Shown: positions 1 through 64,000 of the stretch, one piece after another
Layout of the letters: each line of letters starts with the position of its first letter
Numbering within the stretch: the first letter of the stretch is position 1
Assembly: GCA_035906055.1 (NCBI GenBank)
Contig: JAMIFV010000013.1
Location: 2,535 to 66,534, forward strand
Origin: Alphaproteobacteria bacterium
GTDB taxonomy: Bacteria; Pseudomonadota; Alphaproteobacteria; Rickettsiales; JABCZZ01
Length of the DNA: 64,000 nucleotides
Direction of reading: 5' to 3'
Notes under the pieces: generated by a model
What the model was told of the DNA's origin: nothing
Database searches by the model: none
Seen by the model: only the letters and a program-made list of their open reading frames with translations
Program-made: the position numbers and the translations under genes

Positions 1-875
1 TGAGAAAGCTGTATAAACTTAAAAACTGGTATTCATTGGAAGATGCTGCCAAGCGTCTGACGGTGACGCTGGAAGAAGATTTTTCCGTCAATGAACTTTT
101 GCGAATGGTAATTGAAGGCCATGTACCGCTTTCATGGTATATGCGCCATATTCCAGCAAGGGAAATGGCACCATATACGAAAATCTGGAATTGGGATAAA
201 GCAAGTCAGGTTCTTAAAAAGATTAGCGGCATTATAGAAGAACATGAACCTGACAAATTTCAGGTTTCCCCCTCCTTAGCGGCACAGTCGAAAGAAGTCG
301 ATTATCTGAATGGCATATATAGGCTTGACCTTGAAATGTCCGGGGCAATCAAGGACTGGATATTATCGCTTGTTACCAATACAGGCGGAAAATTAATAGG
401 CTTGGATGGATACTTCGTAAGAGATAGTGAGGGTAGCCTATGGCAAGTATTAGAGCAGTTTTCAAGAAAAGAGCAAAATGTGGAACGAGAAGCGTGTAAC
501 CTTCCTCCGCTTCCCATTGATTTAAGTAAATCCCCATTTCATCAGGACAATTATTATCCAAGTGATGGCTGTCCCGATGTAGAAGATTTGGGTATTACCA
601 GGCATGATTTAGAAGCATTTGAAGCATCACTAATTGATGCTCCATCACAAAAAGAGCGTCTGCTCAAAACAAATGAACGCAACACATTATACAAGCTGAT
701 TATTGGAATGGCGGTGGAAAACTATCGTTATAATCCCAACCTACTAAAAAGCAGTGCGGTAACGAATATTGCCAGTGCCTTGCAAAGAGCGAATGTCCCG
801 CTAAGTGATGACACCATCAGAAATAAATTAAGAGAAGCGGCAGAATTATTGCCTGAACCAGTAGGGAGACCCTAA
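1..875 (+). CDS. hypothetical island protein. The reading frame is open to base 3, so the ATG probably begins 1 nt before the window (a|TGAGAAAG = MRKLYKLKNW...).
   Basis: Long ORF in a low-GC region, open at the window edge. I recognise no motif. It lies upstream of the AlpA-like gene on the same strand. Confidence 0.5.
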   Translation, partial: RKLYKLKNWYSLEDAAKRLTVTLEEDFSVNELLRMVIEGHVPLSWYMRHIPAREMAPYTKIWNWDKASQVLKKISGIIEEHEPDKFQVSPSLAAQSKEVDYLNGIYRLDLEMSGAIKDWILSLVTNTGGKLIGLDGYFVRDSEGSLWQVLEQFSRKEQNVEREACNLPPLPIDLSKSPFHQDNYYPSDGCPDVEDLGITRHDLEAFEASLIDAPSQKERLLKTNERNTLYKLIIGMAVENYRYNPNLLKSSAVTNIASALQRANVPLSDDTIRNKLREAAELLPEPVGRP

Positions 876-971
876 ACCCAAAACCGAATTCGGAATAACA
901 TTCCCGAATTCGGCCACAACACATTTGTCCTGCATAGGATGGCTTCGTAACCTTTGATACGGAGTTATACT

Positions 972-1181
972 ATGACACACACTACCTCGCTTCCTGAAAC
1001 TGGTTTTATGCGGCTTCCTGCCGTGCTTGCCGTTATTCCCGTCAGTAAATCAACATGGTGGGCAGGGGTCAGGTCTGGCCGTTATCCCAAAGCCGTGAAG
1101 TTGGGGGTAAAAATTACCGCGTGGCGCGTAGAGGACATACGCGCTTTAATTGCGCAGCATTCTGATTCCGCTGGCCTGTAA
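972..1181 (+). CDS. AlpA-family (MerR-like HTH) prophage/island transcriptional regulator
   Basis: Sequence ...FMRLPAVLAVIPVSKSTWWAGVRSGRYPKAVKLG.. is typical of AlpA/Phage_AlpA. ATG at 972 is preceded by GGAG at 961-964. The ORF track starts at TTG 954. Confidence 0.8.
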   Translation: MTHTTSLPETGFMRLPAVLAVIPVSKSTWWAGVRSGRYPKAVKLGVKITAWRVEDIRALIAQHSDSAGL

Positions 1182-1196
1182 CACAGGCGATGTACC

Positions 1197-1709
1197 GTGA
1201 AGAAAACGCGCAAGCGCACCCACAACACGCGACTGATAAAGGATAATTACAGCTATTACATCGAGCAGATAGCTGACTTGTTCGGTATTGACGTTGCCAC
1301 GGTGCGCCGCTGGATACGCGAGGATGGGCTTGATCGCGTTCCTAATACACGTCCACATATAGTCCATAGCAGCAAACTGAAAGCGTTTATTGAAAGGCAA
1401 CAGGCGAAACGTAAAAAGCCCTGTGCCGATAACGAGGTTTTTTGTCTCCCCTGCCAATCTCCGCGCATACCTCTGGCAGGTAGCGGCGTGGTTGTTTCTC
1501 TCCCGAATGGCTGCATCAGCTTCAAGGCAAAATGCAGTAACTGCGGAGGCAAGGTTAATAGAAGCATTCAGGCAGCGCACTGGAACAAAAACCATCCACT
1601 TGCAGCGTTTTTAAGTGATGCCACGAGGGAACATAAGGGAGTGCAGCCAACGCACCGTGAATGTTCACTTCACATACAGGAGCAATTATGTCTGAATTTA
1701 ACCCCCTAA
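1197..1709 (+). CDS. HTH-domain protein with Cys-rich (zinc-ribbon-like) C-terminal half
   Basis: IEQIADLFGIDVATVRRWIRE looks like an HTH. CLPC...CSNCGG are paired cysteines. GTG start. The 3' end overlaps the integrase start by 22 nt. Confidence 0.5.
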   Translation: MKKTRKRTHNTRLIKDNYSYYIEQIADLFGIDVATVRRWIREDGLDRVPNTRPHIVHSSKLKAFIERQQAKRKKPCADNEVFCLPCQSPRIPLAGSGVVVSLPNGCISFKAKCSNCGGKVNRSIQAAHWNKNHPLAAFLSDATREHKGVQPTHRECSLHIQEQLCLNLTP

Positions 1710-2776
1710 ATGAACGTCTGAAAAAACAGTATGAAGATGCTTTACTGCACGATGCTTACCGTGAACAACGCACGGCAGATGCAGTATGGAAAGCCATAAA
1801 TCTGTTTGAACAATTTACAGGCAAAAGCGACTTTACCACTTTCAGCATGGAACAGGCTAAAGCGTTTAAGCGTTGGCTGGTGAAACAGGAAAATGGCAAG
1901 GGAGAATTACTTAGTCTCTCCACTGTACGCTCCACGCTTAAAATCCTGCGGGATTTTTTTAGCTGGCTGGCTCTACACCCCCAATATATCCGCAAGGTGG
2001 ATGGACGGGCGGCGGGCTATCTAAGGCTTTCCAATAATGCTGACCGGGCGGGACGTTCATCTAAAAGCCTGCCCGTGCCTACCGTGGAGGAAGTGCATAA
2101 AGTGCTGCTGGCCATGCCGCATGGTACAGAAATACAGAGGCGGGATAGGGCGATAATTGCGTTCATGGCACTTACGGGGGTGCGGGACGCGGCATTAATC
2201 AGCCTGAAAATGAAAGATGTGGATGTTGCCAAAAAAGAAGTATGGCAAGACCCTAAGCATGTGAAAACCAAGAACCGTAAAGCCATTTCCACCACCTTCC
2301 TGCCGTTTGATCCCCTGTGGCAGAAGATTGTGCTGGATTGGCTGGATTATGCCGTAAGCCAACTGGGCTTTACGCCTGATGAACCGATATTCCCCAAACA
2401 GGCGATAGTATCTAATCCTGTTACCCTGCAATTTGAGGTGACGGGTCTATCCCGTGAGCATCTCGCCAATGCAACGCCAATACGCCAGTTATTTCATGCG
2501 GCCTTCACGCTGGCGGGACTGCCCTATTATAACCCGCATTCGTTCCGCAAGATGCTGGCAATCTGGGCGCTGGAACATTGCACCCAACTGGAATTCAAGG
2601 CAATCAGCCAGAATATCGGCCATGAACATGCCGTGACCACTTATAACCACTATGGAACGCTTGATGACCATAAACGCCGCAGCGTTATCAGTGCCATAGG
2701 GACGGGCAAAACAGAGTTAAGCAACGTACCTATCGAGGTAATCATGGCGGAAATGCAGCGGCGGTTGCAGAGATAA
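1688..2776 (+). CDS. tyrosine site-specific recombinase / integrase
   Basis: Catalytic-type motifs LTGVRDAALISL, HSFRKM and GHEHAVTTYNHYG (R..H-x-x-R..H..Y). AGGAG RBS lies before ATG 1688. Confidence 0.85.
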   Translation: MSEFNPLNERLKKQYEDALLHDAYREQRTADAVWKAINLFEQFTGKSDFTTFSMEQAKAFKRWLVKQENGKGELLSLSTVRSTLKILRDFFSWLALHPQYIRKVDGRAAGYLRLSNNADRAGRSSKSLPVPTVEEVHKVLLAMPHGTEIQRRDRAIIAFMALTGVRDAALISLKMKDVDVAKKEVWQDPKHVKTKNRKAISTTFLPFDPLWQKIVLDWLDYAVSQLGFTPDEPIFPKQAIVSNPVTLQFEVTGLSREHLANATPIRQLFHAAFTLAGLPYYNPHSFRKMLAIWALEHCTQLEFKAISQNIGHEHAVTTYNHYGTLDDHKRRSVISAIGTGKTELSNVPIEVIMAEMQRRLQR

Positions 2777-2821
2777 AAGCAAACATTATGCAAGCTTGTT
2801 GATATTAATTACCCTGTCACT

Positions 2822-3154
2822 TCAATGCTTACCTTTCGAGGGAACTGGTGGTGGCATGACAGATTCGGCAGATTGCTCTTTCTGGCAAAATCGGCAGATA
2901 AGTGCCTCTCTTTTTATAATTTCTGCACAGAATGGGCATTTCTTGCCGTCCTCTGCCAGCCTGCGGGCATTCTCTGTATCCGGTCGCGCTTTCAGAAACA
3001 GGGAATGCAGTAGCGCAATCGGAAAGAAGAAAAGTCCATACACATACCAGACAAAGATGCTGTATCCTTTGTTTTTAGCAATCCCTGCCGGAAAGAACGC
3101 AAGGATGGTGGCCGTAATCAGCATTACTGGAAGGGTGTAATCTAGCGGTGACAT
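2822..3154 (-). CDS. small membrane protein with C-terminal zinc-ribbon (CPFC...CRFC)
   Basis: Two or three hydrophobic helices followed by CPFCAEIIKREALICRFC. Confidence 0.5.
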   Translation of the reverse strand: MSPLDYTLPVMLITATILAFFPAGIAKNKGYSIFVWYVYGLFFFPIALLHSLFLKARPDTENARRLAEDGKKCPFCAEIIKREALICRFCQKEQSAESVMPPPVPSKGKH

Positions 3155-3174
3155 ATTGGCGATTCCTGAAACCG

Positions 3175-3516
3175 TTAATCAATGCAAAATGTCTGGTAAA
3201 GGCCACCAATGCTGCGTTTCCATAATGTGCTACTTCCAGCCTCGTCTTCGGTAGGAATCATCCATACCTCATTGTCCGAATACATAAACTTGTGCCAGCC
3301 GCTATAGCCTCCGTAACCATTCTTGCTATTGATTTCTCCGCAGACAGTCACATGGCCTTCTTTCGATTTGTGAATGAACACATTGCGGTATTTCGTACTG
3401 GCCGGGTCTTTCAGTTCTTTTGCCATCGCCCGTTTGGCAGCCGCAATTGTTGGTGTATTCCCGGCATGGGCAGGCAGGGAAAGAAATAAAATAAGCAGAA
3501 TAGGAATATAGCGCAC
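3175..3516 (-). CDS. secreted hypothetical protein
   Basis: Signal-peptide-like RYIPILLILFLSLPAHA. I favour the GTG at 3516. The maximal ORF extends to 3594. Confidence 0.45.
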   Translation of the reverse strand: MRYIPILLILFLSLPAHAGNTPTIAAAKRAMAKELKDPASTKYRNVFIHKSKEGHVTVCGEINSKNGYGGYSGWHKFMYSDNEVWMIPTEDEAGSSTLWKRSIGGLYQTFCID

Positions 3517-3827
3517 ACTCGCCCCACAATCGCATAAGTTGGTGATCGGGCTGTTTGTAAACCGTAACAAGACGGTCACGGCGCTTTCGGCCAAAGACCT
3601 ATTATATAACGCCGTCAGCCCGACCGCATGGGTCGAGAGACGGCATCACTTCACGGCTGATGCTATTGCCGCTTGTTAAGAGGTTACAAAGCCCCGCAAG
3701 CGCCACTGCGCACTTGCAGACGAAAGCATAGGTAGAATCATATGGAAGTCAAACATAGTCTGATCGCATATAGAAACTTGTTTGCCATACAACTCTAACG
3801 GTAATAAGGTTATGACATTTCACAAAT

Positions 3828-6299
3828 ATGGAGATGACATTGTCCGTAAAAGATTTAGTAACGCCAATTTCCACGGTTGAGAAAGGCAACACATTTCGAG
3901 AACATGTAGCCAGAGTATTTAGTGCTGCTGGATGGGAAGTGGAAGCTACAGAATATAGGGCAGGTCACATCAAAGCCGATGCATTATGCTGGAATGTTAC
4001 CAATTCATTTGGCAGTACTTCCCGTCTTCTTGTGGAAGCAAAAGATTACAATGGCACTTTATCAAAAGATGAATGTCATAAATTTATAAATAATTACCTT
4101 CCACATGTAGGCCGGGGCACAGACAAATACGGAGAAGCTTGGTTAGTTTCCAAAGGCCCGATAGCGCCAGATGCACGAGAAATGGTGAATTCTAATCTTG
4201 GATTATATGCAATGGATTTTGTTACATTGCAGCGCCGTTTATTTAATGTAGATCGACTCATAGAATTGGCCGTAAACGAATATCGCAGAGAAGACATTGA
4301 TGGCTGCTTCATTCCCCCTCACCTTGTAAATGGCAATAGTTTACGCGAGCGGGTAATAAATTGGCTAGAAGAAGCTCGTGCAAAACCCCTTGCAATTATC
4401 GGAGCATATGGAACAGGAAAATCTACGTTTTCCTTACATTTAGCCGCATTCTTGGCCGAGCAGTCAAAACATGACCCCTGTAAACGTGTGCCTATCCGGA
4501 TTCCGTTAGCAGAAGTATATGATGAACAATCAATGGATGGGTTATTCGGAAAATTACTTGCTAGCCAGAATCGAATTCCAAACTATCACTTTGATCTGTT
4601 TTGTGAATTAAACGAAGCTGGACGTTTTGTCTTAATCTTTGACGGTTTTGATGAAATGAAGCACGGCATGACCATACAAACATTTGAACGTAATGTTAAT
4701 CGACTGCTATCTCTTGATAAAGGCAATGCAAAAATAATCATTCTTGGGCGTGACACTGCTTTGCATGACGAGCATGAATTCCGTTCAATAATTGATGGAG
4801 TGAAGCGTACCAGCAATGGAAACAATGTGCAGGTAGAAGGAAGACGGGCTTTTGAACCCCTTTTGCTTCGCGATTTCTCCGTACAAGAAGCACATGATTT
4901 TGTTCGCAGGTTCTTTCCTGTCCAAGCGCATAAAGTTGCAGAGGGAACTCACCCACTCACAGAAGAATGGATATCGACCAGAATTACTGAACTTACATCA
5001 GGCACCTTAGATGAACTGCTTGTTCGCCCTGTCCATGCCAGAATGTTATGTCAAGTGGCCACGCAGGATTCCGTAAATTTGAAACAACTTACGCGTTTTG
5101 ATTTATATGATTTATTTGTTCACCACCTGCTGGATCGTGAAACAAGAAAAAAAGTTCGGTATGATGGCTTTGACTTGGATTGTCGCAGATATTTTAATGG
5201 GGCGATTGCTTGGTGGTTGTGGGCATTAGGGGGGGCTTCTACCACTACTCTTGCCGATATTCCTGATAACCTGCTTAAAGAATCCACCAAAGGTATTCAG
5301 CATAGTTTTGCGGAACCCGAGTTACGGCGCGAACTTGCTGCAGGATTGTTGGTCGAGAAGAGAGAAGGTGAAGTTATTTATTTTGCGCATCGCTCTATTC
5401 AGGAATTTCTTGTAGCCGAGCATCTTATTAAAACCAAATTATTGCAAAGCACTGGCGCAGGAGCGCCAGATTTACGAAAAATCCTACCTCTCATGAACGA
5501 GGTGGTTCTGGACTTTCTGAACCAACATTTGGATAAGGATGAAACTGGCGTAGAACGTAAGGAATGGGTCGCGCTTTTAAGCCGACTGCTTGGCTCCGAT
5601 ATTACTGTATCTTGGTTGGAAGTATTCCGTAGGGCTGTGACCGGGCATGAAGAATTAATTGAAACTGCACCAGCCGCTTGGCAACCCGTATTAACTTTTC
5701 TGGCTGCAAACGGCGTTAGTGATTTACACATCCGTACAAACCCTGCAGCAGCCACTATCGAGCTATTGTTAGATAAGTTGGCTCAAACAAAAGCACTATC
5801 AGTACAAGCATCTATACTGATGTTGGCCGCTCGGGTAGCCCAAACAACAGAAAAGGTGGCAACATTAGTGCCGCGTCTGATAGCACGCTGCCTTCCCGCA
5901 CAAGCCATTGCGAAAGTTACGACAGAATTCAACAATAACAGAGCAAAAAATTACCGCTCCCATATTTTAAGAGACGAAAATGTGCCTTTCTGGACGTTCT
6001 TACGTTCGGTTGGTCTTGAAAGACAGAATACTGGTGAATGGTACTTTTTTATCGATTTGCGGAAGATTGAAGACGATATGTCGGAACTGGCTGGTTATAG
6101 TTTTACACGATCAGGCACACCACCAGCACCTGTAACAGTTAGCGAAAAGGATGTACGAAACTTTTTTCCATCAGGTGAGAACGGCAATATCATCAAACAA
6201 TTTGTGGCAAATGCTGAATTGCGAAAGCATGTAAGTCCACTGATTGTCCAGACAACTCCTAATAAAGAGAAAATGTCACTCAAAAATCATAAAAACTAA
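3828..6299 (+). CDS. STAND NTPase: N-terminal Mrr-like PD-(D/E)xK nuclease domain + NACHT NTPase + helical C-terminal region
   Basis: GNTFREHVARVF..IKADALC..LLVEAKDY is restriction-endonuclease-like. Walker A is GAYGTGKST. NACHT-type Walker B is FVLIFDGFDEM. HRSIQEFLVAEHL is a winged-helix motif. About 400 aa of helical C-terminus follow. Confidence 0.8.
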   Translation: MEMTLSVKDLVTPISTVEKGNTFREHVARVFSAAGWEVEATEYRAGHIKADALCWNVTNSFGSTSRLLVEAKDYNGTLSKDECHKFINNYLPHVGRGTDKYGEAWLVSKGPIAPDAREMVNSNLGLYAMDFVTLQRRLFNVDRLIELAVNEYRREDIDGCFIPPHLVNGNSLRERVINWLEEARAKPLAIIGAYGTGKSTFSLHLAAFLAEQSKHDPCKRVPIRIPLAEVYDEQSMDGLFGKLLASQNRIPNYHFDLFCELNEAGRFVLIFDGFDEMKHGMTIQTFERNVNRLLSLDKGNAKIIILGRDTALHDEHEFRSIIDGVKRTSNGNNVQVEGRRAFEPLLLRDFSVQEAHDFVRRFFPVQAHKVAEGTHPLTEEWISTRITELTSGTLDELLVRPVHARMLCQVATQDSVNLKQLTRFDLYDLFVHHLLDRETRKKVRYDGFDLDCRRYFNGAIAWWLWALGGASTTTLADIPDNLLKESTKGIQHSFAEPELRRELAAGLLVEKREGEVIYFAHRSIQEFLVAEHLIKTKLLQSTGAGAPDLRKILPLMNEVVLDFLNQHLDKDETGVERKEWVALLSRLLGSDITVSWLEVFRRAVTGHEELIETAPAAWQPVLTFLAANGVSDLHIRTNPAAATIELLLDKLAQTKALSVQASILMLAARVAQTTEKVATLVPRLIARCLPAQAIAKVTTEFNNNRAKNYRSHILRDENVPFWTFLRSVGLERQNTGEWYFFIDLRKIEDDMSELAGYSFTRSGTPPAPVTVSEKDVRNFFPSGENGNIIKQFVANAELRKHVSPLIVQTTPNKEKMSLKNHKN

Positions 6300-6322
6300 T
6301 CGCCTATGGAGCATATAAGCAT

Positions 6323-8629
6323 TTGTTGAATATTATAAAAAACCTTTTTCTCAAAACAAAAGAAAGTAGCGATTCGGTTGCTGAACCAACGTGCGTATCT
6401 GCTCCCCTAAAAGACACCGCACAAAATTTTGACTTCGATTCTGACCGCCCCATACATTCAATCGATCAGGACAGGCTTGGATTTGGCGCGATTGCGGAAA
6501 AACTGGCAGTATCTGTACTTAGTGCCAGTGCCAGCGAAGGGCTAGTCATAGGCATTGAAGGAAGTTGGGGATCGGGAAAATCCAGCATCCTGAATTTGCT
6601 ATGCCAAAATATTGAGAAGCATACAAAAGATGCCACAGTAATCAGGTTTGAGCCGTGGGTGGTGGGCGACCGTGATAATATGGTTGCTACACTCCTTACT
6701 GATTTGGCAACCGCAGTTGCCCGGCTTGATCGCGCAGAGAAAAAGACATTAAGTAACGATACGAAGGCTGCCATTGGATTATCAAAAACATTACGCAAAT
6801 ATGCTGCAAAAACCGGAAAAGGCATATCCCCTCTAATCAAATTCGCGTCCGTTTGTGGCATTCCTTACACTTCGCTCGTTAAAGACGGTTTGGATGCTGC
6901 CGTGGATGCTATGGAGGTAAAGGAAAAAAATACGCCCTTATCCTCACAAAAGCAGGAACTGGCAAAGGAATTGCGCGATTTCAAGCACAGGTTCATAGTG
7001 GTTATTGATGACATTGACCGCCTGGAACCGGCCGAAGCGGCAGAGATTGTGAGGCTTGTAAGGGCAGTGGGCGATTTTCCCAATATTGTTTACCTGCTGT
7101 GTTATGACCGCGATGTTTTGGCGCACAGTTTGGAAAACGCTATCGAAGTAATTGATGGCAAGGCATTCTTGCAAAAAATCGTTCAAATCAGCTTTCCAGT
7201 TCCCCGGCCGGAAGAATTCGATTTGCGCCGTTGGTTCTTTGAAGAATGCACCAACCTGCATTCGGTAGTGATAGGACAAGAATTGGGTAAGGAAGTTTCG
7301 GAACGTCTTGCAGCTGTTTGTGATACACAGGGGCAGTTGCTGCAAACTCCGAGGGATGTAGGCCATGTTGTGAATGCGTTGCGGCTTGTTTATCCGGCCA
7401 TAGCAAACAACGTGGATTTTGCAGACCTTTGCTGGCTGCAGATACTACGCCTTAAAAACGATGCCGTGTATAAATGGGTTGAAGAATACCTTAACGTCTT
7501 TGCGGCAGTGAAAATAGACCGCGCCAGTGTGAATGAAGGCGAAGAAGCAGCCCTAACAGATAGATTGGGCAAGCTGTTGTCGGATACGACAATAAGCACT
7601 TCACCACACTCTGTCTGGTATTTTGGGCAATACATTCCCGGTGTCGTACAAGGTAGTATGGGAGATTTAAGAGAAATTACAGTACTGCAGGAAGTTAATG
7701 AAGACGAACTTATTGAACTAGAAAGAAATAACAGGTTGGGAAGCCCACATCATTATCGCCTGTATTTTGCATTTTCCCAACCCGCCGGAACCTTGCATGA
7801 CACAGAATTAAGCACGCTCATAGATAATGCTGATAATGGCATAAGCATTGTTGACGAGCTTGAACAACTTGTGGATAAAAAGCGCCCGCAGGGCGGGACT
7901 ATGTATGAAGTGATGCTGGACAGGATAAAACGCATACCTGCCGGACAGTTATCACTGCAAGCAGCCCAAGTTATTCTTTCAGCGATTGGTGATACGGTTG
8001 ATAGGGCGCAGCATAATGAAAGAGAAGCAGGATTTTTTGGAAGAAAGCTGGTTTGGCATAATGCAAAAACAGTTTTCAGCGGAGTGCTTAAAAGAATCGA
8101 CACCAATGACAGAAAAACTTTTCTCGATGATTTCTTCACAAACCGCAAATCCATAGGATGGTTACTGGCGGAGATTATTGGAGACGAACTCTTTGCGCAT
8201 GGTAGAACTGGCAATAATACGCATAATTACGACAAAACCTTGCTGACCAAAGACGAGCTTGATGTTGTGATAAAAATTATGTTCTCGCGCTTGGCAGGTA
8301 CGGATCGCGACAATATTATTGGAGTGCCAAGTTCCGTGGAGTTTTTCTATCGCTGGCATCAGGCTGGCGGTGATGCTGATTTGAAACGATGGATGGATGA
8401 ACAATCGCAGACGGATAAAGGCTTCCTGACATTAATGGGAAAATGCCGGGGATGGGCTGCTTCTGGGAAAGAAGTGTACCATCCCCTGAACAAGCGCGAT
8501 TTACAAGTGTTTATGGATTTTGATCAGGCTGTGAAACGACTGCAAAGCATTTCGCAGGATATAAATAAGCCTGCCGAAGATCGGCATTTAGCAAAGGAGT
8601 TGCTTGAAGCTGTGCGTATCCGGGATTAA
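6323..8629 (+). CDS. KAP-family P-loop NTPase
   Basis: LVIGIEGSWGSGKSSILN is the Walker A. FIVVIDDIDRLEPAEAAEIVRLVRAV..VYLLCYDRDVL is the KAP signature. TTG start lies 24 nt after the NACHT gene stop. Confidence 0.8.
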   Translation: MLNIIKNLFLKTKESSDSVAEPTCVSAPLKDTAQNFDFDSDRPIHSIDQDRLGFGAIAEKLAVSVLSASASEGLVIGIEGSWGSGKSSILNLLCQNIEKHTKDATVIRFEPWVVGDRDNMVATLLTDLATAVARLDRAEKKTLSNDTKAAIGLSKTLRKYAAKTGKGISPLIKFASVCGIPYTSLVKDGLDAAVDAMEVKEKNTPLSSQKQELAKELRDFKHRFIVVIDDIDRLEPAEAAEIVRLVRAVGDFPNIVYLLCYDRDVLAHSLENAIEVIDGKAFLQKIVQISFPVPRPEEFDLRRWFFEECTNLHSVVIGQELGKEVSERLAAVCDTQGQLLQTPRDVGHVVNALRLVYPAIANNVDFADLCWLQILRLKNDAVYKWVEEYLNVFAAVKIDRASVNEGEEAALTDRLGKLLSDTTISTSPHSVWYFGQYIPGVVQGSMGDLREITVLQEVNEDELIELERNNRLGSPHHYRLYFAFSQPAGTLHDTELSTLIDNADNGISIVDELEQLVDKKRPQGGTMYEVMLDRIKRIPAGQLSLQAAQVILSAIGDTVDRAQHNEREAGFFGRKLVWHNAKTVFSGVLKRIDTNDRKTFLDDFFTNRKSIGWLLAEIIGDELFAHGRTGNNTHNYDKTLLTKDELDVVIKIMFSRLAGTDRDNIIGVPSSVEFFYRWHQAGGDADLKRWMDEQSQTDKGFLTLMGKCRGWAASGKEVYHPLNKRDLQVFMDFDQAVKRLQSISQDINKPAEDRHLAKELLEAVRIRD

Positions 8630-8789
8630 TAAATACCGCAACGGATCGAAAGCCTTCAAAGTAATACTATCATTACATTATGTGGGTGAAATTGCGGGTT
8701 AAAGCACAGTTCATTGTGCTGGTAATGTTTGGATTATAAAGTGTTAGCCTCTAATTGTGAATGCTGGCACCATGTAGGACATAGGACAT

Positions 8790-8862
8790 AGTGATGTGTA
8801 TATTGCACTTCTTGAAAACCTCCCTGTTTTCGCCTCGCTGCAGCGAAACTATGAACAGGCTC
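8790..8862. repeat. family-B repeat, copy B1. The right half is clear and the left half is degenerate.
   Basis: ...cttgaaaacctccctgttttcgcctcgctgcagcgaaactatgaacaggctc aligns with 19885-19940. Confidence 0.6.
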
Positions 8863-8920
8863 TAATATCAGGGGCAATAAAAAAGCTTACTCCTCTGTAA
8901 ACTATGCTTATAATGGCCGC

Positions 8921-9775
8921 ATGGACATTAAACATTTCTTTGACAGCGATACTGCCACCTTCACCTATGTGGTGAGCGACCCTTCCACCGGCAACTGCGC
9001 CATCATCGATTCCGTGCTCGACTACGACATGGCGTCGGGCAGGACGTCCACACGTTGCGCCGATGCGGTGATCGCTTATGTGAAAGCGCAGGGGCTGGAT
9101 GTGCAGTGGATACTGGAAACGCATGTGCATGCAGACCACCTGACCGCGTCGCATTACCTGAAGGAACAGCTGGGTGGCAGGATCGGCATCGGCGAGCATG
9201 TGAAGGACGTGCTGGCGTACTGGGTGCCGCTGCTGAACAACGGGCATGACACCCCGCTCGACGGCTCGCAGTTCGACCACCTGTTCAGGGAAGGCGAAGT
9301 GTTCGCCATCGGCAGCATTCAGGTGAAGGTCATCTACACGCCTGGCCATACGCCCGCCTGTGTATGCTACCATATGGGCGAAGCGGTGTTCGTGGGCGAT
9401 ACCATCTTCATGCCCTATGTGGGCACGGCGCGCACGGATTTTCCCGGCGCCAGCGCGGCCACGCTCTATAACTCCATCCAGAAACTCTATGCGCTTTCCG
9501 ATAACACGCGCATCTATGTCTGCCATGATTACCCCAGGGAAGGCGACAAGGAACAGTGCTTCACCACCATCGCCGAAGAAAAGAAGGCCAACGTGCTGGT
9601 GCATCAGGGCATAGGCAAGGCGGATTATGTGCAGACGCGCAATGCGCGCGACGCGGGTAAACCGGTGCCGCGCTTGTTGCTTCCCTCATTGCAGGTGAAC
9701 CTGCGCGCGGGCGGATTCGGCAAGCCGGAAAGCAACGGCGTTCAGTATATAAAGATCCCGGTCGATAAAGTGTAA
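8921..9775 (+). CDS. MBL-fold metallo-hydrolase
   Basis: THVHADH metal-binding motif. N-terminus FTYVVSD...CAIIDSVLDY is typical of the glyoxalase-II-like family. Confidence 0.85.
   Translation: MDIKHFFDSDTATFTYVVSDPSTGNCAIIDSVLDYDMASGRTSTRCADAVIAYVKAQGLDVQWILETHVHADHLTASHYLKEQLGGRIGIGEHVKDVLAYWVPLLNNGHDTPLDGSQFDHLFREGEVFAIGSIQVKVIYTPGHTPACVCYHMGEAVFVGDTIFMPYVGTARTDFPGASAATLYNSIQKLYALSDNTRIYVCHDYPREGDKEQCFTTIAEEKKANVLVHQGIGKADYVQTRNARDAGKPVPRLLLPSLQVNLRAGGFGKPESNGVQYIKIPVDKV
9727..9757 (+). repeat. direct repeat copy 1 (3' end of the MBL gene, encodes ESNGVQYIKI)
   Basis: About 26/30 identity with 11225-11255. The mismatches fall at synonymous third codon positions. Confidence 0.7.
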
Positions 9776-9810
9776 TTGTTTAATGGCATCGGGGGTTATC
9801 CCCGCTACCA

Positions 9811-11196
9811 TTGCCCGGCTTGCATACGCAAGCATACGTAACGAACGCAAGGATAACCGTAGTGAAGCTCGTAAATGCCCTCCCCGATCGTGACGTTTCA
9901 TTGCCTGCGGTTGAGCAGCAAAGAACCGCAGAGCCTGCGCCGGTGGATAAGGAAGCATTAGAAGCTATTGAGCGCGGCGACCGTATCGTTGTCATTCTGG
10001 GGCGGGCGGGCACCGGTAAAACCACGCTTATACGCTCTGTCATGGAGAACAGTTCTGTTAACCAGGTTGTTGTAGCGCCGACCGGTGTTGCGGCTGTGAA
10101 TGCAGGTGGACAGACCATTCACTCTTTCTTCCGTATTCCCCCGCGGCTGCATAATTTGTCTGAGATACAGCCCCGCAAGGGCGGTGGCCGATTATTCAAG
10201 AACCTCAAGCGGGTCATCATAGATGAAATTTCCATGGTGCGTGCGGATCTGCTGGATGCGGTGGACTATGCCCTGCAAATAAACCGCAAAGACCAGCGGC
10301 CCTTTGGCGGGGTGCAGATGGTGCTCGTGGGGGATTTCCTGCAATTGCCGCCTGTTGTGCGCGGTGATGAAGAGAGTATTCTTTCCGGCAAAGGATATGA
10401 AACCCCGTTTGCCTTCAGCGCAAAATGCCTGCGCAACAATCCTGTTACGTCCATAGAGCTTTCCAAGGTGCACCGGCAGGATAACCCTGACTATATCAAC
10501 CTGCTGGGCAATCTTCGTTCCGGCAATGAACTGGAGGCCACTATCGATGCTTTTAACGCCGCTTGCCTGGGGGGGCACAAACGCGATGCAGCTCCGATTA
10601 TTTTAACCGGTACAAATGCGGTGGCAGATAAACACAATGCCCTGGGATTAAACAGCTTATCCGGTGAAACAACCATTTATGAAGGCGCGATTGAGGGTGA
10701 ATTCAAGTTAGACAAGGACAAGCTGCCCGCGCCTGAATTGCTCGCCCTGAAAGCGGGCGCACGCATCATGATGGTAAAGAACGATATAGCCAGAAACTGG
10801 GTAAACGGTTCGCTTGGAACGATCACCCGTCTGGGAAAGGACCGTGTCTGGGTGAAAATAGACGGTAAAGAGCGGCAGTTCGAAGTTGGAAAGGCGGGGT
10901 GGGAAAATGTTCGTTATGAGTGGGATGAAACCACCCAGCATATTGAAGCAAAAGTGGTGGGCAGCTACTCGCAGATTCCCGTTATACCCGCCTGGGCTTT
11001 AACCATACATAAAGCGCAAGGGTTGACGCTTGAGAATGTGCGCATTGATCTGGAGCGCGGTGCTTTTGTTTCCGGACAGGCATATGTTGCATTGTCCCGG
11101 GCGCGTTCTTTAGAGGGGCTTTCCTTTGCATCCCCGCTCAGGGTTTCGGATATTATCATTGATGCACGGCTGCTTCCCAAAGCACGGCATGATTAA
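9811..11196 (+). CDS. Pif1/RecD-like SF1 helicase (AAA_30/PIF1 family)
   Basis: ILGRAGTGKTT (Walker A), VIIDEISMV (Walker B), LVGDFLQLPPV, TIHKAQGLT, AYVALSRARSLEGL. The start is uncertain: TTG 9811 or GTG about 9860. Confidence 0.8.
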   Translation: MPGLHTQAYVTNARITVVKLVNALPDRDVSLPAVEQQRTAEPAPVDKEALEAIERGDRIVVILGRAGTGKTTLIRSVMENSSVNQVVVAPTGVAAVNAGGQTIHSFFRIPPRLHNLSEIQPRKGGGRLFKNLKRVIIDEISMVRADLLDAVDYALQINRKDQRPFGGVQMVLVGDFLQLPPVVRGDEESILSGKGYETPFAFSAKCLRNNPVTSIELSKVHRQDNPDYINLLGNLRSGNELEATIDAFNAACLGGHKRDAAPIILTGTNAVADKHNALGLNSLSGETTIYEGAIEGEFKLDKDKLPAPELLALKAGARIMMVKNDIARNWVNGSLGTITRLGKDRVWVKIDGKERQFEVGKAGWENVRYEWDETTQHIEAKVVGSYSQIPVIPAWALTIHKAQGLTLENVRIDLERGAFVSGQAYVALSRARSLEGLSFASPLRVSDIIIDARLLPKARHD

Positions 11197-11224
11197 GGCA
11201 TAATTAAAGAAATGGGGGGGGCTG

Positions 11225-11255
11225 AAAAGCAACGGCGTGCAGTATATTAAGATTC
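11225..11255 (+). repeat. direct repeat copy 2 (relic of an MBL-gene 3' end, would encode KSNGVQYIKI)
   Basis: Matches 9727-9757. It is preceded at 11197-11218 by 22 nt identical to 48284-48305, which lies inside family-A copy A6. Confidence 0.7.
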
Positions 11256-11876
11256 TTAATCCATGTTCTCCCGTTTGCGATTTTTGGTGGCGATCGCCTC
11301 GTTCATTATATCCAACTGCCTAAGCGCCTGAGCCGTCAGATCCAACCTCATATGGGCCTCTAATAACCATTTCTCTCCACGTGCAGGGATATTTGCAGTT
11401 GCTTCGAGGCCGTGACGATATAACTCCGACCAACGTTCCAACGTCTCTAAGGCTTGACGGCCTCCTTTATCGGTTAGTGAATTATTCATAAGCGGGCGCA
11501 TAGACGCGTTCATCAATTGCTCGACGGTATCAAGCTTGTTTTGGAATCGTATCAGCAAATCCATATCTTTAATGTGAAAATCATGGGCCAGCGTATCGGT
11601 TTCATTTTTAATATCGACAAGCGTTGTCATTAAGACATGGATAGCAGTAATTGCCTGATCTTCACTGGTGACGGATCGTGCAGCGTCCAAAGCAGAGCAG
11701 TATTGATGAGCGTCACTCGTCGTTTTTTTGAATTGCGCTTCTATATTGTTAAGTCCGTCTCTTCTCTCCGGCGAGACTGATGCCGTTTGATCAAGGATTT
11801 TGCACATTCGGGCTGCAATATTCTTAATTTGCTGCCGGTAAAGCGCCGAAGGTTCATTTAATGATGCAGCGGACAT
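11256..11876 (-). CDS. hypothetical helical protein (orphan, low-GC)
   Basis: Clean 206-aa ORF with no recognisable motif, in an AT-rich context. Confidence 0.5.
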   Translation of the reverse strand: MSAASLNEPSALYRQQIKNIAARMCKILDQTASVSPERRDGLNNIEAQFKKTTSDAHQYCSALDAARSVTSEDQAITAIHVLMTTLVDIKNETDTLAHDFHIKDMDLLIRFQNKLDTVEQLMNASMRPLMNNSLTDKGGRQALETLERWSELYRHGLEATANIPARGEKWLLEAHMRLDLTAQALRQLDIMNEAIATKNRKRENMD

Positions 11877-12181
11877 ATTACCTCGAAAAGGATATTTATT
11901 TTCAAATAGAATGACATGAATGAGACATAGAGGGGATAGGCGCCACCTTCCTCCCTGCTTCCCATATACTAACGTTTCATACTGATATTCGCAGCATCTT
12001 TCGGGATATTGCTTTCGGAGGCAGCTTTACCCCAGATTTATTATCAGAAAGAGACCGCTGCTGCGAGAATGATGACATATTAATAATATCATTTTTCTGA
12101 GCTTGGCTTTGTATCATTATCTACGATAATGAAGTTTATTCTGAAGGGTGTAAGTTTACTATACGTAATTGAAGCGTCTTG

Positions 12182-13183
12182 CTACTGCCCGAAGGTAAAC
12201 GCATAGGCTTCCAGCCCTGCGCCCTCGGTGGTGATCTCCAGCATGCCCTCATTGTGCCCGGGCTGTGCTATGAGTTCATATAGCATGTGCTTATCCACGG
12301 TGAGCTTTCCTGCCGGTGCGTCCCTGCCCATGCCGGATGACGCATTATTCAGCGTTATCGTTGCCTGAACGGGTTTGCCGGTGGTGCTGCCCAGCACGAG
12401 GAACACTTTCTCTGATTTGAAATGCAGCTTCAGCGAAGCGCCTTTTGCGCCCGCTGTGATGCGCTGGCTGCCTACGTTCCATTGGCCCTGCAACGCCCAG
12501 TGATGCAGGGGCAGGGAAGAAGGGTAGGTGTAATCTGCCATATTGTCAGAGACGAAGGAGGGGGTGCTGGCAAAATGCCCGGCGCGGAAATAACCCAGAT
12601 ATGTCTCCGGTGTCTGGTCCTGCGCATATGCGGCCTGCTGCTGAGCGGCGGCAGGTTCTTCATCAAGGCCAAGCAGCCTGCGGATCATTCGCTCGGTGAC
12701 GTCATAGTTGCCTTCGCCGAAATGGGTGTAGACCACTTCGCCCTGCTTATCGACGAGGTAATGCGCGGGCCAGTACTGGTTGCTGTAATTGTTCCATGTG
12801 GCAAGTTCGTTATCCATGGCGACGGGGTAGGGTACTTTCCATTTCTCCATCGCGTGCTTCACATTGGCGGGGTTTTTCTCAAAGTCGAATTCCGGCGCAT
12901 GCACACCCACGATCACCAGCCCCTTATCGTGATATTTCGTATGCCACTGGCGCAGATAGGGCAGGGTGCGCACGCAATTGACGCAGGAATAGGCCCAGAA
13001 ATCCACCAGCACCACTTTGCCCCTGAGCTGCTTCACCGAGAGCGGCTCGCTATTGAACCACTGCGCGATGCCGGAGAATTCCGGCGCGGGGTAAGGGGTT
13101 TCCAGTTCGCCCTGCGCGTTGCCTGTCCTCACCATGCAGGCGAAAAGCGCGGCGGCAAATACGCAGAAGAGCTTCCTGTGCAT
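12182..13183 (-). CDS. periplasmic thioredoxin-like (redoxin / DipZ C-terminal-like) thiol-disulfide oxidoreductase
   Basis: Signal peptide. VVLVDFWAYSCVNCVRTLPY contains the CxxC. The fold is TlpA/DipZ-like, followed by a C-terminal beta domain. Confidence 0.75.
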   Translation of the reverse strand: MHRKLFCVFAAALFACMVRTGNAQGELETPYPAPEFSGIAQWFNSEPLSVKQLRGKVVLVDFWAYSCVNCVRTLPYLRQWHTKYHDKGLVIVGVHAPEFDFEKNPANVKHAMEKWKVPYPVAMDNELATWNNYSNQYWPAHYLVDKQGEVVYTHFGEGNYDVTERMIRRLLGLDEEPAAAQQQAAYAQDQTPETYLGYFRAGHFASTPSFVSDNMADYTYPSSLPLHHWALQGQWNVGSQRITAGAKGASLKLHFKSEKVFLVLGSTTGKPVQATITLNNASSGMGRDAPAGKLTVDKHMLYELIAQPGHNEGMLEITTEGAGLEAYAFTFGQ

Positions 13184-13187
13184 GTTT

Positions 13188-13706
13188 TCACTCCCCGGGG
13201 ATGAACTTCAGCGATACGCCGTTATTGCAGTAACGCAGCCCGGTGGGGGCGGGGCCGTCCTCAAACACATGCCCAAGGTGGCTGCCGCAATGGGAGCAAT
13301 GATATTCGGTGCGCGCGACGCCGATCTTGTAGTCCGTCCTGGTCTGCACGCTACCGGGTATCGCATCATAAAAACTGGGCCAGCCCGTGCCGCTGTCGTA
13401 TTTGGCCTTGGACTCGAACAGTTTCTGCCCGCAGGCCGCGCAGACGAATACGCCTTCGCGTTTTTCGACGTTGAGCGGGCTGGAGAACGCGCGTTCGGTG
13501 CCTTCTTCGCGCATCACGCTATATTCTTCCGGGGTAAGGCGTTTTTTCCATTCTTCGTTGCTGATCTTGTCTGTTTTCTCTGCCATAGCGTTTGCACTCC
13601 TTAGCATTGTTGAAAAGCATAGTGCGCCGGATAGCCCCAGCAGCCACTTTGAGAATTCCCGCCTGTTGTATGTCTGCACAAATGCCCCTGACATTGGTTT
13701 ATCCAT
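13188..13706 (-). CDS. msrB: peptide-methionine (R)-S-oxide reductase MsrB with a Tat-like signal
   Basis: GTGWPSF and RTEYHCSHCGSHLGHVFEDGP motifs. The N-terminus NRREFSKWLLGLSGALCF..ANA looks like a twin-arginine leader. Confidence 0.9.
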   Translation of the reverse strand: MDKPMSGAFVQTYNRREFSKWLLGLSGALCFSTMLRSANAMAEKTDKISNEEWKKRLTPEEYSVMREEGTERAFSSPLNVEKREGVFVCAACGQKLFESKAKYDSGTGWPSFYDAIPGSVQTRTDYKIGVARTEYHCSHCGSHLGHVFEDGPAPTGLRYCNNGVSLKFIPGE

Positions 13707-13828
13707 GAACTCAGTTTAGCATGGCTTGCGGTTACAGGAGAGCCTGAAAATAATCCATATTAACCGTTCTCATGTGGACTTGCAAAACCAGTAATGCTAC
13801 ATCGCAAGTATCAGGGGAGGGGCTTGTC

Positions 13829-14620
13829 ATGGCATTTCGTTCATTCATCGCATCGCTTCTGGCGTTGCCGCTATTATGCGCCGCCCCCGCCCGTGCCGAG
13901 ACCATAACGCTCGGCGGTGATCCCTGGTGCCCATATAATTGCGCCGAAGGCGGCTACATGATCGAAATCGCGCGCGACATCTTCCAGCGCAACGATATCG
14001 AGATCGAATATCAGGTGATGCCGTGGTCGGACGCGATTGACAAAGCGCGTCAGGGCGATATCGAGGCGACGGTCGGCACCTCGCACGATGACGCGCCGGA
14101 TTTCGTGTTTCCCGAATCGCTGCAGGGCCTGGCCGACATGCGTTTCTGGGTGCGCGACGATTCGCAGTGGGTGTTCTCGGGTATCGCGTCACTGGAAAAG
14201 GTGAAGCTGGGCGTTATTGAAGACTATGCCTACAGCAAGGATCTCAACGCGTATATCAAGCAGAACGCGGCGAACCCAAGGCGCATTCATATGGCCGGGG
14301 GCAAGGACGCGCTGGAGCAGAACCTGCAGAAGCTGCTGAAGGGTGAACTGGACGTGATCGCCGAGGATGACAACGTCATCAATTATTACATCACCACCAA
14401 AAGCGCTGAATACAAGATCAGGTCGGTCGGCACGCCGGTGAAGCGCGAAAATATCGCCGATAACTATCTGTATATCGCTTTCAGCCCCAAAAACCCTAAA
14501 TCCAGGAAATATGCCGCCATGCTGGATGCGGGGATGAAAGACCTCCGTCAGTCCGGGGAACTGGGCAGGATACTGGAGCTTTACCGGGTTAATGACTGGT
14601 ACGGCATCTCTAAGAAATAA
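13829..14620 (+). CDS. periplasmic substrate-binding protein (family 3 / amino-acid-type SBP)
   Basis: Signal peptide MAFRSFIASLLALPLLCAAPARA, with an SBP_bac_3-like sequence. The ORF track starts earlier, at 13772. Confidence 0.65.
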   Translation: MAFRSFIASLLALPLLCAAPARAETITLGGDPWCPYNCAEGGYMIEIARDIFQRNDIEIEYQVMPWSDAIDKARQGDIEATVGTSHDDAPDFVFPESLQGLADMRFWVRDDSQWVFSGIASLEKVKLGVIEDYAYSKDLNAYIKQNAANPRRIHMAGGKDALEQNLQKLLKGELDVIAEDDNVINYYITTKSAEYKIRSVGTPVKRENIADNYLYIAFSPKNPKSRKYAAMLDAGMKDLRQSGELGRILELYRVNDWYGISKK

Positions 14621-14660
14621 GGCCATATACCCTTGTTTCGGGCAAAATGACCGTTTTTAC

Positions 14661-14736
14661 TGGCAGGGGCGACAGGAATCGAACCTGCAACCCCCGGTTT
14701 TGGAGACCGGTGCTCTACCAATTGAGCTACACCCCT
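14661..14736 (-). tRNA. trnW: tRNA-Trp (anticodon CCA)
   Basis: The reverse complement reads AGGGGTGTAGCTCAATTGGTAGAGCACCGGTCTCCAAAACCGGGGGTTGCAGGTTCGATTCCTGTCGCCCCTGCCA. It forms a cloverleaf with 7-bp acceptor stem, CCGGT/ACCGG anticodon stem, GTTCGATTC T-loop and an encoded CCA. Confidence 0.95.
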
Positions 14737-15052
14737 AAGAGCCAGTACCGGCAGCGTATATAACAGAGAAGCGGCCATTGTCCAGCCCCAGAAATAGGGA
14801 ATTTTCGAGGAAAAATATGGGTTTCTGCTGTTTTTGTGACATTGCTGCAACAGAGTGTCTCAAATGCAGCGATGGTTTTAACCGTTTTTATTATTTTTGT
14901 TTGCATAGCCGGGGCTATCTAATAATAGTGGCGGCAGGTTACGCAAATGTGTTGCCTCAAAGTGTTTAGCCACACTTCACGTCATTCAGTGAGAACAGGC
15001 AACGCTTTGCACCTGAATCTGGTTTAATAACCTTAATAATAGGAAACGTGCT

Positions 15053-16291
15053 ATGAAAAAAATTCTCCTTGGTACTTCCGCCCTCATCGGCGCTGCTACC
15101 CTGCTTTCCGGGGCAGCTCTCGCTGAGGACCCGAAAGTAACGGTTGGTGGCTTCAATACCTTTGAGGCTGGTTATACCGAAAGCGATATGGACGATAACC
15201 TCAAGAACCGTGCATTCCGCAACAACACCGAAATCCATTTCAACATCGCTGGCAAAACCGGCGCTGGCCTGAACTACGGTGCTGAAATCGACCTGCAGGC
15301 TGACATCGACGGCGCTGGCCCGACCTCTTCCACCGGCACTTCCGGCGGCGGTCTCAATGCTCGCCGTACCTACGGCTGGCTCGGTGGCGACGCCTGGGGT
15401 CACTTTGAACTCGGTTCCAACGACGGCGTAGCACGCACCATGAAAGTGGACGCAGCTTCTATCGCTCGCGCTACCGGTGGTATCGATGGTGACTGGGCTT
15501 ACTTCGCTGACGTGAACACCTTCGGCGCTGCCGTTGCCGGTGAAAACGTTGGTGCAGGTTCCGCTGGTGCCCTCACCGGTCACACCAACAACCCGAACTT
15601 CATCACCGGTCCCCGTCTGCCGGTTGAACACGGTCCCGCTACCGGCTTCTTCAACGAAGCTTGGGGCAACAACAACAAGATCACCTACTACACCCCGAAG
15701 TTCTCTGGCTTCCAGCTCGGTGTTAGCTACTCCCCCGATCTTGAAAACCGTGGCCAGCTGACCGACCGCGTTGAACGCGTTACCGCTGGTACCGTTACCG
15801 CTCGCGATATCTGGGAAGGTGCACTGTCCTATGAAGGCCAGTGGGACCAGTTCGGTTTCGCTGCTGCTGTAACCGGCCAGACCGGCAAGGCTCTTGAGAA
15901 CTCCGGTCTCGAAGACCTGAACGCCTGGAACGTAGGTGCTAAGGTTTCTTACCTGGGCTTCAGCCTCGCCGGTTCTTATGGCGATTGGGATGACAGCCTC
16001 ACCACCTCCGCTTCTGGCGTAGGTGCGAGCGCTGACTACTGGACCGTTGGTGCTGCTTACGAAACCGGCCCCTTCGGCGCCAGCGTAACCTACCTTAAGA
16101 GCGACACCAAGATCGACGGTGCTGACAATGACAACGAATTCCAGAGCCTTTCCGTTGGCGTTGACTACAAACTCGCTCCCGGCCTGACTCCGTTCGTTGA
16201 ATGGACCTGGTATGACATCAACACTGACAGCGCTGCCGTTGCAAACAACGAAGGCAATGTTGTGATCGTTGGTTCCCAGCTCTCCTTCTAA
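15053..16291 (+). CDS. outer-membrane porin (alphaproteobacterial Porin_2-type)
   Basis: Signal peptide MKKILLGTSALIGAATLLSGAALA, alternating beta-strand pattern, C-terminal ...GSQLSF. Confidence 0.85.
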   Translation: MKKILLGTSALIGAATLLSGAALAEDPKVTVGGFNTFEAGYTESDMDDNLKNRAFRNNTEIHFNIAGKTGAGLNYGAEIDLQADIDGAGPTSSTGTSGGGLNARRTYGWLGGDAWGHFELGSNDGVARTMKVDAASIARATGGIDGDWAYFADVNTFGAAVAGENVGAGSAGALTGHTNNPNFITGPRLPVEHGPATGFFNEAWGNNNKITYYTPKFSGFQLGVSYSPDLENRGQLTDRVERVTAGTVTARDIWEGALSYEGQWDQFGFAAAVTGQTGKALENSGLEDLNAWNVGAKVSYLGFSLAGSYGDWDDSLTTSASGVGASADYWTVGAAYETGPFGASVTYLKSDTKIDGADNDNEFQSLSVGVDYKLAPGLTPFVEWTWYDINTDSAAVANNEGNVVIVGSQLSF

Positions 16292-16314
16292 TCGAAGGTT
16301 AGTCTGAAAAGTTT

Positions 16315-16349
16315 GGGGCGGTATCGCAAGATGCCGCCCCTTCTTTTTG
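16315..16349 (+). terminator. rho-independent terminator after the porin gene
   Basis: ggggcggtatcgcaagatgccgcccc followed by ttcttttt. Confidence 0.8.
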
Positions 16350-16380
16350 TCTAATCTCCACAGTGATTGGCTGTGAGCGA

Positions 16381-16475
16381 TGGATTTTGCAGCTTCCGTT
16401 GCTCACGTATCAAAACGTACGCTGCGCTACGGTTCTACAAAGATCCCTGCTCTCGCTCAGCCCAGCGAGATTCAT
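16381..16475. repeat. family-B repeat, copy B2 (diverged)
   Basis: ...gctcacgtatcaaaacgtacgctgcgctacggttctacaaagatccctgctctcgctcagcccagcgagattcat aligns with the 19850-19930 core. Confidence 0.5.
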
Positions 16476-16492
16476 ATTCCGGCTGTAAAAAA

Positions 16493-16511
16493 AGCCCGCT
16501 TAAAGCGGGCT
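16493..16511. terminator. hairpin flanked by A- and T-runs, possible bidirectional terminator
   Basis: aaaaaaagcccgcttaaagcgggctttct. Confidence 0.55.
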
Positions 16512-16543
16512 TTCTAAATGGTGCCGTAGTAGGGGAGCAGAAA

Positions 16544-16563
16544 GGGGGGAAGCGTTCCCCCTC
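16544..16563. repeat. family-A terminal hairpin module, solo, directly downstream of the efp stop
   Basis: ggggggaagcgttccccctc resembles ggaggggaaacgctttcccctc at 39718. On the minus strand a T-run follows it, which is terminator-like. Confidence 0.5.
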
Positions 16564-16574
16564 AGATTTTAAGC

Positions 16575-17138
16575 CTACTTCGCGCGCTCTACGTACGAAT
16601 TCTCGGCGGTATTCACCACGACGCGGGTGCCTGTTTCAATGAACGGCGGAACCATGATGCGCACACCGTTGGTAAGGATGGCGGGTTTGTAGGAAGACGC
16701 CGCCGTCTGGCCTTTCACCACGGGTTCGGTCTCGGTGATCTCCAGGATAACGCTGGGCGGCAGGGCCACGCTGAGCGGCTCGCCTTCGTAGGATTCGATC
16801 ATCACATTCATGTTTTCCTGCAGGTAGGGCATGCCGTCGCCGACCATGTCTTTGCTGATATGGATCTGTTCGTAATTTTCGTTATTCATGAATACCAGCA
16901 TGTCGCCTTCTTCGTATAGGTACTGGTATTCTTTCTGGTCGAGCTGCACGCGTTCGACCTTTTCGTCGGAACCGAAGCGGTAATTGGTCTTGGTGCCGGT
17001 TTTCACGTCTTTCATTTCCACCTGGTTGAAAGAACGCAGGTTGCCGGGGGTGCCGATCTTGATGTTGGTCACCAATACTAACCTGCCATTATATTCAAGC
17101 ACCATGCGGGGGCGGATGGCGGAACCGTCGATCTTCAT
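16575..17138 (-). CDS. efp: elongation factor P
   Basis: Full-length EF-P-like sequence: MKI.G..IRP..VLEYNG.L..V, ...VFMNNENYEQI..., ...YKPAILTNGVRIMVPPFIETG. Confidence 0.9.
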   Translation of the reverse strand: MKIDGSAIRPRMVLEYNGRLVLVTNIKIGTPGNLRSFNQVEMKDVKTGTKTNYRFGSDEKVERVQLDQKEYQYLYEEGDMLVFMNNENYEQIHISKDMVGDGMPYLQENMNVMIESYEGEPLSVALPPSVILEITETEPVVKGQTAASSYKPAILTNGVRIMVPPFIETGTRVVVNTAENSYVERAK

Positions 17139-17221
17139 AAATAGCCTCTTTCAAGAGTGTTCTGGTGTAATTCGGGGGCGCAAACTATCAGAATGGGCTG
17201 TAATTGCAATTTTATTAAGAA

Positions 17222-17318
17222 GGGCGGGCCGCCCCTCTTGCCTCCGGCAATTCATCCCTGCGAGGCCGGAGCCCACGCTCCTCCATGCCTATGGCGTAGC
17301 GGGGGAGGGACGCCCCCG
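17222..17318. repeat. family-A GC-rich palindromic element, copy A1
   Basis: gggcgggccgcccc ... ccctgcgaggccgg..cgctcctccatgcctatgg ... gggacgccccc. Confidence 0.65.
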
Positions 17319-17372
17319 CACTAAAAAGGACTCACACTTGAATCCTTATGCGGATAGGGTTAAGTAAATATC

Positions 17373-18101
17373 ATGAAAACACGCCCCGTTATCGGTATCA
17401 CGCTCGATTATGAGACCAAGGAAGGTTATTCCAGGCTTCCCTGGTATGCGCTGCGCGAGAACTATATCACCGCCGTCAGTCAGGAAGGTGCCATTCCCGT
17501 GCCGCTGCCGCATGATGTTGATCTTGTTCAGGATTATCTGGCTATGATCGACGGTCTGGTGATAACGGGCGGGGCATTTGACGTGCCGCCGGAGCTTTAC
17601 GGCCAGTCCAATGTGCATGAGACGGTCTCCACCAAGGACAAGCGCACCGCGTTTGAAGCCGCCATCACCAAAGGGGCGATAGCGCAGAACAAGCCCATTC
17701 TTGGCATCTGCGGCGGGCAGCAATTGCTTAACGTCATCCTCGGCGGCACGCTGATACAGCATGTGCCTGAAAGCTACCCGGATAGTCAAATCAGGCATGA
17801 ACAGCCCAATCCGCGTACGGAACCCGGCCATATAGTAAAAATCACGCAGGGCACTTTGTTGCGCGCGATCGTGAAAAAGGAAGATATCGAGGTTAACAGC
17901 GCCCATCATCAGGCGGTGGATCAGGTGGGTAAGGACGTGGTGGTCAATGCCGTGGCGCCGGACGGCGTGATCGAAGGCATTGAATATACCAAGCATCCGT
18001 TCTGCATCGGCGTGGAATGGCACCCTGAATACCATATCACCCCTGCCGATACGGAGATATTCAAGGCGTTCGTGCAGGCATGCAAAGGAAAGACCGCATG
18101 A
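17373..18101 (+). CDS. class-I glutamine amidotransferase, gamma-glutamyl-GABA hydrolase (peptidase C26) family
   Basis: LGICGGQQLLN (nucleophile Cys), SAHHQAV, EWHPE. Confidence 0.8.
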   Translation: MKTRPVIGITLDYETKEGYSRLPWYALRENYITAVSQEGAIPVPLPHDVDLVQDYLAMIDGLVITGGAFDVPPELYGQSNVHETVSTKDKRTAFEAAITKGAIAQNKPILGICGGQQLLNVILGGTLIQHVPESYPDSQIRHEQPNPRTEPGHIVKITQGTLLRAIVKKEDIEVNSAHHQAVDQVGKDVVVNAVAPDGVIEGIEYTKHPFCIGVEWHPEYHITPADTEIFKAFVQACKGKTA

Positions 18102-18817
18102 GAGACTGCTTCAAAATTCTGCCACGCCTTGCCGCCGCATTCGCCGCGCTATGTATTTCTTCCGTTGCCCATGCGCAGGAGCCTAAACGCCCCACTGTAG
18201 TGGAACTGTTCACGGCGCAGGGCTGCCCGTCCTGTCCCAGGGCAGACAGCATGCTCAAGGACATATCCCAGCATCCTGACTATTTCCCGCTTTCCTTCCA
18301 TGTGACTTATTTTGACGGGGAAGGCTGGAAAGACCCTTATTCTTCAAAGGAAAACAACCTGCGCCAGCGCCGCTACCTGCTGGCTGTGGGCATAAAAGAG
18401 GCCTTTACGCCGCATTTCGTGGTGGACGGCACTATATCCTCTGCGGGCGGGGATGCCGGTTCGCTTGCCAAGGCGATAAAGCAGGCGCAGAACATCGCGC
18501 TGCAGTTTCCGCTTACCGTTAAGGCCGATCAGGCAGGTAACGGGCTGCATGTGACTATCGGCGACGACAAGAACTTCCTGCCAGCCGATGCCGTGCTGTA
18601 TGAGGTGCATTTCAAGAGCAGCACCGTTACGCCCATCCGCGCAGGCGGCAATTCGGGTATTACGTCCGAAAACGTGAATAACGTGCTTTCCTTCTTCAGG
18701 GTGCCGCTTTCCACGCAATATTATGTGCCGATGAGCCGCGTGACCGGCGACGGGGTGGCGTATCTGCTGCACAACAAGGAAGGCCGTATAATGGGTGCGG
18801 CTTATTATATAAAATAA
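18098..18817 (+). CDS. DUF1223-family secreted thioredoxin-like protein
   Basis: Signal peptide. VVELFTAQGCPSCPRAD ... HVTYFD. ATG 18098 overlaps the upstream TGA (ATGA). The ORF track starts at 18080. Confidence 0.75.
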   Translation: MRDCFKILPRLAAAFAALCISSVAHAQEPKRPTVVELFTAQGCPSCPRADSMLKDISQHPDYFPLSFHVTYFDGEGWKDPYSSKENNLRQRRYLLAVGIKEAFTPHFVVDGTISSAGGDAGSLAKAIKQAQNIALQFPLTVKADQAGNGLHVTIGDDKNFLPADAVLYEVHFKSSTVTPIRAGGNSGITSENVNNVLSFFRVPLSTQYYVPMSRVTGDGVAYLLHNKEGRIMGAAYYIK

Positions 18818-18997
18818 ATGGGGGGCACGCTGCCCCCGATTTCGTTCCACGAAATCTCCCCTGCGAGGTCGTCGTGAAGCACTCCTCCGCGCATACGGCA
18901 CCGAAGTTTATTCCAGAGCTTAGCCGTAGGTATGGAGGAGCGAAGCGACGACTCCGCAGGGGAATTTATGCGGAGCATAAAGGGGGCAGCGTGCCTC
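18818..18997. repeat. family-A GC-rich palindromic element, copy A2 (full, two inverted halves)
   Basis: The left arm tcccctgcgaggtcgtcgtgaagcactcctcc pairs with the right arm ggaggagcgaagcgacgactccgcagggga. Terminal hairpins are ggggggcacgctgccccc and gggggcagcgtgcc. It starts 1 nt after a stop codon. Confidence 0.8.
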
Positions 18998-19003
18998 TCT
19001 TAA

Positions 19004-19807
19004 TTAGCTTTGCATCGCTAAATAAGCGAGCAAAGCCCCGCCCAGCGCGATGCGGTACCATGCGAACAGCGTGAAGCCGTGGCGGCTGATGAAGCCCACG
19101 AACCATTTGACCACCAGAAGCGCCGTGATGAACGCGGTTATGAACCCCACGGCGATGAGGGCGAGGTCGTCGCTGCTGAATTCCTTATAGGCCTTCAGCA
19201 GGCTGTAGGCGGTGGCGGCGAACATGGTGGGGATAGCGAGGAAGAACGAAAACTCAGCGGCGGCTTTGCGCTCAACGCCCAGCACCAGCGCGCCCATGAT
19301 GGTAGCGCCGGAGCGGGAAACGCCGGGGATCATGGCGATGGCCTGACAGAAGCCGATAAGCAGGGCGCGCGTGAGCGGCAGGTCATCCAGCGAAGTGATG
19401 ACGGGCACGGGCTTCCATTTCTCAATGGCGAGGATGACGATGCCGCCGATGAACAGCGTGGTGGCGACCACCGGCACGCTGAAAAGGTGCTCGGTAATGG
19501 TTTTGTGAAACAATACGCCCAGCGCCATAGCCGGAAGGAAGGCGGCGATAATGTTAATGGCGAAGCGCTGTTCGGTCTTGCTTGAGGGTATGTTTTTTAT
19601 GGTAGTGAGCAGTTTACCGCGATAGAGCCAGCAGATGGCAAGGATGGCGCCAAGCTGGATGCTGATCTCGAACACCTTGCCCGGCGGGCCTTTGAAATCG
19701 AGAAGCGTTTCCATCATCACCAGATGCCCGGTGGAGGAAATCGGCAGAAACTCGGTAAGGCCCTCGACGAGGCCCATGATCACAGCATCTAAGAGCCTGC
19801 TCATCAT
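19004..19807 (-). CDS. uppP: undecaprenyl-diphosphate phosphatase
   Basis: VEGLTEFLPISSTGHL, ...PGVSRSG..., multi-TM protein. Confidence 0.9.
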   Translation of the reverse strand: MMSRLLDAVIMGLVEGLTEFLPISSTGHLVMMETLLDFKGPPGKVFEISIQLGAILAICWLYRGKLLTTIKNIPSSKTEQRFAINIIAAFLPAMALGVLFHKTITEHLFSVPVVATTLFIGGIVILAIEKWKPVPVITSLDDLPLTRALLIGFCQAIAMIPGVSRSGATIMGALVLGVERKAAAEFSFFLAIPTMFAATAYSLLKAYKEFSSDDLALIAVGFITAFITALLVVKWFVGFISRHGFTLFAWYRIALGGALLAYLAMQS

Positions 19808-19940
19808 ACTCTCTCTACTGCTGCCTGCTGCAAACAGTGACTTTCTGCGATCCGCTACTCATGTACTGACGTGTACACTGCATTGCGGTTCTCAAAAATC
19901 CCTGTTTTCGCTTCGCCGCAGCGAGATTATGAGCAGGCTC
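19793..19940. repeat. family-B MITE-like element, copy B3 (full length, perfect 12-bp TIR)
   Basis: The left end gagcctgctcat (19793-19804) is the reverse complement of atgagcaggctc (19929-19940). The core is ctcatgtactgacgtgtacac. Confidence 0.8.
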
Positions 19941-19948
19941 TAGCATAA

Positions 19949-22846
19949 TCAGCCCGCTGCTTTCTTGATCGCAGGTGCGCGGTCAAGCGTGAGGGCGGCG
20001 TCCAGCACCATCTTCTGCTCTTTTTCGTGCATCCTGGCGTAACCGGCGGCGGGCGACGCGGCTTCGGGGCGGCCCGCATAGCGGATACGCACGTCAGCGC
20101 GGCCTGCTTCTTCCAGCAGGTTGCCGATCTTGGGGCCCATGAAGCGGTATGCGCCCATGTTCTCCGGCTCTTCCTGGCACCATACGACCTCGGCACCCTT
20201 GTAACGCGCGAGCTCGGCGGCAATTTCCCTGGCCGGGAACGGGTAATACTGCTCGGTGCGCACGATGGCGATGTCCTTGATGCCGCGCTTCTCGCGTTCC
20301 TCGAACAGGTCATAGTAGACCTTGCCGGAGGTGAGGATAAGGCGGCGAACCTTTTTATCGTCGAGCTTCTGCGTTTCGGGAATAACGCGCTGGAAACTGG
20401 TGCCCTTGCCGAAATCAGCCAGTCTGGACACGCACAGCTTGTGGCGCAGCAGCGATTTGGGAGTCATCACGATAAGGGGTTTGCGGAACTTGCGGTGCAG
20501 CTGGCGGCGCAGCACATGGAAGAAGTTGGCAGGCGTGGTGCAGTTGACCACCTGCATGTTGTCTTCCGCGCAGAGCTGGAGATAACGTTCCAGCCTTGCG
20601 GAGGAATGTTCAGGCCCTTGCCCTTCATAGCCGTGCGGCAGCAGCATCACGAGGCCGCTCATGCGCAGCCATTTGGCCTCGCCGGAGGAAATGAACTGGT
20701 CGATGATCACCTGTGCGCCGTTGGCGAAATCGCCGAACTGCGCTTCCCACAAGGTGAGCGCCATCGGTTCGGCCAGCGAATAGCCGTATTCAAAGCCGAG
20801 GATCGCCGCTTCGGACAGCGAGCTGTCCACCACTTCGAACTGCTTTTTCGCGCCGATATTGTTCAGTGGCAGGTAGCGTTCCTCGTTGTTCTGGTCCACC
20901 AGCACCGCGTGGCGATGCGAGAAGGTGCCGCGGCCGCAATCCTGACCGGAAAGGCGCACGGGGTAGCCTTCCTTCAGCAGCGAGCCATAAGCCAGCGCTT
21001 CACCGATCGACCAGTCGAGGCCTTCGCCCGATTCCATCATGTTGCGCTTGTTATCCAGCTGGCGCAGGATCTTGCTGTTGGCGGCAAAATTCTCAGGGTG
21101 TCTGGCGAGCGCAAGGCCGATCTCTTTCAGCTTGGCGACATCCACGCCGGTGTCGGACACGGGGTGCTCGCCCTTGGGCTTTTCAAAGCCCGACCAGTGG
21201 CCTTCCAGCCAGTTGGCCTTATTGGGCTTGAAGGTTTTTGCGCCTTCATAGTCCTTTTCGAACTGGCTGCGGAACGCGGCATACATCCCGTCCACCTCTT
21301 CCTGCGGCACGATACCCGCCTTCACCAGCTCGCCGGAATAGAGCCTTGCGGGCATTTTATGCGCAGCGATGGCCTTGTACATGAGCGGCTGGGTGAACAT
21401 CGGCTCGTCGCTCTCGTTGTGGCCGTAGCGGCGATAGCAGAAGATATCCACGACCACGTCGCGCTTGAAGGTGTGGCGGAATTCGGCTGCCAGCTTGCAG
21501 GCGAAATACACGGATTCGGGATCATCGCCGTTGACGTGGAAAATGGGCGCCTGCACCATCTTGGCCACGTCGGACGGGTAGGGGGTGAAGCGCGAATAGC
21601 GCGGGGAAGTGGTGAAACCGATCTGGTTATTGACGATGATATGCACCGTGCCGCCCGTGCGGTAGCCGCGCAGTTCGGCCAGCGAAAGCGTTTCGGGCAC
21701 GAGGCCCTGACCGCAGAATGCCGCGTCGCCATGCAGTAATATGCTCATTACCTTGTCTTTGGTCTCGCGGTCGTCTTTCTGGTCCTGCTTGGCGCGCACT
21801 TTGCCCACAACAACAGGGTTCACCGCTTCCAGATGCGAAGGGTTGGAAGCCAGCGAAAGATGCATCTTCTTGCCGTTGAGCAGCGTGCGGTCGGTGGTGA
21901 CGCCCAGATGGTATTTCACGTCGCCGGAGGAATCGACCCATTCGGGGAAGTCGATATTACCCTGAAACAGGGAAAGCAGCTCCACATAGGGCTTGCCCAT
22001 GATGGTGGTGATCACGTTCATGCGGCCGCGATGCGGCATGCCGATGTTAATTTCTTCCACGCCGAGTTCGGACGAGGTGAGCAGCACGGCCTCAAGGCCT
22101 GCGATGGCGGCGTCACCGCCCTGAATCGAGAAGCGCTTGGTGCTGGCGTATTTAAGCTGGAGGAATTCTTCAAACGATTCCACCTCGACCATGGTCTTGA
22201 GGATGGACTTCTTTTCTTCGAGCGTCAGGTTGGGGCGGGTGCTGCGGTTCTCGATATGTTTCTGGATCCACGCCTTCTGCTCGGGGTACTGGATGTGCAT
22301 GAATTCCACACCGATCTTGCCGCAATAGGTGGAGCGCACGATTTTCATGATCTCGCGCAGCGTGCCATGCTGAAGGCCCAGAACGCCGTCAAGGAAGATG
22401 CTGCGGTCGAAGTCTTTTTCGGTGAAGCCGTACGTGGCGGGGTCGAGTTCGGGATGGTAAGTGGGCTGCTCAAGGCCGAGCGGATCGTAATCGGCCATGA
22501 GATGGCCGCGCACGCGGTAATTGCGGATAAGCATCAGCGCCTGCACGGTATCGCGCAGGGCCTGGTCTATGTCGGCACCTGCTCCCGGGCGAGCACCGGC
22601 AGCGACGGGTTTGCCGCCTTTTTTGTCAGGCGTGGCGCGCGGTTCAACGGATTCGTCCTCGAACCTAGACTTATTATGCGACCAGCTTGGGCGCGTGAGC
22701 GGGTTGGATGCGTTGCCCGCACCGGAGAACAGCGCCTGCCAGCTTGCATCCACACTGGAAGGATTCACCAGCCATTTTTCGTACAGCATCTCGATATAAG
22801 GTGCGTTAGCGGAAAACAGGGGGGAGTTGGCAGGTGCTTCAGTCAT
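19949..22846 (-). CDS. sucA: 2-oxoglutarate dehydrogenase E1 component
   Basis: 965-aa protein with SucA-type N-terminus (NAPYIEMLYEKWL), a TPP-binding region and ..RYGHNESDEP... Confidence 0.95.
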   Translation of the reverse strand: MTEAPANSPLFSANAPYIEMLYEKWLVNPSSVDASWQALFSGAGNASNPLTRPSWSHNKSRFEDESVEPRATPDKKGGKPVAAGARPGAGADIDQALRDTVQALMLIRNYRVRGHLMADYDPLGLEQPTYHPELDPATYGFTEKDFDRSIFLDGVLGLQHGTLREIMKIVRSTYCGKIGVEFMHIQYPEQKAWIQKHIENRSTRPNLTLEEKKSILKTMVEVESFEEFLQLKYASTKRFSIQGGDAAIAGLEAVLLTSSELGVEEINIGMPHRGRMNVITTIMGKPYVELLSLFQGNIDFPEWVDSSGDVKYHLGVTTDRTLLNGKKMHLSLASNPSHLEAVNPVVVGKVRAKQDQKDDRETKDKVMSILLHGDAAFCGQGLVPETLSLAELRGYRTGGTVHIIVNNQIGFTTSPRYSRFTPYPSDVAKMVQAPIFHVNGDDPESVYFACKLAAEFRHTFKRDVVVDIFCYRRYGHNESDEPMFTQPLMYKAIAAHKMPARLYSGELVKAGIVPQEEVDGMYAAFRSQFEKDYEGAKTFKPNKANWLEGHWSGFEKPKGEHPVSDTGVDVAKLKEIGLALARHPENFAANSKILRQLDNKRNMMESGEGLDWSIGEALAYGSLLKEGYPVRLSGQDCGRGTFSHRHAVLVDQNNEERYLPLNNIGAKKQFEVVDSSLSEAAILGFEYGYSLAEPMALTLWEAQFGDFANGAQVIIDQFISSGEAKWLRMSGLVMLLPHGYEGQGPEHSSARLERYLQLCAEDNMQVVNCTTPANFFHVLRRQLHRKFRKPLIVMTPKSLLRHKLCVSRLADFGKGTSFQRVIPETQKLDDKKVRRLILTSGKVYYDLFEEREKRGIKDIAIVRTEQYYPFPAREIAAELARYKGAEVVWCQEEPENMGAYRFMGPKIGNLLEEAGRADVRIRYAGRPEAASPAAGYARMHEKEQKMVLDAALTLDRAPAIKKAAG

Positions 22847-23020
22847 AAAAAACTCTGGCAGTGTGGTTGGTTAGTATGTTCGTTGGAGTGAAGAAGGCGG
22901 CATTCTATGAAAGAGCGTGGTTTCCAGCAAGTGCAATTAGCGTCTAACCCCATTAAAAAGGTTGCACTAATTTAACGCTTGCAATTGCATTTCGGGAACT
23001 TACTACTAATGCGCTTAAGT

Positions 23021-23033
23021 AATGATTATCATT
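23021..23033. promoter_or_regulatory. Fur-box-like palindrome in the sucA / DUF4865 divergent intergenic region
   Basis: AATGATTATCATT matches the core of the classical Fur box (..AATGATAATCATT..). Confidence 0.25.
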
Positions 23034-23049
23034 TTATACAAGGCTTGCC

Positions 23050-23595
23050 ATGCTTGCAATGCAATACTCTATCCAGCTCCCGATAGGGCAGGATACCACC
23101 TTCGTCCGTGAGCGCGTTAAGGAACGCACCAGGCTTTTTCAGGGCCTTGCCGGGATGAAACATAAATCCTACCTGCTGAGCGAAGAGGACCGTTTATATG
23201 CGCCGTTTTATATCTGGTCGGATGTGGCCGAGGCGCGCAAGTTCCTGTTCGACGACCTGTTTCGCGGCGTGGTGAAAACCTTCCGCCGCCCGCGCGTGCG
23301 CACATGGATGGTGCTCGACGCCATGTATGGCGGCTTTAAGGAACAACCCGCATTCGCCATGCGCGAAGCGGATATAATCCCGCCGGAAGAGAACCTTGAA
23401 GCATTGTTCAGCCGCGAAAAAACCGCGCAGGAAGCGCTGAAGGGCGACAAAAACCTGCATTTCCATGCCATCGCGCTGGATGCCGAGCGCTGGGAGCTGC
23501 TGCGCTACAGCCTGTGGAGCGATCGGGTGTCTGCTGCAAAGCCTGAAAGCGACTGTGTGCAGACTTACGAAGTGCTCAGCTCACAAGGCGCTTAA
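23050..23595 (+). CDS. DUF4865-family protein
   Basis: MLAMQYSIQLP...YAPFYIWSD...FRRPRVRTW resembles the DUF4865 pattern as I remember it. Confidence 0.6.
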   Translation: MLAMQYSIQLPIGQDTTFVRERVKERTRLFQGLAGMKHKSYLLSEEDRLYAPFYIWSDVAEARKFLFDDLFRGVVKTFRRPRVRTWMVLDAMYGGFKEQPAFAMREADIIPPEENLEALFSREKTAQEALKGDKNLHFHAIALDAERWELLRYSLWSDRVSAAKPESDCVQTYEVLSSQGA

Positions 23596-23597
23596 AA

Positions 23598-23712
23598 TGC
23601 TTTTGCTTTAACCGTGCACGTCGTTATCCTTCGGACTCGGTGTGCTCATGTACTACGTGTACACTCCGCGCACCTCGCCTCGGCTGCCTAGTGCACAGCT
23701 AAAGCAAAAGCA
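23598..23712. repeat. family-B-related palindromic element, copy B4 (same core, different termini)
   Basis: The core gctcatgtactacgtgtacac is flanked by tgcttttgctttaaccgtgcac and gtgcacagctaaagcaaaagca. Confidence 0.7.
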
Positions 23713-23797
23713 CTTTGATATGAAGGCAAATATCACTTGCCCCGCCTGCCTACTTGGCTAAGGTGTGGCGTGCAAAATATATACATGAGGTAAAATC

Positions 23798-24799
23798 ATG
23801 AGTTTTTATAAAGACAGGAAAGTACTGGTGACCGGCGGCACGGGCCTGATTGGCCGCCCGCTGGTGGAAATGCTGATCGCTGCAGGTGCGGAAGTGACGG
23901 TGGTTTCGCTCGACGATCCCTCCCGCGCGCCCAAAGGCAGTACTTTCATCAAGGCCGACCTGCGCGAATTCGCCAGTTGCATGGACGCCTGCAAGGGGCA
24001 GCAGATCGTGTTCCAGCTTGCCGGGGTGAAAGGCTCGCCCGCCATGACCGCCAAGCGCCCGGCCAGCTTTTTCGTGCCGACGATGCAGTTTTCCATCAAC
24101 ATGATGGAGGCGGCGCGGCGCTCAGGCACGGAGCGTTTCCTGTTCACGAGTTCCGTGGGCGTTTACCAGCCTGCCGACGTGTTCTTTGAAGACGATGTAT
24201 GGAAAACCTTCCCCTCGCCCAACGACCGTTTCGCAGGATGGGCCAAGCGCATGGGCGAATTGCAGGCGGAAGCCTATAAGATCGAATATGGCTGGGATAA
24301 GATATCTATCGTGCGCCCGGCGAACGTCTATGGCCCGTATGATAATTTCGATCCCGAAAACGCCATGGTCATTCCTTCGCTCATCCGCCGCGTATGCGAA
24401 GGCGAACGTCCGCTGACCGTATGGGGCGACGGCTCTCCCATCCGTGATTTCATTTACGCCAAGGACTGCGCGCGCGGCATGATGCTGGCCGTAGAAAAAG
24501 GCATCAGCGAGCCGGTCAACCTCGGCTCCGGCACCGGCGTTACCATCAGGCAGGTGGCGGAAATGGTCGCCAAACACGCTCCCGGCGGCGCGGCGGATAT
24601 CGTATGGGATACCGAAAAACCCAAGGGTGACGCCAAGCGCCTCATGGATATGACCCGCGCCTCCGGCTACGGTTTTGCATGCGAAGTGGGTATCGAGGAT
24701 GGCGTGAAGCAGACGATGGAATGGTTCCTCGCCAACCGCAACGATGCCGACAAGCGCTATATTGCCTTTAACGACCCGGCGATGAAGAAGGCTGTATAA
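23798..24799 (+). CDS. NAD-dependent epimerase/dehydratase (extended SDR)
   Basis: VLVTGGTGLIGRPL Rossmann motif. ..YAKRMGE... is the YxxxK region. Confidence 0.75.
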   Translation: MSFYKDRKVLVTGGTGLIGRPLVEMLIAAGAEVTVVSLDDPSRAPKGSTFIKADLREFASCMDACKGQQIVFQLAGVKGSPAMTAKRPASFFVPTMQFSINMMEAARRSGTERFLFTSSVGVYQPADVFFEDDVWKTFPSPNDRFAGWAKRMGELQAEAYKIEYGWDKISIVRPANVYGPYDNFDPENAMVIPSLIRRVCEGERPLTVWGDGSPIRDFIYAKDCARGMMLAVEKGISEPVNLGSGTGVTIRQVAEMVAKHAPGGAADIVWDTEKPKGDAKRLMDMTRASGYGFACEVGIEDGVKQTMEWFLANRNDADKRYIAFNDPAMKKAV

Positions 24800-24831
24800 G
24801 ATATTTATTCTTTCACTGCGTTGCCGTATAA

Positions 24832-24898
24832 GTGGAGTAGTCTTACACTACGACCCCGCGTAGCGAGGGGGAGCGGTAGCGGGGGCGGTACGCCCCCC
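24832..24898. repeat. family-A element, partial copy A3
   Basis: gtggagtag..acgaccccgcgtagcgaggggg ... gggggcggtacgcccccc. Confidence 0.5.
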
Positions 24899-24918
24899 TA
24901 ATCAAATAAGGAGCATTT

Positions 24919-25656
24919 ATGCAGAAAACAGCTATCGTAACGGGCGCATCGCGCGGCATCGGCGCCGCAACCGCAAGGCTGCTGGCAAAACAGGGTTATG
25001 CGGTCTGTGTCAATTATCACCAGTCGCAGGAAGAAGCGCGCGCCGTGGTGGAGTCCATCACCTCCGAAGGCGGCAAGGCATTCGCCGTGCAGGCCAATAT
25101 GGGCGTGGAAAAAGACATTCTCCTGCTGTTCGATGCGGTGGATAAGCAGTTCGGCCCGGTAACGGCGCTGGTCAACAACGCCGCCATCAACCCGCGCGAA
25201 GGCTCGGGCCAGGTGGAGGATATGACCTGGCGCTCTATCGATTTCACGTTTCAGGTAAACACGGTTGGCGTATTCATCGCCTGCCGTGAAGCGCTAAAAC
25301 GCATGAAGAAAGCGGGCGGCGGCGCGATCGTGAATGTTTCATCGGAAGCGGCCAAATTCGGAGGCAACCGTATGGCGCATTATGCTGCATCGAAAGCGGC
25401 GCTAAACACCTTTACCGTGGCGTTCGCGCGTGAGGCGGCGGCGCACAACGTGCGCGTGAATGCCATCAGCCCCGGCATCATTGATACGGACGCGCACAAG
25501 GATGCTTCGCCGGAACGTATTGCCGCATTGCAGGCCAGCCTGCCGCTGGGACGCATGGGCAGCCCCGCCGAGGTGGCTAATACTATCGCGTGGCTGTTAT
25601 CCGATGATGCGTCGTATGTATCGGGCAGTAACCTGACAGTGGCGGGTGCGCGTTAG
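24919..25656 (+). CDS. short-chain dehydrogenase/reductase (classical SDR)
   Basis: TGASRGIG, NNAA, YAASKAA. Confidence 0.85.
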   Translation: MQKTAIVTGASRGIGAATARLLAKQGYAVCVNYHQSQEEARAVVESITSEGGKAFAVQANMGVEKDILLLFDAVDKQFGPVTALVNNAAINPREGSGQVEDMTWRSIDFTFQVNTVGVFIACREALKRMKKAGGGAIVNVSSEAAKFGGNRMAHYAASKAALNTFTVAFAREAAAHNVRVNAISPGIIDTDAHKDASPERIAALQASLPLGRMGSPAEVANTIAWLLSDDASYVSGSNLTVAGAR

Positions 25657-25671
25657 CGTAATTGAGGATAC

Positions 25672-25704
25672 GCTCTAGTTGGCGAGATTATGAACAGGTT
25701 CTTA
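25672..25704. repeat. family-B terminal fragment, copy B5
   Basis: ggcgagattatgaacaggttcttag matches the right ends of B1, B3 and B6. Confidence 0.5.
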
Positions 25705-25714
25705 GAGATAAAAT

Positions 25715-26977
25715 CTATTTTGCAGTAATCCTAAGAATCTTATCGGCATTCTGATTTATCAGCGCATGTATTCTTTCATAGACGGAAGAGTAAAGTTTCT
25801 GTGCGGTCAGCATGTCTATGAGCTTATGCGATAGTCTGGGCAGGGAAGATGCAAGTTTTATTAGCCGGGTACGCAGGTAAGGCATGCCTATGCCTGTTTC
25901 TTCAGCCATTTTTATCCAGTCACGATAAATGATTCGATCATGCAGATAAGCCCCCCCGATCTTCATGGCTACTTTTGTACTGAGGGCTGGATAAATGTGA
26001 GTAGAAAGCAAATCATAGAAAGGTGCGAGTATTAACCCGTTCTCTGCATGAAGAAATGAGAAATTCTTGCCATGCGCATCTGTATTGCCAATTAAATAAT
26101 TAAAAATCACAATGTCTGTCATTCGTAAGCGGTCTTTGGCGGGCTGAATGCTATAAGACTTCAACAAATCAAAGCATTGGGCCAGCGATGGCCCCCCTTC
26201 GCTCTGGTATTTTCTTTCGGGGGAAACTCCCAATGCCTGACAAAAATCTTCTTGATGGATACGAATAATTTTTCCTTCAAGGGCAGTGCGGTCGTAGCGT
26301 TCAATCATTAAGTAAGGAACCCCGGCTGCGGTTTGCGCCGAAACATTTGGTACAGGCACCAGCCCGGACACCATCTGCGCTAGCTGCATACAGAAAAACT
26401 CATTGGCAATACTCTGATCTACGCCGTGTATTGCAGGCTTTATAATGTGTGTGCTGTGCAGAGTTTCATTTGGTAAAGAAAATTCATTATCAAAGAATCT
26501 TACGACCATTTTATTCTGTGCGCCCGCCAGCGATAATTTTAACCCGCTTAAGCCCGCTAATAATGGCCTGTTAGGAAGAACACTTATCAGTTCTGCTAAT
26601 TTTTCTTCTTTCAGGTAATAGGGGGAGGATTGCGATGTTCTGGGGGGTAATTGCCCAGCGGGATATAAGGATATAGCGCCAGCGCACTCGCGTCCCAGCT
26701 CTTCTAATAAGGCATAGTCGTTTTTCTCGGAAACACCTAATATTTTTGCCAGTTTTGCGCGTACAGCATCATCAGGTAACAGGCCTGCAAAGAATGGACG
26801 GGTTTCAGCGTCTTCAAATTTTCTCTTTTTTAAAGGCAATGATACCGAAAGAGGCTTAGGGTTCTTAGAGGCTAACCATTTCTGATTATATTCAAATGCT
26901 AGGCGTCCGCTTTCGCGTTGCCTGAGAACGCCCACTTTATTTTCAAACAGATAAACATCCAGGTTTTTATCCGTCAT
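25715..26977 (-). CDS. hipA: type II toxin HipA-family serine/threonine kinase
   Basis: LSLAGAQNKM, HIIKP, ERYDR, IHQEDFCQALG, GNTDAHGKNFSFL. Confidence 0.9.
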   Translation of the reverse strand: MTDKNLDVYLFENKVGVLRQRESGRLAFEYNQKWLASKNPKPLSVSLPLKKRKFEDAETRPFFAGLLPDDAVRAKLAKILGVSEKNDYALLEELGRECAGAISLYPAGQLPPRTSQSSPYYLKEEKLAELISVLPNRPLLAGLSGLKLSLAGAQNKMVVRFFDNEFSLPNETLHSTHIIKPAIHGVDQSIANEFFCMQLAQMVSGLVPVPNVSAQTAAGVPYLMIERYDRTALEGKIIRIHQEDFCQALGVSPERKYQSEGGPSLAQCFDLLKSYSIQPAKDRLRMTDIVIFNYLIGNTDAHGKNFSFLHAENGLILAPFYDLLSTHIYPALSTKVAMKIGGAYLHDRIIYRDWIKMAEETGIGMPYLRTRLIKLASSLPRLSHKLIDMLTAQKLYSSVYERIHALINQNADKILRITAK

Positions 26978-27192
26978 GTTTTATTCCTGGTTTGGGCAAT
27001 CAGAACAACCCCCAACATTTCAAGAACCTGAAATATTTTACCGATCTGGCACGTTGCCTTACCTTTTTCCAATTCAATTATAAACCGCAGGCCTGTTCCA
27101 CTGGCTCCGGCTAGCTCTTGTTGTGTAAGATGCTGAATCTTTCGTTTTGTACGAACAAGTTTTCCTAGTGCAACCGGATCTGATATTCTCAT
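26974..27192 (-). CDS. hipB: HipB-like XRE-family HTH antitoxin
   Basis: LTQQELAGASGTGLRFIIELEKGK. The stop overlaps the hipA start (ATGA). Confidence 0.8.
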   Translation of the reverse strand: MRISDPVALGKLVRTKRKIQHLTQQELAGASGTGLRFIIELEKGKATCQIGKIFQVLEMLGVVLIAQTRNKT

Positions 27193-27230
27193 GACAGTGA
27201 CCTGTATCTACCCGTTAATATGATATTTTG

Positions 27231-27244
27231 TTCCCGACCGGGAA
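27231..27244. promoter_or_regulatory. perfect palindrome upstream of hipB, a candidate operator
   Basis: TTCCCGACCGGGAA lies 39 nt upstream of the hipB start. Confidence 0.25.
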
Positions 27245-27473
27245 TGTAATCATAATATATTGATAAATAAGAGAAGACATGGAGGGTGCCTTTGATTTCG
27301 TACTACATAACGATATTTTAGAATGCAAACGCTCTATAAGTAGTCATGTGGACTTTGGAAGCCCTTCCTGCGTTCTGGCGCAATCCTCAAGAGTACCGAA
27401 CAATCTGATAATGGCTGGCGTAAGGCAGTTCCAGCAGAAAACCGGATTGTTTTTTAATCCCTCCGGGTGGATT

Positions 27474-27593
27474 CCCCGCCGCTTGCGGCGTGGAGGAGCC
27501 GAAGGCGACGACCCCTTTAGAGGGGGTAAGCGTTAGCGAAGGGGGATGTCTTCATCCCCCTTACACTTAATACCCCGCCGCAAGCGGCGGGGG
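27474..27593. repeat. family-A GC-rich palindromic element, copy A4
   Basis: ccccgccgcttgcggcg ... tggaggagccgaaggcgacgacccctttagaggggg ... ccccgccgcaagcggcgggg. Confidence 0.7.
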
Positions 27594-27719
27594 TGTTTAA
27601 TTTATGTGTAATCCCGTGTTTTTCTGACAATAAAAAAAATCGGAGACATGTCATCAAACTGTCATGGTTATGGTGTAGGATATGTTGCGTAATATTCAGA
27701 AAGCAAAGAGGATTTGATC

Positions 27720-28940
27720 ATGAATACGCAGAACGCCAGGGAACAGGTTGCCCAGTTATACGATGCTGAAGTGGCGCCTCATTTGGCCAGTACCCTCACC
27801 GGCGCGGATCGCCTGATCGCCCAGCTTTCCGCGTTATCGGAAGAAGAGAAAGGGCGTGTTGCCCAGGCGGCAACGGCGCTGATAGAAAGCCGTACCGGGC
27901 AGGAGGCCTTTGTAAGCCCCGACCCTGTTGCAAGCCTTGTTCCGCTTGCCCGTAATGTTAAGGCGCTGCAGCGTTTCTTCGATGCCGTAAAAAACGAAGC
28001 ACCGGCCACGCTGGGCGCATTGGAAAAGAATGCGGCCACGAACCGCTACGAAACATTGAACCAGTTCTCGGAAACCGTGGGCGTGCTTGCCGCCGCTGTG
28101 GGGCAGGCGCTTCCCGAGCGTGCCGACCTGAAGCAAACGGCGGAGCAGCTGGCAAATGATGCCCGGCAGGTCGAGAACGGCATTGCCGGAGCCCCTGATG
28201 CGGCGCGTCCTAAGGACGACCTTTTCCTGCACGCATTGAGGGAAATGAAAACAAGCCAGTCCACCGGTGCGGCACCTGCAGAAGCCGAGATTGAAAACAT
28301 AAGGCATCTGTTTGAGCACAAGCTTTCCCATCCCATGCAGTCCATTGCCAGGACGGCAGCCAAGCTGAAGGAAAAACTTGCGGCCTTGCCGGAGGTAGAC
28401 AGGCAGAAATTGCGTACCCTTACGGAAGCTTACGGCAGGCAAAGCACGCTGCCTGACATGAAGCTGCCGCAAGACCATGATATCCCTGCGGCGCTTGACG
28501 GACTCACGGCCAACATGCAAGGGTTGCAGAGCCTGCTTGCCAATGTGTCGAGCGGTAAGAAAACGCAAGAGCTCACTGCTGCCGAGCAGGCTGCCGCTGA
28601 CGCGGGGGCGTGGCAGACGGCCAATGATCTGCGTATGCCTGCCCGCGCGCTGGCTGCAATTGCCACTATTGCCAACCATGCGGAAGACGGTCAGGCTTTT
28701 AACGCTGAAAATATGGACAGGCCCGGCGCTTTTGATGAGATCATCAGGCTTTCCGGCAAGATAAGCGACAGATGCCGGGAAATGCAGAACGCCATTACCT
28801 CGCCGGGCATGGAAGCCAGCATCAAAACGGCTGTTGACGCGTACCGCCAGCGCCCGGTGGATGTTCCTTCTCCCGCGCTTTCCGATGCGACAGCGCGGCC
28901 CGTTGGCCCGCAGCAGGATCAGTCCCGTGGTGCGGCATAA
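27720..28940 (+). CDS. hypothetical Ala/Gln/Glu-rich helical protein (orphan)
   Basis: Protein-like composition, unlike the Arg/Cys-rich antisense ORF. AAGAGGA RBS lies before ATG 27720. I recognise no motif. Confidence 0.55.
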   Translation: MNTQNAREQVAQLYDAEVAPHLASTLTGADRLIAQLSALSEEEKGRVAQAATALIESRTGQEAFVSPDPVASLVPLARNVKALQRFFDAVKNEAPATLGALEKNAATNRYETLNQFSETVGVLAAAVGQALPERADLKQTAEQLANDARQVENGIAGAPDAARPKDDLFLHALREMKTSQSTGAAPAEAEIENIRHLFEHKLSHPMQSIARTAAKLKEKLAALPEVDRQKLRTLTEAYGRQSTLPDMKLPQDHDIPAALDGLTANMQGLQSLLANVSSGKKTQELTAAEQAAADAGAWQTANDLRMPARALAAIATIANHAEDGQAFNAENMDRPGAFDEIIRLSGKISDRCREMQNAITSPGMEASIKTAVDAYRQRPVDVPSPALSDATARPVGPQQDQSRGAA

Positions 28941-29157
28941 GCAGCAGGCGGGATTGTTATACCTCGTGGAAGGCAGGGATGCGGGCTCTGAAGCGTGGCA
29001 TCTGGTGCTGGTGGACAAGCTGAAGCTGCCGCTTTTTCTGCATGCCCTCAAATCACGTTCGCTTAATGTGTCCGAGTTCGGGGAAATAGTGCTTTCCGGC
29101 TGGGGAACTGCGCCGTCCGATGAGGCGCTTAAAGATATCCGGGCGCGTTACGCTTAA
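28927..29157 (+). CDS. small hypothetical protein. The start is uncertain: GTG 28927, TTG 28951 or ATG 28885.
   Basis: ORF overlaps or abuts the stop of the upstream orphan. ...LLYLVEGRDAGSEAWHLVLVDKLKLPLFLHALKS...SGWG... Confidence 0.35.
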   Translation: MVRHKQQAGLLYLVEGRDAGSEAWHLVLVDKLKLPLFLHALKSRSLNVSEFGEIVLSGWGTAPSDEALKDIRARYA

Positions 29158-29846
29158 GCCTTCAGTATCACCGGAAGCTCCGTTTGCGCGCGGGCGTAAT
29201 CCTCAGGGATGCCGATATCAATGAAGTAGTCCTCCGCGATGAAGGCGCGGGGTTGTAGGGTGCCAAGGCGCGGCGGCAGATAGTCACGTTCAAACGAAAA
29301 AGCGTCCGGCAGGGTTGGCGGAAATAACGCGGGGTTAAGCACGTAAACACCGGCATTGATAAGGCCGGGTGCGCCTGCCTTGCCCTCCCCGAAGGCGGTG
29401 ATGATGTCACCTCGTGTTTCTACCGTGCCATAGCGCCCGCTATCGGGCACCTTGCGCAATACCATGCTGAGCGCGGCGTTGTTCTGCCTGTGCTGGCTGT
29501 AGAGCGCCCTTAAATCCGCTTTCACGAAACTGTCGCCGTTTAACACCAGCGTTGGCTCCGTGCTGGTGCCCAGCGCGAACTTTATCGCGCCGCCTGTGCC
29601 CAGCGCCGTGGGTTCCACAGCGTATTCTATGGGCACTGGGGCAGGGTTGGCGTCGAAATAGTCGCGTATCTTCTCCCACTGGTGATGCACGCTGAGAGTT
29701 ACATGCGTCACGCCCTGCGCGGCCAGTGAATCAATAAGCCAGGCAAGGAACGGCCTTGCGGCGATGGGGGCAAGGGGTTTGGGAACGTCGCTGACTACGG
29801 AGCGCAGCCTGGTGCCGAAACCGCCTGCGAGGATGACGGACTTCAT
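29154..29846 (-). CDS. sugar-1-phosphate nucleotidyltransferase, HddC-like (D-glycero-alpha-D-manno-heptose-1-P guanylyltransferase family)
   Basis: MKSVILAGGFGTRLRSVVSDVPKPLAPI is the nucleotidyltransferase G-loop. Start at ATG 29846. Confidence 0.75.
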   Translation of the reverse strand: MKSVILAGGFGTRLRSVVSDVPKPLAPIAARPFLAWLIDSLAAQGVTHVTLSVHHQWEKIRDYFDANPAPVPIEYAVEPTALGTGGAIKFALGTSTEPTLVLNGDSFVKADLRALYSQHRQNNAALSMVLRKVPDSGRYGTVETRGDIITAFGEGKAGAPGLINAGVYVLNPALFPPTLPDAFSFERDYLPPRLGTLQPRAFIAEDYFIDIGIPEDYARAQTELPVILKA

Positions 29847-29860
29847 GCCGCCCCCCTTAT

Positions 29861-30469
29861 TTACGCGGATTTGGGTTTGTTGCCGTATTCCGCCCCGAAG
29901 ATGGTGTCTTCGATGATCTGGCAGATGATATGGCCGAACATGATATGGCATTCCTGAATGTTGGGCGTGCAGGAAGAAGGCATCTTGAGCAGGATATCGC
30001 ACATGCCGTTCATCTTACCGCCGTTCCTGCCGGTCATGCCGACAGTGGTGATGCCCTGTTTCTTCGCGGCTTCCAACGCTGCCAGCACGTTGGTGGAATT
30101 GCCGGATGTGGAAATGGCGATGAGTATGTCGCCCTTCTGGCCGATCGCTTCCACCTGACGGGAGAACACGCGGTCGTAGCCATAGTCATTGCCGATGGCG
30201 GTAAGGGCGGAGGTATCCGTAGTGAGGGCGATGGAGCATAAGCCGGGGCGGTCGTAATTGAGGCGGCTGACCAGTTCGGCGGCGATGTGCTGGGAGTCGG
30301 CGGCGCTGCCGCCATTGCCGCAGAGCATGACCTTGCGCTGGTCTTTGAGCGCCTTCACACATGCCAGGCCTGCCTGCTCTACGCTGGCAATGAGCGCGCT
30401 GTCGGCAAGCACGGCGTCCATGGTGGCGCGGGTGGTTTCAATCGAGGTGCGGATAAGGTTCTGGATCAT
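29861..30469 (-). CDS. gmhA: D-sedoheptulose-7-phosphate isomerase (SIS domain)
   Basis: LCGNGGSAADSQHIAAELV, ISTSGNS. Confidence 0.85.
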   Translation of the reverse strand: MIQNLIRTSIETTRATMDAVLADSALIASVEQAGLACVKALKDQRKVMLCGNGGSAADSQHIAAELVSRLNYDRPGLCSIALTTDTSALTAIGNDYGYDRVFSRQVEAIGQKGDILIAISTSGNSTNVLAALEAAKKQGITTVGMTGRNGGKMNGMCDILLKMPSSCTPNIQECHIMFGHIICQIIEDTIFGAEYGNKPKSA

Positions 30470-31266
30470 AAATAATACACATAGTTACGACGGCATATCC
30501 TGAAGATAGAGAATCCTGCCACAATGGCAATACACATCAGCCCTAAAAGTCGCGCAATGCTGGCCATATCCGGCACGGCATGCTCGTAAGCCAGCGTCTG
30601 CAGCGGGTGGATCATGATGTAAAAAGGGTTCCACATCATGATGTTCAGCGCTTCCGGGGGCAGCGCCGCCGGGGTGTAGATAACCGGGGTAAGCCAGAAG
30701 GCGATGGTCATGCCCATGACCACCAGTTCGCCGATATCGCGGATATACGGGGCGATAAAGGCAATGGCGACGCAGGCGGAAAGCATGATGACCAGCGCCG
30801 GCAGGAAGAATACCGGCATCAGCAGCAGGTGCCAGGTGATGCTGGTATAGCCAAACAGCAGCGCCACGGCGTACATGGCGCAGAAGGACAGTACCAGCAT
30901 ATAAGTGCCGCGCAGCACGTCGGCCACGGGAAAGACGGTGGAGGAGATCATGCAGCGTTTGAGCGTTTCGCCGTTGGCGAGGATGGAGTTACTCGAAGCG
31001 ATCATCACCCCGGAAAAGAATCCCCACAGCGGCAGCGACACGATAATATACAATGCGTAATTGGAGGCAGAGGAAAGCTTCATGATCATGGGCATGATGG
31101 TGATGTAGACCATCGCCATGGTGAAGGGCTGTAACATCGCCCATAACTTGCCCAGATACGAATTGCGGTACTGGCGTGCAAGGCCGTTGCGCGCAATCAG
31201 GATAGCGGTCTGCCAGTAATACGGATTGAAGAACACGCCGAACTGGCGCAGTGATGCAGTGCTCAT
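30466..31266 (-). CDS. ABC-2 type polysaccharide export permease (Wzm/KpsM-like)
   Basis: Six-TM ABC-2 pattern. Overlaps both neighbours by 4 nt. Confidence 0.75.
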   Translation of the reverse strand: MSTASLRQFGVFFNPYYWQTAILIARNGLARQYRNSYLGKLWAMLQPFTMAMVYITIMPMIMKLSSASNYALYIIVSLPLWGFFSGVMIASSNSILANGETLKRCMISSTVFPVADVLRGTYMLVLSFCAMYAVALLFGYTSITWHLLLMPVFFLPALVIMLSACVAIAFIAPYIRDIGELVVMGMTIAFWLTPVIYTPAALPPEALNIMMWNPFYIMIHPLQTLAYEHAVPDMASIARLLGLMCIAIVAGFSIFRICRRNYVYYL

Positions 31267-32012
31267 GCGGCGTGGCCTTCCAGATGGAGAATATCGTTAT
31301 GGTAGCGGTTCAGTATCTCTTCACGCGGGCCTTCCTGCAGAATCACGCCCTCATGCATCAGGATGAAGCGGTTGCACAAATCGGTGAACTCGTTGCTTGC
31401 GTGGGACACCATGATGGTGATGGACACCTTATCCACTTTCTCGCGCAGCGTATGGCGGGCCTTCTCGACAAACCCCGCGTCGCCGGTGGCGAATATTTCA
31501 TCGAGCAGCAGGATGTCGGGGTCCTGAAAGATGGCGGAAGAAAAGGCAAGGCGAGCCACCATGCCGGAAGAATAGGTTTTCAGCGGGCGGTCGATCTTCT
31601 CGCCCAGTTCCGAAAATTCGATCACGCGCTTTTCGGCGGCGAGCGAATAGTCCTGCAGCTTGCCGCGATAGGCGTAACTGAGCTTGATATTATGGCGCCC
31701 GGTCATTTCATTTTCAAAGCCCGCGCCCATTTCGATGAGCGGCACCACCGTGCCTTCCACGCGCCGTGTGCCGCCATGGATGGGGTAATTGCCGGATATG
31801 ACCTTCAGCAGCGACGATTTGCCGCTGCCGTTCTTGCCGATGATGGCGATGCGGTCGCCGGGTCTGGCGGTGAAGGAGACGCCCTGCAGTATGGGAATGC
31901 GGTGTGACGAGAGTGCCTTGCGGTGCACGAACCATTGCCGCAGGCTTGCAGCGCGCGCATGGGTGTCCACCCCCCAGACATAGACTTCCTTCAGGTCGAT
32001 ATTTCCTGTCAT
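31263..32012 (-). CDS. polysaccharide/teichoic-type ABC exporter ATP-binding protein (Wzt/TagH-like)
   Basis: GKNGSGKSSLLK, YSSGMVARLAFS, ILLLDE. Confidence 0.85.
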   Translation of the reverse strand: MTGNIDLKEVYVWGVDTHARAASLRQWFVHRKALSSHRIPILQGVSFTARPGDRIAIIGKNGSGKSSLLKVISGNYPIHGGTRRVEGTVVPLIEMGAGFENEMTGRHNIKLSYAYRGKLQDYSLAAEKRVIEFSELGEKIDRPLKTYSSGMVARLAFSSAIFQDPDILLLDEIFATGDAGFVEKARHTLREKVDKVSITIMVSHASNEFTDLCNRFILMHEGVILQEGPREEILNRYHNDILHLEGHAA

Positions 32013-32015
32013 GAC

Positions 32016-33149
32016 CTACACTTTAAGAATGCGCTTTACCGCTGGGAAGGGCACGACTTTTTCCCGCATGGGGCCGTTGTCCGGCGCAAAGAATTTGAGG
32101 TTCTGCGAAGCATTTTCCTGCAGGTGGCGGAAATCGCGGCGCGTGAAAGTGTCGGAAGAATAGGGCGAATGCGAATAAAAAATGACGTTGGTGCCGCCCG
32201 TTTCAAATTCGAAGGGCACATAGAGAAGGTCGGACAGTTCTTTTTTAATATGCTCATGCATGTCGGGCTGGGCAAAAAACAGGATGAACCCGCCGCCGCC
32301 AGCGCCTAACAATTTGCCGCCGATGGCGCCTGCCTTGCGTGCGCGCGCGTAAATATCGTCTACGAACTGGGGCGCGATTCTGGAAGAGAGCGAACGCTTG
32401 AGCTGCCATGTCTCATGCAGCAGGCGGCCGAACTGGCTGAGGTCGCTGGCGTGGGTGACCACGTCCACGGCTTCATCCACCAGCTGGCGTATGGCCTTGA
32501 GTTCTGCTTTTTTGTTGCCGACATTCTTCGACTGTTCTTCGGCGATGTCCGAAGAGGTGCGCGCGATGCCGGTGAAGAACAGCATGAAATGGCTCTGCAG
32601 CAGCTGCAGGCGCTGCTGCGGCAGGATGACAGGATCAACCGTGAAATCGCCGTTCTGCAATATGGTGATCTTGTTAAAGCCGCCGTAAGCGGTCGCTATC
32701 TGATCCTGCACGCCGACATTCTCCTTCAGAATGTCGCGTTCGATATGCACCGCTTCGCAGGCCAGTTCGCGCTTGTTGGACATCTTGCCCTGCAATGCGT
32801 ACATCGCATGGAGCAGGCCCACCGTGAAGGCGGAACTGGAACCAAGGCCGGAACGCGCGGGCAGGTCGCCCGTGTGATGAATCTCCACGCCGTTGTCTTC
32901 CTTCATGAATTCCAGCACGGCGCGCACGGCGGGGTGCCTGATCTCAGAGGTCCGGTCCACTTTTTCTATATGCGACCAGACGATGCGGTGCCGCTGCTCG
33001 AAGAACGGCGGCATATGGCGGCAGGTGAGGTAGCAGTAATGGTTGATGGTGGTGGAAAGCACCGCGCCGCCGTAGGTGTTATACCATGTGTGATAATCGG
33101 TGCCGCCGCCGAAAAAAGAAATGCGATAAGGAGTCCGGCTGATTATCAT
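32016..33149 (-). CDS. GHMP-family sugar kinase, HddA-like (heptose-7-phosphate kinase family)
   Basis: SRTPYRISFFGGGTDY, GLGSSSAFTVG (GHMP motif), KLLGAGGGGF. Confidence 0.7.
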   Translation of the reverse strand: MIISRTPYRISFFGGGTDYHTWYNTYGGAVLSTTINHYCYLTCRHMPPFFEQRHRIVWSHIEKVDRTSEIRHPAVRAVLEFMKEDNGVEIHHTGDLPARSGLGSSSAFTVGLLHAMYALQGKMSNKRELACEAVHIERDILKENVGVQDQIATAYGGFNKITILQNGDFTVDPVILPQQRLQLLQSHFMLFFTGIARTSSDIAEEQSKNVGNKKAELKAIRQLVDEAVDVVTHASDLSQFGRLLHETWQLKRSLSSRIAPQFVDDIYARARKAGAIGGKLLGAGGGGFILFFAQPDMHEHIKKELSDLLYVPFEFETGGTNVIFYSHSPYSSDTFTRRDFRHLQENASQNLKFFAPDNGPMREKVVPFPAVKRILKV

Positions 33150-34081
33150 GCGGCAGCTTTCTCGGTAAAATGATGCAGATACATCCGCCTGAGCCCTTCG
33201 GTCAGGCTGACTTCAGGCTGCCATCCTAATGCAAAAAGGGGCGTCGAATCCAGTATTTTCCGGGGGGCGCCGTCGGGCTTGGTGGTGTCGAGCGATATTT
33301 TCCCCCTGAACCCAACGGTTTCAGCGATCGCGGTGGCGAGGTCGCGTATGGATATTTCCTGCATCGTGCCTACATTGATGATGTCGGCGGTCATCCTGTT
33401 CTTCATCAAAAATATCAGCGCGCTGGCAGCGTCGTCCACGTAGAGGAATTCACGCATCGGGCTGCCGCTGCCCCAGAGCACCACTTCAGGGGCATTGTTC
33501 ACCTTCGCTTCGTGAAAACGTTTCATGAGCGCGGGGATCACATGCGAGGCTTCGGGGTTAAAATTGTCGCCGACGCCGTAGGTATTGGTGGGCATGGGCA
33601 CCACTACCTGCATGCCATATTGCTTTGCGTAGCTCTGCGCCATGACGATGCCGTTAATTTTAGCGGCGGCATAGGCGATGTTGGTGGGTTCCACCTTGCC
33701 GTTTAAAAACTCTTCTTCCTTCACCGGCTGCCGGGCGAGCTTGGGGTAAGTGCAGGCGGAACCGGGAAAGAGGATTTTTTTCACGCCGTTGCTGTGTGCG
33801 GCTTCGAACATGTTCATCTGCATGGCGGTGTTGTCGAACACGAACTCGGCGGGGTAGGCGCTGTTGGCGTGGATGCCGCCCACGCGCGCGGCCAGATGGA
33901 ACACGTAAGCGGGTTTGTGCTTGCCGACATAGGCCTGAACGGCGGCGGCGTCGCGCAGCTCCAGTTCCGCGTGGCTGGGTGCAAGCAATGCGGAATATCC
34001 TTCCGCCTTCAGGCAGCGCAGCAGCGCGCTGCCGATCATGCCGGAAGCGCCAGTGATAAGAATGCTGTCGGACGTTTGCAT
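33146..34081 (-). CDS. GDP-L-fucose-synthase-family NAD(P)-dependent epimerase/reductase
   Basis: ILITGASGMIGSAL, YAAAK, SHVIPALMKRFHEA, VLWGSGSPMREFLYVDD. Confidence 0.8.
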   Translation of the reverse strand: MQTSDSILITGASGMIGSALLRCLKAEGYSALLAPSHAELELRDAAAVQAYVGKHKPAYVFHLAARVGGIHANSAYPAEFVFDNTAMQMNMFEAAHSNGVKKILFPGSACTYPKLARQPVKEEEFLNGKVEPTNIAYAAAKINGIVMAQSYAKQYGMQVVVPMPTNTYGVGDNFNPEASHVIPALMKRFHEAKVNNAPEVVLWGSGSPMREFLYVDDAASALIFLMKNRMTADIINVGTMQEISIRDLATAIAETVGFRGKISLDTTKPDGAPRKILDSTPLFALGWQPEVSLTEGLRRMYLHHFTEKAAA

Positions 34082-34127
34082 AAGCGTGCTTATAGCATGT
34101 GAGCCGTTACACGCACCTGCTTTTTTA

Positions 34128-34676
34128 TTATGCGGCTTTGGTGAGCGCCAGACGCATGCGGGCGAGCTTACCGGCGATGGAATGGTCGAGCAGCTTGCTG
34201 CCCACGCGCACCTGAAGGCCGCCGATGAGGGCTGCGTTTTCAGCGGTGTTCACGGTTACCTTTTTGCCGGTGGATTTGGAGAGGGATTCGGCAATCGCGT
34301 CCACCTGCTTTTTGTCCAGCGCTTTTGCGGAGGTAAGCTGCACGCTCAGTTCATTGCGGCTGTCGGCCAGCATGTCGAGGTATTTCTGCGCAGCGGCCGG
34401 GCCGATGGCGAGGCGGCGTTCATGCGCGAGCAGCGCGAAGAATTTCTTGGTCAGGTCGCTGGCTTTCATGGAGTCGAGCACGGCGGCAATCACGGCGGCG
34501 GACTGCGTGCGTTCCATCACCGGGTTCACGAGAAACTTACGCAGCGGCTCGCTTCCGGCAAACGCATCGAGCAGCGCGAGCATGTCCTTTTTCACCGCAT
34601 CATGCTGTTTCTGTTCACCGGCGAGGCTGAACAGTGCATTGACATAACGTGCGGCGATAAGATTGATCTCGGACAT
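34128..34676 (-). CDS. atpH: F1 ATP synthase delta (OSCP) subunit
   Basis: AARYVNALFSLA..., LVNPV, LLAHERRL, LTSAKAL, ALIGGLQVRVGSKLLDHSIAGKL. Start at ATG 34676. Confidence 0.9.
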   Translation of the reverse strand: MSEINLIAARYVNALFSLAGEQKQHDAVKKDMLALLDAFAGSEPLRKFLVNPVMERTQSAAVIAAVLDSMKASDLTKKFFALLAHERRLAIGPAAAQKYLDMLADSRNELSVQLTSAKALDKKQVDAIAESLSKSTGKKVTVNTAENAALIGGLQVRVGSKLLDHSIAGKLARMRLALTKAA

Positions 34677-34899
34677 TTTTTGCTCCTTCTGATGATGTGC
34701 TCTGCTATCACAGCCTATATTGTGGTGCAAGCGGCACCTAATCAATAATTTGAGCCGTCGCTCTGCGTTCCCCACGCAACCGCTACCGGCCAGGTGCGAG
34801 TTGTCCACAGGCAGGATTTGCCCGTTATGCCGTAAATATTTCTATATATAGTGGTATCAATATATAAATATACTATAAGTAGTATGGAATGAATCATGC

Positions 34900-35484
34900 A
34901 TGATAGAAATTGTCATGACCGATGCGATGAACAGTATTTTAGCTACGCAACCCCTGCCACCTGCCACCAGACTGGTGCCTGCGGGTGAGGCTGCGCCATC
35001 GTCCGGAATCTCATTTGGCGATGTGCTCGACGCCATTAATCCGCTGCAGCACATTCCCGTCGTTTCCAGCATTTACCGCGCGGCAACCGGTACGGCTATT
35101 TCCGGCTTTGCGCAGATTGCAGGCGGAGCGCTTTTTGGCGGTCTGGCGGGTGGTCTGGTCTCCGGTGTGGTCTCTTCAGCGGTGGATGTGGCGGTGAAAG
35201 AAGCCTCGGGCAAAAATATTGCCGAACATGTGGTGTCCACGGTGGAAGATGCAACTGAAAGCAGCACAGGCACGGTTTCCGATAAAGCCGTCAAACTTGT
35301 GCCGGTAGAAGGGCTTACGCCGGAAGCGGCAATTGCTAATGCCAAGGCATCGCTGGACGAACAGGCCGCTGCGGCAGCCAGCTTTATCCTGCGTGAGGGC
35401 GGCAACGCCAGGCAGGTTGCAGGCCAGTACCAGCGTGCCCAGACACTGGATATCACTAATAAGATATTGATGAACGCCTTATAA
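34900..35484 (+). CDS. hypothetical Gly/Ala-rich protein
   Basis: ORF with ...SFGDVLDAINPLQHIPVVSSIY... and a G/A-rich hydrophobic segment. Start uncertain. Confidence 0.5.
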   Translation: MIEIVMTDAMNSILATQPLPPATRLVPAGEAAPSSGISFGDVLDAINPLQHIPVVSSIYRAATGTAISGFAQIAGGALFGGLAGGLVSGVVSSAVDVAVKEASGKNIAEHVVSTVEDATESSTGTVSDKAVKLVPVEGLTPEAAIANAKASLDEQAAAAASFILREGGNARQVAGQYQRAQTLDITNKILMNAL

Positions 35485-35486
35485 TC

Positions 35487-35629
35487 AACCTTGTTCATTA
35501 TCTCTACTATGCCTTGCTGCAAACGGCGATTTTCTGCGATTCGCTGCTCATGTACTACGTGTACATTGCGCTGTGATTCTCAAAAACCGACCGTTTTCGC
35601 TATGGCTTAGCGAGATCGTGAACAAGGTT
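35487..35629. repeat. family-B MITE-like element, copy B6 (full length, 11/12 TIR)
   Basis: aaccttgttcat (35487-35498) against the reverse complement of gtgaacaaggtt (35618-35629). The core is gctcatgtactacgtgtacat. It starts 3 nt after a stop codon. Confidence 0.8.
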
Positions 35630-35687
35630 CTTAGTGAATATTTATTCTAGCTGGGCTAGAGTGCGCAACCTTAAAAAAGGCAAGTAC

Positions 35688-36512
35688 ATGGCCCATTGGA
35701 CTCTCGATGATATTTCCTGGCAGAATTTTGACCGCAGCAAAGCCCGCGCGGATATCATCTCGCTCGCTAAAGCAGCAAGCATGGTGGAATATAACGGCGG
35801 CGACTATGCGCGCTATTTGTGCGAAGTGTTCAGCGACGACCCTGAATTCCAGGCGATAGCGCAGGAATGGGCGGAAGAGGAAGTGCAGCACGGGGCGGCG
35901 CTGCGCCGCTGGGCGGAACTGGCCGATCCGGAATTCAATTTTGATGCCAGCTTCAGGATGTTCACCGCCGGCTACCAGCTGCCGCAGAACGTGCAGCAGT
36001 CGGTGCGCGGGTCATGCTCGGGCGAACTCATCGCGCGTTGCGTGGTGGAAACCGGTACGTCGGGTTATTATGCCGCCATCGCGGACAGTACCGACGAACC
36101 CGTGCTTAAAGAGGTGTGCCAGCGCATCGCCGCAGATGAGCTGCGTCATTACAAACTCTTCTACACACACCTGAAGCGCTATCTCGAAAAAGAAAATATC
36201 GGCCGTATCCGCCGCCTGCGTATCGCGTTGTCACGTATCACCGAGAGCGAAGACGACGAGCTGGCATATGCGTTCTTCGCCGCGCATGGCGGCGGCGACT
36301 ATAACCGCGCCACCAATATCCGCAATTACCTCTCGCTGGTCTATCCGCTGTACCAGCGCAGCCATGTGCAGCGCATGATCGCCATGGTGTTCAAGGCCGT
36401 GGGGCTTAAACCCCAGAGCCGCCTCGCCCGCGCAGCCGACTACACGGCATGGAACTTCATGCAATGGCGAAAGAAGAAGATTCATCAGGAAATCAGCCGG
36501 GAAGCCGCATAA
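35688..36512 (+). CDS. ferritin-like di-iron domain protein
   Basis: Two ExxH motifs, EEEVQHG and ADELRHY, in helical context. ATG at 35688. Confidence 0.65.
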   Translation: MAHWTLDDISWQNFDRSKARADIISLAKAASMVEYNGGDYARYLCEVFSDDPEFQAIAQEWAEEEVQHGAALRRWAELADPEFNFDASFRMFTAGYQLPQNVQQSVRGSCSGELIARCVVETGTSGYYAAIADSTDEPVLKEVCQRIAADELRHYKLFYTHLKRYLEKENIGRIRRLRIALSRITESEDDELAYAFFAAHGGGDYNRATNIRNYLSLVYPLYQRSHVQRMIAMVFKAVGLKPQSRLARAADYTAWNFMQWRKKKIHQEISREAA

Positions 36513-36588
36513 GCCTGCCTTATCTGATTGACAATTCAGCGCCTGTGGGGTTTGTCCACAGCATGGATTTTTCTTCCAGGGATAACTC

Positions 36589-38361
36589 ATGCTCCAGCGG
36601 GCACCAAAAGATCATGCCAAGATGCATCCTGCGCATGCCGTCTCGGGCATGGGCTACACCGTGCCGCGCGGGCCTTTCTGGTTTGACCTGCTGGCGCTGC
36701 TGATCGTTTCAGGTTTTTTCGTCTTTATCATCTGGGGCATGACGGCCATCTCCGCGCCGCAGGCCAACCTCGAAAAACACGTTATCAGCCTTGATCCTGA
36801 AAACCTGCCCGAATATGCATTGCGCACCACGCTGCGCATGCTGGTGGCCATGGCGGTGGCGTTCCTCTTCACGCTGGTCTATGCCACGCTGGCCGCCAAG
36901 AGCGCCAAGGCGGGGCAGATACTCATTCCCATGCTCGATGTGCTGCAATCCGTGCCCGTGCTGGGATATATTTCGTTCACGGTAACAGGGTTCATCGCAT
37001 TGTTCCCCGGTTCCATGCTGGGGGTGGAATGCGCGGCCATCTTTGCTATTTTCACCGCGCAGGCATGGAACATGATCTTCAGCCTTTATCAGTCGCTGCG
37101 CACCCTGCCGCGCGACATGCATGAGGCGGCGTTCGTGTACAAACTCACCGGCTGGCAGAAATTCTGGCGTGTGGAATTGCCTTTCGCCATGCCGGGGCTG
37201 GTGTGGAACATGATGATTTCCATGTCCGGCGCATGGTTCTTCGTGGTGGCGTCGGAAGCGATAACGGTGGGCAACACCACGGTGATGCTGCCGGGCATCG
37301 GCGCGTATATCGCACTGGCGATCAAAACCAGCAACCTGCACGCTATCTATTATGCGATCCTTGCGATGGCGGTGGTGATATTGCTTTACGACCAGTTGCT
37401 CTTCCGCCCGCTGGTGGCGTGGTCGGACAAGTTCCGCTACGAGATGACCGCGAAGGAAGACGCGCCTTCCTCATGGATTTATACGCTGTTCGGCAGGAGC
37501 AGGCTGGTTTATGCGCTGTTTACCCCGCTGCGCCGTTTCTTCACGTTCATTGCCGGGTTGCCGCTGTTCGCCCTGCGCAGCGAGAAGCCGCAACAATTTT
37601 TCAGCCGCAAGGAAGCGCGCCTGTTCGACGCGCTGTGGTATACCACGCTCACTGTGCTTGGTTCTGTGGCGCTGTTCTATGTGGTGGCGTTCCTGCGCAC
37701 GGGCGTAGCGTGGAGCGAAGTTATCCATGTCATCACCTGCGCCGGTTTGACGCTGTTGCGCATTATGGTGCTTATCCTGCTGGCGTCCATTGTGTGGGTG
37801 CCGGTGGGCGTGGCGATCGGACTTAACCCGCGCGCGGCGCGTGTGGTGCAACCGCTGGCGCAGTTCCTTGCCGCATTTCCCGCCAACCTGCTGTTTCCGC
37901 TGGCGGTGGTGGCGATCAGCCGTTACAGCCTTGACCCCGATATCTGGCTGTCGCCGCTAATGATTCTGGGCACGCAGTGGTATATCCTGTTCAACGTGGT
38001 GGCGGGCGCGTCCTCCTTCCCCAACGACCTGCGCGAAGTGTCGCGCAGCCTTTCCATACGCGGGCTGCTCTGGTGGCGCAGGGTGATATTGCCGGGCATA
38101 TTCCCCTATTACCTCACCGGCGCCATTGGCGCGTATGGCGGTGCGTGGAACGCCAGCATCGTGGCGGAAATTGTAAGCTGGGGTGATAAGACCTACGAAG
38201 CTCGGGGCTTAGGTTCCTACATTGCCGAGATGACCGCGAAGGGTGACCTTGTGCATGTGGGGCTTGGTATCGGCGTGATGGCGATCACGGTGGTTCTGGT
38301 CAACAAGCTGTTCTGGCGACCGCTATACGAAATGGCCGAACGCAAGCTGCGCTTTGATTAA
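36589..38361 (+). CDS. ABC transporter permease with duplicated BPD-type permease domains (NitT/TauT-like)
   Basis: 590-aa polytopic protein with two permease repeats. Confidence 0.75.
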   Translation: MLQRAPKDHAKMHPAHAVSGMGYTVPRGPFWFDLLALLIVSGFFVFIIWGMTAISAPQANLEKHVISLDPENLPEYALRTTLRMLVAMAVAFLFTLVYATLAAKSAKAGQILIPMLDVLQSVPVLGYISFTVTGFIALFPGSMLGVECAAIFAIFTAQAWNMIFSLYQSLRTLPRDMHEAAFVYKLTGWQKFWRVELPFAMPGLVWNMMISMSGAWFFVVASEAITVGNTTVMLPGIGAYIALAIKTSNLHAIYYAILAMAVVILLYDQLLFRPLVAWSDKFRYEMTAKEDAPSSWIYTLFGRSRLVYALFTPLRRFFTFIAGLPLFALRSEKPQQFFSRKEARLFDALWYTTLTVLGSVALFYVVAFLRTGVAWSEVIHVITCAGLTLLRIMVLILLASIVWVPVGVAIGLNPRAARVVQPLAQFLAAFPANLLFPLAVVAISRYSLDPDIWLSPLMILGTQWYILFNVVAGASSFPNDLREVSRSLSIRGLLWWRRVILPGIFPYYLTGAIGAYGGAWNASIVAEIVSWGDKTYEARGLGSYIAEMTAKGDLVHVGLGIGVMAITVVLVNKLFWRPLYEMAERKLRFD

Positions 38362-38387
38362 TGCGCAGAAGAGGTTAGAAAAGGACT

Positions 38388-39683
38388 ATGGAAAAAACGC
38401 TTCTGCAGCTTTCGCACATCAACCAATCCTTCTCCAAAGGCGAAGGGCGCAGCGCCAACGTGCTTGACGATGTGAACCTTTCCCTGCGTGAAGGGGAGAT
38501 CGTGGGGTTGCTGGGTAAGTCCGGTTCAGGAAAATCCACGCTGCTGCGCATCATCGCGGGGCTTATCAAGCCCACGGGAGGAAAGCGCGATTATATTCCG
38601 GGCGAGAATGCCAACGCGCTCAATATCGCCATGGTGTTCCAGACTTTCGCGCTGTTTCCATGGCTGAGCGTGCTCAAGAACGTGGAACTGGGGCTGGAAG
38701 CGTCAGGCCTTGATGCCAAGGAAACCCGCAAGCGCGCGCTTGCCGCCATCGACCTTATCGGCCTGGACGGCTATGAGTCCGCTTACCCACGTGAGCTTTC
38801 CGGCGGCATGAAGCAACGCGTGGGCTTTGCGCGCGCGCTGGTGGTGAACCCGGAAATACTGCTTATGGACGAGCCGTTCTCCGCGCTCGACGTGCTGACG
38901 GCGGAGACGCTCAAGACCGACTTCATAGAGCTGTGGAGCGACGGCAAGCTGCCTATCAAGTCGGTGATGCTGGTGACGCATAACATCGAGGAAGCGGTGC
39001 TCATGAGCGACCGTATCCTTATCTTCTCCTCGAATCCGGGGCGCATATTGCAGGAGATACGCGTGGATATGCCGCATCCGCGCGATCGCCAGTCATCCGC
39101 CTTCCGTGCTAAAGTAGAGCAGATATTCACGATCATGACGTCAGGCGCCAGGAAACGCGAGACGGGCACGGCCATGCGTGCGCCCGGCGCCAGCATGTAT
39201 GAAACGCTGCCGCATGTTTCGCCCAACCATCTGGCCGGTCTTATGGAGGCGCTTATCGCCGCGCCGTATCACGGCCATGCCGACCTGCCCGTGCTCGACC
39301 AGGCACTCGATCTTGGCACGGACGAAGTGCTGCGCATCGTGGACGTGCTGCGCATACTCAAATTTGCGGATGTGGAAGCCGGTGACATCAACCTCACCGT
39401 GGCGGGCAAGGCCTTCGCCGATTCCGATACGCAGCGCCGCAAGCAGATATTCGCCGAGCAGATCATGCAGAACATTCCGCTGGTTGCGTATATTTACCGT
39501 ATCCTGCAGGAAAGGCCAGGCAACCGCGCCCCGCATGCGCGCTTTGCCACGCATCTGGAAGACCATATGTCCGGAGAGGACGCCGCCGAAGCGCTCAATG
39601 CCGTTACCAGCTGGGGCCGTTATGCCGAGCTGTTTGCGTATGACGATGACTCGGAGACTTATAGTCTTGAAAATCCTACGTAG
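38388..39683 (+). CDS. ABC transporter ATP-binding protein (NitT/TauT-like) with a roughly 170-aa C-terminal extension
   Basis: GKSGSGKSTLL, LSGGMKQRVGFARAL, LLMDEPFSALD. Confidence 0.85.
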   Translation: MEKTLLQLSHINQSFSKGEGRSANVLDDVNLSLREGEIVGLLGKSGSGKSTLLRIIAGLIKPTGGKRDYIPGENANALNIAMVFQTFALFPWLSVLKNVELGLEASGLDAKETRKRALAAIDLIGLDGYESAYPRELSGGMKQRVGFARALVVNPEILLMDEPFSALDVLTAETLKTDFIELWSDGKLPIKSVMLVTHNIEEAVLMSDRILIFSSNPGRILQEIRVDMPHPRDRQSSAFRAKVEQIFTIMTSGARKRETGTAMRAPGASMYETLPHVSPNHLAGLMEALIAAPYHGHADLPVLDQALDLGTDEVLRIVDVLRILKFADVEAGDINLTVAGKAFADSDTQRRKQIFAEQIMQNIPLVAYIYRILQERPGNRAPHARFATHLEDHMSGEDAAEALNAVTSWGRYAELFAYDDDSETYSLENPT

Positions 39684-39694
39684 TCTTGATTATT

Positions 39695-39856
39695 GGGGCG
39701 CGTTTCGCCCTTTATTGGAGGGGAAACGCTTTCCCCTCTGCGCATCCGCGCATTCACCCCTTGCGAGGTCGTCGCTTCGCTCCTCCATACCTACGGTTAG
39801 GCACTGGAATAAACATCGGTACCGTATGAGTGGATGAATGCTATATGACGCCCCCC
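39695..39856. repeat. family-A GC-rich palindromic element, copy A5
   Basis: ggggcgcgtttcgccc, ggaggggaaacgctttcccctc, gcgcatccgcgc, ccccttgcgaggtcgtcgcttcgctcctccatacctacgg ... Confidence 0.75.
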
Positions 39857-39862
39857 TAAAAC

Positions 39863-39897
39863 AAAAAAGCCCTGCCATTTCCGGCAGGGCTTTTTTG
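39863..39897. terminator. bidirectional rho-independent terminator between convergent genes
   Basis: aaaaaagccctgccatttccggcagggctttttt. Confidence 0.85.
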
Positions 39898-39910
39898 TTA
39901 AGCAATAAGG

Positions 39911-41575
39911 CTATTTCACTAAAAATAAATCCACGCGGTCGGCGGCGGCACCTTCGCTCTTGTTGCCAAGGGCGCGTACGTTCACGCGCTCGATATCAAT
40001 GCCTTTCGTCGTGGTGAGGTAGTTGCGCACCGCGATGCCGCGTGCCAGCGATACGCGCTTGGGATAGATGCCGTTTTCGTTCTTGCCGCCCGCATAGGAA
40101 AGAATATTCACGCGGGTTCCGGGCGACTGTTCAAGTTTGGCCGCTACCGTATCGAGCTGGCTGAACAATGCCTGCGAAACATCGGTTTCGCTTTCGCTGA
40201 ATATCAGGCGCATGTCGGGATCAGTGGAAGAACTGTCTTTCTTGCTCATTTGTTCCAGCAGCGCCTTATTGGCGGAGTCGGTTCTGGGAGCCGCGCTCAG
40301 CAGGTCTTCCTGCGTGCCGGATGGCAGCGAGGGAAGATCGCCCCTGGCATTGTCAGGCAGGGGTATCAGATCGGGTATATCTGCCATTTTGTTCGGTTCT
40401 GCCAGTGCGCTGGAGTCATCGGGCAGTGTCAGGTCGGACTTCTGTGTCGCGGGCGGCGCAATCGCATCACTCACCGGAGGCAGAGCCGGTTTTTCCGGCT
40501 CGGGCAGGCCTGAGGGAGCAGGTTCGGGAAGCGCCGGAGGCGTTGCGTCTATTGCCGACTCTGGCAGTTCCGGAGCGGTTTCAGGCTTCTTTTCTGTTGG
40601 CAGCGGGGCAGGAGTAAGCGTGGGCAGAGCCATCGGTGTACCAACGGCCATGGGGGCTTCAGGTTCCTTGGGAGCGGGTGGAATAGCGGCTGAGGCAGGC
40701 GCTGTTTCTGCCGGTTTGGTCGTGGTGCTACCGGATTTCAGGTTGGCGTCAGGCAACGGAGAACCCATCAGGGTGGGGCGAGTCATTTCCGATACGGTCG
40801 GTGGGGTTGGCAGAGTGGCAGGCGCAACTTCAATCTTGGGAGCAGCAGGCGTGCCTGGCGGAAGCGTATGCGGAAGTTCGGGAGGGGTTGGCAGGTTGCC
40901 CGGAGCGGGCGCGGGCGTGGAAGGCTTGCCGCTGATGAAGTCCGAAAGCTGGTCGCCGAGGCCGGGCTTGGCAGGCTCTGCCGGTGCGGCGGAAGTGGCC
41001 GGTGCACCCGGAACAGGCAGCGGTGCGGTGGCTTCGGGTTTAGGCAGTTCCGGCGCTGTGGGAAGTGCCGGGACCTTGTCTGTAGGAACGGTTACGGGAG
41101 TGGGCAGCTCCCTGATGGGGTCAGCAGGCAAAACGTTCAATTCCGGCGGGGTGGGAGTGAGCTCATTCGGCAGGTCTTTGATGGGAGGCAGCTCAGCGGG
41201 CATGGGAGGCACTACAACAGCAGGAGCAGGAGCGGGAACGGGCGTCTTGTGTTCGGTGTGGGGGATTTCTTTCACGGGCGCCGGTTTGGTTTCCTTAACC
41301 GGAGCGGGTTTGGCAGGCTTGGTTTCTTTCTTGGGGATTGCAGGCTTTTTGGATTTTTCTACAGGTTTGCTTTCCGCTTTTTTGCTGGCGGGCGCTACGG
41401 GTTTTGCTTCTTCTTTTCTGGCAGGTGCCGCTGCGGGGGCGGGTTTGCTGCTTTTCTCAAGCACGTCGAGATTGATCTCGATGCTGGATGCGGCATTGGC
41501 CGGTGCGGAAACCCCGGCTATCAGTGCTGCAACGCATACGCTCGATATATATTTACGCAAAAAAGCAGTTTTCAT
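39911..41575 (-). CDS. OmpA/MotB-like peptidoglycan-binding protein with a long Pro/Ala/Thr-rich low-complexity region
   Basis: Signal peptide MKTAFLRKYISSVCVAALIAGVSAPANA. Short KPAPVKETKPAPVKE repeats. The C-terminus ..NILSYAGG...RVSLARGIAVRNYL...RV..RALG is OmpA_C-like. Confidence 0.7.
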   Translation of the reverse strand: MKTAFLRKYISSVCVAALIAGVSAPANAASSIEINLDVLEKSSKPAPAAAPARKEEAKPVAPASKKAESKPVEKSKKPAIPKKETKPAKPAPVKETKPAPVKEIPHTEHKTPVPAPAPAVVVPPMPAELPPIKDLPNELTPTPPELNVLPADPIRELPTPVTVPTDKVPALPTAPELPKPEATAPLPVPGAPATSAAPAEPAKPGLGDQLSDFISGKPSTPAPAPGNLPTPPELPHTLPPGTPAAPKIEVAPATLPTPPTVSEMTRPTLMGSPLPDANLKSGSTTTKPAETAPASAAIPPAPKEPEAPMAVGTPMALPTLTPAPLPTEKKPETAPELPESAIDATPPALPEPAPSGLPEPEKPALPPVSDAIAPPATQKSDLTLPDDSSALAEPNKMADIPDLIPLPDNARGDLPSLPSGTQEDLLSAAPRTDSANKALLEQMSKKDSSSTDPDMRLIFSESETDVSQALFSQLDTVAAKLEQSPGTRVNILSYAGGKNENGIYPKRVSLARGIAVRNYLTTTKGIDIERVNVRALGNKSEGAAADRVDLFLVK

Positions 41576-41655
41576 GTCAGAACCTCCATTATGGTGTATT
41601 AATTTATGTAGTAAACACCGCAAAGGCAAGGGGGAAGTGACGTGCCCGCAAAGGG

Positions 41656-42447
41656 TCAGACAGCGGTTGCGGCTGATACGATCTTTTCATGAATCAGTGC
41701 ATTGCCTGCAATGAACAGTGGCTTCTCGCTATCGTTGCGCAGGAACGTGCGTCCACCCGCTTCGCGCACGAGCAGGGCACCGGCAGAAATGTCCCAGGAC
41801 TTGAAATTGACATGGCAGGCGGCATCGTACCTGCCTGCTGCTAGATAGGCGAGATCAAGCGCGGTGGCGCCGCAGGCGCGCAGCGAATAAGGCTGCTGGC
41901 GCAATGTGGCGAAGATGTGGTCATGATAGGAGCCGCCTTTTACTGCCTGCGGCAGGAAGGTGGCGATGAGGCAGGTATCGGGTTCGGCGCGGCTTGAAAC
42001 CATCATGCGCTTATCGTCAAGCGTAGCGCCCTGATGCATTTCGGCGCAGAAGAGTTCATTGCGCAGGGGGTCGTAAATAACGGCGGCCTGTGTTTCAAAA
42101 CCACCATCGCGCAGTTGCTTTTCGTAGCCGATGGAAATGCAGAAATACGGGATCGCATGAATGAAATTATGCGTGCCGTCGATGGGGTCGATAACGAAGC
42201 GGTGCGTGGGGTCGCTGCCAGCGATTTCGCCGCTTTCTTCCATAACGAACCCGCAGGTGGGGCGCGCTTTGGAAAGTTCCTGATGCAGTATTTTCTCAGA
42301 ACGCTTGTCGGCTGCGGTGGCGAAATCCGCCGTGCCCTTGCGCGATACCTGCAATTGTTCGATCTCGCCGAAATCGCGCACGACCGAACGCCCTGCCTTG
42401 AGGGCGGCGGCGGTCATTACAGTGAGTATCGCTGAACGTGGGGGCAT
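41656..42447 (-). CDS. suhB: inositol monophosphatase family protein (SuhB-like)
   Basis: VIDPIDGTHNF and WDISAG motifs. Confidence 0.85.
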   Translation of the reverse strand: MPPRSAILTVMTAAALKAGRSVVRDFGEIEQLQVSRKGTADFATAADKRSEKILHQELSKARPTCGFVMEESGEIAGSDPTHRFVIDPIDGTHNFIHAIPYFCISIGYEKQLRDGGFETQAAVIYDPLRNELFCAEMHQGATLDDKRMMVSSRAEPDTCLIATFLPQAVKGGSYHDHIFATLRQQPYSLRACGATALDLAYLAAGRYDAACHVNFKSWDISAGALLVREAGGRTFLRNDSEKPLFIAGNALIHEKIVSAATAV

Positions 42448-42485
42448 GGGCAGGATGTAATGGAACGTTACGTGTTTGTCAAAGA

Positions 42486-43769
42486 TTAAGCGGCTGTATT
42501 ATTTTGCCCTTTTAGTGTGGCTACGGCAAGTTTCTTGCCGTCTTCCACGGCGGGCTGGTCAAACGGGTCAATCAGCATGAGCCTGCCGGTGAGAATAGTC
42601 TCCAGCACGAAATGCATGGTGAGTTCACCCAATGCCGTTTCATCAAGGTTTTTCAATGAGAAAACCCGTGCCGGGCACTGCTTGTTCGTCAATGTTTCCA
42701 TGGTGGCAAGCTGGTGTGCGTCTATAAGGTCGCCCAGCGTATGTTTATGCAGATACGAGAGCGCCGGATCGTCGCCAAGCTCTATCACCGGGCCTTTATT
42801 GTGTTGCTCCAGCATCAGCAGCGTGAAGAATTTATCGCGCGGCCCGTCGAGGTATAATTGCAGCTGGCTGTGCTGGTCCACGGAACCCAGAGCAGGTGCC
42901 GGGGTGATGCCCTTGCCGCTTTTGCCAAGGCTTTCCGCCCATATCTGGCGGTGCCAGAGGGCAAAATTCCACAGCCGGTCGCAATAGGGATACATGACGG
43001 AAATGCCTTTTCCCTGCTCGGCCATGGTATGGCAGAGCGCTGCGCCCTGCACGGCGGGTGCGTCGCCAGCCGCGCGCAGGAGCTGCCCGATCACACTGAC
43101 CGCGCCTTTGCGTATGGCGCGGATATCCAGCCCGGCCACCGCTGCGGGCAACAACCCGACCAGCGTCAGCGCCGCATACCTGCCGCCGATATTGTTCTGA
43201 TGCTCAAGCTGCCTGATGCCGTGCTTCACCGCAATGCGCGCCAGCGGGTTGTCCGTGCGCTCGGTGATGACGATAAAATGTCCCGATGCTGTTTTTGCAG
43301 GCAGCGCCTTTTCGGCGGCGTCCCACAGGATGGCCATGTGCGCCAGCGTCTCGGCGGTGCCGCCGGATTTGCTGATCATGATGAAGAGCGTGGAGCGGTA
43401 ATCCAGCGACGCAGTCAGCTGTTCGATGGATGCGGGGTCGATATTGTCCACAAACAGCAGTTTCACTTTGCCGCTTAAGCCGGTGACCGGATTGTAAGCC
43501 AGCGAGCAGAGCATCTTGCCGCTTAAGGACGAACCGCCCATGCCGCACACCACCACGGTGGAAAAACGCGCGGTAATTTCCTTTGCGGTCTGCTCTATGA
43601 GCTCCAGATCGCTGTCATCAAGGCAGCGTTCCACTACCGGAAGTTTTTCCCCCGCGAGGGCAATGCCAGCCTCCACGGCGCGTTGCAGGGCGCGGCGGAA
43701 TACGGGATCGCTTATGCCATTGTTCCCCGCTGCCTGGCTCATGGCGCGCGAGAAGTCCTGAATATACAT
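42486..43769 (-). CDS. pgi: glucose-6-phosphate isomerase (short form)
   Basis: VVCGMGGSSLSGK, ISKSGGTAET, VDQHSQLQLYLDGP. Confidence 0.8.
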   Translation of the reverse strand: MYIQDFSRAMSQAAGNNGISDPVFRRALQRAVEAGIALAGEKLPVVERCLDDSDLELIEQTAKEITARFSTVVVCGMGGSSLSGKMLCSLAYNPVTGLSGKVKLLFVDNIDPASIEQLTASLDYRSTLFIMISKSGGTAETLAHMAILWDAAEKALPAKTASGHFIVITERTDNPLARIAVKHGIRQLEHQNNIGGRYAALTLVGLLPAAVAGLDIRAIRKGAVSVIGQLLRAAGDAPAVQGAALCHTMAEQGKGISVMYPYCDRLWNFALWHRQIWAESLGKSGKGITPAPALGSVDQHSQLQLYLDGPRDKFFTLLMLEQHNKGPVIELGDDPALSYLHKHTLGDLIDAHQLATMETLTNKQCPARVFSLKNLDETALGELTMHFVLETILTGRLMLIDPFDQPAVEDGKKLAVATLKGQNNTAA

Positions 43770-43803
43770 GGGCTGCCCAGATTAAAGCTAGTTGAGTTGG
43801 AGA

Positions 43804-45141
43804 CTATGGTGTCTTGGATTCTTTTGTATCGACATCAGCGGATTCTGGCGAACCTGCCATGACTACGAGTGGTACACGCGACAGCAGATCTTTTGCAAGC
43901 ATGTTTACCTCGCTCAGCGATACTTTTTCGATAAGTGATGCACGTTTGTCCATATAGTCGATGCCGAGGTCGTAATACTGAATGCCGATCAGCATGCCCG
44001 CCAGTTCGTTCTGCGTGTCGGAACCCAGCGGGAACGAGCCGATCAGGTAGCTTTTGGCGTTGCTCAGTTCCTGCTCGGTTATGCCGTTGCGCTGCGCTTC
44101 GTCCAGTATGGAGCGCACGAGCTTCATCGCTTCCAGCGCTTCCGAATTGCGCGTGGCGAACCCGACGGAAAAATAGGCCGCATGGTCCATGATATCGATG
44201 CTCGTGCCGATATGGTAAACAAGGCCGCGCTTGTTGCGCACTTCGGAACCCAAACGCGAGGTGATGCTGTCGCCGCCCAGTATCTGGTTGAGTATCTGCA
44301 GCGCGGGGTAACGCGGGTCGGTTCGTTTTACGCCCTGCAGGCTTGCGATGACCACGCTCTGCGGTACATTCATTTTTACGATGGCGGGCGCTTCCGCACC
44401 TTCCGGCATGGTAAGGTCGGCGAGGTCATTTCCCTGCCTGGCCTGCGCGGTATATTCAGGCAGTTCCCAGTCCTTCACTTCGTCCTCGGTGATGTCGCCC
44501 ACTACGGAGATGATGGGCTTTGCCCCGGCAAAGTAATGGCTGCGTGCGAATGCGCGCATGTCTTCAGCGGTGACGGATTTTACCGATTCAATCGTGCCGC
44601 GGCGCGGCAGGGCATACGCATGACTGGGGAATGCAAGTTCCTTCCAGCGTCGCGAGGCCATATACATGGGCTCTTCTTCGAGATGGGTGAGGTCGCTGAC
44701 GATGCTGGCGCGGATGCGTTCGACCGCTTCCGCGTCAAAGCGCGGCCTGGTCAGGGCGGCCAGCAGCAGGTCGATCGCATCGTCTTTGTGTTCTGAAAGC
44801 GTCTGCACGGTGACGGTGGTCATGTCCATGCCGGTATCGGCACCAAAACGTATGGCTTTATCTTCCAGCGCCTGACGGAATGCCAGCGCATTCAGGTTGC
44901 CGGCACCTTCATCGAGCATCTGCGAGAGGAAAGAGGACAGACCGGATTTTCCCGCCGGGTCCTGCGCCGCACCGCTTTTGGGGAAAGCGATCTTGATGGT
45001 GACAACCGGCAGCGTGTGGTCTTCCACCAGCCACACCGTGTTGCCCGACGATGTTTCAACCGGTTTGATTTTAGCGGAAGCTTCCGCGTTCACGCTGATA
45101 GCCACTACACTTAAGCATACCAGAAGGAATCTGCGTATCAT
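43804..45141 (-). CDS. M16-family peptidase, non-catalytic-type subunit (no HxxEH)
   Basis: Signal peptide and insulinase-like fold. Overlaps the upstream M16 gene by 4 nt. Confidence 0.75.
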   Translation of the reverse strand: MIRRFLLVCLSVVAISVNAEASAKIKPVETSSGNTVWLVEDHTLPVVTIKIAFPKSGAAQDPAGKSGLSSFLSQMLDEGAGNLNALAFRQALEDKAIRFGADTGMDMTTVTVQTLSEHKDDAIDLLLAALTRPRFDAEAVERIRASIVSDLTHLEEEPMYMASRRWKELAFPSHAYALPRRGTIESVKSVTAEDMRAFARSHYFAGAKPIISVVGDITEDEVKDWELPEYTAQARQGNDLADLTMPEGAEAPAIVKMNVPQSVVIASLQGVKRTDPRYPALQILNQILGGDSITSRLGSEVRNKRGLVYHIGTSIDIMDHAAYFSVGFATRNSEALEAMKLVRSILDEAQRNGITEQELSNAKSYLIGSFPLGSDTQNELAGMLIGIQYYDLGIDYMDKRASLIEKVSLSEVNMLAKDLLSRVPLVVMAGSPESADVDTKESKTP

Positions 45142-46544
45142 TTTTCCTCTCCCTTCGCGGTCTTTTTGGCGGGGATGAGATAGCCCGTTACCGAGTTATT
45201 GCGTTCAAACAGGGCAGGCATGCTCTGCATTACCTCGTCCGTGCTCACGCGGTCAACCAGTGCGGGCCATTCGAGAAAGTAGGATGTGGGAAGCCCCTGT
45301 GCGATGAGCGTGCCCAGCATGCGCGCCATGCCTTCCACGCCGTCACGCGCATAGATAGTTTCGGCTTTCAGCAGGGTCTTGGCGCGCGCCAGTTCCGCAT
45401 CGGTGATTTTAGTATTGGCGAACTCTTCCAGTTCCCTGTCGATGGCGGCTTCGAGCTGAGCAAGCGTAACGCCGGGGGCGGGGCGTGCATCAATGGACAC
45501 TTCGCCCGGCCCGATGGCGAACCCGTCATAACCCACATTCACAGCAGTGGCGAGTTTCTGCTTCACCACCAGCGACTGGTACAGGCGTGAGGATGAACCG
45601 CCGCCCAGCACCTGCGCGAGGATGAAGCCGGGAAGCACTTTCTTTTTTTCTTCTTCCGGGCTGTTATTGCTTGGGGCGGTGTAATAGCGGCTGAACTCAG
45701 GCTCGCGCACATTCTCGTGGCGCAGTTCGGTGTGGCGGGGGCCGCGCTGCGGCGGTTCATGGTTCCATATGCGTTTTGCAGCGGTGCCTGCGGGCAGTCC
45801 GCCGTAATATTGCTCGGCGAGTGTTTCAAGTTCCGCGCGGGAGATATCGCCGGAGACAACCAGCACGGCGTTGGCGGGGTGATAGAACTCCTTGTGGAAT
45901 GCCAGCACGTCGGCGCGTGAGAGCGCCTGCATCTCGTGCATCCAGCCGATATTGGGCGTGCCGTAAGGATGGTTGCGGAACAAAAGCGCCTGCATTTCTT
46001 CCGCCAGCAGTGCGGAAGGCTGGTTCTCGATCACGCTGCGGCGCTCTTCGATGATCACCTCACGTTCCTTGGTGAAGTTCTCCATCGTTGGCGCCAGATG
46101 CAGCATGCGGTCCGCTTCCATCTGCATGACCATGGGCAGGTGTTCGCGCGCAATGGTGACGTAATACGCGGTGTAGTCATGCCCGGTGAAGGCGTTGGCA
46201 CGGCCGCCGCGGTCGGACACGGCTTTGAGGAAATCGCCGCTGTTGGTGGTTTCCGTACCCTGGAACATCATATGCTCGTTGTAATGGGCGAGGCCTGAAC
46301 GGCCGGGATAATCGTCCCCCGAGCCCACCTTATACCACAGCATATGCGTGACAGCGGGCACGTTATGATTGGCGAACAAAACCACGTCCATGCCGTTGCG
46401 CAGCTGGAAAGTCTCGATCTCGGGCTTATACAGCGCGGAGAGCTGCTGGTTGCGCGCAGAAGGCGACAACAGCACGATCGCCACCGCCGCAATCGTGGCG
46501 ATGACAATGACGATTTTACATAATGCGGCTTTAGAAGAGGTCAC
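45138..46544 (-). CDS. M16-family zinc peptidase (catalytic HxxEH present)
   Basis: GLAHYNEHMMFQGT. Confidence 0.8.
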   Translation of the reverse strand: MTSSKAALCKIVIVIATIAAVAIVLLSPSARNQQLSALYKPEIETFQLRNGMDVVLFANHNVPAVTHMLWYKVGSGDDYPGRSGLAHYNEHMMFQGTETTNSGDFLKAVSDRGGRANAFTGHDYTAYYVTIAREHLPMVMQMEADRMLHLAPTMENFTKEREVIIEERRSVIENQPSALLAEEMQALLFRNHPYGTPNIGWMHEMQALSRADVLAFHKEFYHPANAVLVVSGDISRAELETLAEQYYGGLPAGTAAKRIWNHEPPQRGPRHTELRHENVREPEFSRYYTAPSNNSPEEEKKKVLPGFILAQVLGGGSSSRLYQSLVVKQKLATAVNVGYDGFAIGPGEVSIDARPAPGVTLAQLEAAIDRELEEFANTKITDAELARAKTLLKAETIYARDGVEGMARMLGTLIAQGLPTSYFLEWPALVDRVSTDEVMQSMPALFERNNSVTGYLIPAKKTAKGEEK

Positions 46545-47124
46545 CTATCGTCCCCAGAATGCCTTTGTTTTTCGGTTTGATCACGGCGGATTCCCCTTCC
46601 GCAGGGGATTTGTTCTCCGCCTTGTTCTGCTTGATGCGTTCGGCTTCCCTGGCGGCATCCACCGTGGGTTCGGTGTCGGTGGTGCCGCTGATGAGGTAGT
46701 TGTCATCCTTCACTACGAGGCCGTTCTCGGCGTCCTGTGTGATGCTTTTGCGAACATCGGGATTGGCATTGGCCGCGCCCGCCTTCTGCAGGAACTGGGC
46801 ATCGGCACTGGTTTGCAGGCTACCGGAGGTCACTTTGCCGACCGATGTATCCACTTTCAGGCTGTCAGGATTGGTTTGCGCCGTGCCCAGCACTGTGCTG
46901 CGCGCCTGCTGGTTGGCAGGCACTGCCGTGGGAGCATCGGTTTCGCTGCCCGGTGCGCGCAGGCTGAATTCGGGTGGAACGGTAAGGGCGGGGCGCGCAT
47001 AGACCCTGAATTCGTCAGGAGCCTTGCGGTTGAGACCAAGGGTTTCACGGACGCTCTTGGCTGAGCCGCACGAGATCAGCAAAGCGGAAACTACACTGAT
47101 TGCCAGCACGTTACGTAGGTACAT
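46531..47124 (-). CDS. DUF3035-family lipoprotein
   Basis: Lipobox LLISCGS. ...LGLNRKAPDEFRV..RP.L..PPEF.L..P. Confidence 0.65.
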   Translation of the reverse strand: MYLRNVLAISVVSALLISCGSAKSVRETLGLNRKAPDEFRVYARPALTVPPEFSLRAPGSETDAPTAVPANQQARSTVLGTAQTNPDSLKVDTSVGKVTSGSLQTSADAQFLQKAGAANANPDVRKSITQDAENGLVVKDDNYLISGTTDTEPTVDAAREAERIKQNKAENKSPAEGESAVIKPKNKGILGTIGDLF

Positions 47125-47653
47125 GGTCTTGGTTCTCCACGGTTTTTGGTTCTTGGGTCGGTTCGGCAGCCTCAGAAGGAGGGCACACTATACTGCCGAT
47201 TATCAGGATAACAACCCCCACAAATATGGTACTGTCGGCAAGGTTGAAAGCGGGCCAGTGATATCCCGCGATATGGAAATCAAGAAAATCCACCACCGCG
47301 CCATGCACGGCGCGATCCATGATATTGCCGATGGCGCCGCCGATGACACAGCCGAGCGCCAGAATGGTGGAACGTTCCTGCGCGCGCAGCAGCCATACGA
47401 GCATGAACAGGGAAATACAGGAGGTTAAGCCGATGAGCACCAGCGGCATCCATTCTTCCATGCTGTGGAGCATGCCGAAGCTCACACCCCGGTTCCAGGT
47501 GAGGACAATATTAAAAAATGAAGTAATTTCAACAGGCAGAATCGCGTTATCGTGCATCTGCAGGATGTAGTTTTTGCTCCACTGGTCAAGCAGGATGATC
47601 TCCGATGCTATCAGCAGACTCAGGAAACGGGTAAAGGTCAGGGAGCGTGGCAT
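47111..47653 (-). CDS. lspA: lipoprotein signal peptidase (signal peptidase II)
   Basis: LLDQWSK, NRGVSFG, GGAIGNIMDR, FNLAD. Confidence 0.9.
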   Translation of the reverse strand: MPRSLTFTRFLSLLIASEIILLDQWSKNYILQMHDNAILPVEITSFFNIVLTWNRGVSFGMLHSMEEWMPLVLIGLTSCISLFMLVWLLRAQERSTILALGCVIGGAIGNIMDRAVHGAVVDFLDFHIAGYHWPAFNLADSTIFVGVVILIIGSIVCPPSEAAEPTQEPKTVENQDHVPT

Positions 47654-47713
47654 AGCTCTGCATTACAAAACACGGTTGCCAAAGCCAAGCAGTTTATTTA
47701 TAAGGCCAGCATT

Positions 47714-48112
47714 ATGGATAGTTTGACATTCGATCTCGTTACCCCGCAGGCAACCTTTTTCTCCGGTCAGGTGAATATGGTGGAAGCGCCCGGCACCCTT
47801 GGTGATTTCGGCGTACTGCCGGGTCACATGCCTTTCATTTCCACGTTGCGCGCAGGCATCGTCACCATTCACGACGCCCGCAACAACCAGTCCAAGCTTT
47901 TTGTGGCCGGTGGCATTGCCGAAGTGAATGCGAAGTCCTGCACCATTCTTGCTGAACAGGTCGTAGACCTCGCCACTTTCTCCCGCACCGATGCGGAAGG
48001 CAGGCTTGCCAAGGCGAAAGAAGCGGCGAACACTGCGTTCGACGATAACGCCAAGGTGGTGGCTGCACACGAAATCGAAGTGGCCGAAGCTTTATTGCTC
48101 GCAATAAATTAA
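47714..48112 (+). CDS. atpC: F1 ATP synthase epsilon subunit
   Basis: FDLVTPQATFFSGQVNMVEAPGTLGDFGVLPGHMPFISTLRAGIV. ATG at 47714. Confidence 0.9.
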   Translation: MDSLTFDLVTPQATFFSGQVNMVEAPGTLGDFGVLPGHMPFISTLRAGIVTIHDARNNQSKLFVAGGIAEVNAKSCTILAEQVVDLATFSRTDAEGRLAKAKEAANTAFDDNAKVVAAHEIEVAEALLLAIN

Positions 48113-48318
48113 AAGGGGCGTCCCGCCCCCACTCGTGCATCCGCACTCGTTCCCCCTCTAAAGGGGTCGTCGTGAAGGACTCCTGCGCGCATACGGCATC
48201 GGCTTCTATTCCAGTGCATTGCAATTGGCGTGGAGGCGCGAAGCGACGATGACGCAGGGGAATTTATGCGGAGCATAAATGGGGGCATAATTAAAGAAAT
48301 GGGGGCAGCGTGCCCCCC
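48113..48318. repeat. family-A GC-rich palindromic element, copy A6 (full)
   Basis: Begins 1 nt after the atpC stop. ggggcgtcccgccccc, cgtgcatccgcacg, ccccctctaaaggggtcgtcgtgaaggactcc ... ggaggcgcgaagcgacgatgacgcagggg ... gggggcagcgtgcccccc. Confidence 0.8.
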
Positions 48319-48331
48319 GTAAAAAATATTT

Positions 48332-49348
48332 TTACGCCACCATGCGCGCCGTGTGCTGTACGGCGTGGCTGATGACCAGCGCAGGCGGCGCGGTGCTGGA
48401 TTTCAGCTCGCGTTCGATACGCAGCAGGGCATCCAGCGCCCTGGCGAGCGAGCGCGGCTGCCAGAGCGACAAGGCACGTTTCATCTTTGGCACGTATTTA
48501 AAGAACACCATAGGACGCAGGCTAGATACTGCCTGATCGAGCGGCATGCCGCCCGCCATATTGGCGCGCGCAAGATCCATGCGCTGGAAATGCCTGAGCA
48601 GTGAGCGGATAATGGCTACGGGCTGAGTGCCTTCATGCAGCATGTGCGCCAGAAGCTTCTGCGCCTGCATCAACTCACCGCAAGCCACAAAGTAGCAGAT
48701 ATCGTCCATCGTTTCGGAGGCGTTATAATCGGTAAGCAGCAACGCATGCTGCAATGTCACTTCTTTTTCGTCGCCCATATAGATGGCAATTTTGGCGAGC
48801 TCGTTATGCGTGACGCCGCGGTCATTGCCGAGATTACCCGCGAGGTAACGCATGGCATCGGGCGCGATGCCGAGGCCATAGCCCTGCAATGTGGTGCGTA
48901 TCACTTCGTCCAGCGTGCGGCCCTCGTCGCGGTAGCAGGGCAGTGCTGCCAGCGCGTCGGTGCGCTCGAACAGCCCGCGCAGCGATGACGTGCCGGAGAG
49001 TTCATCCGCTTCCACGATGAGGTAAGCGGAGAGGTTTTTGCTCTCCATGGCATCGTTGATGATGGGGGTAAGCTTGTCGGTGCCGTCCTGCACGATCACC
49101 ACGCGCTGCCCGCCCATGAGGCCGAGGGCGCAGAGTTCGTCCATCAGCAGCGCCGGGTCTTCCTTCAACCTGTCGGCGGAAAGCTCAATGCGGTTGAGGG
49201 GATCGGATTTCGGCCCCAGCATATGCGCGGTAATATGCTTGCTGCGCTCGCGCACGAGGCCGCTGTCAGGCCCGTACAGCAGCGTGGCTTTGGTCTTCTG
49301 GCCGGGATTCTTAAGAAAAAGCTCAATATCCTTAGTGGTCAGCTTCAT
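48332..49348 (-). CDS. holA: DNA polymerase III delta subunit
   Basis: LLYGPDSGLVRE..., size and position after lptE. Confidence 0.85.
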   Translation of the reverse strand: MKLTTKDIELFLKNPGQKTKATLLYGPDSGLVRERSKHITAHMLGPKSDPLNRIELSADRLKEDPALLMDELCALGLMGGQRVVIVQDGTDKLTPIINDAMESKNLSAYLIVEADELSGTSSLRGLFERTDALAALPCYRDEGRTLDEVIRTTLQGYGLGIAPDAMRYLAGNLGNDRGVTHNELAKIAIYMGDEKEVTLQHALLLTDYNASETMDDICYFVACGELMQAQKLLAHMLHEGTQPVAIIRSLLRHFQRMDLARANMAGGMPLDQAVSSLRPMVFFKYVPKMKRALSLWQPRSLARALDALLRIERELKSSTAPPALVISHAVQHTARMVA

Positions 49349-49872
49349 GGCGTGACCGGCTGCTTGCCCGCCAGGTAACCGGAAAGGCGCAACACGTAGT
49401 CTTCCGCCAGTTCCCTGAGCAGGCGTTCGTTCAGGTTGTCCTCGGCTTCGTAGGTGGCGAAGTTGGCGTTGGGCACCACGTTATAGCTGCTGGTGCGGCG
49501 GATGGTGCCGGTGAAGGGTTTTTCCTTCGTGTTATTGGGCGTGAGGGTGAAGTTGGTATCGAACTTAACATTGTAGCGCAGGATAGTGCCGTCACTGCGC
49601 ACGATGGAAGGCACCAGCGTGCGGGCGAGTTCCACCTGAAGCGTGTAGTCGGGTTTGTCTTTCACCGTACCCTGCGGGTTGAGGCGGTCTTCCAGAGACG
49701 CGCGCAGCACCTGAGCGAACCTGCCGCCACCGATGGGCGCCACAATCACGTTGCCCTGCACGATGGAAGCGTTTTCGGCCCTGGTGGCCGCATCGCCGTA
49801 CATCGGCTGGAAACCGCAACCGGCAAGGGAGAATGCAACCACAAGGATTAACGCATTAAGCCGCGACAACAT
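49345..49872 (-). CDS. lptE: LPS-assembly lipoprotein LptE
   Basis: Lipobox [12 protein letters not shown], conserved leuS-lptE-holA order. ATG 49872 overlaps the leuS 3' end by 17 nt. Confidence 0.8.
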
Positions 49873-52570
49873 TGACGATTTTCCCCGGCACCACGATGAT
49901 TTTTTTGATCTGCTTACCTGCCAGGGTATCCTGCACATTCTTCTGGGAAAGCGCAAGCGATTCGAGCGCCTCTTTGGTGGCGTCATGTGCGGCTTTGAAG
50001 GTGGTGCGCAGCTTGCCGTTGATCTGCACGGCGATGGTGATCTCATCGTCCTGACAAAGCGCGGGGTCGGCTTTCGGCCAGGGGGTGCTCAGCAAGGTCT
50101 GCTTATGGCCGAGCAGCGCCCAAGCTTCTTCGGCAAAATGCGGGATGAACGGTTCGGCAAGGCGCAGCAGCGCTTCGAGCGCTTCCTTAAGTACAGGCGT
50201 AAGAGGCGAGGAGCGGGGAAATTCCTCGTTCGTGCCTCGTGCCTCGTTTCTCGCTACTTCCTCTATGACATTGGAAAGCTCGCGGATGCGCGCGACGGCC
50301 TTATTGAAATGGAAGTTCTCGATATGGCGGGTCACGTCGTTGATGGCTTTATGGGTCACGCGGCGAAGACCAAGCGTTGCTTCATCGGTCGCGGTGGGCG
50401 TGGCGGGCTGGCCGGTGATGACGGGCGCAAGGGTCTGCACCAGTTTCCACAGACGGTTGATGTAGCGCCATGCGCCGTCGATCCCGGCATCCGTCCATTC
50501 AAGGTCGCGGTCGGGCGGGCTGTCGGAAAGCATGAACAGGCGTGCCGTATCCGCGCCATAGGTTTCGATGATATGCCTGGGGTCCACCGTATTCTTTTTG
50601 GACTTGCTCATTTTTTCCGAGCGCCCAACCGTCACGGGCTTGCGCGTAGTGACATGCACGGCACCCGCGCCTTCCTTCACCACTTCGTCGGGCTGCAGCC
50701 ATTTACCGTCAGCGTCTTTATACGTCTCGTGGCAGATCATGCCCTGCGTCATCAGGCCGTTGAAGGGTTCGTCCGGCACGTTATAACCGCAAGCTTTGAG
50801 CGCGCGCGTGAAGAAGCGCGAATAGAGCAGGTGCAGAACCGCGTGTTCCACGCCGCCGATATACTGATCCACCGGCAGCCAGCGTGCCACGGCATCGTTT
50901 ATCGGTTGCGTATCGGGCAATGAGCAGAAGCGCGCGAAATACCATGACGATTCGAAGAACGTATCGAACGTATCGGTTTCGCGTTCTGCTTTTTTGCCGC
51001 AGGTGGGGCAATTCACATGTTTCCATGTGGCATGGCGGGCGAGCGGGTTGCCGGGCGTGTCGAAGGTCACGTCTTCCGGCAGTTTCACCGGCAGGTCTTT
51101 TTCAGGCACGGGCACAGCGCCGCAATCGTTGCAATAGATGATGGGAATGGGGCAGCCCCAGTAACGCTGGCGCGAAACGCCCCAGTCGCGCAGGCGATAG
51201 TTCACCTTGGCTTCGCCCATGTTCTTTTTGGCGAGTTCGGCAACGGCTTTTTCTTTGGCTTCATCGGAGGTGAGGCCGTTGAGGAACCCGGAATTGATCA
51301 TCGTGCCGTCGCCGGTATAGGCTTCCGCGCTTACATCGCCACCGCTGACCACGGGCAAAATGGGTTGGTTATATTTTTTGGCGAAGTCATAGTCGCGCTG
51401 GTCATGCGCGGGGCAGCCGAAAATGGCGCCGGTGCCGTAATCCATGAGCACGAAATTGGCGACGAAGAGTTTTACCTTGCGGTCTTCAAACGGATGCTGG
51501 ATCTCAAGGCCGGTATCAAAGCCTTTCTTTTCGGCTTTCTCTATCGCTTCTTCGCTCGTGCCGATGCGGTTGCATTCGTCGATGAAGGCTGAGAGTTCGG
51601 AGTTCAGAGTTCGGAGTTCAGTTGCAATGGGGTGGTTAGGAGAGATGGCACAAAAACTCATGCCAAAAAGTGTATCCGGCCTCGTAGTATAAATTTCCAA
51701 TTTAATGGGGAAAACGCTTTCCCCGCCTGCGCTGCGCGCAGTCTCCCCTTGCGGGGTCGTCGCTACGCTCCTCCACGACTCCGGCGAAATCTGTAAAATC
51801 ATTTTCGCGCCGACGGACTTACCTATCCATCTGTCCTGCATGATGCGGACCTTATCCGGCCAGTTCTCCAGCGTGGAAAGTCCCTGCAAAAGATCTTCAG
51901 CGAACTGCGTGATACGCAGGAACCACTGCGAGAGTTTGCGGCGCTCAACAAGCGCACCGGAGCGCCAGCCGCGCCCTTCGATCACCTGTTCGTTGGCGAG
52001 CACGGTATGGTCCACCGGGTCCCAGTTCACGTCGGCTTCCTTGCGGTAGGCGAGGCCAGCCTTCAGGAAATCGAGAAAGAATTTCTGTTCGTGCCTGTAA
52101 TACTCAGGGTCGCAGGTGGCGAGCTCGCGCGACCAGTCGTAAGACAGTCCTATGGTCTGCAACTGTTCGCGCATACTGGCCATATTTTTATATGTCCATT
52201 CGCGCGGATGCACATTGCGCTCTATCGCGGCGTTCTCGGCGGGCAGGCCGAACGCGTCCCATCCCATCGGGTGCAGCACGTCGAATCCGCAGCCCATTTT
52301 GTAACGCGCCACCACATCGCCCAGCGTGTAGTTGCGTACATGCCCCATATGGATGTTGCCCGACGGATAGGGGAACATCTCCAAGACATAGTATTTTTGT
52401 TTGTGGGGCACGCTGCCCCCGCTCGTGCTTTGCACTCGTTCGCCTGCGGGGTCGTCGCTGACGCTCCTCAGCCCATCCGGCGAAGCTTTAAAGCTGTTGT
52501 TATCTCTCCAGAAACGTTGCCATTTCTGTTCCGACTCGCGGAAGTTATAACGTGTATTGGCATCACTCAT
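49856..52570 (-). CDS. leuS: leucine--tRNA ligase, carrying two in-frame family-A repeat insertions
   Basis: [15 protein letters not shown] (HIGH), TTRPDT (editing domain), KMSKSKKN (KMSKS). Confidence 0.95.
51705..51790. repeat. family-A half-element, copy A7, in frame inside leuS (about residues 261-289)
   Basis: ggggaaaacgctttcccc gcctgcgctgcgcgcag tctccccttgcggggtcgtcgctacgctcctcca is nearly collinear with intergenic copy A5 (39718-39790). Confidence 0.75.
52403..52485. repeat. family-A half-element, copy A8, in frame inside leuS (about residues 29-57)
   Basis: ggggcacgctgccccc gctcgtgctttgcactcgtt cgcctgcggggtcgtcgctgacgctcctca is collinear with the left halves of A2 and A6. Confidence 0.75.
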
Positions 52571-52579
52571 GGGGACGCC

Positions 52580-53104
52580 TTACCTGGACTGGGTCAGCCG
52601 CAGCTCACGCGCACGGGTAAGGATGGTGTCTTCGAGGTCACGGGCGACGCGCGGATTCACATCCATATCGCGCCACTGGCCTTTCTTGTCAGACTTCTGC
52701 TTGAACAGCGTCACCTTGATGCCGTCGGAACGCAGGGTTTTATCCATGATCATGGCGTTCACCTTAAAGCGCTCGCCGGGTGCCTTGGGGTCTTCATACC
52801 AGTCGGTCAGCACCACGCCGCCGAAGGGGTCAACCGTGGAAAGGGGCATGAAAGAGAGTGTGTCGAGCGTGGCGCGCCAGAGAAAGCTGTTTACGCCGAT
52901 CTGTCCGCCCAGCGCGTCTTTGCTGCCGGAGCCGCCCATGGAGAGCAGGCCTTCGTCGCCGGTGAGGCTGCCGCGGCTTTCCTTGCGTTCATCTGTATCG
53001 CTCTTGGGAACGGAATATTGCCCGCCCTTGAACCAGCCGCAACCGGAAACGGTGGCAATTAACAGGATGCACAGTGATGCGCGAAGCGTTGAAGTATATT
53101 TCAT
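52580..53104 (-). CDS. DUF3576-family lipoprotein
   Basis: Lipobox ATVSGCG. Conserved position upstream of leuS in alphaproteobacteria, as I recall. Confidence 0.65.
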   Translation of the reverse strand: MKYTSTLRASLCILLIATVSGCGWFKGGQYSVPKSDTDERKESRGSLTGDEGLLSMGGSGSKDALGGQIGVNSFLWRATLDTLSFMPLSTVDPFGGVVLTDWYEDPKAPGERFKVNAMIMDKTLRSDGIKVTLFKQKSDKKGQWRDMDVNPRVARDLEDTILTRARELRLTQSR

Positions 53105-53388
53105 ATTGAACTTGTATAAGGAAGTTGGTCTCATATTGGCAACAGGATTTTACGGATTTGTTTTCCACCTGCGGTTGCTCAATGGCGTGAGTATTTGAAA
53201 CTGTGTGGGTTAGTGCCTGATAATGCTGAAAATATACGGCATATTGTGGTTTAATCAGCAGCCATGTATATTAGTAGTGTAATAAACATTGTAAAAAATT
53301 AATACACGCTTCATCGTTTGTTTAACAATAACGTGTAGAGTTAAACATCATAACCACAATAACATCTGCAAACGAGTACGGTAAAACC

Positions 53389-54642
53389 ATGTTACATCAG
53401 TTCGAGAATCACAGCCTGTATCACTTACATGAACTGCAGCACGCAGGCATGAAGCCGCTTAATATCATGGCGCAGGTGGGGCAGGTGTTTTACCGCAATC
53501 CGCTGCTGCCGTTCAATTACACGCAGGCAGGCAAACAGGCCGCCGCCGCCGCCGAACTGCTGGAGCGCATGACGCGCGAGTATCATAAGCCGGAATTCGG
53601 TATCAAGCATACGGAAATCAACGGCAAGAAAGTAGCGGTGCAGCAGAAAACCGTGACCGATGAACCGTTCTGCAAGCTCATCCATTTCGAACGCGCCACC
53701 AAAGCGGATTCACCCAGGCTGCTCATCGTAGCGCCGATGTCCGGCCACCACGCCACATTGCTGCGCGGCACGGTGGAAGCCATGCTGCCATTCGCCGACG
53801 TGTACATCACCGACTGGAAGGACGCGCGCAACGTGCCGGTTTCCGCCGGTAAATTCGATGTGGAAGATTACATCACCTACGTAATGGATTTCATCCGCCT
53901 GCTGGGCCCGAACGTGCATCTCATGGCGGTGTGCCAGCCTTCCGTGCCGGTATTCGCCGCTGCCGCCATCATGAACGAAGACAAGGACAAGCTGGCTCCC
54001 GCGTCCATGACGCTGATCGGCGGGCCGATCGACACGCGCGAAGCGCCCACCAAGGTGAACGAAGCCGCCAAGGAACATTCGCTTAAATGGTATGAATCGC
54101 ATCTCATCACCCGTGTGCCGGTGAACCATCCGGGTTTCATGCGCCGCGTATATCCGGGGTTCGTACAGCTCATGAGCTTCATCTCGCTCAACCTTGAGCG
54201 CCATTTCGATTCGCACCTGCAGTTCTTCAACCATCTGGTGGAAGGCGATGGTGAAAGCGCCGCCGCGCACAAGAAGTTCTATGACGAGTATCTCTCCGTG
54301 TGCGACCTTCCGGCGGAATTCTACCTGCAATCCATTGATGTGGTATTCCAGCGTCACCTGCTGCCCAAGGGCGAGATGACCTATCATGGCCGCAAGGTAA
54401 AACCGCAGGAGATCACCAGGACCGCGCTTCTGTGCCTTGAAGGCGAGCTGGATGACATTTCCGGTGTCGGCCAGACCAGGGCCGCCATTAAGCTGGCGAG
54501 CAACCTTGCTGCTTCCAAGAAGAAATACCATATGGAAAAAGGCGTGGGCCATTACGGCATCTTCAACGGTCGCAAGTTCCGCCAGAACGTAGTGCCCATT
54601 ATTGTGGACTTCATGAAGGATCACAGCGGCAAGAAAGCGTAG
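53389..54642 (+). CDS. phaZ: intracellular polyhydroxyalkanoate depolymerase
   Basis: N-terminus LYHLHELQHAGMKPLN and overall PHB_depo_C-like sequence of about 417 aa. Confidence 0.8.
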   Translation: MLHQFENHSLYHLHELQHAGMKPLNIMAQVGQVFYRNPLLPFNYTQAGKQAAAAAELLERMTREYHKPEFGIKHTEINGKKVAVQQKTVTDEPFCKLIHFERATKADSPRLLIVAPMSGHHATLLRGTVEAMLPFADVYITDWKDARNVPVSAGKFDVEDYITYVMDFIRLLGPNVHLMAVCQPSVPVFAAAAIMNEDKDKLAPASMTLIGGPIDTREAPTKVNEAAKEHSLKWYESHLITRVPVNHPGFMRRVYPGFVQLMSFISLNLERHFDSHLQFFNHLVEGDGESAAAHKKFYDEYLSVCDLPAEFYLQSIDVVFQRHLLPKGEMTYHGRKVKPQEITRTALLCLEGELDDISGVGQTRAAIKLASNLAASKKKYHMEKGVGHYGIFNGRKFRQNVVPIIVDFMKDHSGKKA

Positions 54643-54650
54643 AAAACGCT

Positions 54651-55235
54651 CTAATTGCTGGCGCTTTTTTTGTAGGATGAGAACTGTCCCAGCCTGCGGC
54701 GCAGCGCAACAGGCAGCAGTATATGCGACAAGGTGCGCATCCTCGGCGATTGCGCCATATCCCATACGAGCCTACGCAGCCCGGTATGTGCCGGATTTCT
54801 GTGCGTTGTCCGCCCGCCGGATTCAACCGTTTCATACAGCCGGGTTATTTCTTTCTGAAAATCTTCCACCGGCACCATCGCCTTCATATTGCAGATGGTG
54901 CAATATTCATCGAGCTTGCCGGTGAGCAATTCGTGGCGCAGATTCTGCGCCGACTCACTATTATAAACCTCTTCAAAGCTGCTGTTGGTCACATTGCCAA
55001 GCTCCACGAACGAAAAGCAGCACGGGCGCACGCGTCCGTCGCCCAGCACCTGCGCGAAGGTCCACGGATCGGTGCAGGAGCGCGTGTACCCGGCTTTGAG
55101 CGGCTTTACGTAGCTGCTCCTGTCGCCGCCCTGCACGTTCTTCTGCGCGTCCTTCCGGGCTGCGGGTTCTGCATCAGGCGGCAAGGGCATGGCTGCATTC
55201 CTTCTCAAACTGGTCAAGGCGCGGCAGGAAATCAC
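54651..55235 (-). CDS. SPASM-domain fragment, probably the C-terminal part of a frameshifted radical SAM/SPASM gene
   Basis: CTDPWTFAQVLGDGRVRPCCFSFVELGNV...EEVYNS...LR..L..G....YCTIC is the SPASM Cys pattern. The ORF overlaps the upstream rSAM ORF in another frame. Confidence 0.55.
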   Translation of the reverse strand: MISCRALTSLRRNAAMPLPPDAEPAARKDAQKNVQGGDRSSYVKPLKAGYTRSCTDPWTFAQVLGDGRVRPCCFSFVELGNVTNSSFEEVYNSESAQNLRHELLTGKLDEYCTICNMKAMVPVEDFQKEITRLYETVESGGRTTHRNPAHTGLRRLVWDMAQSPRMRTLSHILLPVALRRRLGQFSSYKKSASN

Positions 55236-55968
55236 CCGGCAGGCTGAGCGTCATGCCGTGGGCCTCGGCGAAAGCGATGGCTGCGCGCGTATCGCGAATC
55301 GCTTTATGTGCGGCATCGCCCTGCAATTTCCAGACCGGGGTTACGTTATTGGCGATATTGTCGTATTCCAGCAGGTCCTGCAGGCCGAACATGGATGCGT
55401 TCAGCGAAGCGGCATAGGCGGCCACATCCGCAAGCCCGGCGGTGATCTCGGCGTAATAGACGGCGGAGATGATCCATTCCGGCTCCGTTATGCGCAACCG
55501 TCTGGAAGCGGTTTTGATCTGCATGATATTGTATGTGATCGTACGGATGTCTACGGCTTTGCGGTATTGTTTCAGCGCCTGCTGGTCTACCGTATCTATG
55601 CTGATGGTCAGCATCTGGAACCGGGCGAACACTTCCGCTTCTTCAGGTGTGAGCACCTTGCCCAGGTTGACCGTTGCGCGCAGCGGTATGCCGGAATCGA
55701 GCATCCTGGTGCACTGGCCCGCCCAGCCGGGCGCCATGATGAGGTCGCCGCCGCCGGTAAGATTGATATAGGGTGGCTTGGTATGGCGAAAATATTCCAT
55801 CACATGCGCGACCATCTGTTCGGACATGAAGCGCGTAGGCTCGAAATCCGGACGGTTCTGGTGGCAATACACGCAGCGCAGATTGCATTTGTCGGTGAGC
55901 TCCAGCACAAAATTCGCCATGTGCGCGGGGGTCGCTTTCAGAAATTTCGTATCTATTTCCATATGCAT
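55174..55968 (-). CDS. radical SAM core domain protein (N-terminal part)
   Basis: ELTDKCNLRCVYCHQ is the CxxxCxxC cluster. INLTGGGDL is the SAM-binding GGE-like motif. Confidence 0.7.
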   Translation of the reverse strand: MHMEIDTKFLKATPAHMANFVLELTDKCNLRCVYCHQNRPDFEPTRFMSEQMVAHVMEYFRHTKPPYINLTGGGDLIMAPGWAGQCTRMLDSGIPLRATVNLGKVLTPEEAEVFARFQMLTISIDTVDQQALKQYRKAVDIRTITYNIMQIKTASRRLRITEPEWIISAVYYAEITAGLADVAAYAASLNASMFGLQDLLEYDNIANNVTPVWKLQGDAAHKAIRDTRAAIAFAEAHGMTLSLPGDFLPRLDQFEKECSHALAA

Positions 55969-56097
55969 TCGTGCGGATTGTGCCGGTCAGTAACGCTGAA
56001 ACCATAGACATACAGCGGTGTATGGCTATACTTGCAGGGTCAAATGGCAAGGTAGTAATGATTGCGCATTATTACAACTGCTAAATGGGGGGCATGT

Positions 56098-56631
56098 ATG
56101 ACCACATTTTCACTTATACAGCAAGGCAGTTGCGACCTTAAGCGGTTTATCCGCGATGTGCCGGATTTCCCAAAGCCCGGCATAATGTTCCGCGATATTT
56201 CCCCGCTGCTGCGTGAGCATTTCAGCGAGACTATCCGGCAGATGGCGGCGATGTTCACGCCCGAAGAGTGGAAAACCATCGATATGCTCGGCGGTATCGA
56301 ATCGCGCGGATTTATCATTGCCGCAGGGCTTGCCATGCACATGGAAAAAGGTTTCGTGAAGATCCGCAAGCAGGGCAAGCTGCCGGGTAAGGTGGTTTCC
56401 ATGCGCTACGGCCTTGAATATGGCGAAGACGCACTGGAAATGCAACCGGGCGCGGGGCGCATGCTCATCGTCGATGACGTGCTGGCGACCGGCGGCACGC
56501 TGGGCACGGGAGCGGAACTGGCACAGCAGAGCGGGCATGACGTGAAGGGCTTCGCCTGTCTTATCAATCTCTCCCACCTCAACCAGTTCACATGGAACGG
56601 CATGAGCGCTCGCTCGCTGATCACCTACTGA
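56098..56631 (+). CDS. apt: adenine phosphoribosyltransferase
   Basis: IRDVPDFPKPGIMFRDISPLL and LIVDDVLATGGT (PRPP motif). Confidence 0.9.
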   Translation: MTTFSLIQQGSCDLKRFIRDVPDFPKPGIMFRDISPLLREHFSETIRQMAAMFTPEEWKTIDMLGGIESRGFIIAAGLAMHMEKGFVKIRKQGKLPGKVVSMRYGLEYGEDALEMQPGAGRMLIVDDVLATGGTLGTGAELAQQSGHDVKGFACLINLSHLNQFTWNGMSARSLITY

Positions 56632-57203
56632 TGGGCAGGCCACTTATCATCATGGCGATGCCGGAGGAAAGCCGAGGGCTTATCGAGAGCCATGGGTTTG
56701 ATGTGGTTTACTGCGGCGTGGGCAAGGTGAATGCAGCCTATGCGCTCACGCGTGAACTTGCGCGGCACAGGCATGAAGGCAATCCGCCCGCATGGGTGCT
56801 CAATCTGGGTTCGGCGGGAAGTCCGGTGTTCAGTGCCGGTGCGCTGGTGGGGGCACACCGTTTCGTGCAGCGGGATATGGACGCGACCGGGCTTGGGTTC
56901 ATGCACGGGCAGACGCCGTTCGACCCGCATCCGGCAATGCTGGAATTCGCCCCCCGCTTTGCTGACCTGCGCCATGGCATCTGCGGTTCGGGAGATTCTT
57001 TTTTACAGGGAAAGCCGCCGGTGGAGTGCGAGATCATCGATATGGAAGCCTATGCGCTGGCGAAGATATGCCACATGGAAAACGTGCCGTTTGCCTGCGC
57101 GAAATTCATCACGGATGGTGCGGACGGCTGCGCGCACACGGACTGGCAGGAAAATCTGCGCCACGCGGGCGATGCGTTTGTAACGTTGCTCAAGGCCGTT
57201 TAA
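56631..57203 (+). CDS. PNP_UDP_1-family nucleosidase (MTA/SAH nucleosidase-like)
   Basis: IIMAMPEE, CGVGKVNAA, NLGSAGS, IDMEAYALAKIC. The ATG overlaps the apt TGA. Confidence 0.7.
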   Translation: MGRPLIIMAMPEESRGLIESHGFDVVYCGVGKVNAAYALTRELARHRHEGNPPAWVLNLGSAGSPVFSAGALVGAHRFVQRDMDATGLGFMHGQTPFDPHPAMLEFAPRFADLRHGICGSGDSFLQGKPPVECEIIDMEAYALAKICHMENVPFACAKFITDGADGCAHTDWQENLRHAGDAFVTLLKAV

Positions 57204-57205
57204 CC

Positions 57206-58114
57206 TCAGAAATGCCGGTAGCCTTTGCGCGTGAGCGGTATCGGTGCGCCGCTTGCATCGAGGATCTTCACGCCGCCGCCTTCAGTTATGCTGCCGATGC
57301 GCGTGATGCCCTGCATGTTGGCCAGTTGCGGGGCGGCAGAGGGAGGAACCGTGAAAAGCAGTTCGTAATCGTCGCCACCGGCGAGGATGATTTCGGGTTC
57401 AGGATTGCAGGTGCGGGCTGCGTCGGACAGCGGAATTTTATTCCATTCAATAATAGCTCCCGTGCCAGATGCGGCACAGATATGGCCGAGGTCCTGCGCG
57501 AGCCCGTCCGAAATATCCATGCAACTGGTGGCAATGCCCTGTAGCTTTTGCCCGAGTGCAATGCGCGGCTCCGGCAACTGGTAGCGTTGCAGCAGGAACG
57601 TATCATATTTATGTATCAGGCCGAGCGCGCCGTCGCCTATCGTGCCGCTGACATAAATACCGTCACCTGTTTTAGCGCCGTTCCTGCGCAGGGCCTTGCC
57701 GTGCGGCACCAGCCCAAGCATGGTGATGCTGACGGCGAGTTCGCTTTTGCTGCGCGTGGTGTCGCCGCCCAGCAATGAAACGCCGAAATGCTCCTGATCT
57801 GTCTTCAGGCCCTGCACAAAACTGCCGAGCCATTCCTCGGTGATGCCGGGCGGGAGCATGAGCGCCAGCAGATATGAAAAAGGCTTTGCGCCCATGGCTG
57901 CGCAGTCGGAAAGATTCACGCGCAGCGCCTTGCGGGCAATTTGTGACGCGGGTTCCGTGCCGATGAAATGCACGCCGCGCACCAGCGCGTCTTTGGTGAT
58001 GACAAGTTCATGCAAGTCCGGCACGCGGATGCTCGCCGCGTCGTCACTGAGTGCGAACGACCCTTCGCCTGCTAACGGGCGAAGCAGTGTTTTGATAAAG
58101 TCGAACTCGTTCAT
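57206..58114 (-). CDS. thiL: thiamine-monophosphate kinase
   Basis: NEFDFIK, DDAA, GGDTT, DISDGL. Confidence 0.85.
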   Translation of the reverse strand: MNEFDFIKTLLRPLAGEGSFALSDDAASIRVPDLHELVITKDALVRGVHFIGTEPASQIARKALRVNLSDCAAMGAKPFSYLLALMLPPGITEEWLGSFVQGLKTDQEHFGVSLLGGDTTRSKSELAVSITMLGLVPHGKALRRNGAKTGDGIYVSGTIGDGALGLIHKYDTFLLQRYQLPEPRIALGQKLQGIATSCMDISDGLAQDLGHICAASGTGAIIEWNKIPLSDAARTCNPEPEIILAGGDDYELLFTVPPSAAPQLANMQGITRIGSITEGGGVKILDASGAPIPLTRKGYRHF

Positions 58115-58119
58115 TGCCT

Positions 58120-58611
58120 TTAATGTGCAGTAGCGGCGGAAGGCGGAGTGGCTGCCAGTTTATCGAGCAGGCCGTTGACGAAGCCCATTTCGGCGGATTC
58201 AAAGAAGCGGCCGGTGATGGTGACGTATTCATCGATGATGATGGGGGGGCTGAGCGCGCGGATGAAGCGCATTTCCACGATCGCGCAGGTGAGGATGGCA
58301 AGCAGCAGCGGGCTGGTGCGCTCCATCGTCCATTTTTCCGTCATGGAGGCGCGGATGGTGGTATCAATCCCGGATGCATTCTCGATGCTGGCGTTCAGCA
58401 GCTTGCGCAGCAGGCTTTTGTCCGGCTCGGCGTCTTTGCTGAAGGCGCGGTCGTCGCCGTCATGGTCGTCCTGCCAGTGGTCGAGGTAATTGGCCATCAG
58501 CTTTTCGGCGCTGGCGGTTTCGCCCGTCACTTTCGTTTTGTAGAGGCACTGAACCGCCGCGAGGCGCGCGCTGGATTTTTTGCGAAGGGAAAGGGGAACG
58601 GGTTTGTTCAT
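58120..58611 (-). CDS. nusB: transcription antitermination factor NusB
   Basis: SARLAAVQCLY... and the conserved ribH-nusB-thiL order. Confidence 0.85.
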   Translation of the reverse strand: MNKPVPLSLRKKSSARLAAVQCLYKTKVTGETASAEKLMANYLDHWQDDHDGDDRAFSKDAEPDKSLLRKLLNASIENASGIDTTIRASMTEKWTMERTSPLLLAILTCAIVEMRFIRALSPPIIIDEYVTITGRFFESAEMGFVNGLLDKLAATPPSAATAH

Positions 58612-59033
58612 AGGGAGAATTTCTGTTTCAGGTCCATCATGATGAGGCAGGCGGCGGCAGCATCCGCACCTTTGTTGCCCCTGTCAAGGGCGGCGCGTTC
58701 CCATGCCTGTTCTTCGTTTTCTACCGTGAGGATGCCGTAGCCGATGGGAGCAAGGTGCTGAAGTGCAAGTTCATTGAGGCCGCGCGCGCTTTGCGCGCAC
58801 ACGTAATCGTAATGCGTGGTCTCGCCGCGGATGACACAGCCCAGCGCGATATAGCCGGAATATTTGCCGCTGGCGATGGCCATGCGTATGGCTGCGGGAA
58901 GCTCGAACGCGCCCGGCACGGCGGCAATGTCATACGCCATGCTCTGCTTGGCAAGACGTTCGCTGGCGCCCCGCTGCAAGGTGTCAGCGAGGTCTTCATA
59001 GAAACGGGCAACGGCAATAAATATTCTGGACAT
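58608..59033 (-). CDS. ribH: 6,7-dimethyl-8-ribityllumazine synthase
   Basis: VPGAFELP, ALGCVIRGETTHYDYV. Confidence 0.9.
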   Translation of the reverse strand: MSRIFIAVARFYEDLADTLQRGASERLAKQSMAYDIAAVPGAFELPAAIRMAIASGKYSGYIALGCVIRGETTHYDYVCAQSARGLNELALQHLAPIGYGILTVENEEQAWERAALDRGNKGADAAAACLIMMDLKQKFSL

Positions 59034-59118
59034 GACTATTGATTATTGATTCGTAATCTCTGCTTCTGCTAGATAAGAACCTCCATATATCATCAACTTC
59101 AGAGAAATAAGCAAAATT

Positions 59119-60852
59119 ATGCGCCGCATCATTAAAATCTTTGTGATCCTTGTCCTGCTCGTGCTGGTGGGGCTTGTCTCCATCCCGTTCGTAGTGCCGG
59201 TGGAAACCCTGAAGAATCAGGCTGTAGCCCAGATAGAGAAATTCACCGGGCGCAAGGTGAGCATGGGTAATGTGTCGCTGTCGGTATTCCCCAATATCGC
59301 GCTGAGCGCTGACGATGTGAAGATCGGCCAGCCGGACTGGGTGAAGGGCGCGGGTGACATGGCGGAAGTGAAGAACCTGCGCATCGGCGTGGAGCTGATG
59401 CCGTTGTTCCGGAAGGATATTCATGTGACGGACATCTCGCTGGATACGCCCAGGATCCATCTGGTGAAGCAGGGTGAAAAGGCCAACTGGCAGTTCAACA
59501 CCCCGGCGGCGAACGAAGCGAAGGAAGAGGCAAAGACCGAGGAGAAGCCAGCGGCGCCTGCCACGAAAGGCACTGCCGGTGCGCCCTTGCGCCTTGATAG
59601 TTTTTCCATGTCTAAAGGCTCGATAATATTCGAGGATTCCGTTGCCGGAACAAAGCAGGTTCTGACTGATGCAAACGTGAAACTTTCCAGCAAGGACCTG
59701 CCAAAGTCCCTGAAGCTGGAAGGCGACGCGGTGTATAACGGCACCAAGGCTGCCGTTGCACTTACCCTCGGCTCTCCCTTTGAAATTTCCGAAGGCGCCG
59801 CTTCCAATGTGGACCTCAAAGCGAGCGTGAAGGATATTTCGGTGGAATGGAACGGAACGCTGGCGATGAAAGCGGGCAAGCCTGCCATCACCGGCACGGT
59901 GAAGATCCCGACGCTTGATACGGTGGCGCTCAGCGCTGCCGGTGGCAAAGGGGCGGGCGGTACTGGCAAGGCGGCACCCGCTTCGTCCGAACGCTGGAGT
60001 TCAGCTCCCATCTCCATGCAGCCACTGAGCGCCGCCAATGCGGACGTGAATGTGGAGATCGGTAAACTGGTGCTTACCAAGATGACGCTTGATAACGTGA
60101 AAGCGCATGTGAAGCTGAATAATGGCAGCCTCGCTGCCGACGTGGACGAAATGAAGCTCTTTTCCGGCGCGGTGAAGCTGGCAGTGACCGCGCAGGCCGC
60201 AGGCGCTGCGGGGATCAAGGCTTCCATGACCAACGTGCAGGTTGAAGAGATGCTGGTTACGCTGGCGCAGTCGCGCATCATGTCTGGCACGATGAGCGGC
60301 AACGTGAACCTGAACATGCGCGGCAATTCACAGCGCGCGATGGTTTCGAGCCTTGACGGCACCGGCGCGTTCGACCTGAAGGACGGCAGCTATAACGGCG
60401 GTAACTTCGTCGACATGACGCGCAACGTCGCCACCTCGTTCCAGCGCGGCACCAACGCGGCGGGCAAGACGGATTTCAAGGAACTCTCCGGCACTTTTAA
60501 CGCCAAAGACGGCGTGTTCTTCAATGACGACCTGAAGATGACCGGCACGCTGCTCAGCCTCACCGGCAAGGGGCAGCTCGACCTGCCGCAATGGCTGGTG
60601 CATTATCTGGTGACGCCGGTACTGATCACCAATCGCGGCTCGCAGAGCGCCTCCGCTTCGGGCATCACGGTTCCGGTGAAGATCGAAGGCAGCCTTGATT
60701 CTCCCTCCTATCATCCCGATCTGGGCAATGTGATTCAGGAAGGCCTGAAAAACCCTGAAAAGCTGAAAGAGAACCTTCAGAACATCAAGGGCGACCTGAA
60801 AGACATCAAGAAGGGCATAACGAAAGAAGGCCTGCAGAACCTGCTTAGGTAG
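59119..60852 (+). CDS. AsmA-family protein
   Basis: N-terminal TM anchor followed by ...VSLSVFPNIALSADDVKIG... and C-terminal ...DGVFFNDDLKMTG.LLSLTGKGQLDL... (AsmA/AsmA_2). Confidence 0.75.
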   Translation: MRRIIKIFVILVLLVLVGLVSIPFVVPVETLKNQAVAQIEKFTGRKVSMGNVSLSVFPNIALSADDVKIGQPDWVKGAGDMAEVKNLRIGVELMPLFRKDIHVTDISLDTPRIHLVKQGEKANWQFNTPAANEAKEEAKTEEKPAAPATKGTAGAPLRLDSFSMSKGSIIFEDSVAGTKQVLTDANVKLSSKDLPKSLKLEGDAVYNGTKAAVALTLGSPFEISEGAASNVDLKASVKDISVEWNGTLAMKAGKPAITGTVKIPTLDTVALSAAGGKGAGGTGKAAPASSERWSSAPISMQPLSAANADVNVEIGKLVLTKMTLDNVKAHVKLNNGSLAADVDEMKLFSGAVKLAVTAQAAGAAGIKASMTNVQVEEMLVTLAQSRIMSGTMSGNVNLNMRGNSQRAMVSSLDGTGAFDLKDGSYNGGNFVDMTRNVATSFQRGTNAAGKTDFKELSGTFNAKDGVFFNDDLKMTGTLLSLTGKGQLDLPQWLVHYLVTPVLITNRGSQSASASGITVPVKIEGSLDSPSYHPDLGNVIQEGLKNPEKLKENLQNIKGDLKDIKKGITKEGLQNLLR

Positions 60853-61666
60853 AAGGTGGCAGGTTGACTATTTCCTCAAGTGCTTTCCTTATGGGAACCA
60901 GCGCGCGCCTGCGAATATGCCGACCGATGAGAATGCGCCCGATAATGCGCCCGACGGCCTGAAACAGCACTATAATGATCAGGAAAGCAAAGGTGCTTGA
61001 GAAGCTGAGGCCTCGGCCAAATGTTTCCTTGAGCATGATCTTTACAGACCAGAGATCCAGATGGTCAAAATGCACAAGGAACGCATTCCAGAAATACGAA
61101 AATTCTTTTTGATATCTGGGGACCCTCTCCATTATCCTCTCATCGATCATCACGTTGACAAGCGGTGCCCACACAAAGGTGATATAGAACACGAGCAGGA
61201 TGGGAATATGGAAGAATATCAGTTTATACAATGCCGGATAGCTGAATAGGTCCTGTTTTTCCACCCATTCGGCCAGTTCCTTGTCGCTGGCTATCACATC
61301 GGTCTGTGACGTGTAATTGCGCGCATAGAGGAGGGTCTGATTGCTGTTTCCTTTTTTACTGCCCCAGATGACGCGCACTTTCTGCCCGTCCGCCGTGGGC
61401 AAGGTTTCATTGGAGAGCTTCACCGCATGCTGTATGCCTTTCTCATCGGTCAGCCAGAACTGCGTGTGTTCGCGGTTGACGATGGAACTGCTGACCCCTC
61501 CCGTGTGCACCTGCCCGCCATGGGTGGGATGCACATATCCGCCGCCGCCGCCACCCCTCACATGGGTTTCCGCCCAGCGCTGTGTCTGGTGATTCTGCAC
61601 GATGCCTTCGAGAAGGTCGAAACGCGCGATACCGTTGGTAGATTTTACTTCGGAGCTTTCAATCAT
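60845..61666 (-). CDS. hypothetical membrane protein (orphan, lower GC) with a Gly6 run
   Basis: Soluble N-terminal half (..HVRGGGGGGYVHPTHGG..) followed by 3-4 hydrophobic helices. The 3' end overlaps the asmA-family gene by 8 nt. Confidence 0.5.
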   Translation of the reverse strand: MIESSEVKSTNGIARFDLLEGIVQNHQTQRWAETHVRGGGGGGYVHPTHGGQVHTGGVSSSIVNREHTQFWLTDEKGIQHAVKLSNETLPTADGQKVRVIWGSKKGNSNQTLLYARNYTSQTDVIASDKELAEWVEKQDLFSYPALYKLIFFHIPILLVFYITFVWAPLVNVMIDERIMERVPRYQKEFSYFWNAFLVHFDHLDLWSVKIMLKETFGRGLSFSSTFAFLIIIVLFQAVGRIIGRILIGRHIRRRALVPIRKALEEIVNLPPST

Positions 61667-61742
61667 ACGACCCTGTGCAATAATAATCCGCTCCGCATTG
61701 TAATAAAAAGCGGTTAAGAACTATTAAACAACGGGTTAATAA

Positions 61743-63101
61743 TCAGTTATTCTTTTTATTGCGGTTGCTTCTGGCCCAGCCCGGCTTCTGTTTCTGCACG
61801 GCGCGGCCAAGGGCGAGGGCGTGGGCTTCCACGTCCTCGGTGATGACGGACCCGGCCCCGGTTATTGCGCCGTCGCCCACCACTACCGGTGCAACGAGCG
61901 CCGTATTGGAGCCGATGAACGCGCCTGCGCCTATCACGGTGCGGTTCTTGTGGTAGCCGTCATAATTACAGGTGATGGTGCCCGCGCCGATATTGGCGGC
62001 GTCACCCACTTCCGCATCGCCGATATAAGCAAGGTGGTTGGCCTTGGCGCCTTTGCCCATGCTGCTTTGTTTTATTTCCACAAAATTGCCGATATGCGCG
62101 CCTTCGCCAATGACTGCTCCGGGGCGCAGCCGCGCGAAGGGGCCGATGATGGCGTTATCCGCCACCTTTGCGCCTTCGATATGCGAGAAGGAGCGTATCT
62201 CCACATTATTGCCCACGCTCACCTTGGGGCCGAACACCACACCCGGGTGAACCACAACATCGGTGCCCAGTTTGGTATCAGCGCAGAAGTAAACGGTGGC
62301 GGGGTCAACGAGCGTTGCGCCGTCCTGCATCGCCTGCGCGCGCAGGCGGTTCTGGATGATGCCTTCCGCGATGGCCAGTTCTGCGCGCGCATTGATGCCG
62401 AGCAGTTCGCTGGGGTCGTCGCTTTTTACTACCGCGCAGGTTTCGTGCGCTGCGCGTGCCAGCCCCACGAGGTCGGTGAGGTAATATTCTTTTGCCGCGT
62501 TGCTGTTGGTGAGTTTGCCCAGCAGCGTCGCCAGAATGCCGGCACGCACGGCCATTACGCCGGAATTGCAGAGGGTGAGTTCTTTTTCCACGCCCACCGC
62601 GTCCTTGGCTTCCACGATGCGTTCCACATTGCCCAGCGTGTCGAGCACCAGCTTGCCATAAGCGCTCGGGGCAGGCACCTCCATGCCCAGCACGGTGACG
62701 GCATGTTTCTTCGTGCTTTCGCAGGCCCTGGCAAGCGTTGCTGTGAGCAATAACGGCGTATCGCCGAACAGCACCAGCACCGTGCCTTTGAAGCCCGCAA
62801 GCGCGGGCAGGGCGCTTTTGACAGCATCACCCGTGCCGAGCTGCTCCTGCTGTACGGCGTGGGTAATGCGGTTGCCGAAATCCCCGGTGAGCGCATCGCG
62901 CATCTTCTGCATCTGCGGCGCGCTCACCACGACGATGCGTTCCGCGCCCAGTTCGGCAGCCGTGTTGATCACATGCGTGACCATGGGTTGCTGCGCCAGC
63001 TTATGCATGACCTTGGGCAGCTGCGAGCGCATGCGCGTGCCTTTTCCGGCAGCGAGGATGACGCAGGCGATGGATTCGTTTTTAGCTTTTGTTTGGGGCA
63101 T
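61743..63101 (-). CDS. glmU: bifunctional UDP-N-acetylglucosamine pyrophosphorylase / glucosamine-1-phosphate N-acetyltransferase
   Basis: ILAAGKGTRMRS, hexapeptide repeats in the C-terminal half. ATG at 63101. Confidence 0.9.
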   Translation of the reverse strand: MPQTKAKNESIACVILAAGKGTRMRSQLPKVMHKLAQQPMVTHVINTAAELGAERIVVVSAPQMQKMRDALTGDFGNRITHAVQQEQLGTGDAVKSALPALAGFKGTVLVLFGDTPLLLTATLARACESTKKHAVTVLGMEVPAPSAYGKLVLDTLGNVERIVEAKDAVGVEKELTLCNSGVMAVRAGILATLLGKLTNSNAAKEYYLTDLVGLARAAHETCAVVKSDDPSELLGINARAELAIAEGIIQNRLRAQAMQDGATLVDPATVYFCADTKLGTDVVVHPGVVFGPKVSVGNNVEIRSFSHIEGAKVADNAIIGPFARLRPGAVIGEGAHIGNFVEIKQSSMGKGAKANHLAYIGDAEVGDAANIGAGTITCNYDGYHKNRTVIGAGAFIGSNTALVAPVVVGDGAITGAGSVITEDVEAHALALGRAVQKQKPGWARSNRNKKNN

Positions 63102-63160
63102 GATGCGGCTAATCTTGGTTGTACAGTGCTTATTTCTTAAAACATGGGGGAGGATTTGCA

Positions 63161-64000
63161 ATGAACATTTTGCTTCAGGTGGCCGCGCTGCTATGCCCGC
63201 TTTTCATTGCCGCAGCCGCATTGCTGGCATTTTCGCTCAGTAAGACCCGCAAACGCTCACAAAAGCTGGCTATTCAGTTGGCAACGCTTTCCGCGCTCGG
63301 CGAAGCGCAGGACAGGGAACTTCAAGACTCCAAAACCCTCAAGGAACAGAACCGCCAGTATCTGGAAAAAAAATCCGTTGCCGAAACCAGGCAGCAGGAG
63401 ACTGAGAAGAAGCTGGAAGCCGCCATCAGCGAGCGCGACCAGTTCCTGAAGCAGAAAGATACCGCGGTGAATGAACGCGCCGAAGCGCAGAAGCAACTGG
63501 CGCTCATGAAGCAGCATGCCGAGGATATGGAAAAACGCATGCAGGACTGGGAAATGCAGCGCAGCGAAAGCCTGAAGGCGGCGAAAGCGTCTATCCTTGA
63601 AGCGGGCGGCCAGCTTTCCAGTAAATTATTGGAGGACCATAAACGCGAAGCCGAAGCGGCTAAGAAAGAAGCCGAGGAAGCAGCGAAGAAAAATGCCGCC
63701 ACCCTCATGGAGCAGATGCAGGGGCTCAGTCAGACGGTGGCGGCGCTTAAAGAACAGACCGGTGAGAATAAAGAAAAAATGTCCACGGTGTGGCGCGCGC
63801 TTTCCACGCCCGCAGGCGTGGGGCAGATTTCCGAGATCGGCCTTGAAAATTCGCTCAAGAACCTTGGGCTGGAGCCGGGACGTGATTTTATCATGCAGTA
63901 TCATGTGGGCAGCGAAGCGGGAAACCTGCGCCCCGATGCGGTCATCTTCCTGCCACAGGACATGGTGATGGTGATCGACAGCAAAGCCAGCAAATATTTG
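63161..64000 (+). CDS. rmuC: DNA recombination protein RmuC (3'-truncated by the window end)
   Basis: ATG 63161. TM anchor, long coiled-coil region, then ...LRPDAVIFLPQDMVMVIDSKAS... It is absent from the ORF track because there is no stop inside the window. Confidence 0.8.
   Translation, partial: MNILLQVAALLCPLFIAAAALLAFSLSKTRKRSQKLAIQLATLSALGEAQDRELQDSKTLKEQNRQYLEKKSVAETRQQETEKKLEAAISERDQFLKQKDTAVNERAEAQKQLALMKQHAEDMEKRMQDWEMQRSESLKAAKASILEAGGQLSSKLLEDHKREAEAAKKEAEEAAKKNAATLMEQMQGLSQTVAALKEQTGENKEKMSTVWRALSTPAGVGQISEIGLENSLKNLGLEPGRDFIMQYHVGSEAGNLRPDAVIFLPQDMVMVIDSKASKYL

What the first reader, a model, noticed from the sequence alone, without database searches (positions are those of the whole stretch)
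52403..52485. Family-A repeat inserted in frame in leuS just upstream of the HIGH motif
About 83 nt inside leuS are collinear with the left halves of intergenic copies A2 and A6. The shared modules are the hairpin ggggcacgctgccccc, the segment gctcgtgc.ttgcactcgtt, and the core cctgcggggtcgtcgc...gctcctc.

The ORF stays open through this segment. The encoded peptide is ...[45 protein letters not shown].

From memory, LeuS orthologues go almost directly from the N-terminal helix to the (K)xYVLDMFPYPSG strand. If so, this is about 27 extra residues. That is the behaviour described for Rickettsia palindromic elements, which are selfish DNA tolerated within essential protein-coding genes.
Basis: partly seen in the sequence, partly recalled or inferred. 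Interest (0 to 1): 0.8.

Follow-up and report, generated by a model that had tools for sequence, protein, structure and literature searches.

The report
Selfish palindromic repeat inside leuS
An 81-base unit of a dispersed hairpin-rich repeat sits in frame in the essential leucyl-tRNA synthetase gene, adding 27 codons in a predicted disordered loop. This is the behaviour known from Rickettsia palindromic elements, here in an uncultured alphaproteobacterium that carries a second copy in the same gene.

Summary
Window 52403-52483 (81 nt, LeuS residues S30-H56) is one unit of a modular palindromic repeat family. A profile built only from intergenic copies finds it at E=6e-9. The same profile finds a second 81-nt copy inside leuS at 51707-51787 (residues S262-P288, E=2e-10).

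Orthologues at 80% and 79% protein identity outside the insert have an empty site 1. All solved LeuRS structures skip both segments. AlphaFold2 gives pLDDT below 50 for residues 32-55 and 272-286. The ORF and the flanking conserved blocks are intact.

The two copies read the repeat core in different frames (DDPAGE and TTPQGE). The peptide is therefore a passenger and not a conserved domain.

The two closest relatives carry a copy at exactly the same junctions, but of the other hairpin subfamily. Between those two relatives the insert is the single best-conserved 81-nt window of the gene (97.5%, against 61% identity at 4-fold sites). This points to concerted evolution or re-insertion.

Related genomes carry further in-frame copies: three in another leuS and one in hemF. 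Other lineages carry their own repeats in the same two LeuRS loops.

Verdict: a real, tolerated, selfish REP/MITE-like insertion. It is a new member of a known kind (Rickettsia palindromic elements, intragenic REPs). Interest is moderate.

The parts
52403..52483 (-). Site-1 repeat unit: 81 nt, 27 codons, LeuS S30-H56 ([27 protein letters not shown]). It lies 17 residues upstream of the HIGH motif (H74-H77).
   Evidence: ORF translation. nhmmer E=6.4e-9 with a profile built from intergenic copies only. Empty-site alleles L123 and L124. pLDDT below 50 for residues 32-55.
52405..52419 (.). Hairpin H1 of the site-1 unit (GGGGCACGCTGCCCC).
   Evidence: Exact matches at 18822 and 48301. Three H1 pairs show compensatory changes across copies, GC/AU, CG/AU and AU/GC.
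52425..52435 (.). Hairpin H2 of the site-1 unit (GTGC-TTT-GCAC). This is the hypervariable stem module.
   Evidence: Folds of individual copies. 6 of 7 pairs have changes on both sides, and 86% of cells are paired against 65% in shuffles, on a hand-registered alignment.
52451..52469 (-). Conserved core. The sense strand reads GAGGA-GCGTCAGC-GACGAC and contains a GCGNNAGC mini-hairpin motif. The extra base here is the +1 half of a compensated frameshift.
   Evidence: Alignments. Motif definition in PMC13037366.
51707..51787 (-). Site-2 repeat unit: 81 nt, 27 codons, LeuS S262-P288 ([27 protein letters not shown]). It lies in the hairpin loop at the entry to the CP1/editing domain.
   Evidence: nhmmer E=1.7e-10. 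78% identity to 39720-39796. Absent from L001 and L002. PDB alignments break between residues 261 and 290. pLDDT below 50 for residues 272-286.
49856..52570 (-). leuS host gene, 904 aa. The ORF is intact, and the HIGH and KMSKS regions are conserved.
18820..18997 (.). Full palindromic dimer: two inverted units, tail to tail. It fills the spacer between the convergent genes DUF1223 (ends 18817) and bacA (ends 19004).
   Evidence: DNA fold -61.7 kcal/mol, z=-9.3. Pfam assignments.
48115..48318 (.). Second dimer, lying between atpC (ends 48112, plus strand) and the ORF 48332-49348 (minus strand, no Pfam hit; holA position by synteny in L159/L160).
39720..39858 (+). One unit followed by a degenerate second arm, between convergent genes.
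24821..24897 (-). Diverged single intergenic unit.
   Evidence: nhmmer E=1e-4. Sequence.
27482..27560 (-). Diverged single intergenic unit.
   Evidence: nhmmer E=1.4e-5. Sequence.
17221..17298 (+). Diverged single intergenic unit.
   Evidence: nhmmer E=3e-3. Sequence.
16533..16561 (-). Fragment consisting of the H1 module only, downstream of efp.
   Evidence: nhmmer E=0.02. Sequence.

Best explanation
Window 52403-52483 is one 81-nt unit of a non-autonomous, REP/MITE-like palindromic repeat family. The unit is modular. Read on the leuS sense strand it contains, in order:
- a CC-G(T/G)A(G/T) tag;
- the core GAGGA-GCGNAGC-GACGAC;
- a CCCC-loop-GGGG hairpin;
- a hypervariable hairpin H2;
- a GGGG...CCCC hairpin H1.

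Intergenic copies occur singly or as inverted dimers between convergent genes. One unit landed in the loop between the N-terminal helix and strand beta-1 of LeuRS. A second landed in the loop at the entry to the editing domain.

Shown: each copy is 27 codons long, has no stop codon, and encodes a Gly/Ser/Pro/Asp/Arg-rich peptide in a loop that is absent from insert-free orthologues and predicted disordered. Inferred: the copies survive for these reasons, the segment is translated, and the enzyme stays functional.

The peptide itself is not selected. Different copies read the core in different frames, and the site-1 copy carries a +1/-1 pair of compensating indels.

The intragenic copy does not evolve simply vertically. 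It tracks the repeat family, most likely through gene conversion from other copies, less likely through re-insertion at the same point.

The hairpins are kept by compensatory change. This reflects either selection for mobility or templated correction of quasi-palindromes.
For: - Family membership is significant with a profile that excludes the leuS copies. There are about 10 copies in 64 kb.
- Site 1 is empty in L123 and L124, whose LeuS is 80% and 79% identical to the window protein outside the insert. It is filled with identical junctions in L001 and L002/L003, which are three independent assemblies. This excludes an assembly artefact.
- Solved LeuRS structures lack both segments. AlphaFold2 gives pLDDT below 50 exactly at 32-55 and 272-286.
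- Frames differ between copies: [10 protein letters not shown] at site 1, [10 protein letters not shown] at site 2, and EERSDDLAG in hemF of L132.
- There are further in-frame copies elsewhere: three in leuS of L159, one in leuS of L161, and one in hemF of L132. The hemF copy interrupts the PDB alignment between residues 142 and 173.
- Concerted evolution. Between L001 and L002 the insert is 78/81 identical and is the top-ranked of 2542 sliding windows. The gene-wide identity is 81% and the 4-fold-site identity is 61% (binomial p=6e-5 and 8e-14). Against either relative, the window's site-1 copy is only 74-78% identical and ranks 1715 and 2177 of 2636. The window's site-2 copy is 88% identical to the site-1 copy of L001.
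- Hairpin covariation is seen in H1 and H2. The dimer folds with z=-9.3.
Against: - Translation of the segment and activity of the enzyme are inferred only.
- Only 64 kb of the genome was available, so a second leuS cannot be excluded.
- No transposase for the family was found in the window. Pfam scans of 59 ORFs found only a phage-type integrase.
- No target-site duplication or exact pre-insertion sequence can be defined, because the loop is variable.
- Site 1 is also occupied by family-A copies in more distant lineages (L159, L161). The age of the insertion and the number of events are therefore unresolved.
- The H2 alignment was registered by hand, and templated hairpin correction could mimic selection.
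- The very high conservation between L001 and L002 could instead mean nucleotide-level function.
Confidence: 0.8

Rival explanations
1. The intragenic copy is functional and not merely tolerated. It would act either as an mRNA or DNA structure (for example a translation pause or regulatory hairpin) or as a recruited flexible LeuRS appendage, and it would be kept by purifying selection.
For: Between L001 and L002 the insert is the most conserved 81-nt window of the whole gene, more conserved than the catalytic motifs. The hairpins covary. The same two loops hold repeat-derived segments in many lineages. All seven intragenic family-A occurrences seen lie in the same orientation relative to the host gene.
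Against: - The peptide is read in different frames in different copies.
- The segment is predicted disordered.
- The single unit folded as RNA is no more stable than shuffles, z=-0.7.
- The closest relatives P0004 and P0005 and most orthologues do without it.
- The window's own copy has diverged strongly from those of L001 and L002.
- There is no Rfam match.
Confidence: 0.1
2. The shared site-1 occupancy results from independent, site-directed insertions of different subfamilies at the same point in each lineage, that is, a target hot spot. Under this reading there was no single ancestral insertion followed by gene conversion.
For: The window copy and the L001/L002 copies belong to different H1/H2 subfamilies. 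More distant lineages (L159, L161) also carry family-A units in this loop, while intervening lineages are empty. Other repeat families occupy the same loops in other lineages.
Against: The junctions in the window, L001 and L002 are identical to the base on both sides. Independent insertion would then require exact targeting, and earlier precise excision if copies were replaced. No target motif or duplication is evident. Survival only in permissive loops explains the recurrence without any targeting.
Confidence: 0.15
3. The segment is not part of a working protein. Either leuS here is a pseudogene or a misassembled gene, or the segment is skipped by frameshifting, bypassing or splicing.
For: None directly. 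Translation has not been observed.
Against: The 904-codon ORF is uninterrupted, with conserved blocks on both sides of both inserts and invariant catalytic residues. The same architecture occurs in three other independent assemblies. The window LeuS is 88% identical to P0002 and P0003 outside the insert, which is incompatible with decay.
Confidence: 0.03
4. The resemblance is chance or compositional. On this reading the segment is an ordinary lineage-specific LeuRS loop.
For: The loop is naturally variable in length among orthologues.
Against: E=6e-9 against a profile that excludes the segment. Exact 16-nt module matches exceed every shuffle. The module order is collinear.
Confidence: 0.01

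Closest known systems
Rickettsia palindromic elements (RPE; Ogata et al. 2000 and 2002, as summarised in PMC10969869 and PMC1166351)
   Same: These are short palindromic selfish repeats of an alphaproteobacterium. They are found both between genes and in frame inside housekeeping genes, with the ORF kept open. Some genes are hit twice.
   Different: - The host is not Rickettsia. The window is 54.7% G+C and carries genes such as PHB depolymerase, and the best named LeuS relatives are only MAGs at 67% identity or less.
- The unit is 81 nt with three or four small hairpins, and it also forms inverted dimers.
- Copies are translated in at least three different frames, whereas the review states that each RPE encodes a conserved peptide.
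- Sequence relatedness to RPE families could not be tested.
Intragenic REPs, GTAG- and CGTC-tagged (Di Nocera et al. 2013, PMC3733652), and REPIN doublets
   Same: These are hairpin repeats with subfamilies that differ by complementary stem changes. They occur as inverted dimers, lie preferentially between convergent or unidirectional genes, and are occasionally wholly inside ORFs. The paper reports such cases in tRNA synthetase genes of the alphaproteobacteria Erythrobacter litoralis and Sphingopyxis alaskensis. A GTAG-like tetranucleotide sits at one end of several units here.
   Different: - Classical REPs are 20-40 nt with a single stem-loop.
- Here the tag is exactly GTAG in only 3 of about 11 units (the others are GTAT, GGAG, GGAT or ATAG).
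- CGTC-family features are absent: an 8-9 bp stem starting with AT, a 4-5 nt loop, and a CCA tail.
- No RAYT gene lies in the window.
Bacterial MITEs carrying ORFs that fuse in frame (ERIC, Correia, Nezha and Anabaena MITEs, QMITE1; review PMC10969869)
   Same: They are small, non-autonomous, structured elements that can create in-frame fusions.
   Different: No terminal inverted repeats bounded by a target-site duplication were seen. The single 81-nt unit is not itself a terminal-inverted-repeat element.

Membership tests
Rickettsia palindromic elements (RPE) | Dispersed short palindromic repeat present in many copies in the genome | tested here: met
   About 10 copies in 64 kb, including two long palindromic dimers.
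Rickettsia palindromic elements (RPE) | In-frame insertion in housekeeping ORFs with the reading frame preserved | tested here: met
   Two 27-codon inserts in leuS. Related copies in leuS of L159 and L161 and in hemF of L132.
Rickettsia palindromic elements (RPE) | Each family encodes a conserved peptide, always read in the same frame | tested here: not met
   The core is read as DDPAGE, TTPQGE or EERSDDLAG in different copies.
Rickettsia palindromic elements (RPE) | Nucleotide homology to the RPE-1 to RPE-10 consensus sequences | not testable with these tools
   No RPE sequences or Rickettsia genomes were reachable.
Rickettsia palindromic elements (RPE) | Host is the genus Rickettsia | tested here: not met
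   54.7% G+C. The closest named LeuS proteins are from 'Rickettsiales bacterium' MAGs at 63-67% identity, and Telmatospirillum at 61%.
GTAG-tagged REP / REPIN (RAYT-mobilised) | Terminal GTAG tetranucleotide next to the hairpin | tested here: inconclusive
   CC-GTAG occurs in the units at 18997R and 39720 and in L159 site 1. The other units have GTAT, ATAG, GGAG or GGAT at the same place (sequences).
GTAG-tagged REP / REPIN (RAYT-mobilised) | Unit of 20-40 nt with one stem-loop | tested here: not met
   The unit is about 81 nt with H1, H2, a CCCC/GGGG hairpin and a core mini-hairpin.
GTAG-tagged REP / REPIN (RAYT-mobilised) | Inverted doublets that fold into a long hairpin | tested here: met
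   Dimers at 18820-18997 and 48115-48318. DNA fold z=-9.3 for the first of these, 18815-19000.
GTAG-tagged REP / REPIN (RAYT-mobilised) | Associated RAYT (Y1 transposase) gene | tested here: inconclusive
   No Y1_Tnp or other transposase Pfam hit among 59 ORFs of the window. The rest of the genome was not available.
CGTC-tagged REP (Di Nocera 2013) | An 8-9 bp stem starting with AT, a 4-5 nt loop, a terminal CGTC and a CCA tail | tested here: not met
   The description in PMC3733652 was compared with the unit sequences. CGTC occurs inside the core, but no AT-initiated 8-9 bp stem or CCA tail is present.
MITE | Terminal inverted repeats flanked by a target-site duplication | tested here: not met
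   No duplication is seen at the filled versus empty leuS site or at the dimer flanks. The variability of the loop limits the power of this test.

The most novel reading that the evidence does not exclude
The intragenic copies are not passive relics. Inside an essential gene they are continually overwritten or re-targeted by whichever palindromic subfamily is active in the genome. The mechanism would be gene conversion or site-directed insertion into the same two LeuRS loops. Alternatively, they are held by nucleotide-level purifying selection as a functional structure.

This would explain two observations. First, the insert is the best-conserved stretch of leuS between two relatives, yet it has switched subfamily in the window lineage. 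Second, many lineages of this uncultured alphaproteobacterial clade carry their own repeat at both loops.
Probability: 0.2. Interest if true: 0.7.

Novelty: new member of a known kind. Interest (0 to 1): 0.45.

Why it matters
This extends the 'selfish DNA inside essential protein genes' phenomenon beyond Rickettsia. That phenomenon is best known from Rickettsia RPEs. Here it appears in an uncultured, higher-G+C alphaproteobacterial clade, where leuS alone carries two to three copies per genome. In this clade the same permissive LeuRS loops have been colonised repeatedly by different repeat families.

The locus offers a clean natural experiment, with empty, filled and subfamily-switched alleles of one site. 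It can be used to study how palindromic repeats enter proteins, how they are homogenised, and how much foreign sequence an aminoacyl-tRNA synthetase tolerates next to its HIGH motif.

Practically, such inserts inflate protein lengths and create spurious 'lineage-specific domains' in MAG annotation.

Tried and rejected
- **Genome-contig scan.** A scan with the core 19-mer GTCGTCGCTNCGCTCCTCC returned more than 119 loci. None matched the full unit profile. The scan therefore found neither the source genome nor more family-A copies. It did reveal that the core motif is shared with unrelated repeats in many phyla.
- **Metagenome-contig scan.** A longer core pattern gave 34 loci. Only L129 (the same contig as L003) and L132 held near-full units.
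- **Protein searches with the insert peptide.** A 52-aa concatenation found nothing. A 31-aa search of 1.84 billion representatives returned only WD40- and cadherin-like repeat proteins, which are spurious. No conserved protein domain corresponds to the insert.
- **Rfam.** No family matches the element. There were only sub-threshold chance hits.
- **Cluster look-up.** It gave no organism names. The exact protein P0001 is not in the contig index, so the rest of the source genome could not be read.
- **CGTC-REP membership.** Considered because of the GTCGTC core, and rejected on stem, loop and tail features.
- **Third lineage-specific LeuS segment.** Residues around 770-790 have no repeat match in the window.
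Full report
**What is there**

leuS occupies window 49856-52570 on the minus strand and encodes 904 aa. The flagged stretch is real. The peptide [45 protein letters not shown] is in the ORF. By codon counting, the repeat-coded part is S30-H56, which is window 52403-52483: exactly 81 nt. It lies 17 residues before the HIGH motif (H74-H77).

GGGGCACGCTGCCCCC has exact matches at 52405, 18822 and 48301, with 7 hits at 3 or fewer mismatches against 1.2 expected. CCTGCGGGGTCGTCGC has 6 hits against 0.9 expected. A multiple alignment shows the same module order in all copies.

As an unbiased test I built an nhmmer profile from five intergenic half-units only. It finds 52405-52482 at E=6.4e-9. It also finds a second copy inside leuS at 51709-51785 at E=1.7e-10, plus weaker intergenic copies at 27482-27560, 24821-24897, 17221-17298 and 16533-16561.

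The second intragenic copy is also exactly 81 nt (51707-51787). It encodes S262-P288 ([27 protein letters not shown]). No other part of leuS is repeated in the window.

**Anatomy of the family**

Read on the leuS sense strand, a unit contains the following, in order:
- a CC-G(T/G)A(G/T) tag;
- the conserved core GAGGA-GCGNAGC-GACGAC;
- a CCCC-loop-GGGG hairpin;
- a hypervariable hairpin H2 whose loop is usually TCC;
- a GGGG-N-CCCC hairpin H1.

H1 shows three pairs with compensatory double changes. On a hand-registered alignment of nine copies, H2 has changes on both sides in 6 of 7 pairs. There, 86% of cells are paired against 65% in shuffles (0 of 500 shuffles reach this) and 22-56% when the partner is slid.

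Two inverted units form long palindromes at 18820-18997 and 48115-48318, each between convergent genes. The first, folded as window 18815-19000, forms single-stranded DNA at -61.7 kcal/mol, z=-9.3.

The core heptamer GCGNAGC is the 'extraordinarily stable DNA mini-hairpin' motif. That motif is defined as GCGNAGC or GCGNNAGC (PMC13037366). The site-1 copy carries the GCGNNAGC form (GCGTCAGC).

No Rfam family matches the element. None of the 59 window ORFs scanned has a transposase domain, apart from a phage-type integrase at 1661-2776.

**Is it an insertion?**

LeuS orthologues were retrieved, aligned and placed on a neighbour-joining tree. Ten of them have only 9-12 residues between the conserved F27 and Y60, against 32 here. 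These are P0004, P0005, P0012, P0014, P0015, P0036, P0045, P0066, P0078 and P0109.

The DNA of P0004 (L123) and P0005 (L124) shows a clean empty site. These proteins are 80% and 79% identical to the window LeuS outside the insert, and they are the next branches out from the window clade.

The closest relatives carry a unit at site 1 with junctions identical to the base. These are P0002 (L001) and P0003 (L002 and L003, from two further independent assemblies). They lack the site-2 unit.

PDB LeuRS sequences from Neisseria, E. coli and Thermus align only from residue 55-56 onward. The alignments break again between residues 261 and 290.

An AlphaFold2 model has mean pLDDT 75.6. It places pLDDT below 50 exactly at 32-55 and 272-286, between confidently modelled secondary-structure elements.

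**The peptide is a passenger**

Site 2 reads the core as [10 protein letters not shown]. Site 1 reads it as [10 protein letters not shown]. The difference arises because site 1 has one extra base in the mini-hairpin loop and one base fewer about 20 nt downstream, a compensated frameshift.

A related unit inside hemF on metagenomic contig L132 reads EERSDDLAG. It interrupts the alignment to solved HemF structures between residues 142 and 173.

Most frames of most units are stop-free because of composition. Being 'open' therefore needs only a length divisible by three.

Searches for the peptide as a protein family found nothing meaningful.

**The intragenic copy evolves with the family**

The three leuS genes (window, L001, L002) are roughly equidistant, at 81-84% nucleotide identity and 61-67% identity at 4-fold sites.

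Between L001 and L002 the insert is 78/81 identical. It is the best-conserved of all 2542 sliding 81-nt windows. The binomial p is 6e-5 against the gene-wide identity and 8e-14 against the 4-fold-site identity.

In contrast, the window's site-1 copy is only 74-78% identical to theirs. It ranks 1715 and 2177 of 2636 windows. It also carries the alternative H1 and H2 alleles: its H1 is identical to that of the intergenic copy at 18822, and its H2 resembles that at 48131.

The window's site-2 copy is 88% identical to the site-1 copy of L001. Both H1 alleles therefore exist in several genomes.

The simplest reading is one ancestral insertion followed by gene conversion from dispersed copies. Re-insertion at a hot spot and nucleotide-level selection are the alternatives.

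**Wider pattern**

Family-A units also sit in frame at three sites of the P0010 leuS (L159 10094-10172, 10792-10836 and 11205-11286), with no copies in the 20 kb of flanking sequence. One more sits at site 1 of the P0009 leuS (L161).

Other lineages carry their own repeats at both site 1 and site 2, judged from similar peptides within one protein in P0006, P0011, P0021 and P0058. P0036 (L160) has three copies of an unrelated 70-nt palindrome inside leuS (family D5).

These LeuRS loops are thus recurrently colonised in this uncultured alphaproteobacterial clade. The best named LeuS relatives are 'Rickettsiales bacterium' MAGs at 63-67% identity, and the window is 54.7% G+C.

**Comparison with what is known**

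The behaviour is that of Rickettsia palindromic elements. These are in-frame, tolerated, selfish palindromes. R. conorii has 44 such insertions (PMC10969869). R. felis has 728 RPEs, 85 of them inside ORFs (PMC1166351).

The behaviour also matches the intragenic REPs described by Di Nocera et al. That paper explicitly lists tRNA synthetase genes of E. litoralis and S. alaskensis (PMC3733652).

Membership is not established for any of these:
- The host is not Rickettsia.
- The conserved-peptide feature fails.
- CGTC-REP features fail.
- GTAG-REP features are only partly met.
- No transposase was seen.

I therefore classify the element as a new member of a known kind.

**Mechanism and confidence**

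Shown:
- the segment is a family member;
- it is in frame;
- it is absent from close orthologues;
- it lies in loops predicted to be disordered;
- copies use different frames;
- its evolution is non-vertical;
- the hairpins covary.

Inferred:
- the segment is translated and LeuRS remains functional;
- transposition proceeds through hairpin-forming single-stranded DNA;
- gene conversion is the homogenising process.

Overall confidence in 'tolerated selfish in-frame repeat' is 0.8.

Noticed in passing
window 51707-51787 (minus strand): A second in-frame 81-nt family-A unit lies in the same leuS gene (S262-P288), at the entry to the CP1/editing domain. The finding does not mention it. It belongs to the other hairpin subfamily and is absent from the closest relatives L001 and L002.
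   Followed up: yes
loci L004-L122 (genome contigs) and L125-L158 (metagenome contigs): The core motif GAGGAGCG-N-AGCGACGAC, which contains the GCGNAGC DNA mini-hairpin, recurs inside otherwise unrelated repeat families of many phyla. It is usually flanked by a short inverted repeat. One example is tgtcattgcga-GGAGGAGCGAAGCGACGACG-tcgcaat in Chloroflexi, Omnitrophica, Saprospiraceae, CPR and Planctomycetes. There are also distinct Streptomyces, Actinoplanes, Polyangiaceae and Myxococcales families. None matches the full family-A profile. The reason for the shared motif is unexplained.
   Followed up: partly
L132 6868-6948, within ORF 6443-7420: A family-A unit is inserted in frame in hemF (oxygen-dependent coproporphyrinogen oxidase). 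It lies on the same JGI contig (Ga0206875_1011) as the P0010 leuS and is read in a third frame (GTPEERSDDLAGGRARSVSGGSVLP).
   Followed up: yes
L159 10094-10172, 10792-10836, 11205-11286: The P0010 leuS (about 70% identical to the window protein) holds three family-A units or fragments in frame. The 20 kb of flanking sequence holds none.
   Followed up: partly
L160 10715-10784, 11132-11201, 12152-12221: The leuS of MAG GCA_020054105.1 (P0036) carries three in-frame copies of an unrelated 70-nt palindrome (GTCGTTAGTC...GACTAACGAC; peptide ...SLVVS...LTTKD). The intergenic spacers of that locus are full of a different palindromic repeat with an 8-nt period (GAAATGAGGAACTGAAGAA).
   Followed up: partly
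L161 575-649: The site-1 unit of the P0009 leuS has an extra perfect hairpin (agaatctgc-gcaa-gcagattct) nested where the core mini-hairpin normally sits.
   Followed up: no
window 18820-18997 and 48115-48318: In both dimers the central heptamer of the core is inverted in the left arm relative to its flanks (GTCGTCG-TGAAGCA-CTCCTCC against GGAGGAG-CGAAGCG-ACGAC). As a result both arms present GAAGC on the same strand. In the long hairpin this would form a symmetric purine-rich internal loop.
   Followed up: partly
window 36-11876: A likely mobile or defence island. It contains an HTH protein, a phage-type integrase (1661-2776), a NACHT NTPase (3828-6299), a KAP-family P-loop NTPase (6323-8629), a metallo-beta-lactamase-fold protein and a PIF1-like helicase (9811-11196). 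A tRNA gene lies at 14664-14736.
   Followed up: no
window 8816-8864 and 19894-19942: A different 49-nt repeat, 86% identical between the two copies (AAAnnTCCCTGTTTTCGCYTCGCYGCAGCGA...). The 19894-19942 copy lies in the spacer between bacA (19004-19807) and sucA (19949-22846); the context of 8816-8864 (between the KAP NTPase and metallo-beta-lactamase ORFs) is also non-coding by the ORF map. It is not related to family A.
   Followed up: no
window 54651-55968 (minus strand): A radical SAM domain ORF (55174-55968) and a SPASM domain ORF (54651-55235) overlap by about 60 nt in different frames. This may be a frameshifted or split maturase gene.
   Followed up: no
window about 50200-50262 (LeuS residues about 770-790): A third lineage-specific LeuS segment ([21 protein letters not shown]) is absent from P0002 and P0003. 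It has no repeat match in the window. P0004 and P0013 carry a longer, mutually similar insert at the same place.
   Followed up: partly

What the first reader, a model, noticed from the sequence alone, without database searches (positions are those of the whole stretch)
51705..51790. Second in-frame family-A insertion in leuS, at the entry to the editing (CP1) domain
About 86 nt here are nearly collinear with intergenic copy A5 (39718-39790). The matching segment is ggggaaaacgctttcccc / gcgctgcgcgc / tctccccttgcggggtcgtcgctacgctcctcca.

The encoded peptide, [29 protein letters not shown], lies immediately before the conserved TTRPDT motif. It aligns residue for residue with the first insert: SP-x-x-x-RSV-x-x-x-P-x-GE....S..G.SV. 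The same element is therefore read in the same frame and orientation at two places in one essential gene.
Basis: partly seen in the sequence, partly recalled or inferred. Interest (0 to 1): 0.8.

Follow-up and report, generated by a model that had tools for sequence, protein, structure and literature searches.

The report
Mobile repeat inserted in-frame in leuS
An 85-base hairpin-rich repeat that is scattered between genes in this alphaproteobacterial genome has also landed, without breaking the reading frame, in a surface loop at the start of the proofreading domain of the essential enzyme leucyl-tRNA synthetase; this is a new example of the 'selfish DNA inside proteins' known from Rickettsia.

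Summary
Window 51701-51788 is a copy of a dispersed repeat with about 11 copies in 64 kb. A profile built only from seven intergenic copies finds it at E=9e-12, and finds the first leuS insert at E=1e-7. It encodes LeuRS aa 261-289, 13 residues into the Pfam editing domain and 5 residues before TTRPDT.

The two closest orthologues (84% identity) have only a 7-10 aa loop there, so the segment is lineage-specific. AlphaFold keeps an intact LeuRS fold, with the insert as a low-confidence excursion between two preserved strands.

The element is three covarying hairpins plus a conserved 19-nt core. It occurs as singlets and inverted doublets, like REP/REPIN elements. Its behaviour matches Rickettsia palindromic elements.

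Results beyond the finding:
- Relatives carry family-A copies at the same three LeuRS loops, in both orientations and several frames.
- A related genome has one in HemF.
- About 14 neighbouring genes have none.
- The in-gene copies do not co-evolve with leuS (96% against 81% identity in one pair, 60-63% against 82-84% in another).
- 'Same frame' is a mild coincidence, because 4-5 of 6 frames are open.

It is a new family of a known kind. How it moves is unknown.

The parts
49856..52570 (-). leuS (leucyl-tRNA synthetase, 904 aa), the host gene of both in-frame element copies
   Evidence: ORF. PDB LeuRS matches at E=3e-243. Pfam tRNA-synt_1, editing domain PF13603 at aa 248-445, and Anticodon_1. 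AlphaFold model has mean pLDDT 83 and TM 0.88 to E. coli LeuRS 4AQ7/5OMW.
51701..51788 (+). Family-A element copy 'insert 2', the finding. Written in the element's H1-to-core orientation. It is translated from the minus strand as LeuRS aa 261-289 (51704-51790).
   Evidence: nhmmer E=9.3e-12 with a profile built from intergenic copies only. 76-78% identical to 39713-39800. Absent from orthologues P0002 and P0003.
51707..51724 (+). Hairpin H1 of insert 2: GGGGAAA-ACGC-TTTCCCC
   Evidence: Predicted in both the DNA and RNA folds. Stems covary among 13 copies (GGGGAAA/TTTCCCC, GGGGGCA/TGCCCCC, GGGGGCG/CGCCCCC, GGGGGATG/CATCCCCC). Mean best stem is 6.6 against 3.2 in shuffles.
51727..51741 (+). Hairpin H2 of insert 2: CTGCGC-TGC-GCGCAG
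   Evidence: Stems covary (TTTATGC/GCATAAA, GATTTCGT/ACGAAATC, GTGC/GCAC, CCGCGC/GCGCGG). Mean best stem is 5.0 against 2.75 in shuffles.
51745..51756 (+). Weak hairpin H3: CCCC-TTGC-GGGG
   Evidence: centroid structure. Only a weak excess over shuffles, 3.5 against 2.7.
51756..51774 (+). Conserved 19-nt core GTCGTC-GC.TAC.GC-TCCTCC. On the coding strand it reads GGAGGA-GCGTAGC-GACGAC and encodes RSVATT.
   Evidence: Most conserved block of the 13-copy alignment. The centre is a tiny palindrome with covarying stems GC/GC, GTG/CAC, GCC/GGC and GGC/GCC (listing). The same 19-mer recurs in many phyla.
51775..51784 (+). Tail ACGACTCCGG. On the coding strand CCGGAGTCGT encodes PES. It pairs with the start of the core (GTCGT/ACGAC).
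   Evidence: DNA fold. Intergenic copies have CCGTAG or CCGTAT here. Genic copies read in this frame have CCGGAG or CCGGAT, which avoids an in-frame TAG.
51671..51688 (-). TTRPDT, the threonine-rich editing-site motif of LeuRS (aa 295-300), 5 residues downstream of the insert
   Evidence: Invariant T295, T296, R297, P298 and T300 in 52 homologues.
52396..52484 (+). Family-A copy 'insert 1', translated from the minus strand as LeuRS aa 30-54 ([25 protein letters not shown]). It belongs to a different subfamily (H1 GGGGCA-CGC-TGCCCC, H2 GTGC-TTT-GCAC, core centre GCTGACGC).
   Evidence: nhmmer E=1.3e-7 with the intergenic-only profile. pLDDT below 50 for aa 34-56. The site is also occupied in P0002 and P0003, but by a copy only 60-63% identical.
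39713..39800 (+). Intergenic singlet 'A5', between the convergent genes 38388-39683 (ABC ATPase) and 39911-41629 (OmpA-domain protein)
18817..19003 (.). Intergenic inverted doublet (18817-18899 on + and 18920-19003 on -) between the convergent genes DUF1223 and BacA
   Evidence: I1, D1.
48109..48324 (.). Intergenic inverted doublet (48109-48197 on + and 48226-48324 on -), just downstream of holA, the last gene of the leuS-lptE-holA run. Its H1 hairpins score as terminator-like on the minus strand.
24821..24901 (-). Intergenic singlet between the epimerase and short-chain dehydrogenase genes
27488..27563 (-). Intergenic singlet with variant modules (H1 GGGGGATG/CATCCCCC; core centre GCC-TTC-GGC)
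17213..17296 (+). Degenerate intergenic copy downstream of efp. A further fragment lies at 16531-16564 on the minus strand.

Best explanation
Window 51701-51788 is one copy of a non-autonomous, hairpin-rich repeat about 85 nt long ('family A'). The element consists of three short GC-rich hairpins, a conserved 19-nt core and a short tail. In this genome it lies mostly in gaps just past gene ends, as singlets and as inverted doublets.

One copy entered leuS at the tip of the first beta-hairpin of the CP1 editing domain. It survived for three reasons:
(a) the GC-rich element has no stop codon in the frame used;
(b) its length keeps the frame;
(c) the encoded hydrophilic 29-aa peptide hangs from a solvent-exposed loop whose length already varies among LeuRS enzymes.
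The enzyme therefore stays functional.

Shown here: family membership, absence from the nearest orthologues, in-frame translation, position in the fold, recurrence of family-A copies at the same three LeuRS loops in related genomes, and evolution decoupled from the host gene.

Inferred: that the copy arrived by transposition or by recombination/gene conversion templated on other copies; that a single-strand-DNA hairpin-recognising enzyme (RAYT/Y1-like) moves it; and that the peptide has no function of its own.
For: - Family membership and significance.
- In the window, 9 of 11 copies are intergenic and only the two leuS copies are genic.
- Presence/absence: P0002 and P0003 (84% identity, same synteny) lack it.
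- Structure: the fold is intact and the insert is a low-confidence excursion between conserved strands. It lies inside PF13603.
- Hairpins H1 and H2 covary. Inverted doublets are present.
- Recurrence in independent assemblies: P0010 leuS has three copies in three frames; P0006 has two in the opposite orientation; P0011 has an in-frame doublet. All 11 hits in about 90 kb of relatives' DNA are genic.
- A second host gene: HemF in P0010's genome carries a 25-aa in-frame copy.
- Decoupled evolution: the site-1 copy is 96% identical between L001 and L002 against 81% for the rest of leuS (third codon positions 26/27 against 62%, p=7e-5). The window's site-1 copy is only 60-63% identical to theirs against 82-84% for the gene.
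- The P0010 site-2 remnant shares 27 of 29 nt with the window's insert 2, although the two LeuRS are only 67% identical.
Against: - No transposase of any kind lies near the element, and no Y1/RAYT was found among about 58 window ORFs scanned.
- No terminal inverted repeats or target-site duplication could be defined. The empty site in relatives has itself diverged, so the exact borders are uncertain.
- Only one assembly carries insert 2, and read support could not be checked.
- The strong concentration in leuS is not predicted by a purely random selfish-insertion model: none of about 14 neighbouring orthologue sets has such an indel.
- Nucleotide conservation above that of the host gene could also mean selection on the element itself.
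Confidence: 0.8

Rival explanations
1. The element is kept in leuS for a nucleic-acid-level function. Its hairpins in the mRNA or DNA at three domain-boundary positions of leuS would act as pause, processing or attenuation signals. The peptide would be a by-product.
For: - What recurs across lineages is the element, not the peptide. Relatives use both orientations and all reverse frames, and only the hairpins are orientation-independent.
- The copy at site 1 is the most conserved 81-nt stretch of leuS between L001 and L002, including synonymous sites.
- leuS is hit in every genome examined, while about 14 neighbouring genes are not.
- H1 hairpins of intergenic copies score as terminator-like.
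Against: - Many close LeuRS orthologues have no insert at all at these sites (P0004, P0005, P0012, P0015), so no function is required.
- Module sequences differ between copies.
- The RNA fold of insert 2 is no more stable than shuffles (z=-1.0).
- The H1 hairpins inside leuS are not flagged as terminators.
- High similarity can equally come from recent insertion or from gene conversion.
Confidence: 0.1
2. The inserted peptide has been recruited by LeuRS as a functional surface module, for example modulating CP1 movement, tRNA contact or a partner interaction. It would be retained by selection on the protein.
For: - It sits 5 residues before the TTRPDT editing motif, on the hairpin that starts the mobile CP1 domain.
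- Insertions recur at exactly three LeuRS loops across a clade.
- Rickettsial RPE literature has raised the possibility that such insertions create new protein sequence (background in PMC3767692).
Against: - Peptides at the same loop are unrelated between lineages and come from different frames and orientations.
- Predicted confidence is low: pLDDT about 60 for insert 2 and below 50 for insert 1.
- The nearest relatives work without it.
Confidence: 0.07
3. Assembly or binning artefact: a repeat copy was spliced into leuS by the assembler.
For: Only one contig carries this exact protein. Repeats are classic sites of misassembly. The contig could not be retrieved for checking.
Against: - The copy is not identical to any other copy in the window (76-78% to the best one). 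A collapse or chimera would need identical sequence.
- Both flanks are collinear leuS and the frame is kept.
- Family-A insertions at the same loop occur in independent JGI, ENA, Logan and NCBI assemblies.
Confidence: 0.03
4. Ordinary loop expansion. The segment would be lineage-specific low-complexity growth of a variable LeuRS loop, and its resemblance to the intergenic copies would be compositional.
For: This loop varies in length among LeuRS enzymes; the Neisseria loop is longer than the E. coli one (alignment). The window's leuS does contain a true slippage expansion elsewhere, at aa 774-787.
Against: The profile from intergenic copies gives E=9e-12 over 80 nt, with the modules collinear. 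Shuffles give 0 matches. The same modules are found in the other inserts.
Confidence: 0.01

Closest known systems
Rickettsia palindromic elements (RPE-1 to RPE-10) and Wolbachia palindromic elements
   Same: These are short palindromic repeats that occur between genes and also inside pre-existing ORFs without destroying the frame. Hosts include aminoacyl-tRNA synthetase genes. The inserted peptides map to protein surfaces, and insertion hot spots versus common ancestry have been debated (PMC3767692, read). The behaviour seen here is the same: in-frame copies, surface loops, hot spots, several copies per gene.
   Different: - RPEs are described as 100-150 bp elements of AT-rich obligate intracellular Rickettsia and Wolbachia (R. 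japonica is 32% GC; PMC3767692). This element is about 85 nt, GC-rich, and sits in a 55% GC genome with free-living-type gene content.
- Its architecture is modular, with three small hairpins plus a core, and it forms inverted doublets.
- No sequence relationship to RPEs was tested.
- Here the in-gene copies are demonstrably not co-evolving with the host gene. In contrast, RPE-1 to RPE-3 positions are reported as conserved among orthologues.
REP / BIME / REPIN elements mobilised by RAYT (Y1, HUH) transposases
   Same: Both are short imperfect palindromes, very abundant, mostly extragenic just past gene ends. [quoted passage not shown] The 18.8-kb and 48.1-kb doublets fit this. Several intergenic copies end in CCGTAG; from my own knowledge, a GTAG head is typical of REPs.
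   Different: - A unit here is a chain of three hairpins plus a core, not one palindrome of 20-40 nt.
- No RAYT was found in the 64 kb, and the rest of the genome is unavailable.
- REPs are by definition extragenic. In-frame genic copies are not a described feature.
MITEs that insert in frame in bacterial genes (for example Correia elements, ERIC, cyanobacterial Nezha; named from my own knowledge, not checked here)
   Same: Small non-autonomous elements with secondary structure, occasionally found inside ORFs.
   Different: MITEs are defined by terminal inverted repeats matching a parent IS and by target-site duplications. Neither could be identified here.
d(GCGNAGC) / d(GCGNNAGC) mini-hairpin DNA
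   Same: On the coding strand, the centre of the 19-nt core is GCGTAGC (insert 2), GCGAAGC (A5), GCGCAGC (L001) and GCGTCAGC (insert 1). These are exactly the motif family reviewed in PMC13037366, which occurs at single-strand initiation sites recognised by primases and at a phage N4 promoter hairpin.
   Different: This is a motif match only. A stem-length test against shuffles is not significant for the core (3.2 against 3.3). Some copies have other small palindromes there (GTG-AAG-CAC, GCC-TTC-GGC). No role in single-stranded DNA was tested.

Membership tests
In-frame palindromic repeat insertions of the RPE kind (behavioural class) | A copy of a dispersed repeat lies inside a pre-existing ORF without breaking the frame | tested here: met
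   leuS is an intact 904-aa ORF. The element is aa 261-289, and orthologues lack it.
In-frame palindromic repeat insertions of the RPE kind (behavioural class) | The inserted peptide lies on the protein surface and leaves the fold intact | tested here: met
   By prediction only. The AlphaFold model has TM 0.88 to E. coli LeuRS. The insert lies between strands 251-261 and 290-295 at pLDDT about 60; insert 1 is below 50.
Rickettsia palindromic elements (sequence family) | Sequence similarity to an RPE consensus; host in Rickettsia or Wolbachia | not tested
   No RPE sequences or models were available in the tools. Rfam has no matching family. The host is a 55% GC alphaproteobacterium whose LeuRS is at most 67% identical to proteins labelled 'Rickettsiales bacterium' MAG. 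I therefore do not file it as an RPE.
REP / REPIN | Short imperfect palindrome, many copies, mostly extragenic | tested here: met
   There are 11 copies in 64 kb, 9 of them intergenic. Hairpins H1 and H2 covary. However, a unit is a three-hairpin chain of about 85 nt, longer than a classical REP.
REP / REPIN | [quoted passage not shown] | tested here: met
   18817-18899 with 18920-19003, and 48109-48197 with 48226-48324. P0011 carries an in-frame doublet in leuS.
REP / REPIN | Conserved GTAG-type head next to the palindrome | tested here: inconclusive
   CCGTAG is present in A5, in the 18920 copy and in L123 site 1. CCGTAT is present in three other copies. CCGGAG or CCGGAT is present in the genic copies. 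There are too few copies to call a consensus.
REP / REPIN | A cognate RAYT (Y1 transposase) gene in the genome, usually flanked by REPs | tested here: not met
   No Y1_Tnp or other transposase was found among about 58 ORFs of the window. The only recombinase is a phage-type integrase at 1661-2776. This covers 64 kb only, and a RAYT is usually single-copy, so its absence here says little.
MITE | Terminal inverted repeats and a target-site duplication | tested here: not met
   The ends of a unit (A/T-rich flank plus H1 on one side, CCGTAG tail on the other) are not inverted repeats of each other. The flanks of 7 copies show only A/T-richness and no consistent duplication.
Intein or other self-removing insert | Splicing domain with conserved blocks, at least about 130 aa | tested here: not met
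   The insert is 29 aa. No Pfam domain other than the LeuRS domains was found.

The most novel reading that the evidence does not exclude
Family-A elements may not be mere passengers.

(1) They may be specifically targeted to, or maintained at, three domain-boundary loops of leuS across a whole alphaproteobacterial clade. There they are kept homogeneous at the nucleotide level beyond coding needs (96% against 81% identity; third codon positions 96% against 62%). That would imply a DNA- or RNA-level role, or a site-specific insertion/conversion mechanism.

(2) Their 19-nt core GGAGGA-GCGNAGC-GACGAC, which contains a GNA mini-hairpin motif, may be an undescribed motif shared by repeat families in many bacterial phyla, in haloarchaea and in phages. 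That would point to a common host or mobile-element factor that recognises it.
Probability: 0.12. Interest if true: 0.85.

Novelty: new member of a known kind. Interest (0 to 1): 0.55.

Why it matters
In-frame colonisation of essential proteins by selfish repeats is textbook for Rickettsia but is thought of as a peculiarity of that lineage. This case shows the same process in a GC-rich, apparently free-living alphaproteobacterial lineage, with a REP/REPIN-like element.

It hits the proofreading domain of an aminoacyl-tRNA synthetase twice in one gene. In relatives, insertions occur up to three times per gene, in both orientations and in several frames.

The case offers a natural series of occupied, empty, truncated and replaced sites for several questions:
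- how proteins tolerate insertions and acquire new surface segments;
- how repeats inside genes stay homogeneous with the repeat family in the rest of the genome;
- whether some loops are true insertion hot spots.

Practically, such inserts inflate and confuse orthologue alignments and annotation of metagenome-assembled genomes.

Tried and rejected
1. **Peptide search in the 5.8-billion-protein index**, using three concatenated insert variants. Only 31 candidates were collected and none scored. Two earlier attempts failed on parameter limits.
2. **Exhaustive HMMER search of 1.84 billion representatives** with the 34-aa insert. It gave 13 weak hits, all WD40 or other tandem-repeat proteins (VRSVAFSPDGETLASAGGDGTV). 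This is chance resemblance, not host proteins. A library of one representative per 50% cluster cannot reveal lineage-specific inserts.
3. **Retrieving the window's own contig** through its LeuRS: not on record.
4. **Rfam.** Nothing but one tRNA in the window, and nothing in nine loci carrying the core.
5. **'Conserved loop closed by a lineage-specific stem'** as a general description of the cross-phylum 19-mer. This is rejected: 149 of 229 occurrences have no directly closing pair.
6. **Mini-hairpin significance.** The best-stem test on the core does not differ from shuffles. Only the by-eye covariation of the 2-3 bp centre supports it.
7. **Target-site duplication and exact borders.** These cannot be defined, because the loop in the 'empty' orthologues has diverged.
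8. **Terminator role.** Only the 48-kb doublet's H1 hairpins are flagged, and the scan overall is not enriched (18 against 17.4 expected).
9. **Literature search for the core sequence or its peptides:** nothing relevant.
10. **The third extra segment of this LeuRS** (aa 774-787) is not family A. It is a 7-nt tandem slippage.
11. **Open frames spanning EERSDD in high-GC loci** are mostly spurious long ORFs and were not counted as genic insertions.
Full report
**1. The observation**

leuS is the 904-aa ORF at 49856-52570 on the minus strand, and the peptide [29 protein letters not shown] is residues 261-289, window 51704-51790.

The DNA is collinear with the intergenic copy at 39713-39800. Identity is 78% without gaps over 77 nt and 66 of 87 columns with gaps. 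The 31-nt box matches twice in the window at 3 or fewer mismatches, against none in 100 shuffles.

To avoid circularity I built an nhmmer profile from seven intergenic copies only. It finds 51705-51784 at E=9.3e-12 and the first leuS insert (52403-52480) at E=1.3e-7. The two insert peptides align without gaps.

Two details need correcting. TTRPDT begins five residues after the insert. The net gain over the nearest orthologues is about 20 aa, because a 7-10 aa loop was replaced.

**2. The repeat family**

The window holds about 11 copies. Nine lie in gaps just past gene ends. Four of these form two inverted doublets, at 18817-19003 and 48109-48324. Only the two leuS copies are genic.

A unit, read on the plus strand for insert 2, has these parts:
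- an A/T-rich flank;
- hairpin H1, GGGGAAA-ACGC-TTTCCCC;
- hairpin H2, CTGCGC-TGC-GCGCAG;
- a weak hairpin H3, CCCC-TTGC-GGGG;
- a 19-nt core, GTCGTCGCTACGCTCCTCC;
- a tail, ACGACTCCGG.

Among 13 copies from the window and from relatives, the stems of H1 and H2 change by compensatory substitutions. Mean best stem is 6.6 against 3.2 in shuffles for H1, and 5.0 against 2.75 for H2. Pairing is therefore what is conserved in those two modules.

The element has no stop codon in four or five of its six frames. No Rfam family matches. No transposase lies in the window apart from a phage-type integrase in an unrelated island.

**3. It is an insertion, and where it sits**

The exact protein exists once in the public collection (P0001). 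Its closest relatives, P0002 and P0003 (84% identity, same DUF3576-leuS-lptE-holA synteny), have VAGCKLQEFQT or IAGNKQAP where the window has 30 residues.

Pfam places the editing domain at aa 248-445. An AlphaFold model built with 52 homologues has mean pLDDT 83. It keeps strands 251-261 and 290-295, with the insert between them at pLDDT about 60. Insert 1 (aa 34-56) is below 50. The model superposes on E. coli LeuRS (4AQ7, 5OMW) with TM 0.88.

The solved Neisseria enzyme already has a longer loop at this point than other LeuRS, so the site naturally varies in length.

**4. What the relatives add**

In 120 LeuRS homologues, three places carry long lineage-specific segments:
- the N-terminal linker (21 proteins with 12 or more extra residues);
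- the CP1-entry hairpin (12 proteins);
- a loop near residue 410 of CP1 (20 proteins).

I fetched DNA for several relatives.
- **P0010** has family-A copies at all three sites, each read in a different reverse frame. Its site-2 copy is truncated, yet it shares 27 of 29 nt with the window's insert 2 although the two enzymes are only 67% identical.
- **P0006** has copies at sites 1 and 2 in the opposite orientation. Both are read in one frame.
- **P0011** has an in-frame inverted doublet at site 1 and a half unit at site 2.
- **HemF** (coproporphyrinogen oxidase), on the same contig as P0010's leuS, carries a 25-aa in-frame copy. This is confirmed against solved HemF structures, where the alignment breaks exactly at the insert.

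So in-frame insertion is a general habit of this family, and 'same frame and orientation' is not a rule.

**5. Two unexpected results**

First, in about 90 kb of relatives' DNA all 11 profile hits are genic: ten in leuS and one in hemF. The window's intergenic density predicts about nine intergenic copies in those flanks, but none were found. About 14 other syntenic orthologue sets show no repeat-type indel. These include SucA (965 aa), MnmG, MnmE, ParA, ParB, HolA and AsmA. The loci were chosen around leuS, so this is biased, but leuS is clearly favoured.

Second, the in-gene copies do not evolve with their host.
- Between L001 and L002 the site-1 copy is 78/81 identical, against 81.4% for the rest of the gene (p=2e-4).
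- At third codon positions it is 26/27 against 62% (p=7e-5). It is the best-conserved 81-nt stretch of the gene.
- The window's site-1 copy is only 60-63% identical to theirs, against 82-84% for the gene (p=5e-5 and 8e-7). It carries different H1 and H2 modules.
- Insert 2 of the window is closer to L001's site-1 copy (84%) than the window's own site-1 copy is (76%).

The simplest reading is repeated insertion at permissive sites, or gene conversion by other family copies. Nucleotide-level selection is the alternative.

**6. Mechanism, with steps marked**

Shown:
- a dispersed hairpin repeat;
- a copy inside leuS that the nearest orthologues lack;
- translation in an open frame;
- a surface-loop position in an otherwise intact fold;
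- recurrence at the same loops elsewhere;
- decoupled evolution.

Inferred:
- the copy arrived by transposition or templated recombination;
- only stop-free, frame-preserving copies in tolerant loops survive;
- the peptide is a passenger.

There is a small sign of such filtering. Intergenic copies end in CCGTAG or CCGTAT, whereas the four genic copies read in the RSV frame have CCGGAG or CCGGAT, where TAG would be a stop. P0010's site-1 copy, read in another frame, keeps GTAG.

How the element moves is unknown. Its doublets and its position just past gene ends resemble REP/REPIN elements, which use RAYT transposases (PMC3337134). No RAYT is present in the 64 kb.

**7. Comparison with what is known**

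The behaviour is that of Rickettsia palindromic elements. These sit in pre-existing ORFs without destroying them, including synthetase genes, on protein surfaces, and with debated hot spots (PMC3767692).

I do not file this element as an RPE. The host, base composition, length and architecture differ, and sequence similarity was not tested. Architecturally it is nearer to REP/REPIN elements. It fails the MITE criteria (no terminal inverted repeats, no target-site duplication). It is a new family of a known kind.

**8. Side observation, unexplained**

The 19-nt core GTCGTCGCTNCGCTCCTCC gave these results:
- 84 stretches in viral contigs;
- a longer variant gave 34 stretches in metagenomes.

The hits fall into recognisable families with different flanks. 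They come from Chloroflexota, candidate phyla radiation (CPR) bacteria, Bacteroidota, Actinomycetota, Myxococcota, Proteobacteria, haloarchaea and phages of 31-66% GC.

Five scrambled versions of the core give no match at 3 or fewer mismatches in the same 823 kb of loci, against 134 for the real core. Most of those 134 are the ascertained hits themselves, so the core is sparse per genome.

On the purine-rich strand the centre reads GCGNAGC, or GCGTCAGC in insert 1. This is the 'mini-hairpin DNA' motif reviewed in PMC13037366. My stem test does not separate the core from shuffles, and most occurrences have no closing stem. No paper in the held library mentions the sequence. I report it as a lead and not as a finding.

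**9. Verdict**

The finding is real and correctly interpreted. It is an RPE-like, in-frame insertion of a REP/REPIN-like repeat into the editing domain of LeuRS. It is the second such copy in the gene and part of a clade-wide pattern centred on three LeuRS loops.

It is not categorically new. What lifts it above a routine case is the leuS bias, the evidence for turnover or conversion of in-gene copies, and the widely shared core.

Noticed in passing
window 51756-51774 and 39768-39786; loci L004-L122, L124-L157, L160-L239: The element's 19-nt core GTCGTCGCTNCGCTCCTCC recurs in repeat families and single sites across many bacterial phyla, haloarchaea and phage contigs of 31-73% GC. It is often near contig ends. 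Counts are far above the roughly 17 chance hits expected in 596 Gb. Its centre matches the GCGNAGC mini-hairpin DNA motif. No Rfam family or paper describes it.
   Followed up: partly
L177 (IMG/VR contig, 33% GC), around position 2743-2761: The GC-rich core sits in frame in a 1,986-aa phage ORF, within a low-complexity linker (…STGEGRSEATTQEEPAAKPKPK…). It is read in the same frame as the leuS RSVATT. The same site is conserved in about 12 related phage contigs.
   Followed up: no
L131 6434-7417 (same metagenome contig as P0010's leuS): Coproporphyrinogen III oxidase (HemF) carries a 25-aa in-frame family-A insertion (SPHVGTPEERSDDLAGGRARSVSGGSVLPTIK) just before the WFGGG motif.
   Followed up: yes
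window 50204-50257 (leuS aa 772-789): A third lineage-specific extra segment of this LeuRS ([14 protein letters not shown]; the relatives have 2 residues there) is not family A. It is a local 7-nt tandem slippage, ACGAGGC ACGAGGC ACGAACGAGG, in an anticodon-domain loop.
   Followed up: yes
window 36-8629: Low-GC3 island (GC3 0.35-0.52, against about 0.7 elsewhere). It encodes an AlpA-like regulator, an HTH protein, a phage-type integrase (1661-2776), a NACHT NTPase (3828-6299) and a KAP-family P-loop NTPase (6323-8629). It looks like an integrated element with defence-type genes. A PIF1-like helicase follows at 9811-11196.
   Followed up: partly
window 25715-27192: HipA-family toxin kinase (25715-26977, minus strand) with a small upstream ORF (26974-27192). 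Both have low GC3 (0.33-0.42). A family-A copy lies next to them at 27488-27563.
   Followed up: no
window 8816-8864 and 19894-19942: A different 49-nt repeat (86% identical, AAA..TCCCTGTTTTCGC.TCGC.GCAGCGA.A.TATGA.CAGGCTCTA) lies at the island border and just downstream of sucA. This is a second repeat family.
   Followed up: no
window 48301-48317 and 48114-48130 (minus strand): The H1 hairpins of the intergenic doublet are each followed by a T-rich tract and score as intrinsic-terminator-like directly after holA. Intergenic family-A copies may double as terminators.
   Followed up: partly
L158 (GCA_016307145.1, contig JADMIO012726902.1): The relative with the in-frame doublet (P0011) comes from an NCBI assembly whose contig numbering runs into the millions. 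It may be a host-associated or contaminant bacterium in a large eukaryotic or metagenome project.
   Followed up: no
P0017, P0030, P0058, P0081 (LeuRS homologues): Other genomes of the clade carry unrelated repeat-like peptides at two or three of the same LeuRS loops, for example SEATRGGATAEPERGKRSP at sites 2 and 3 of P0030, and AQDPAQSL at sites 1 and 2 of P0017. This suggests that several repeat families exploit the same loops.
   Followed up: partly
window 23594-23716: Inverted repeat with 26-nt arms (88% complementary) 71 nt apart, in the gap after the DUF4865 gene.
   Followed up: no
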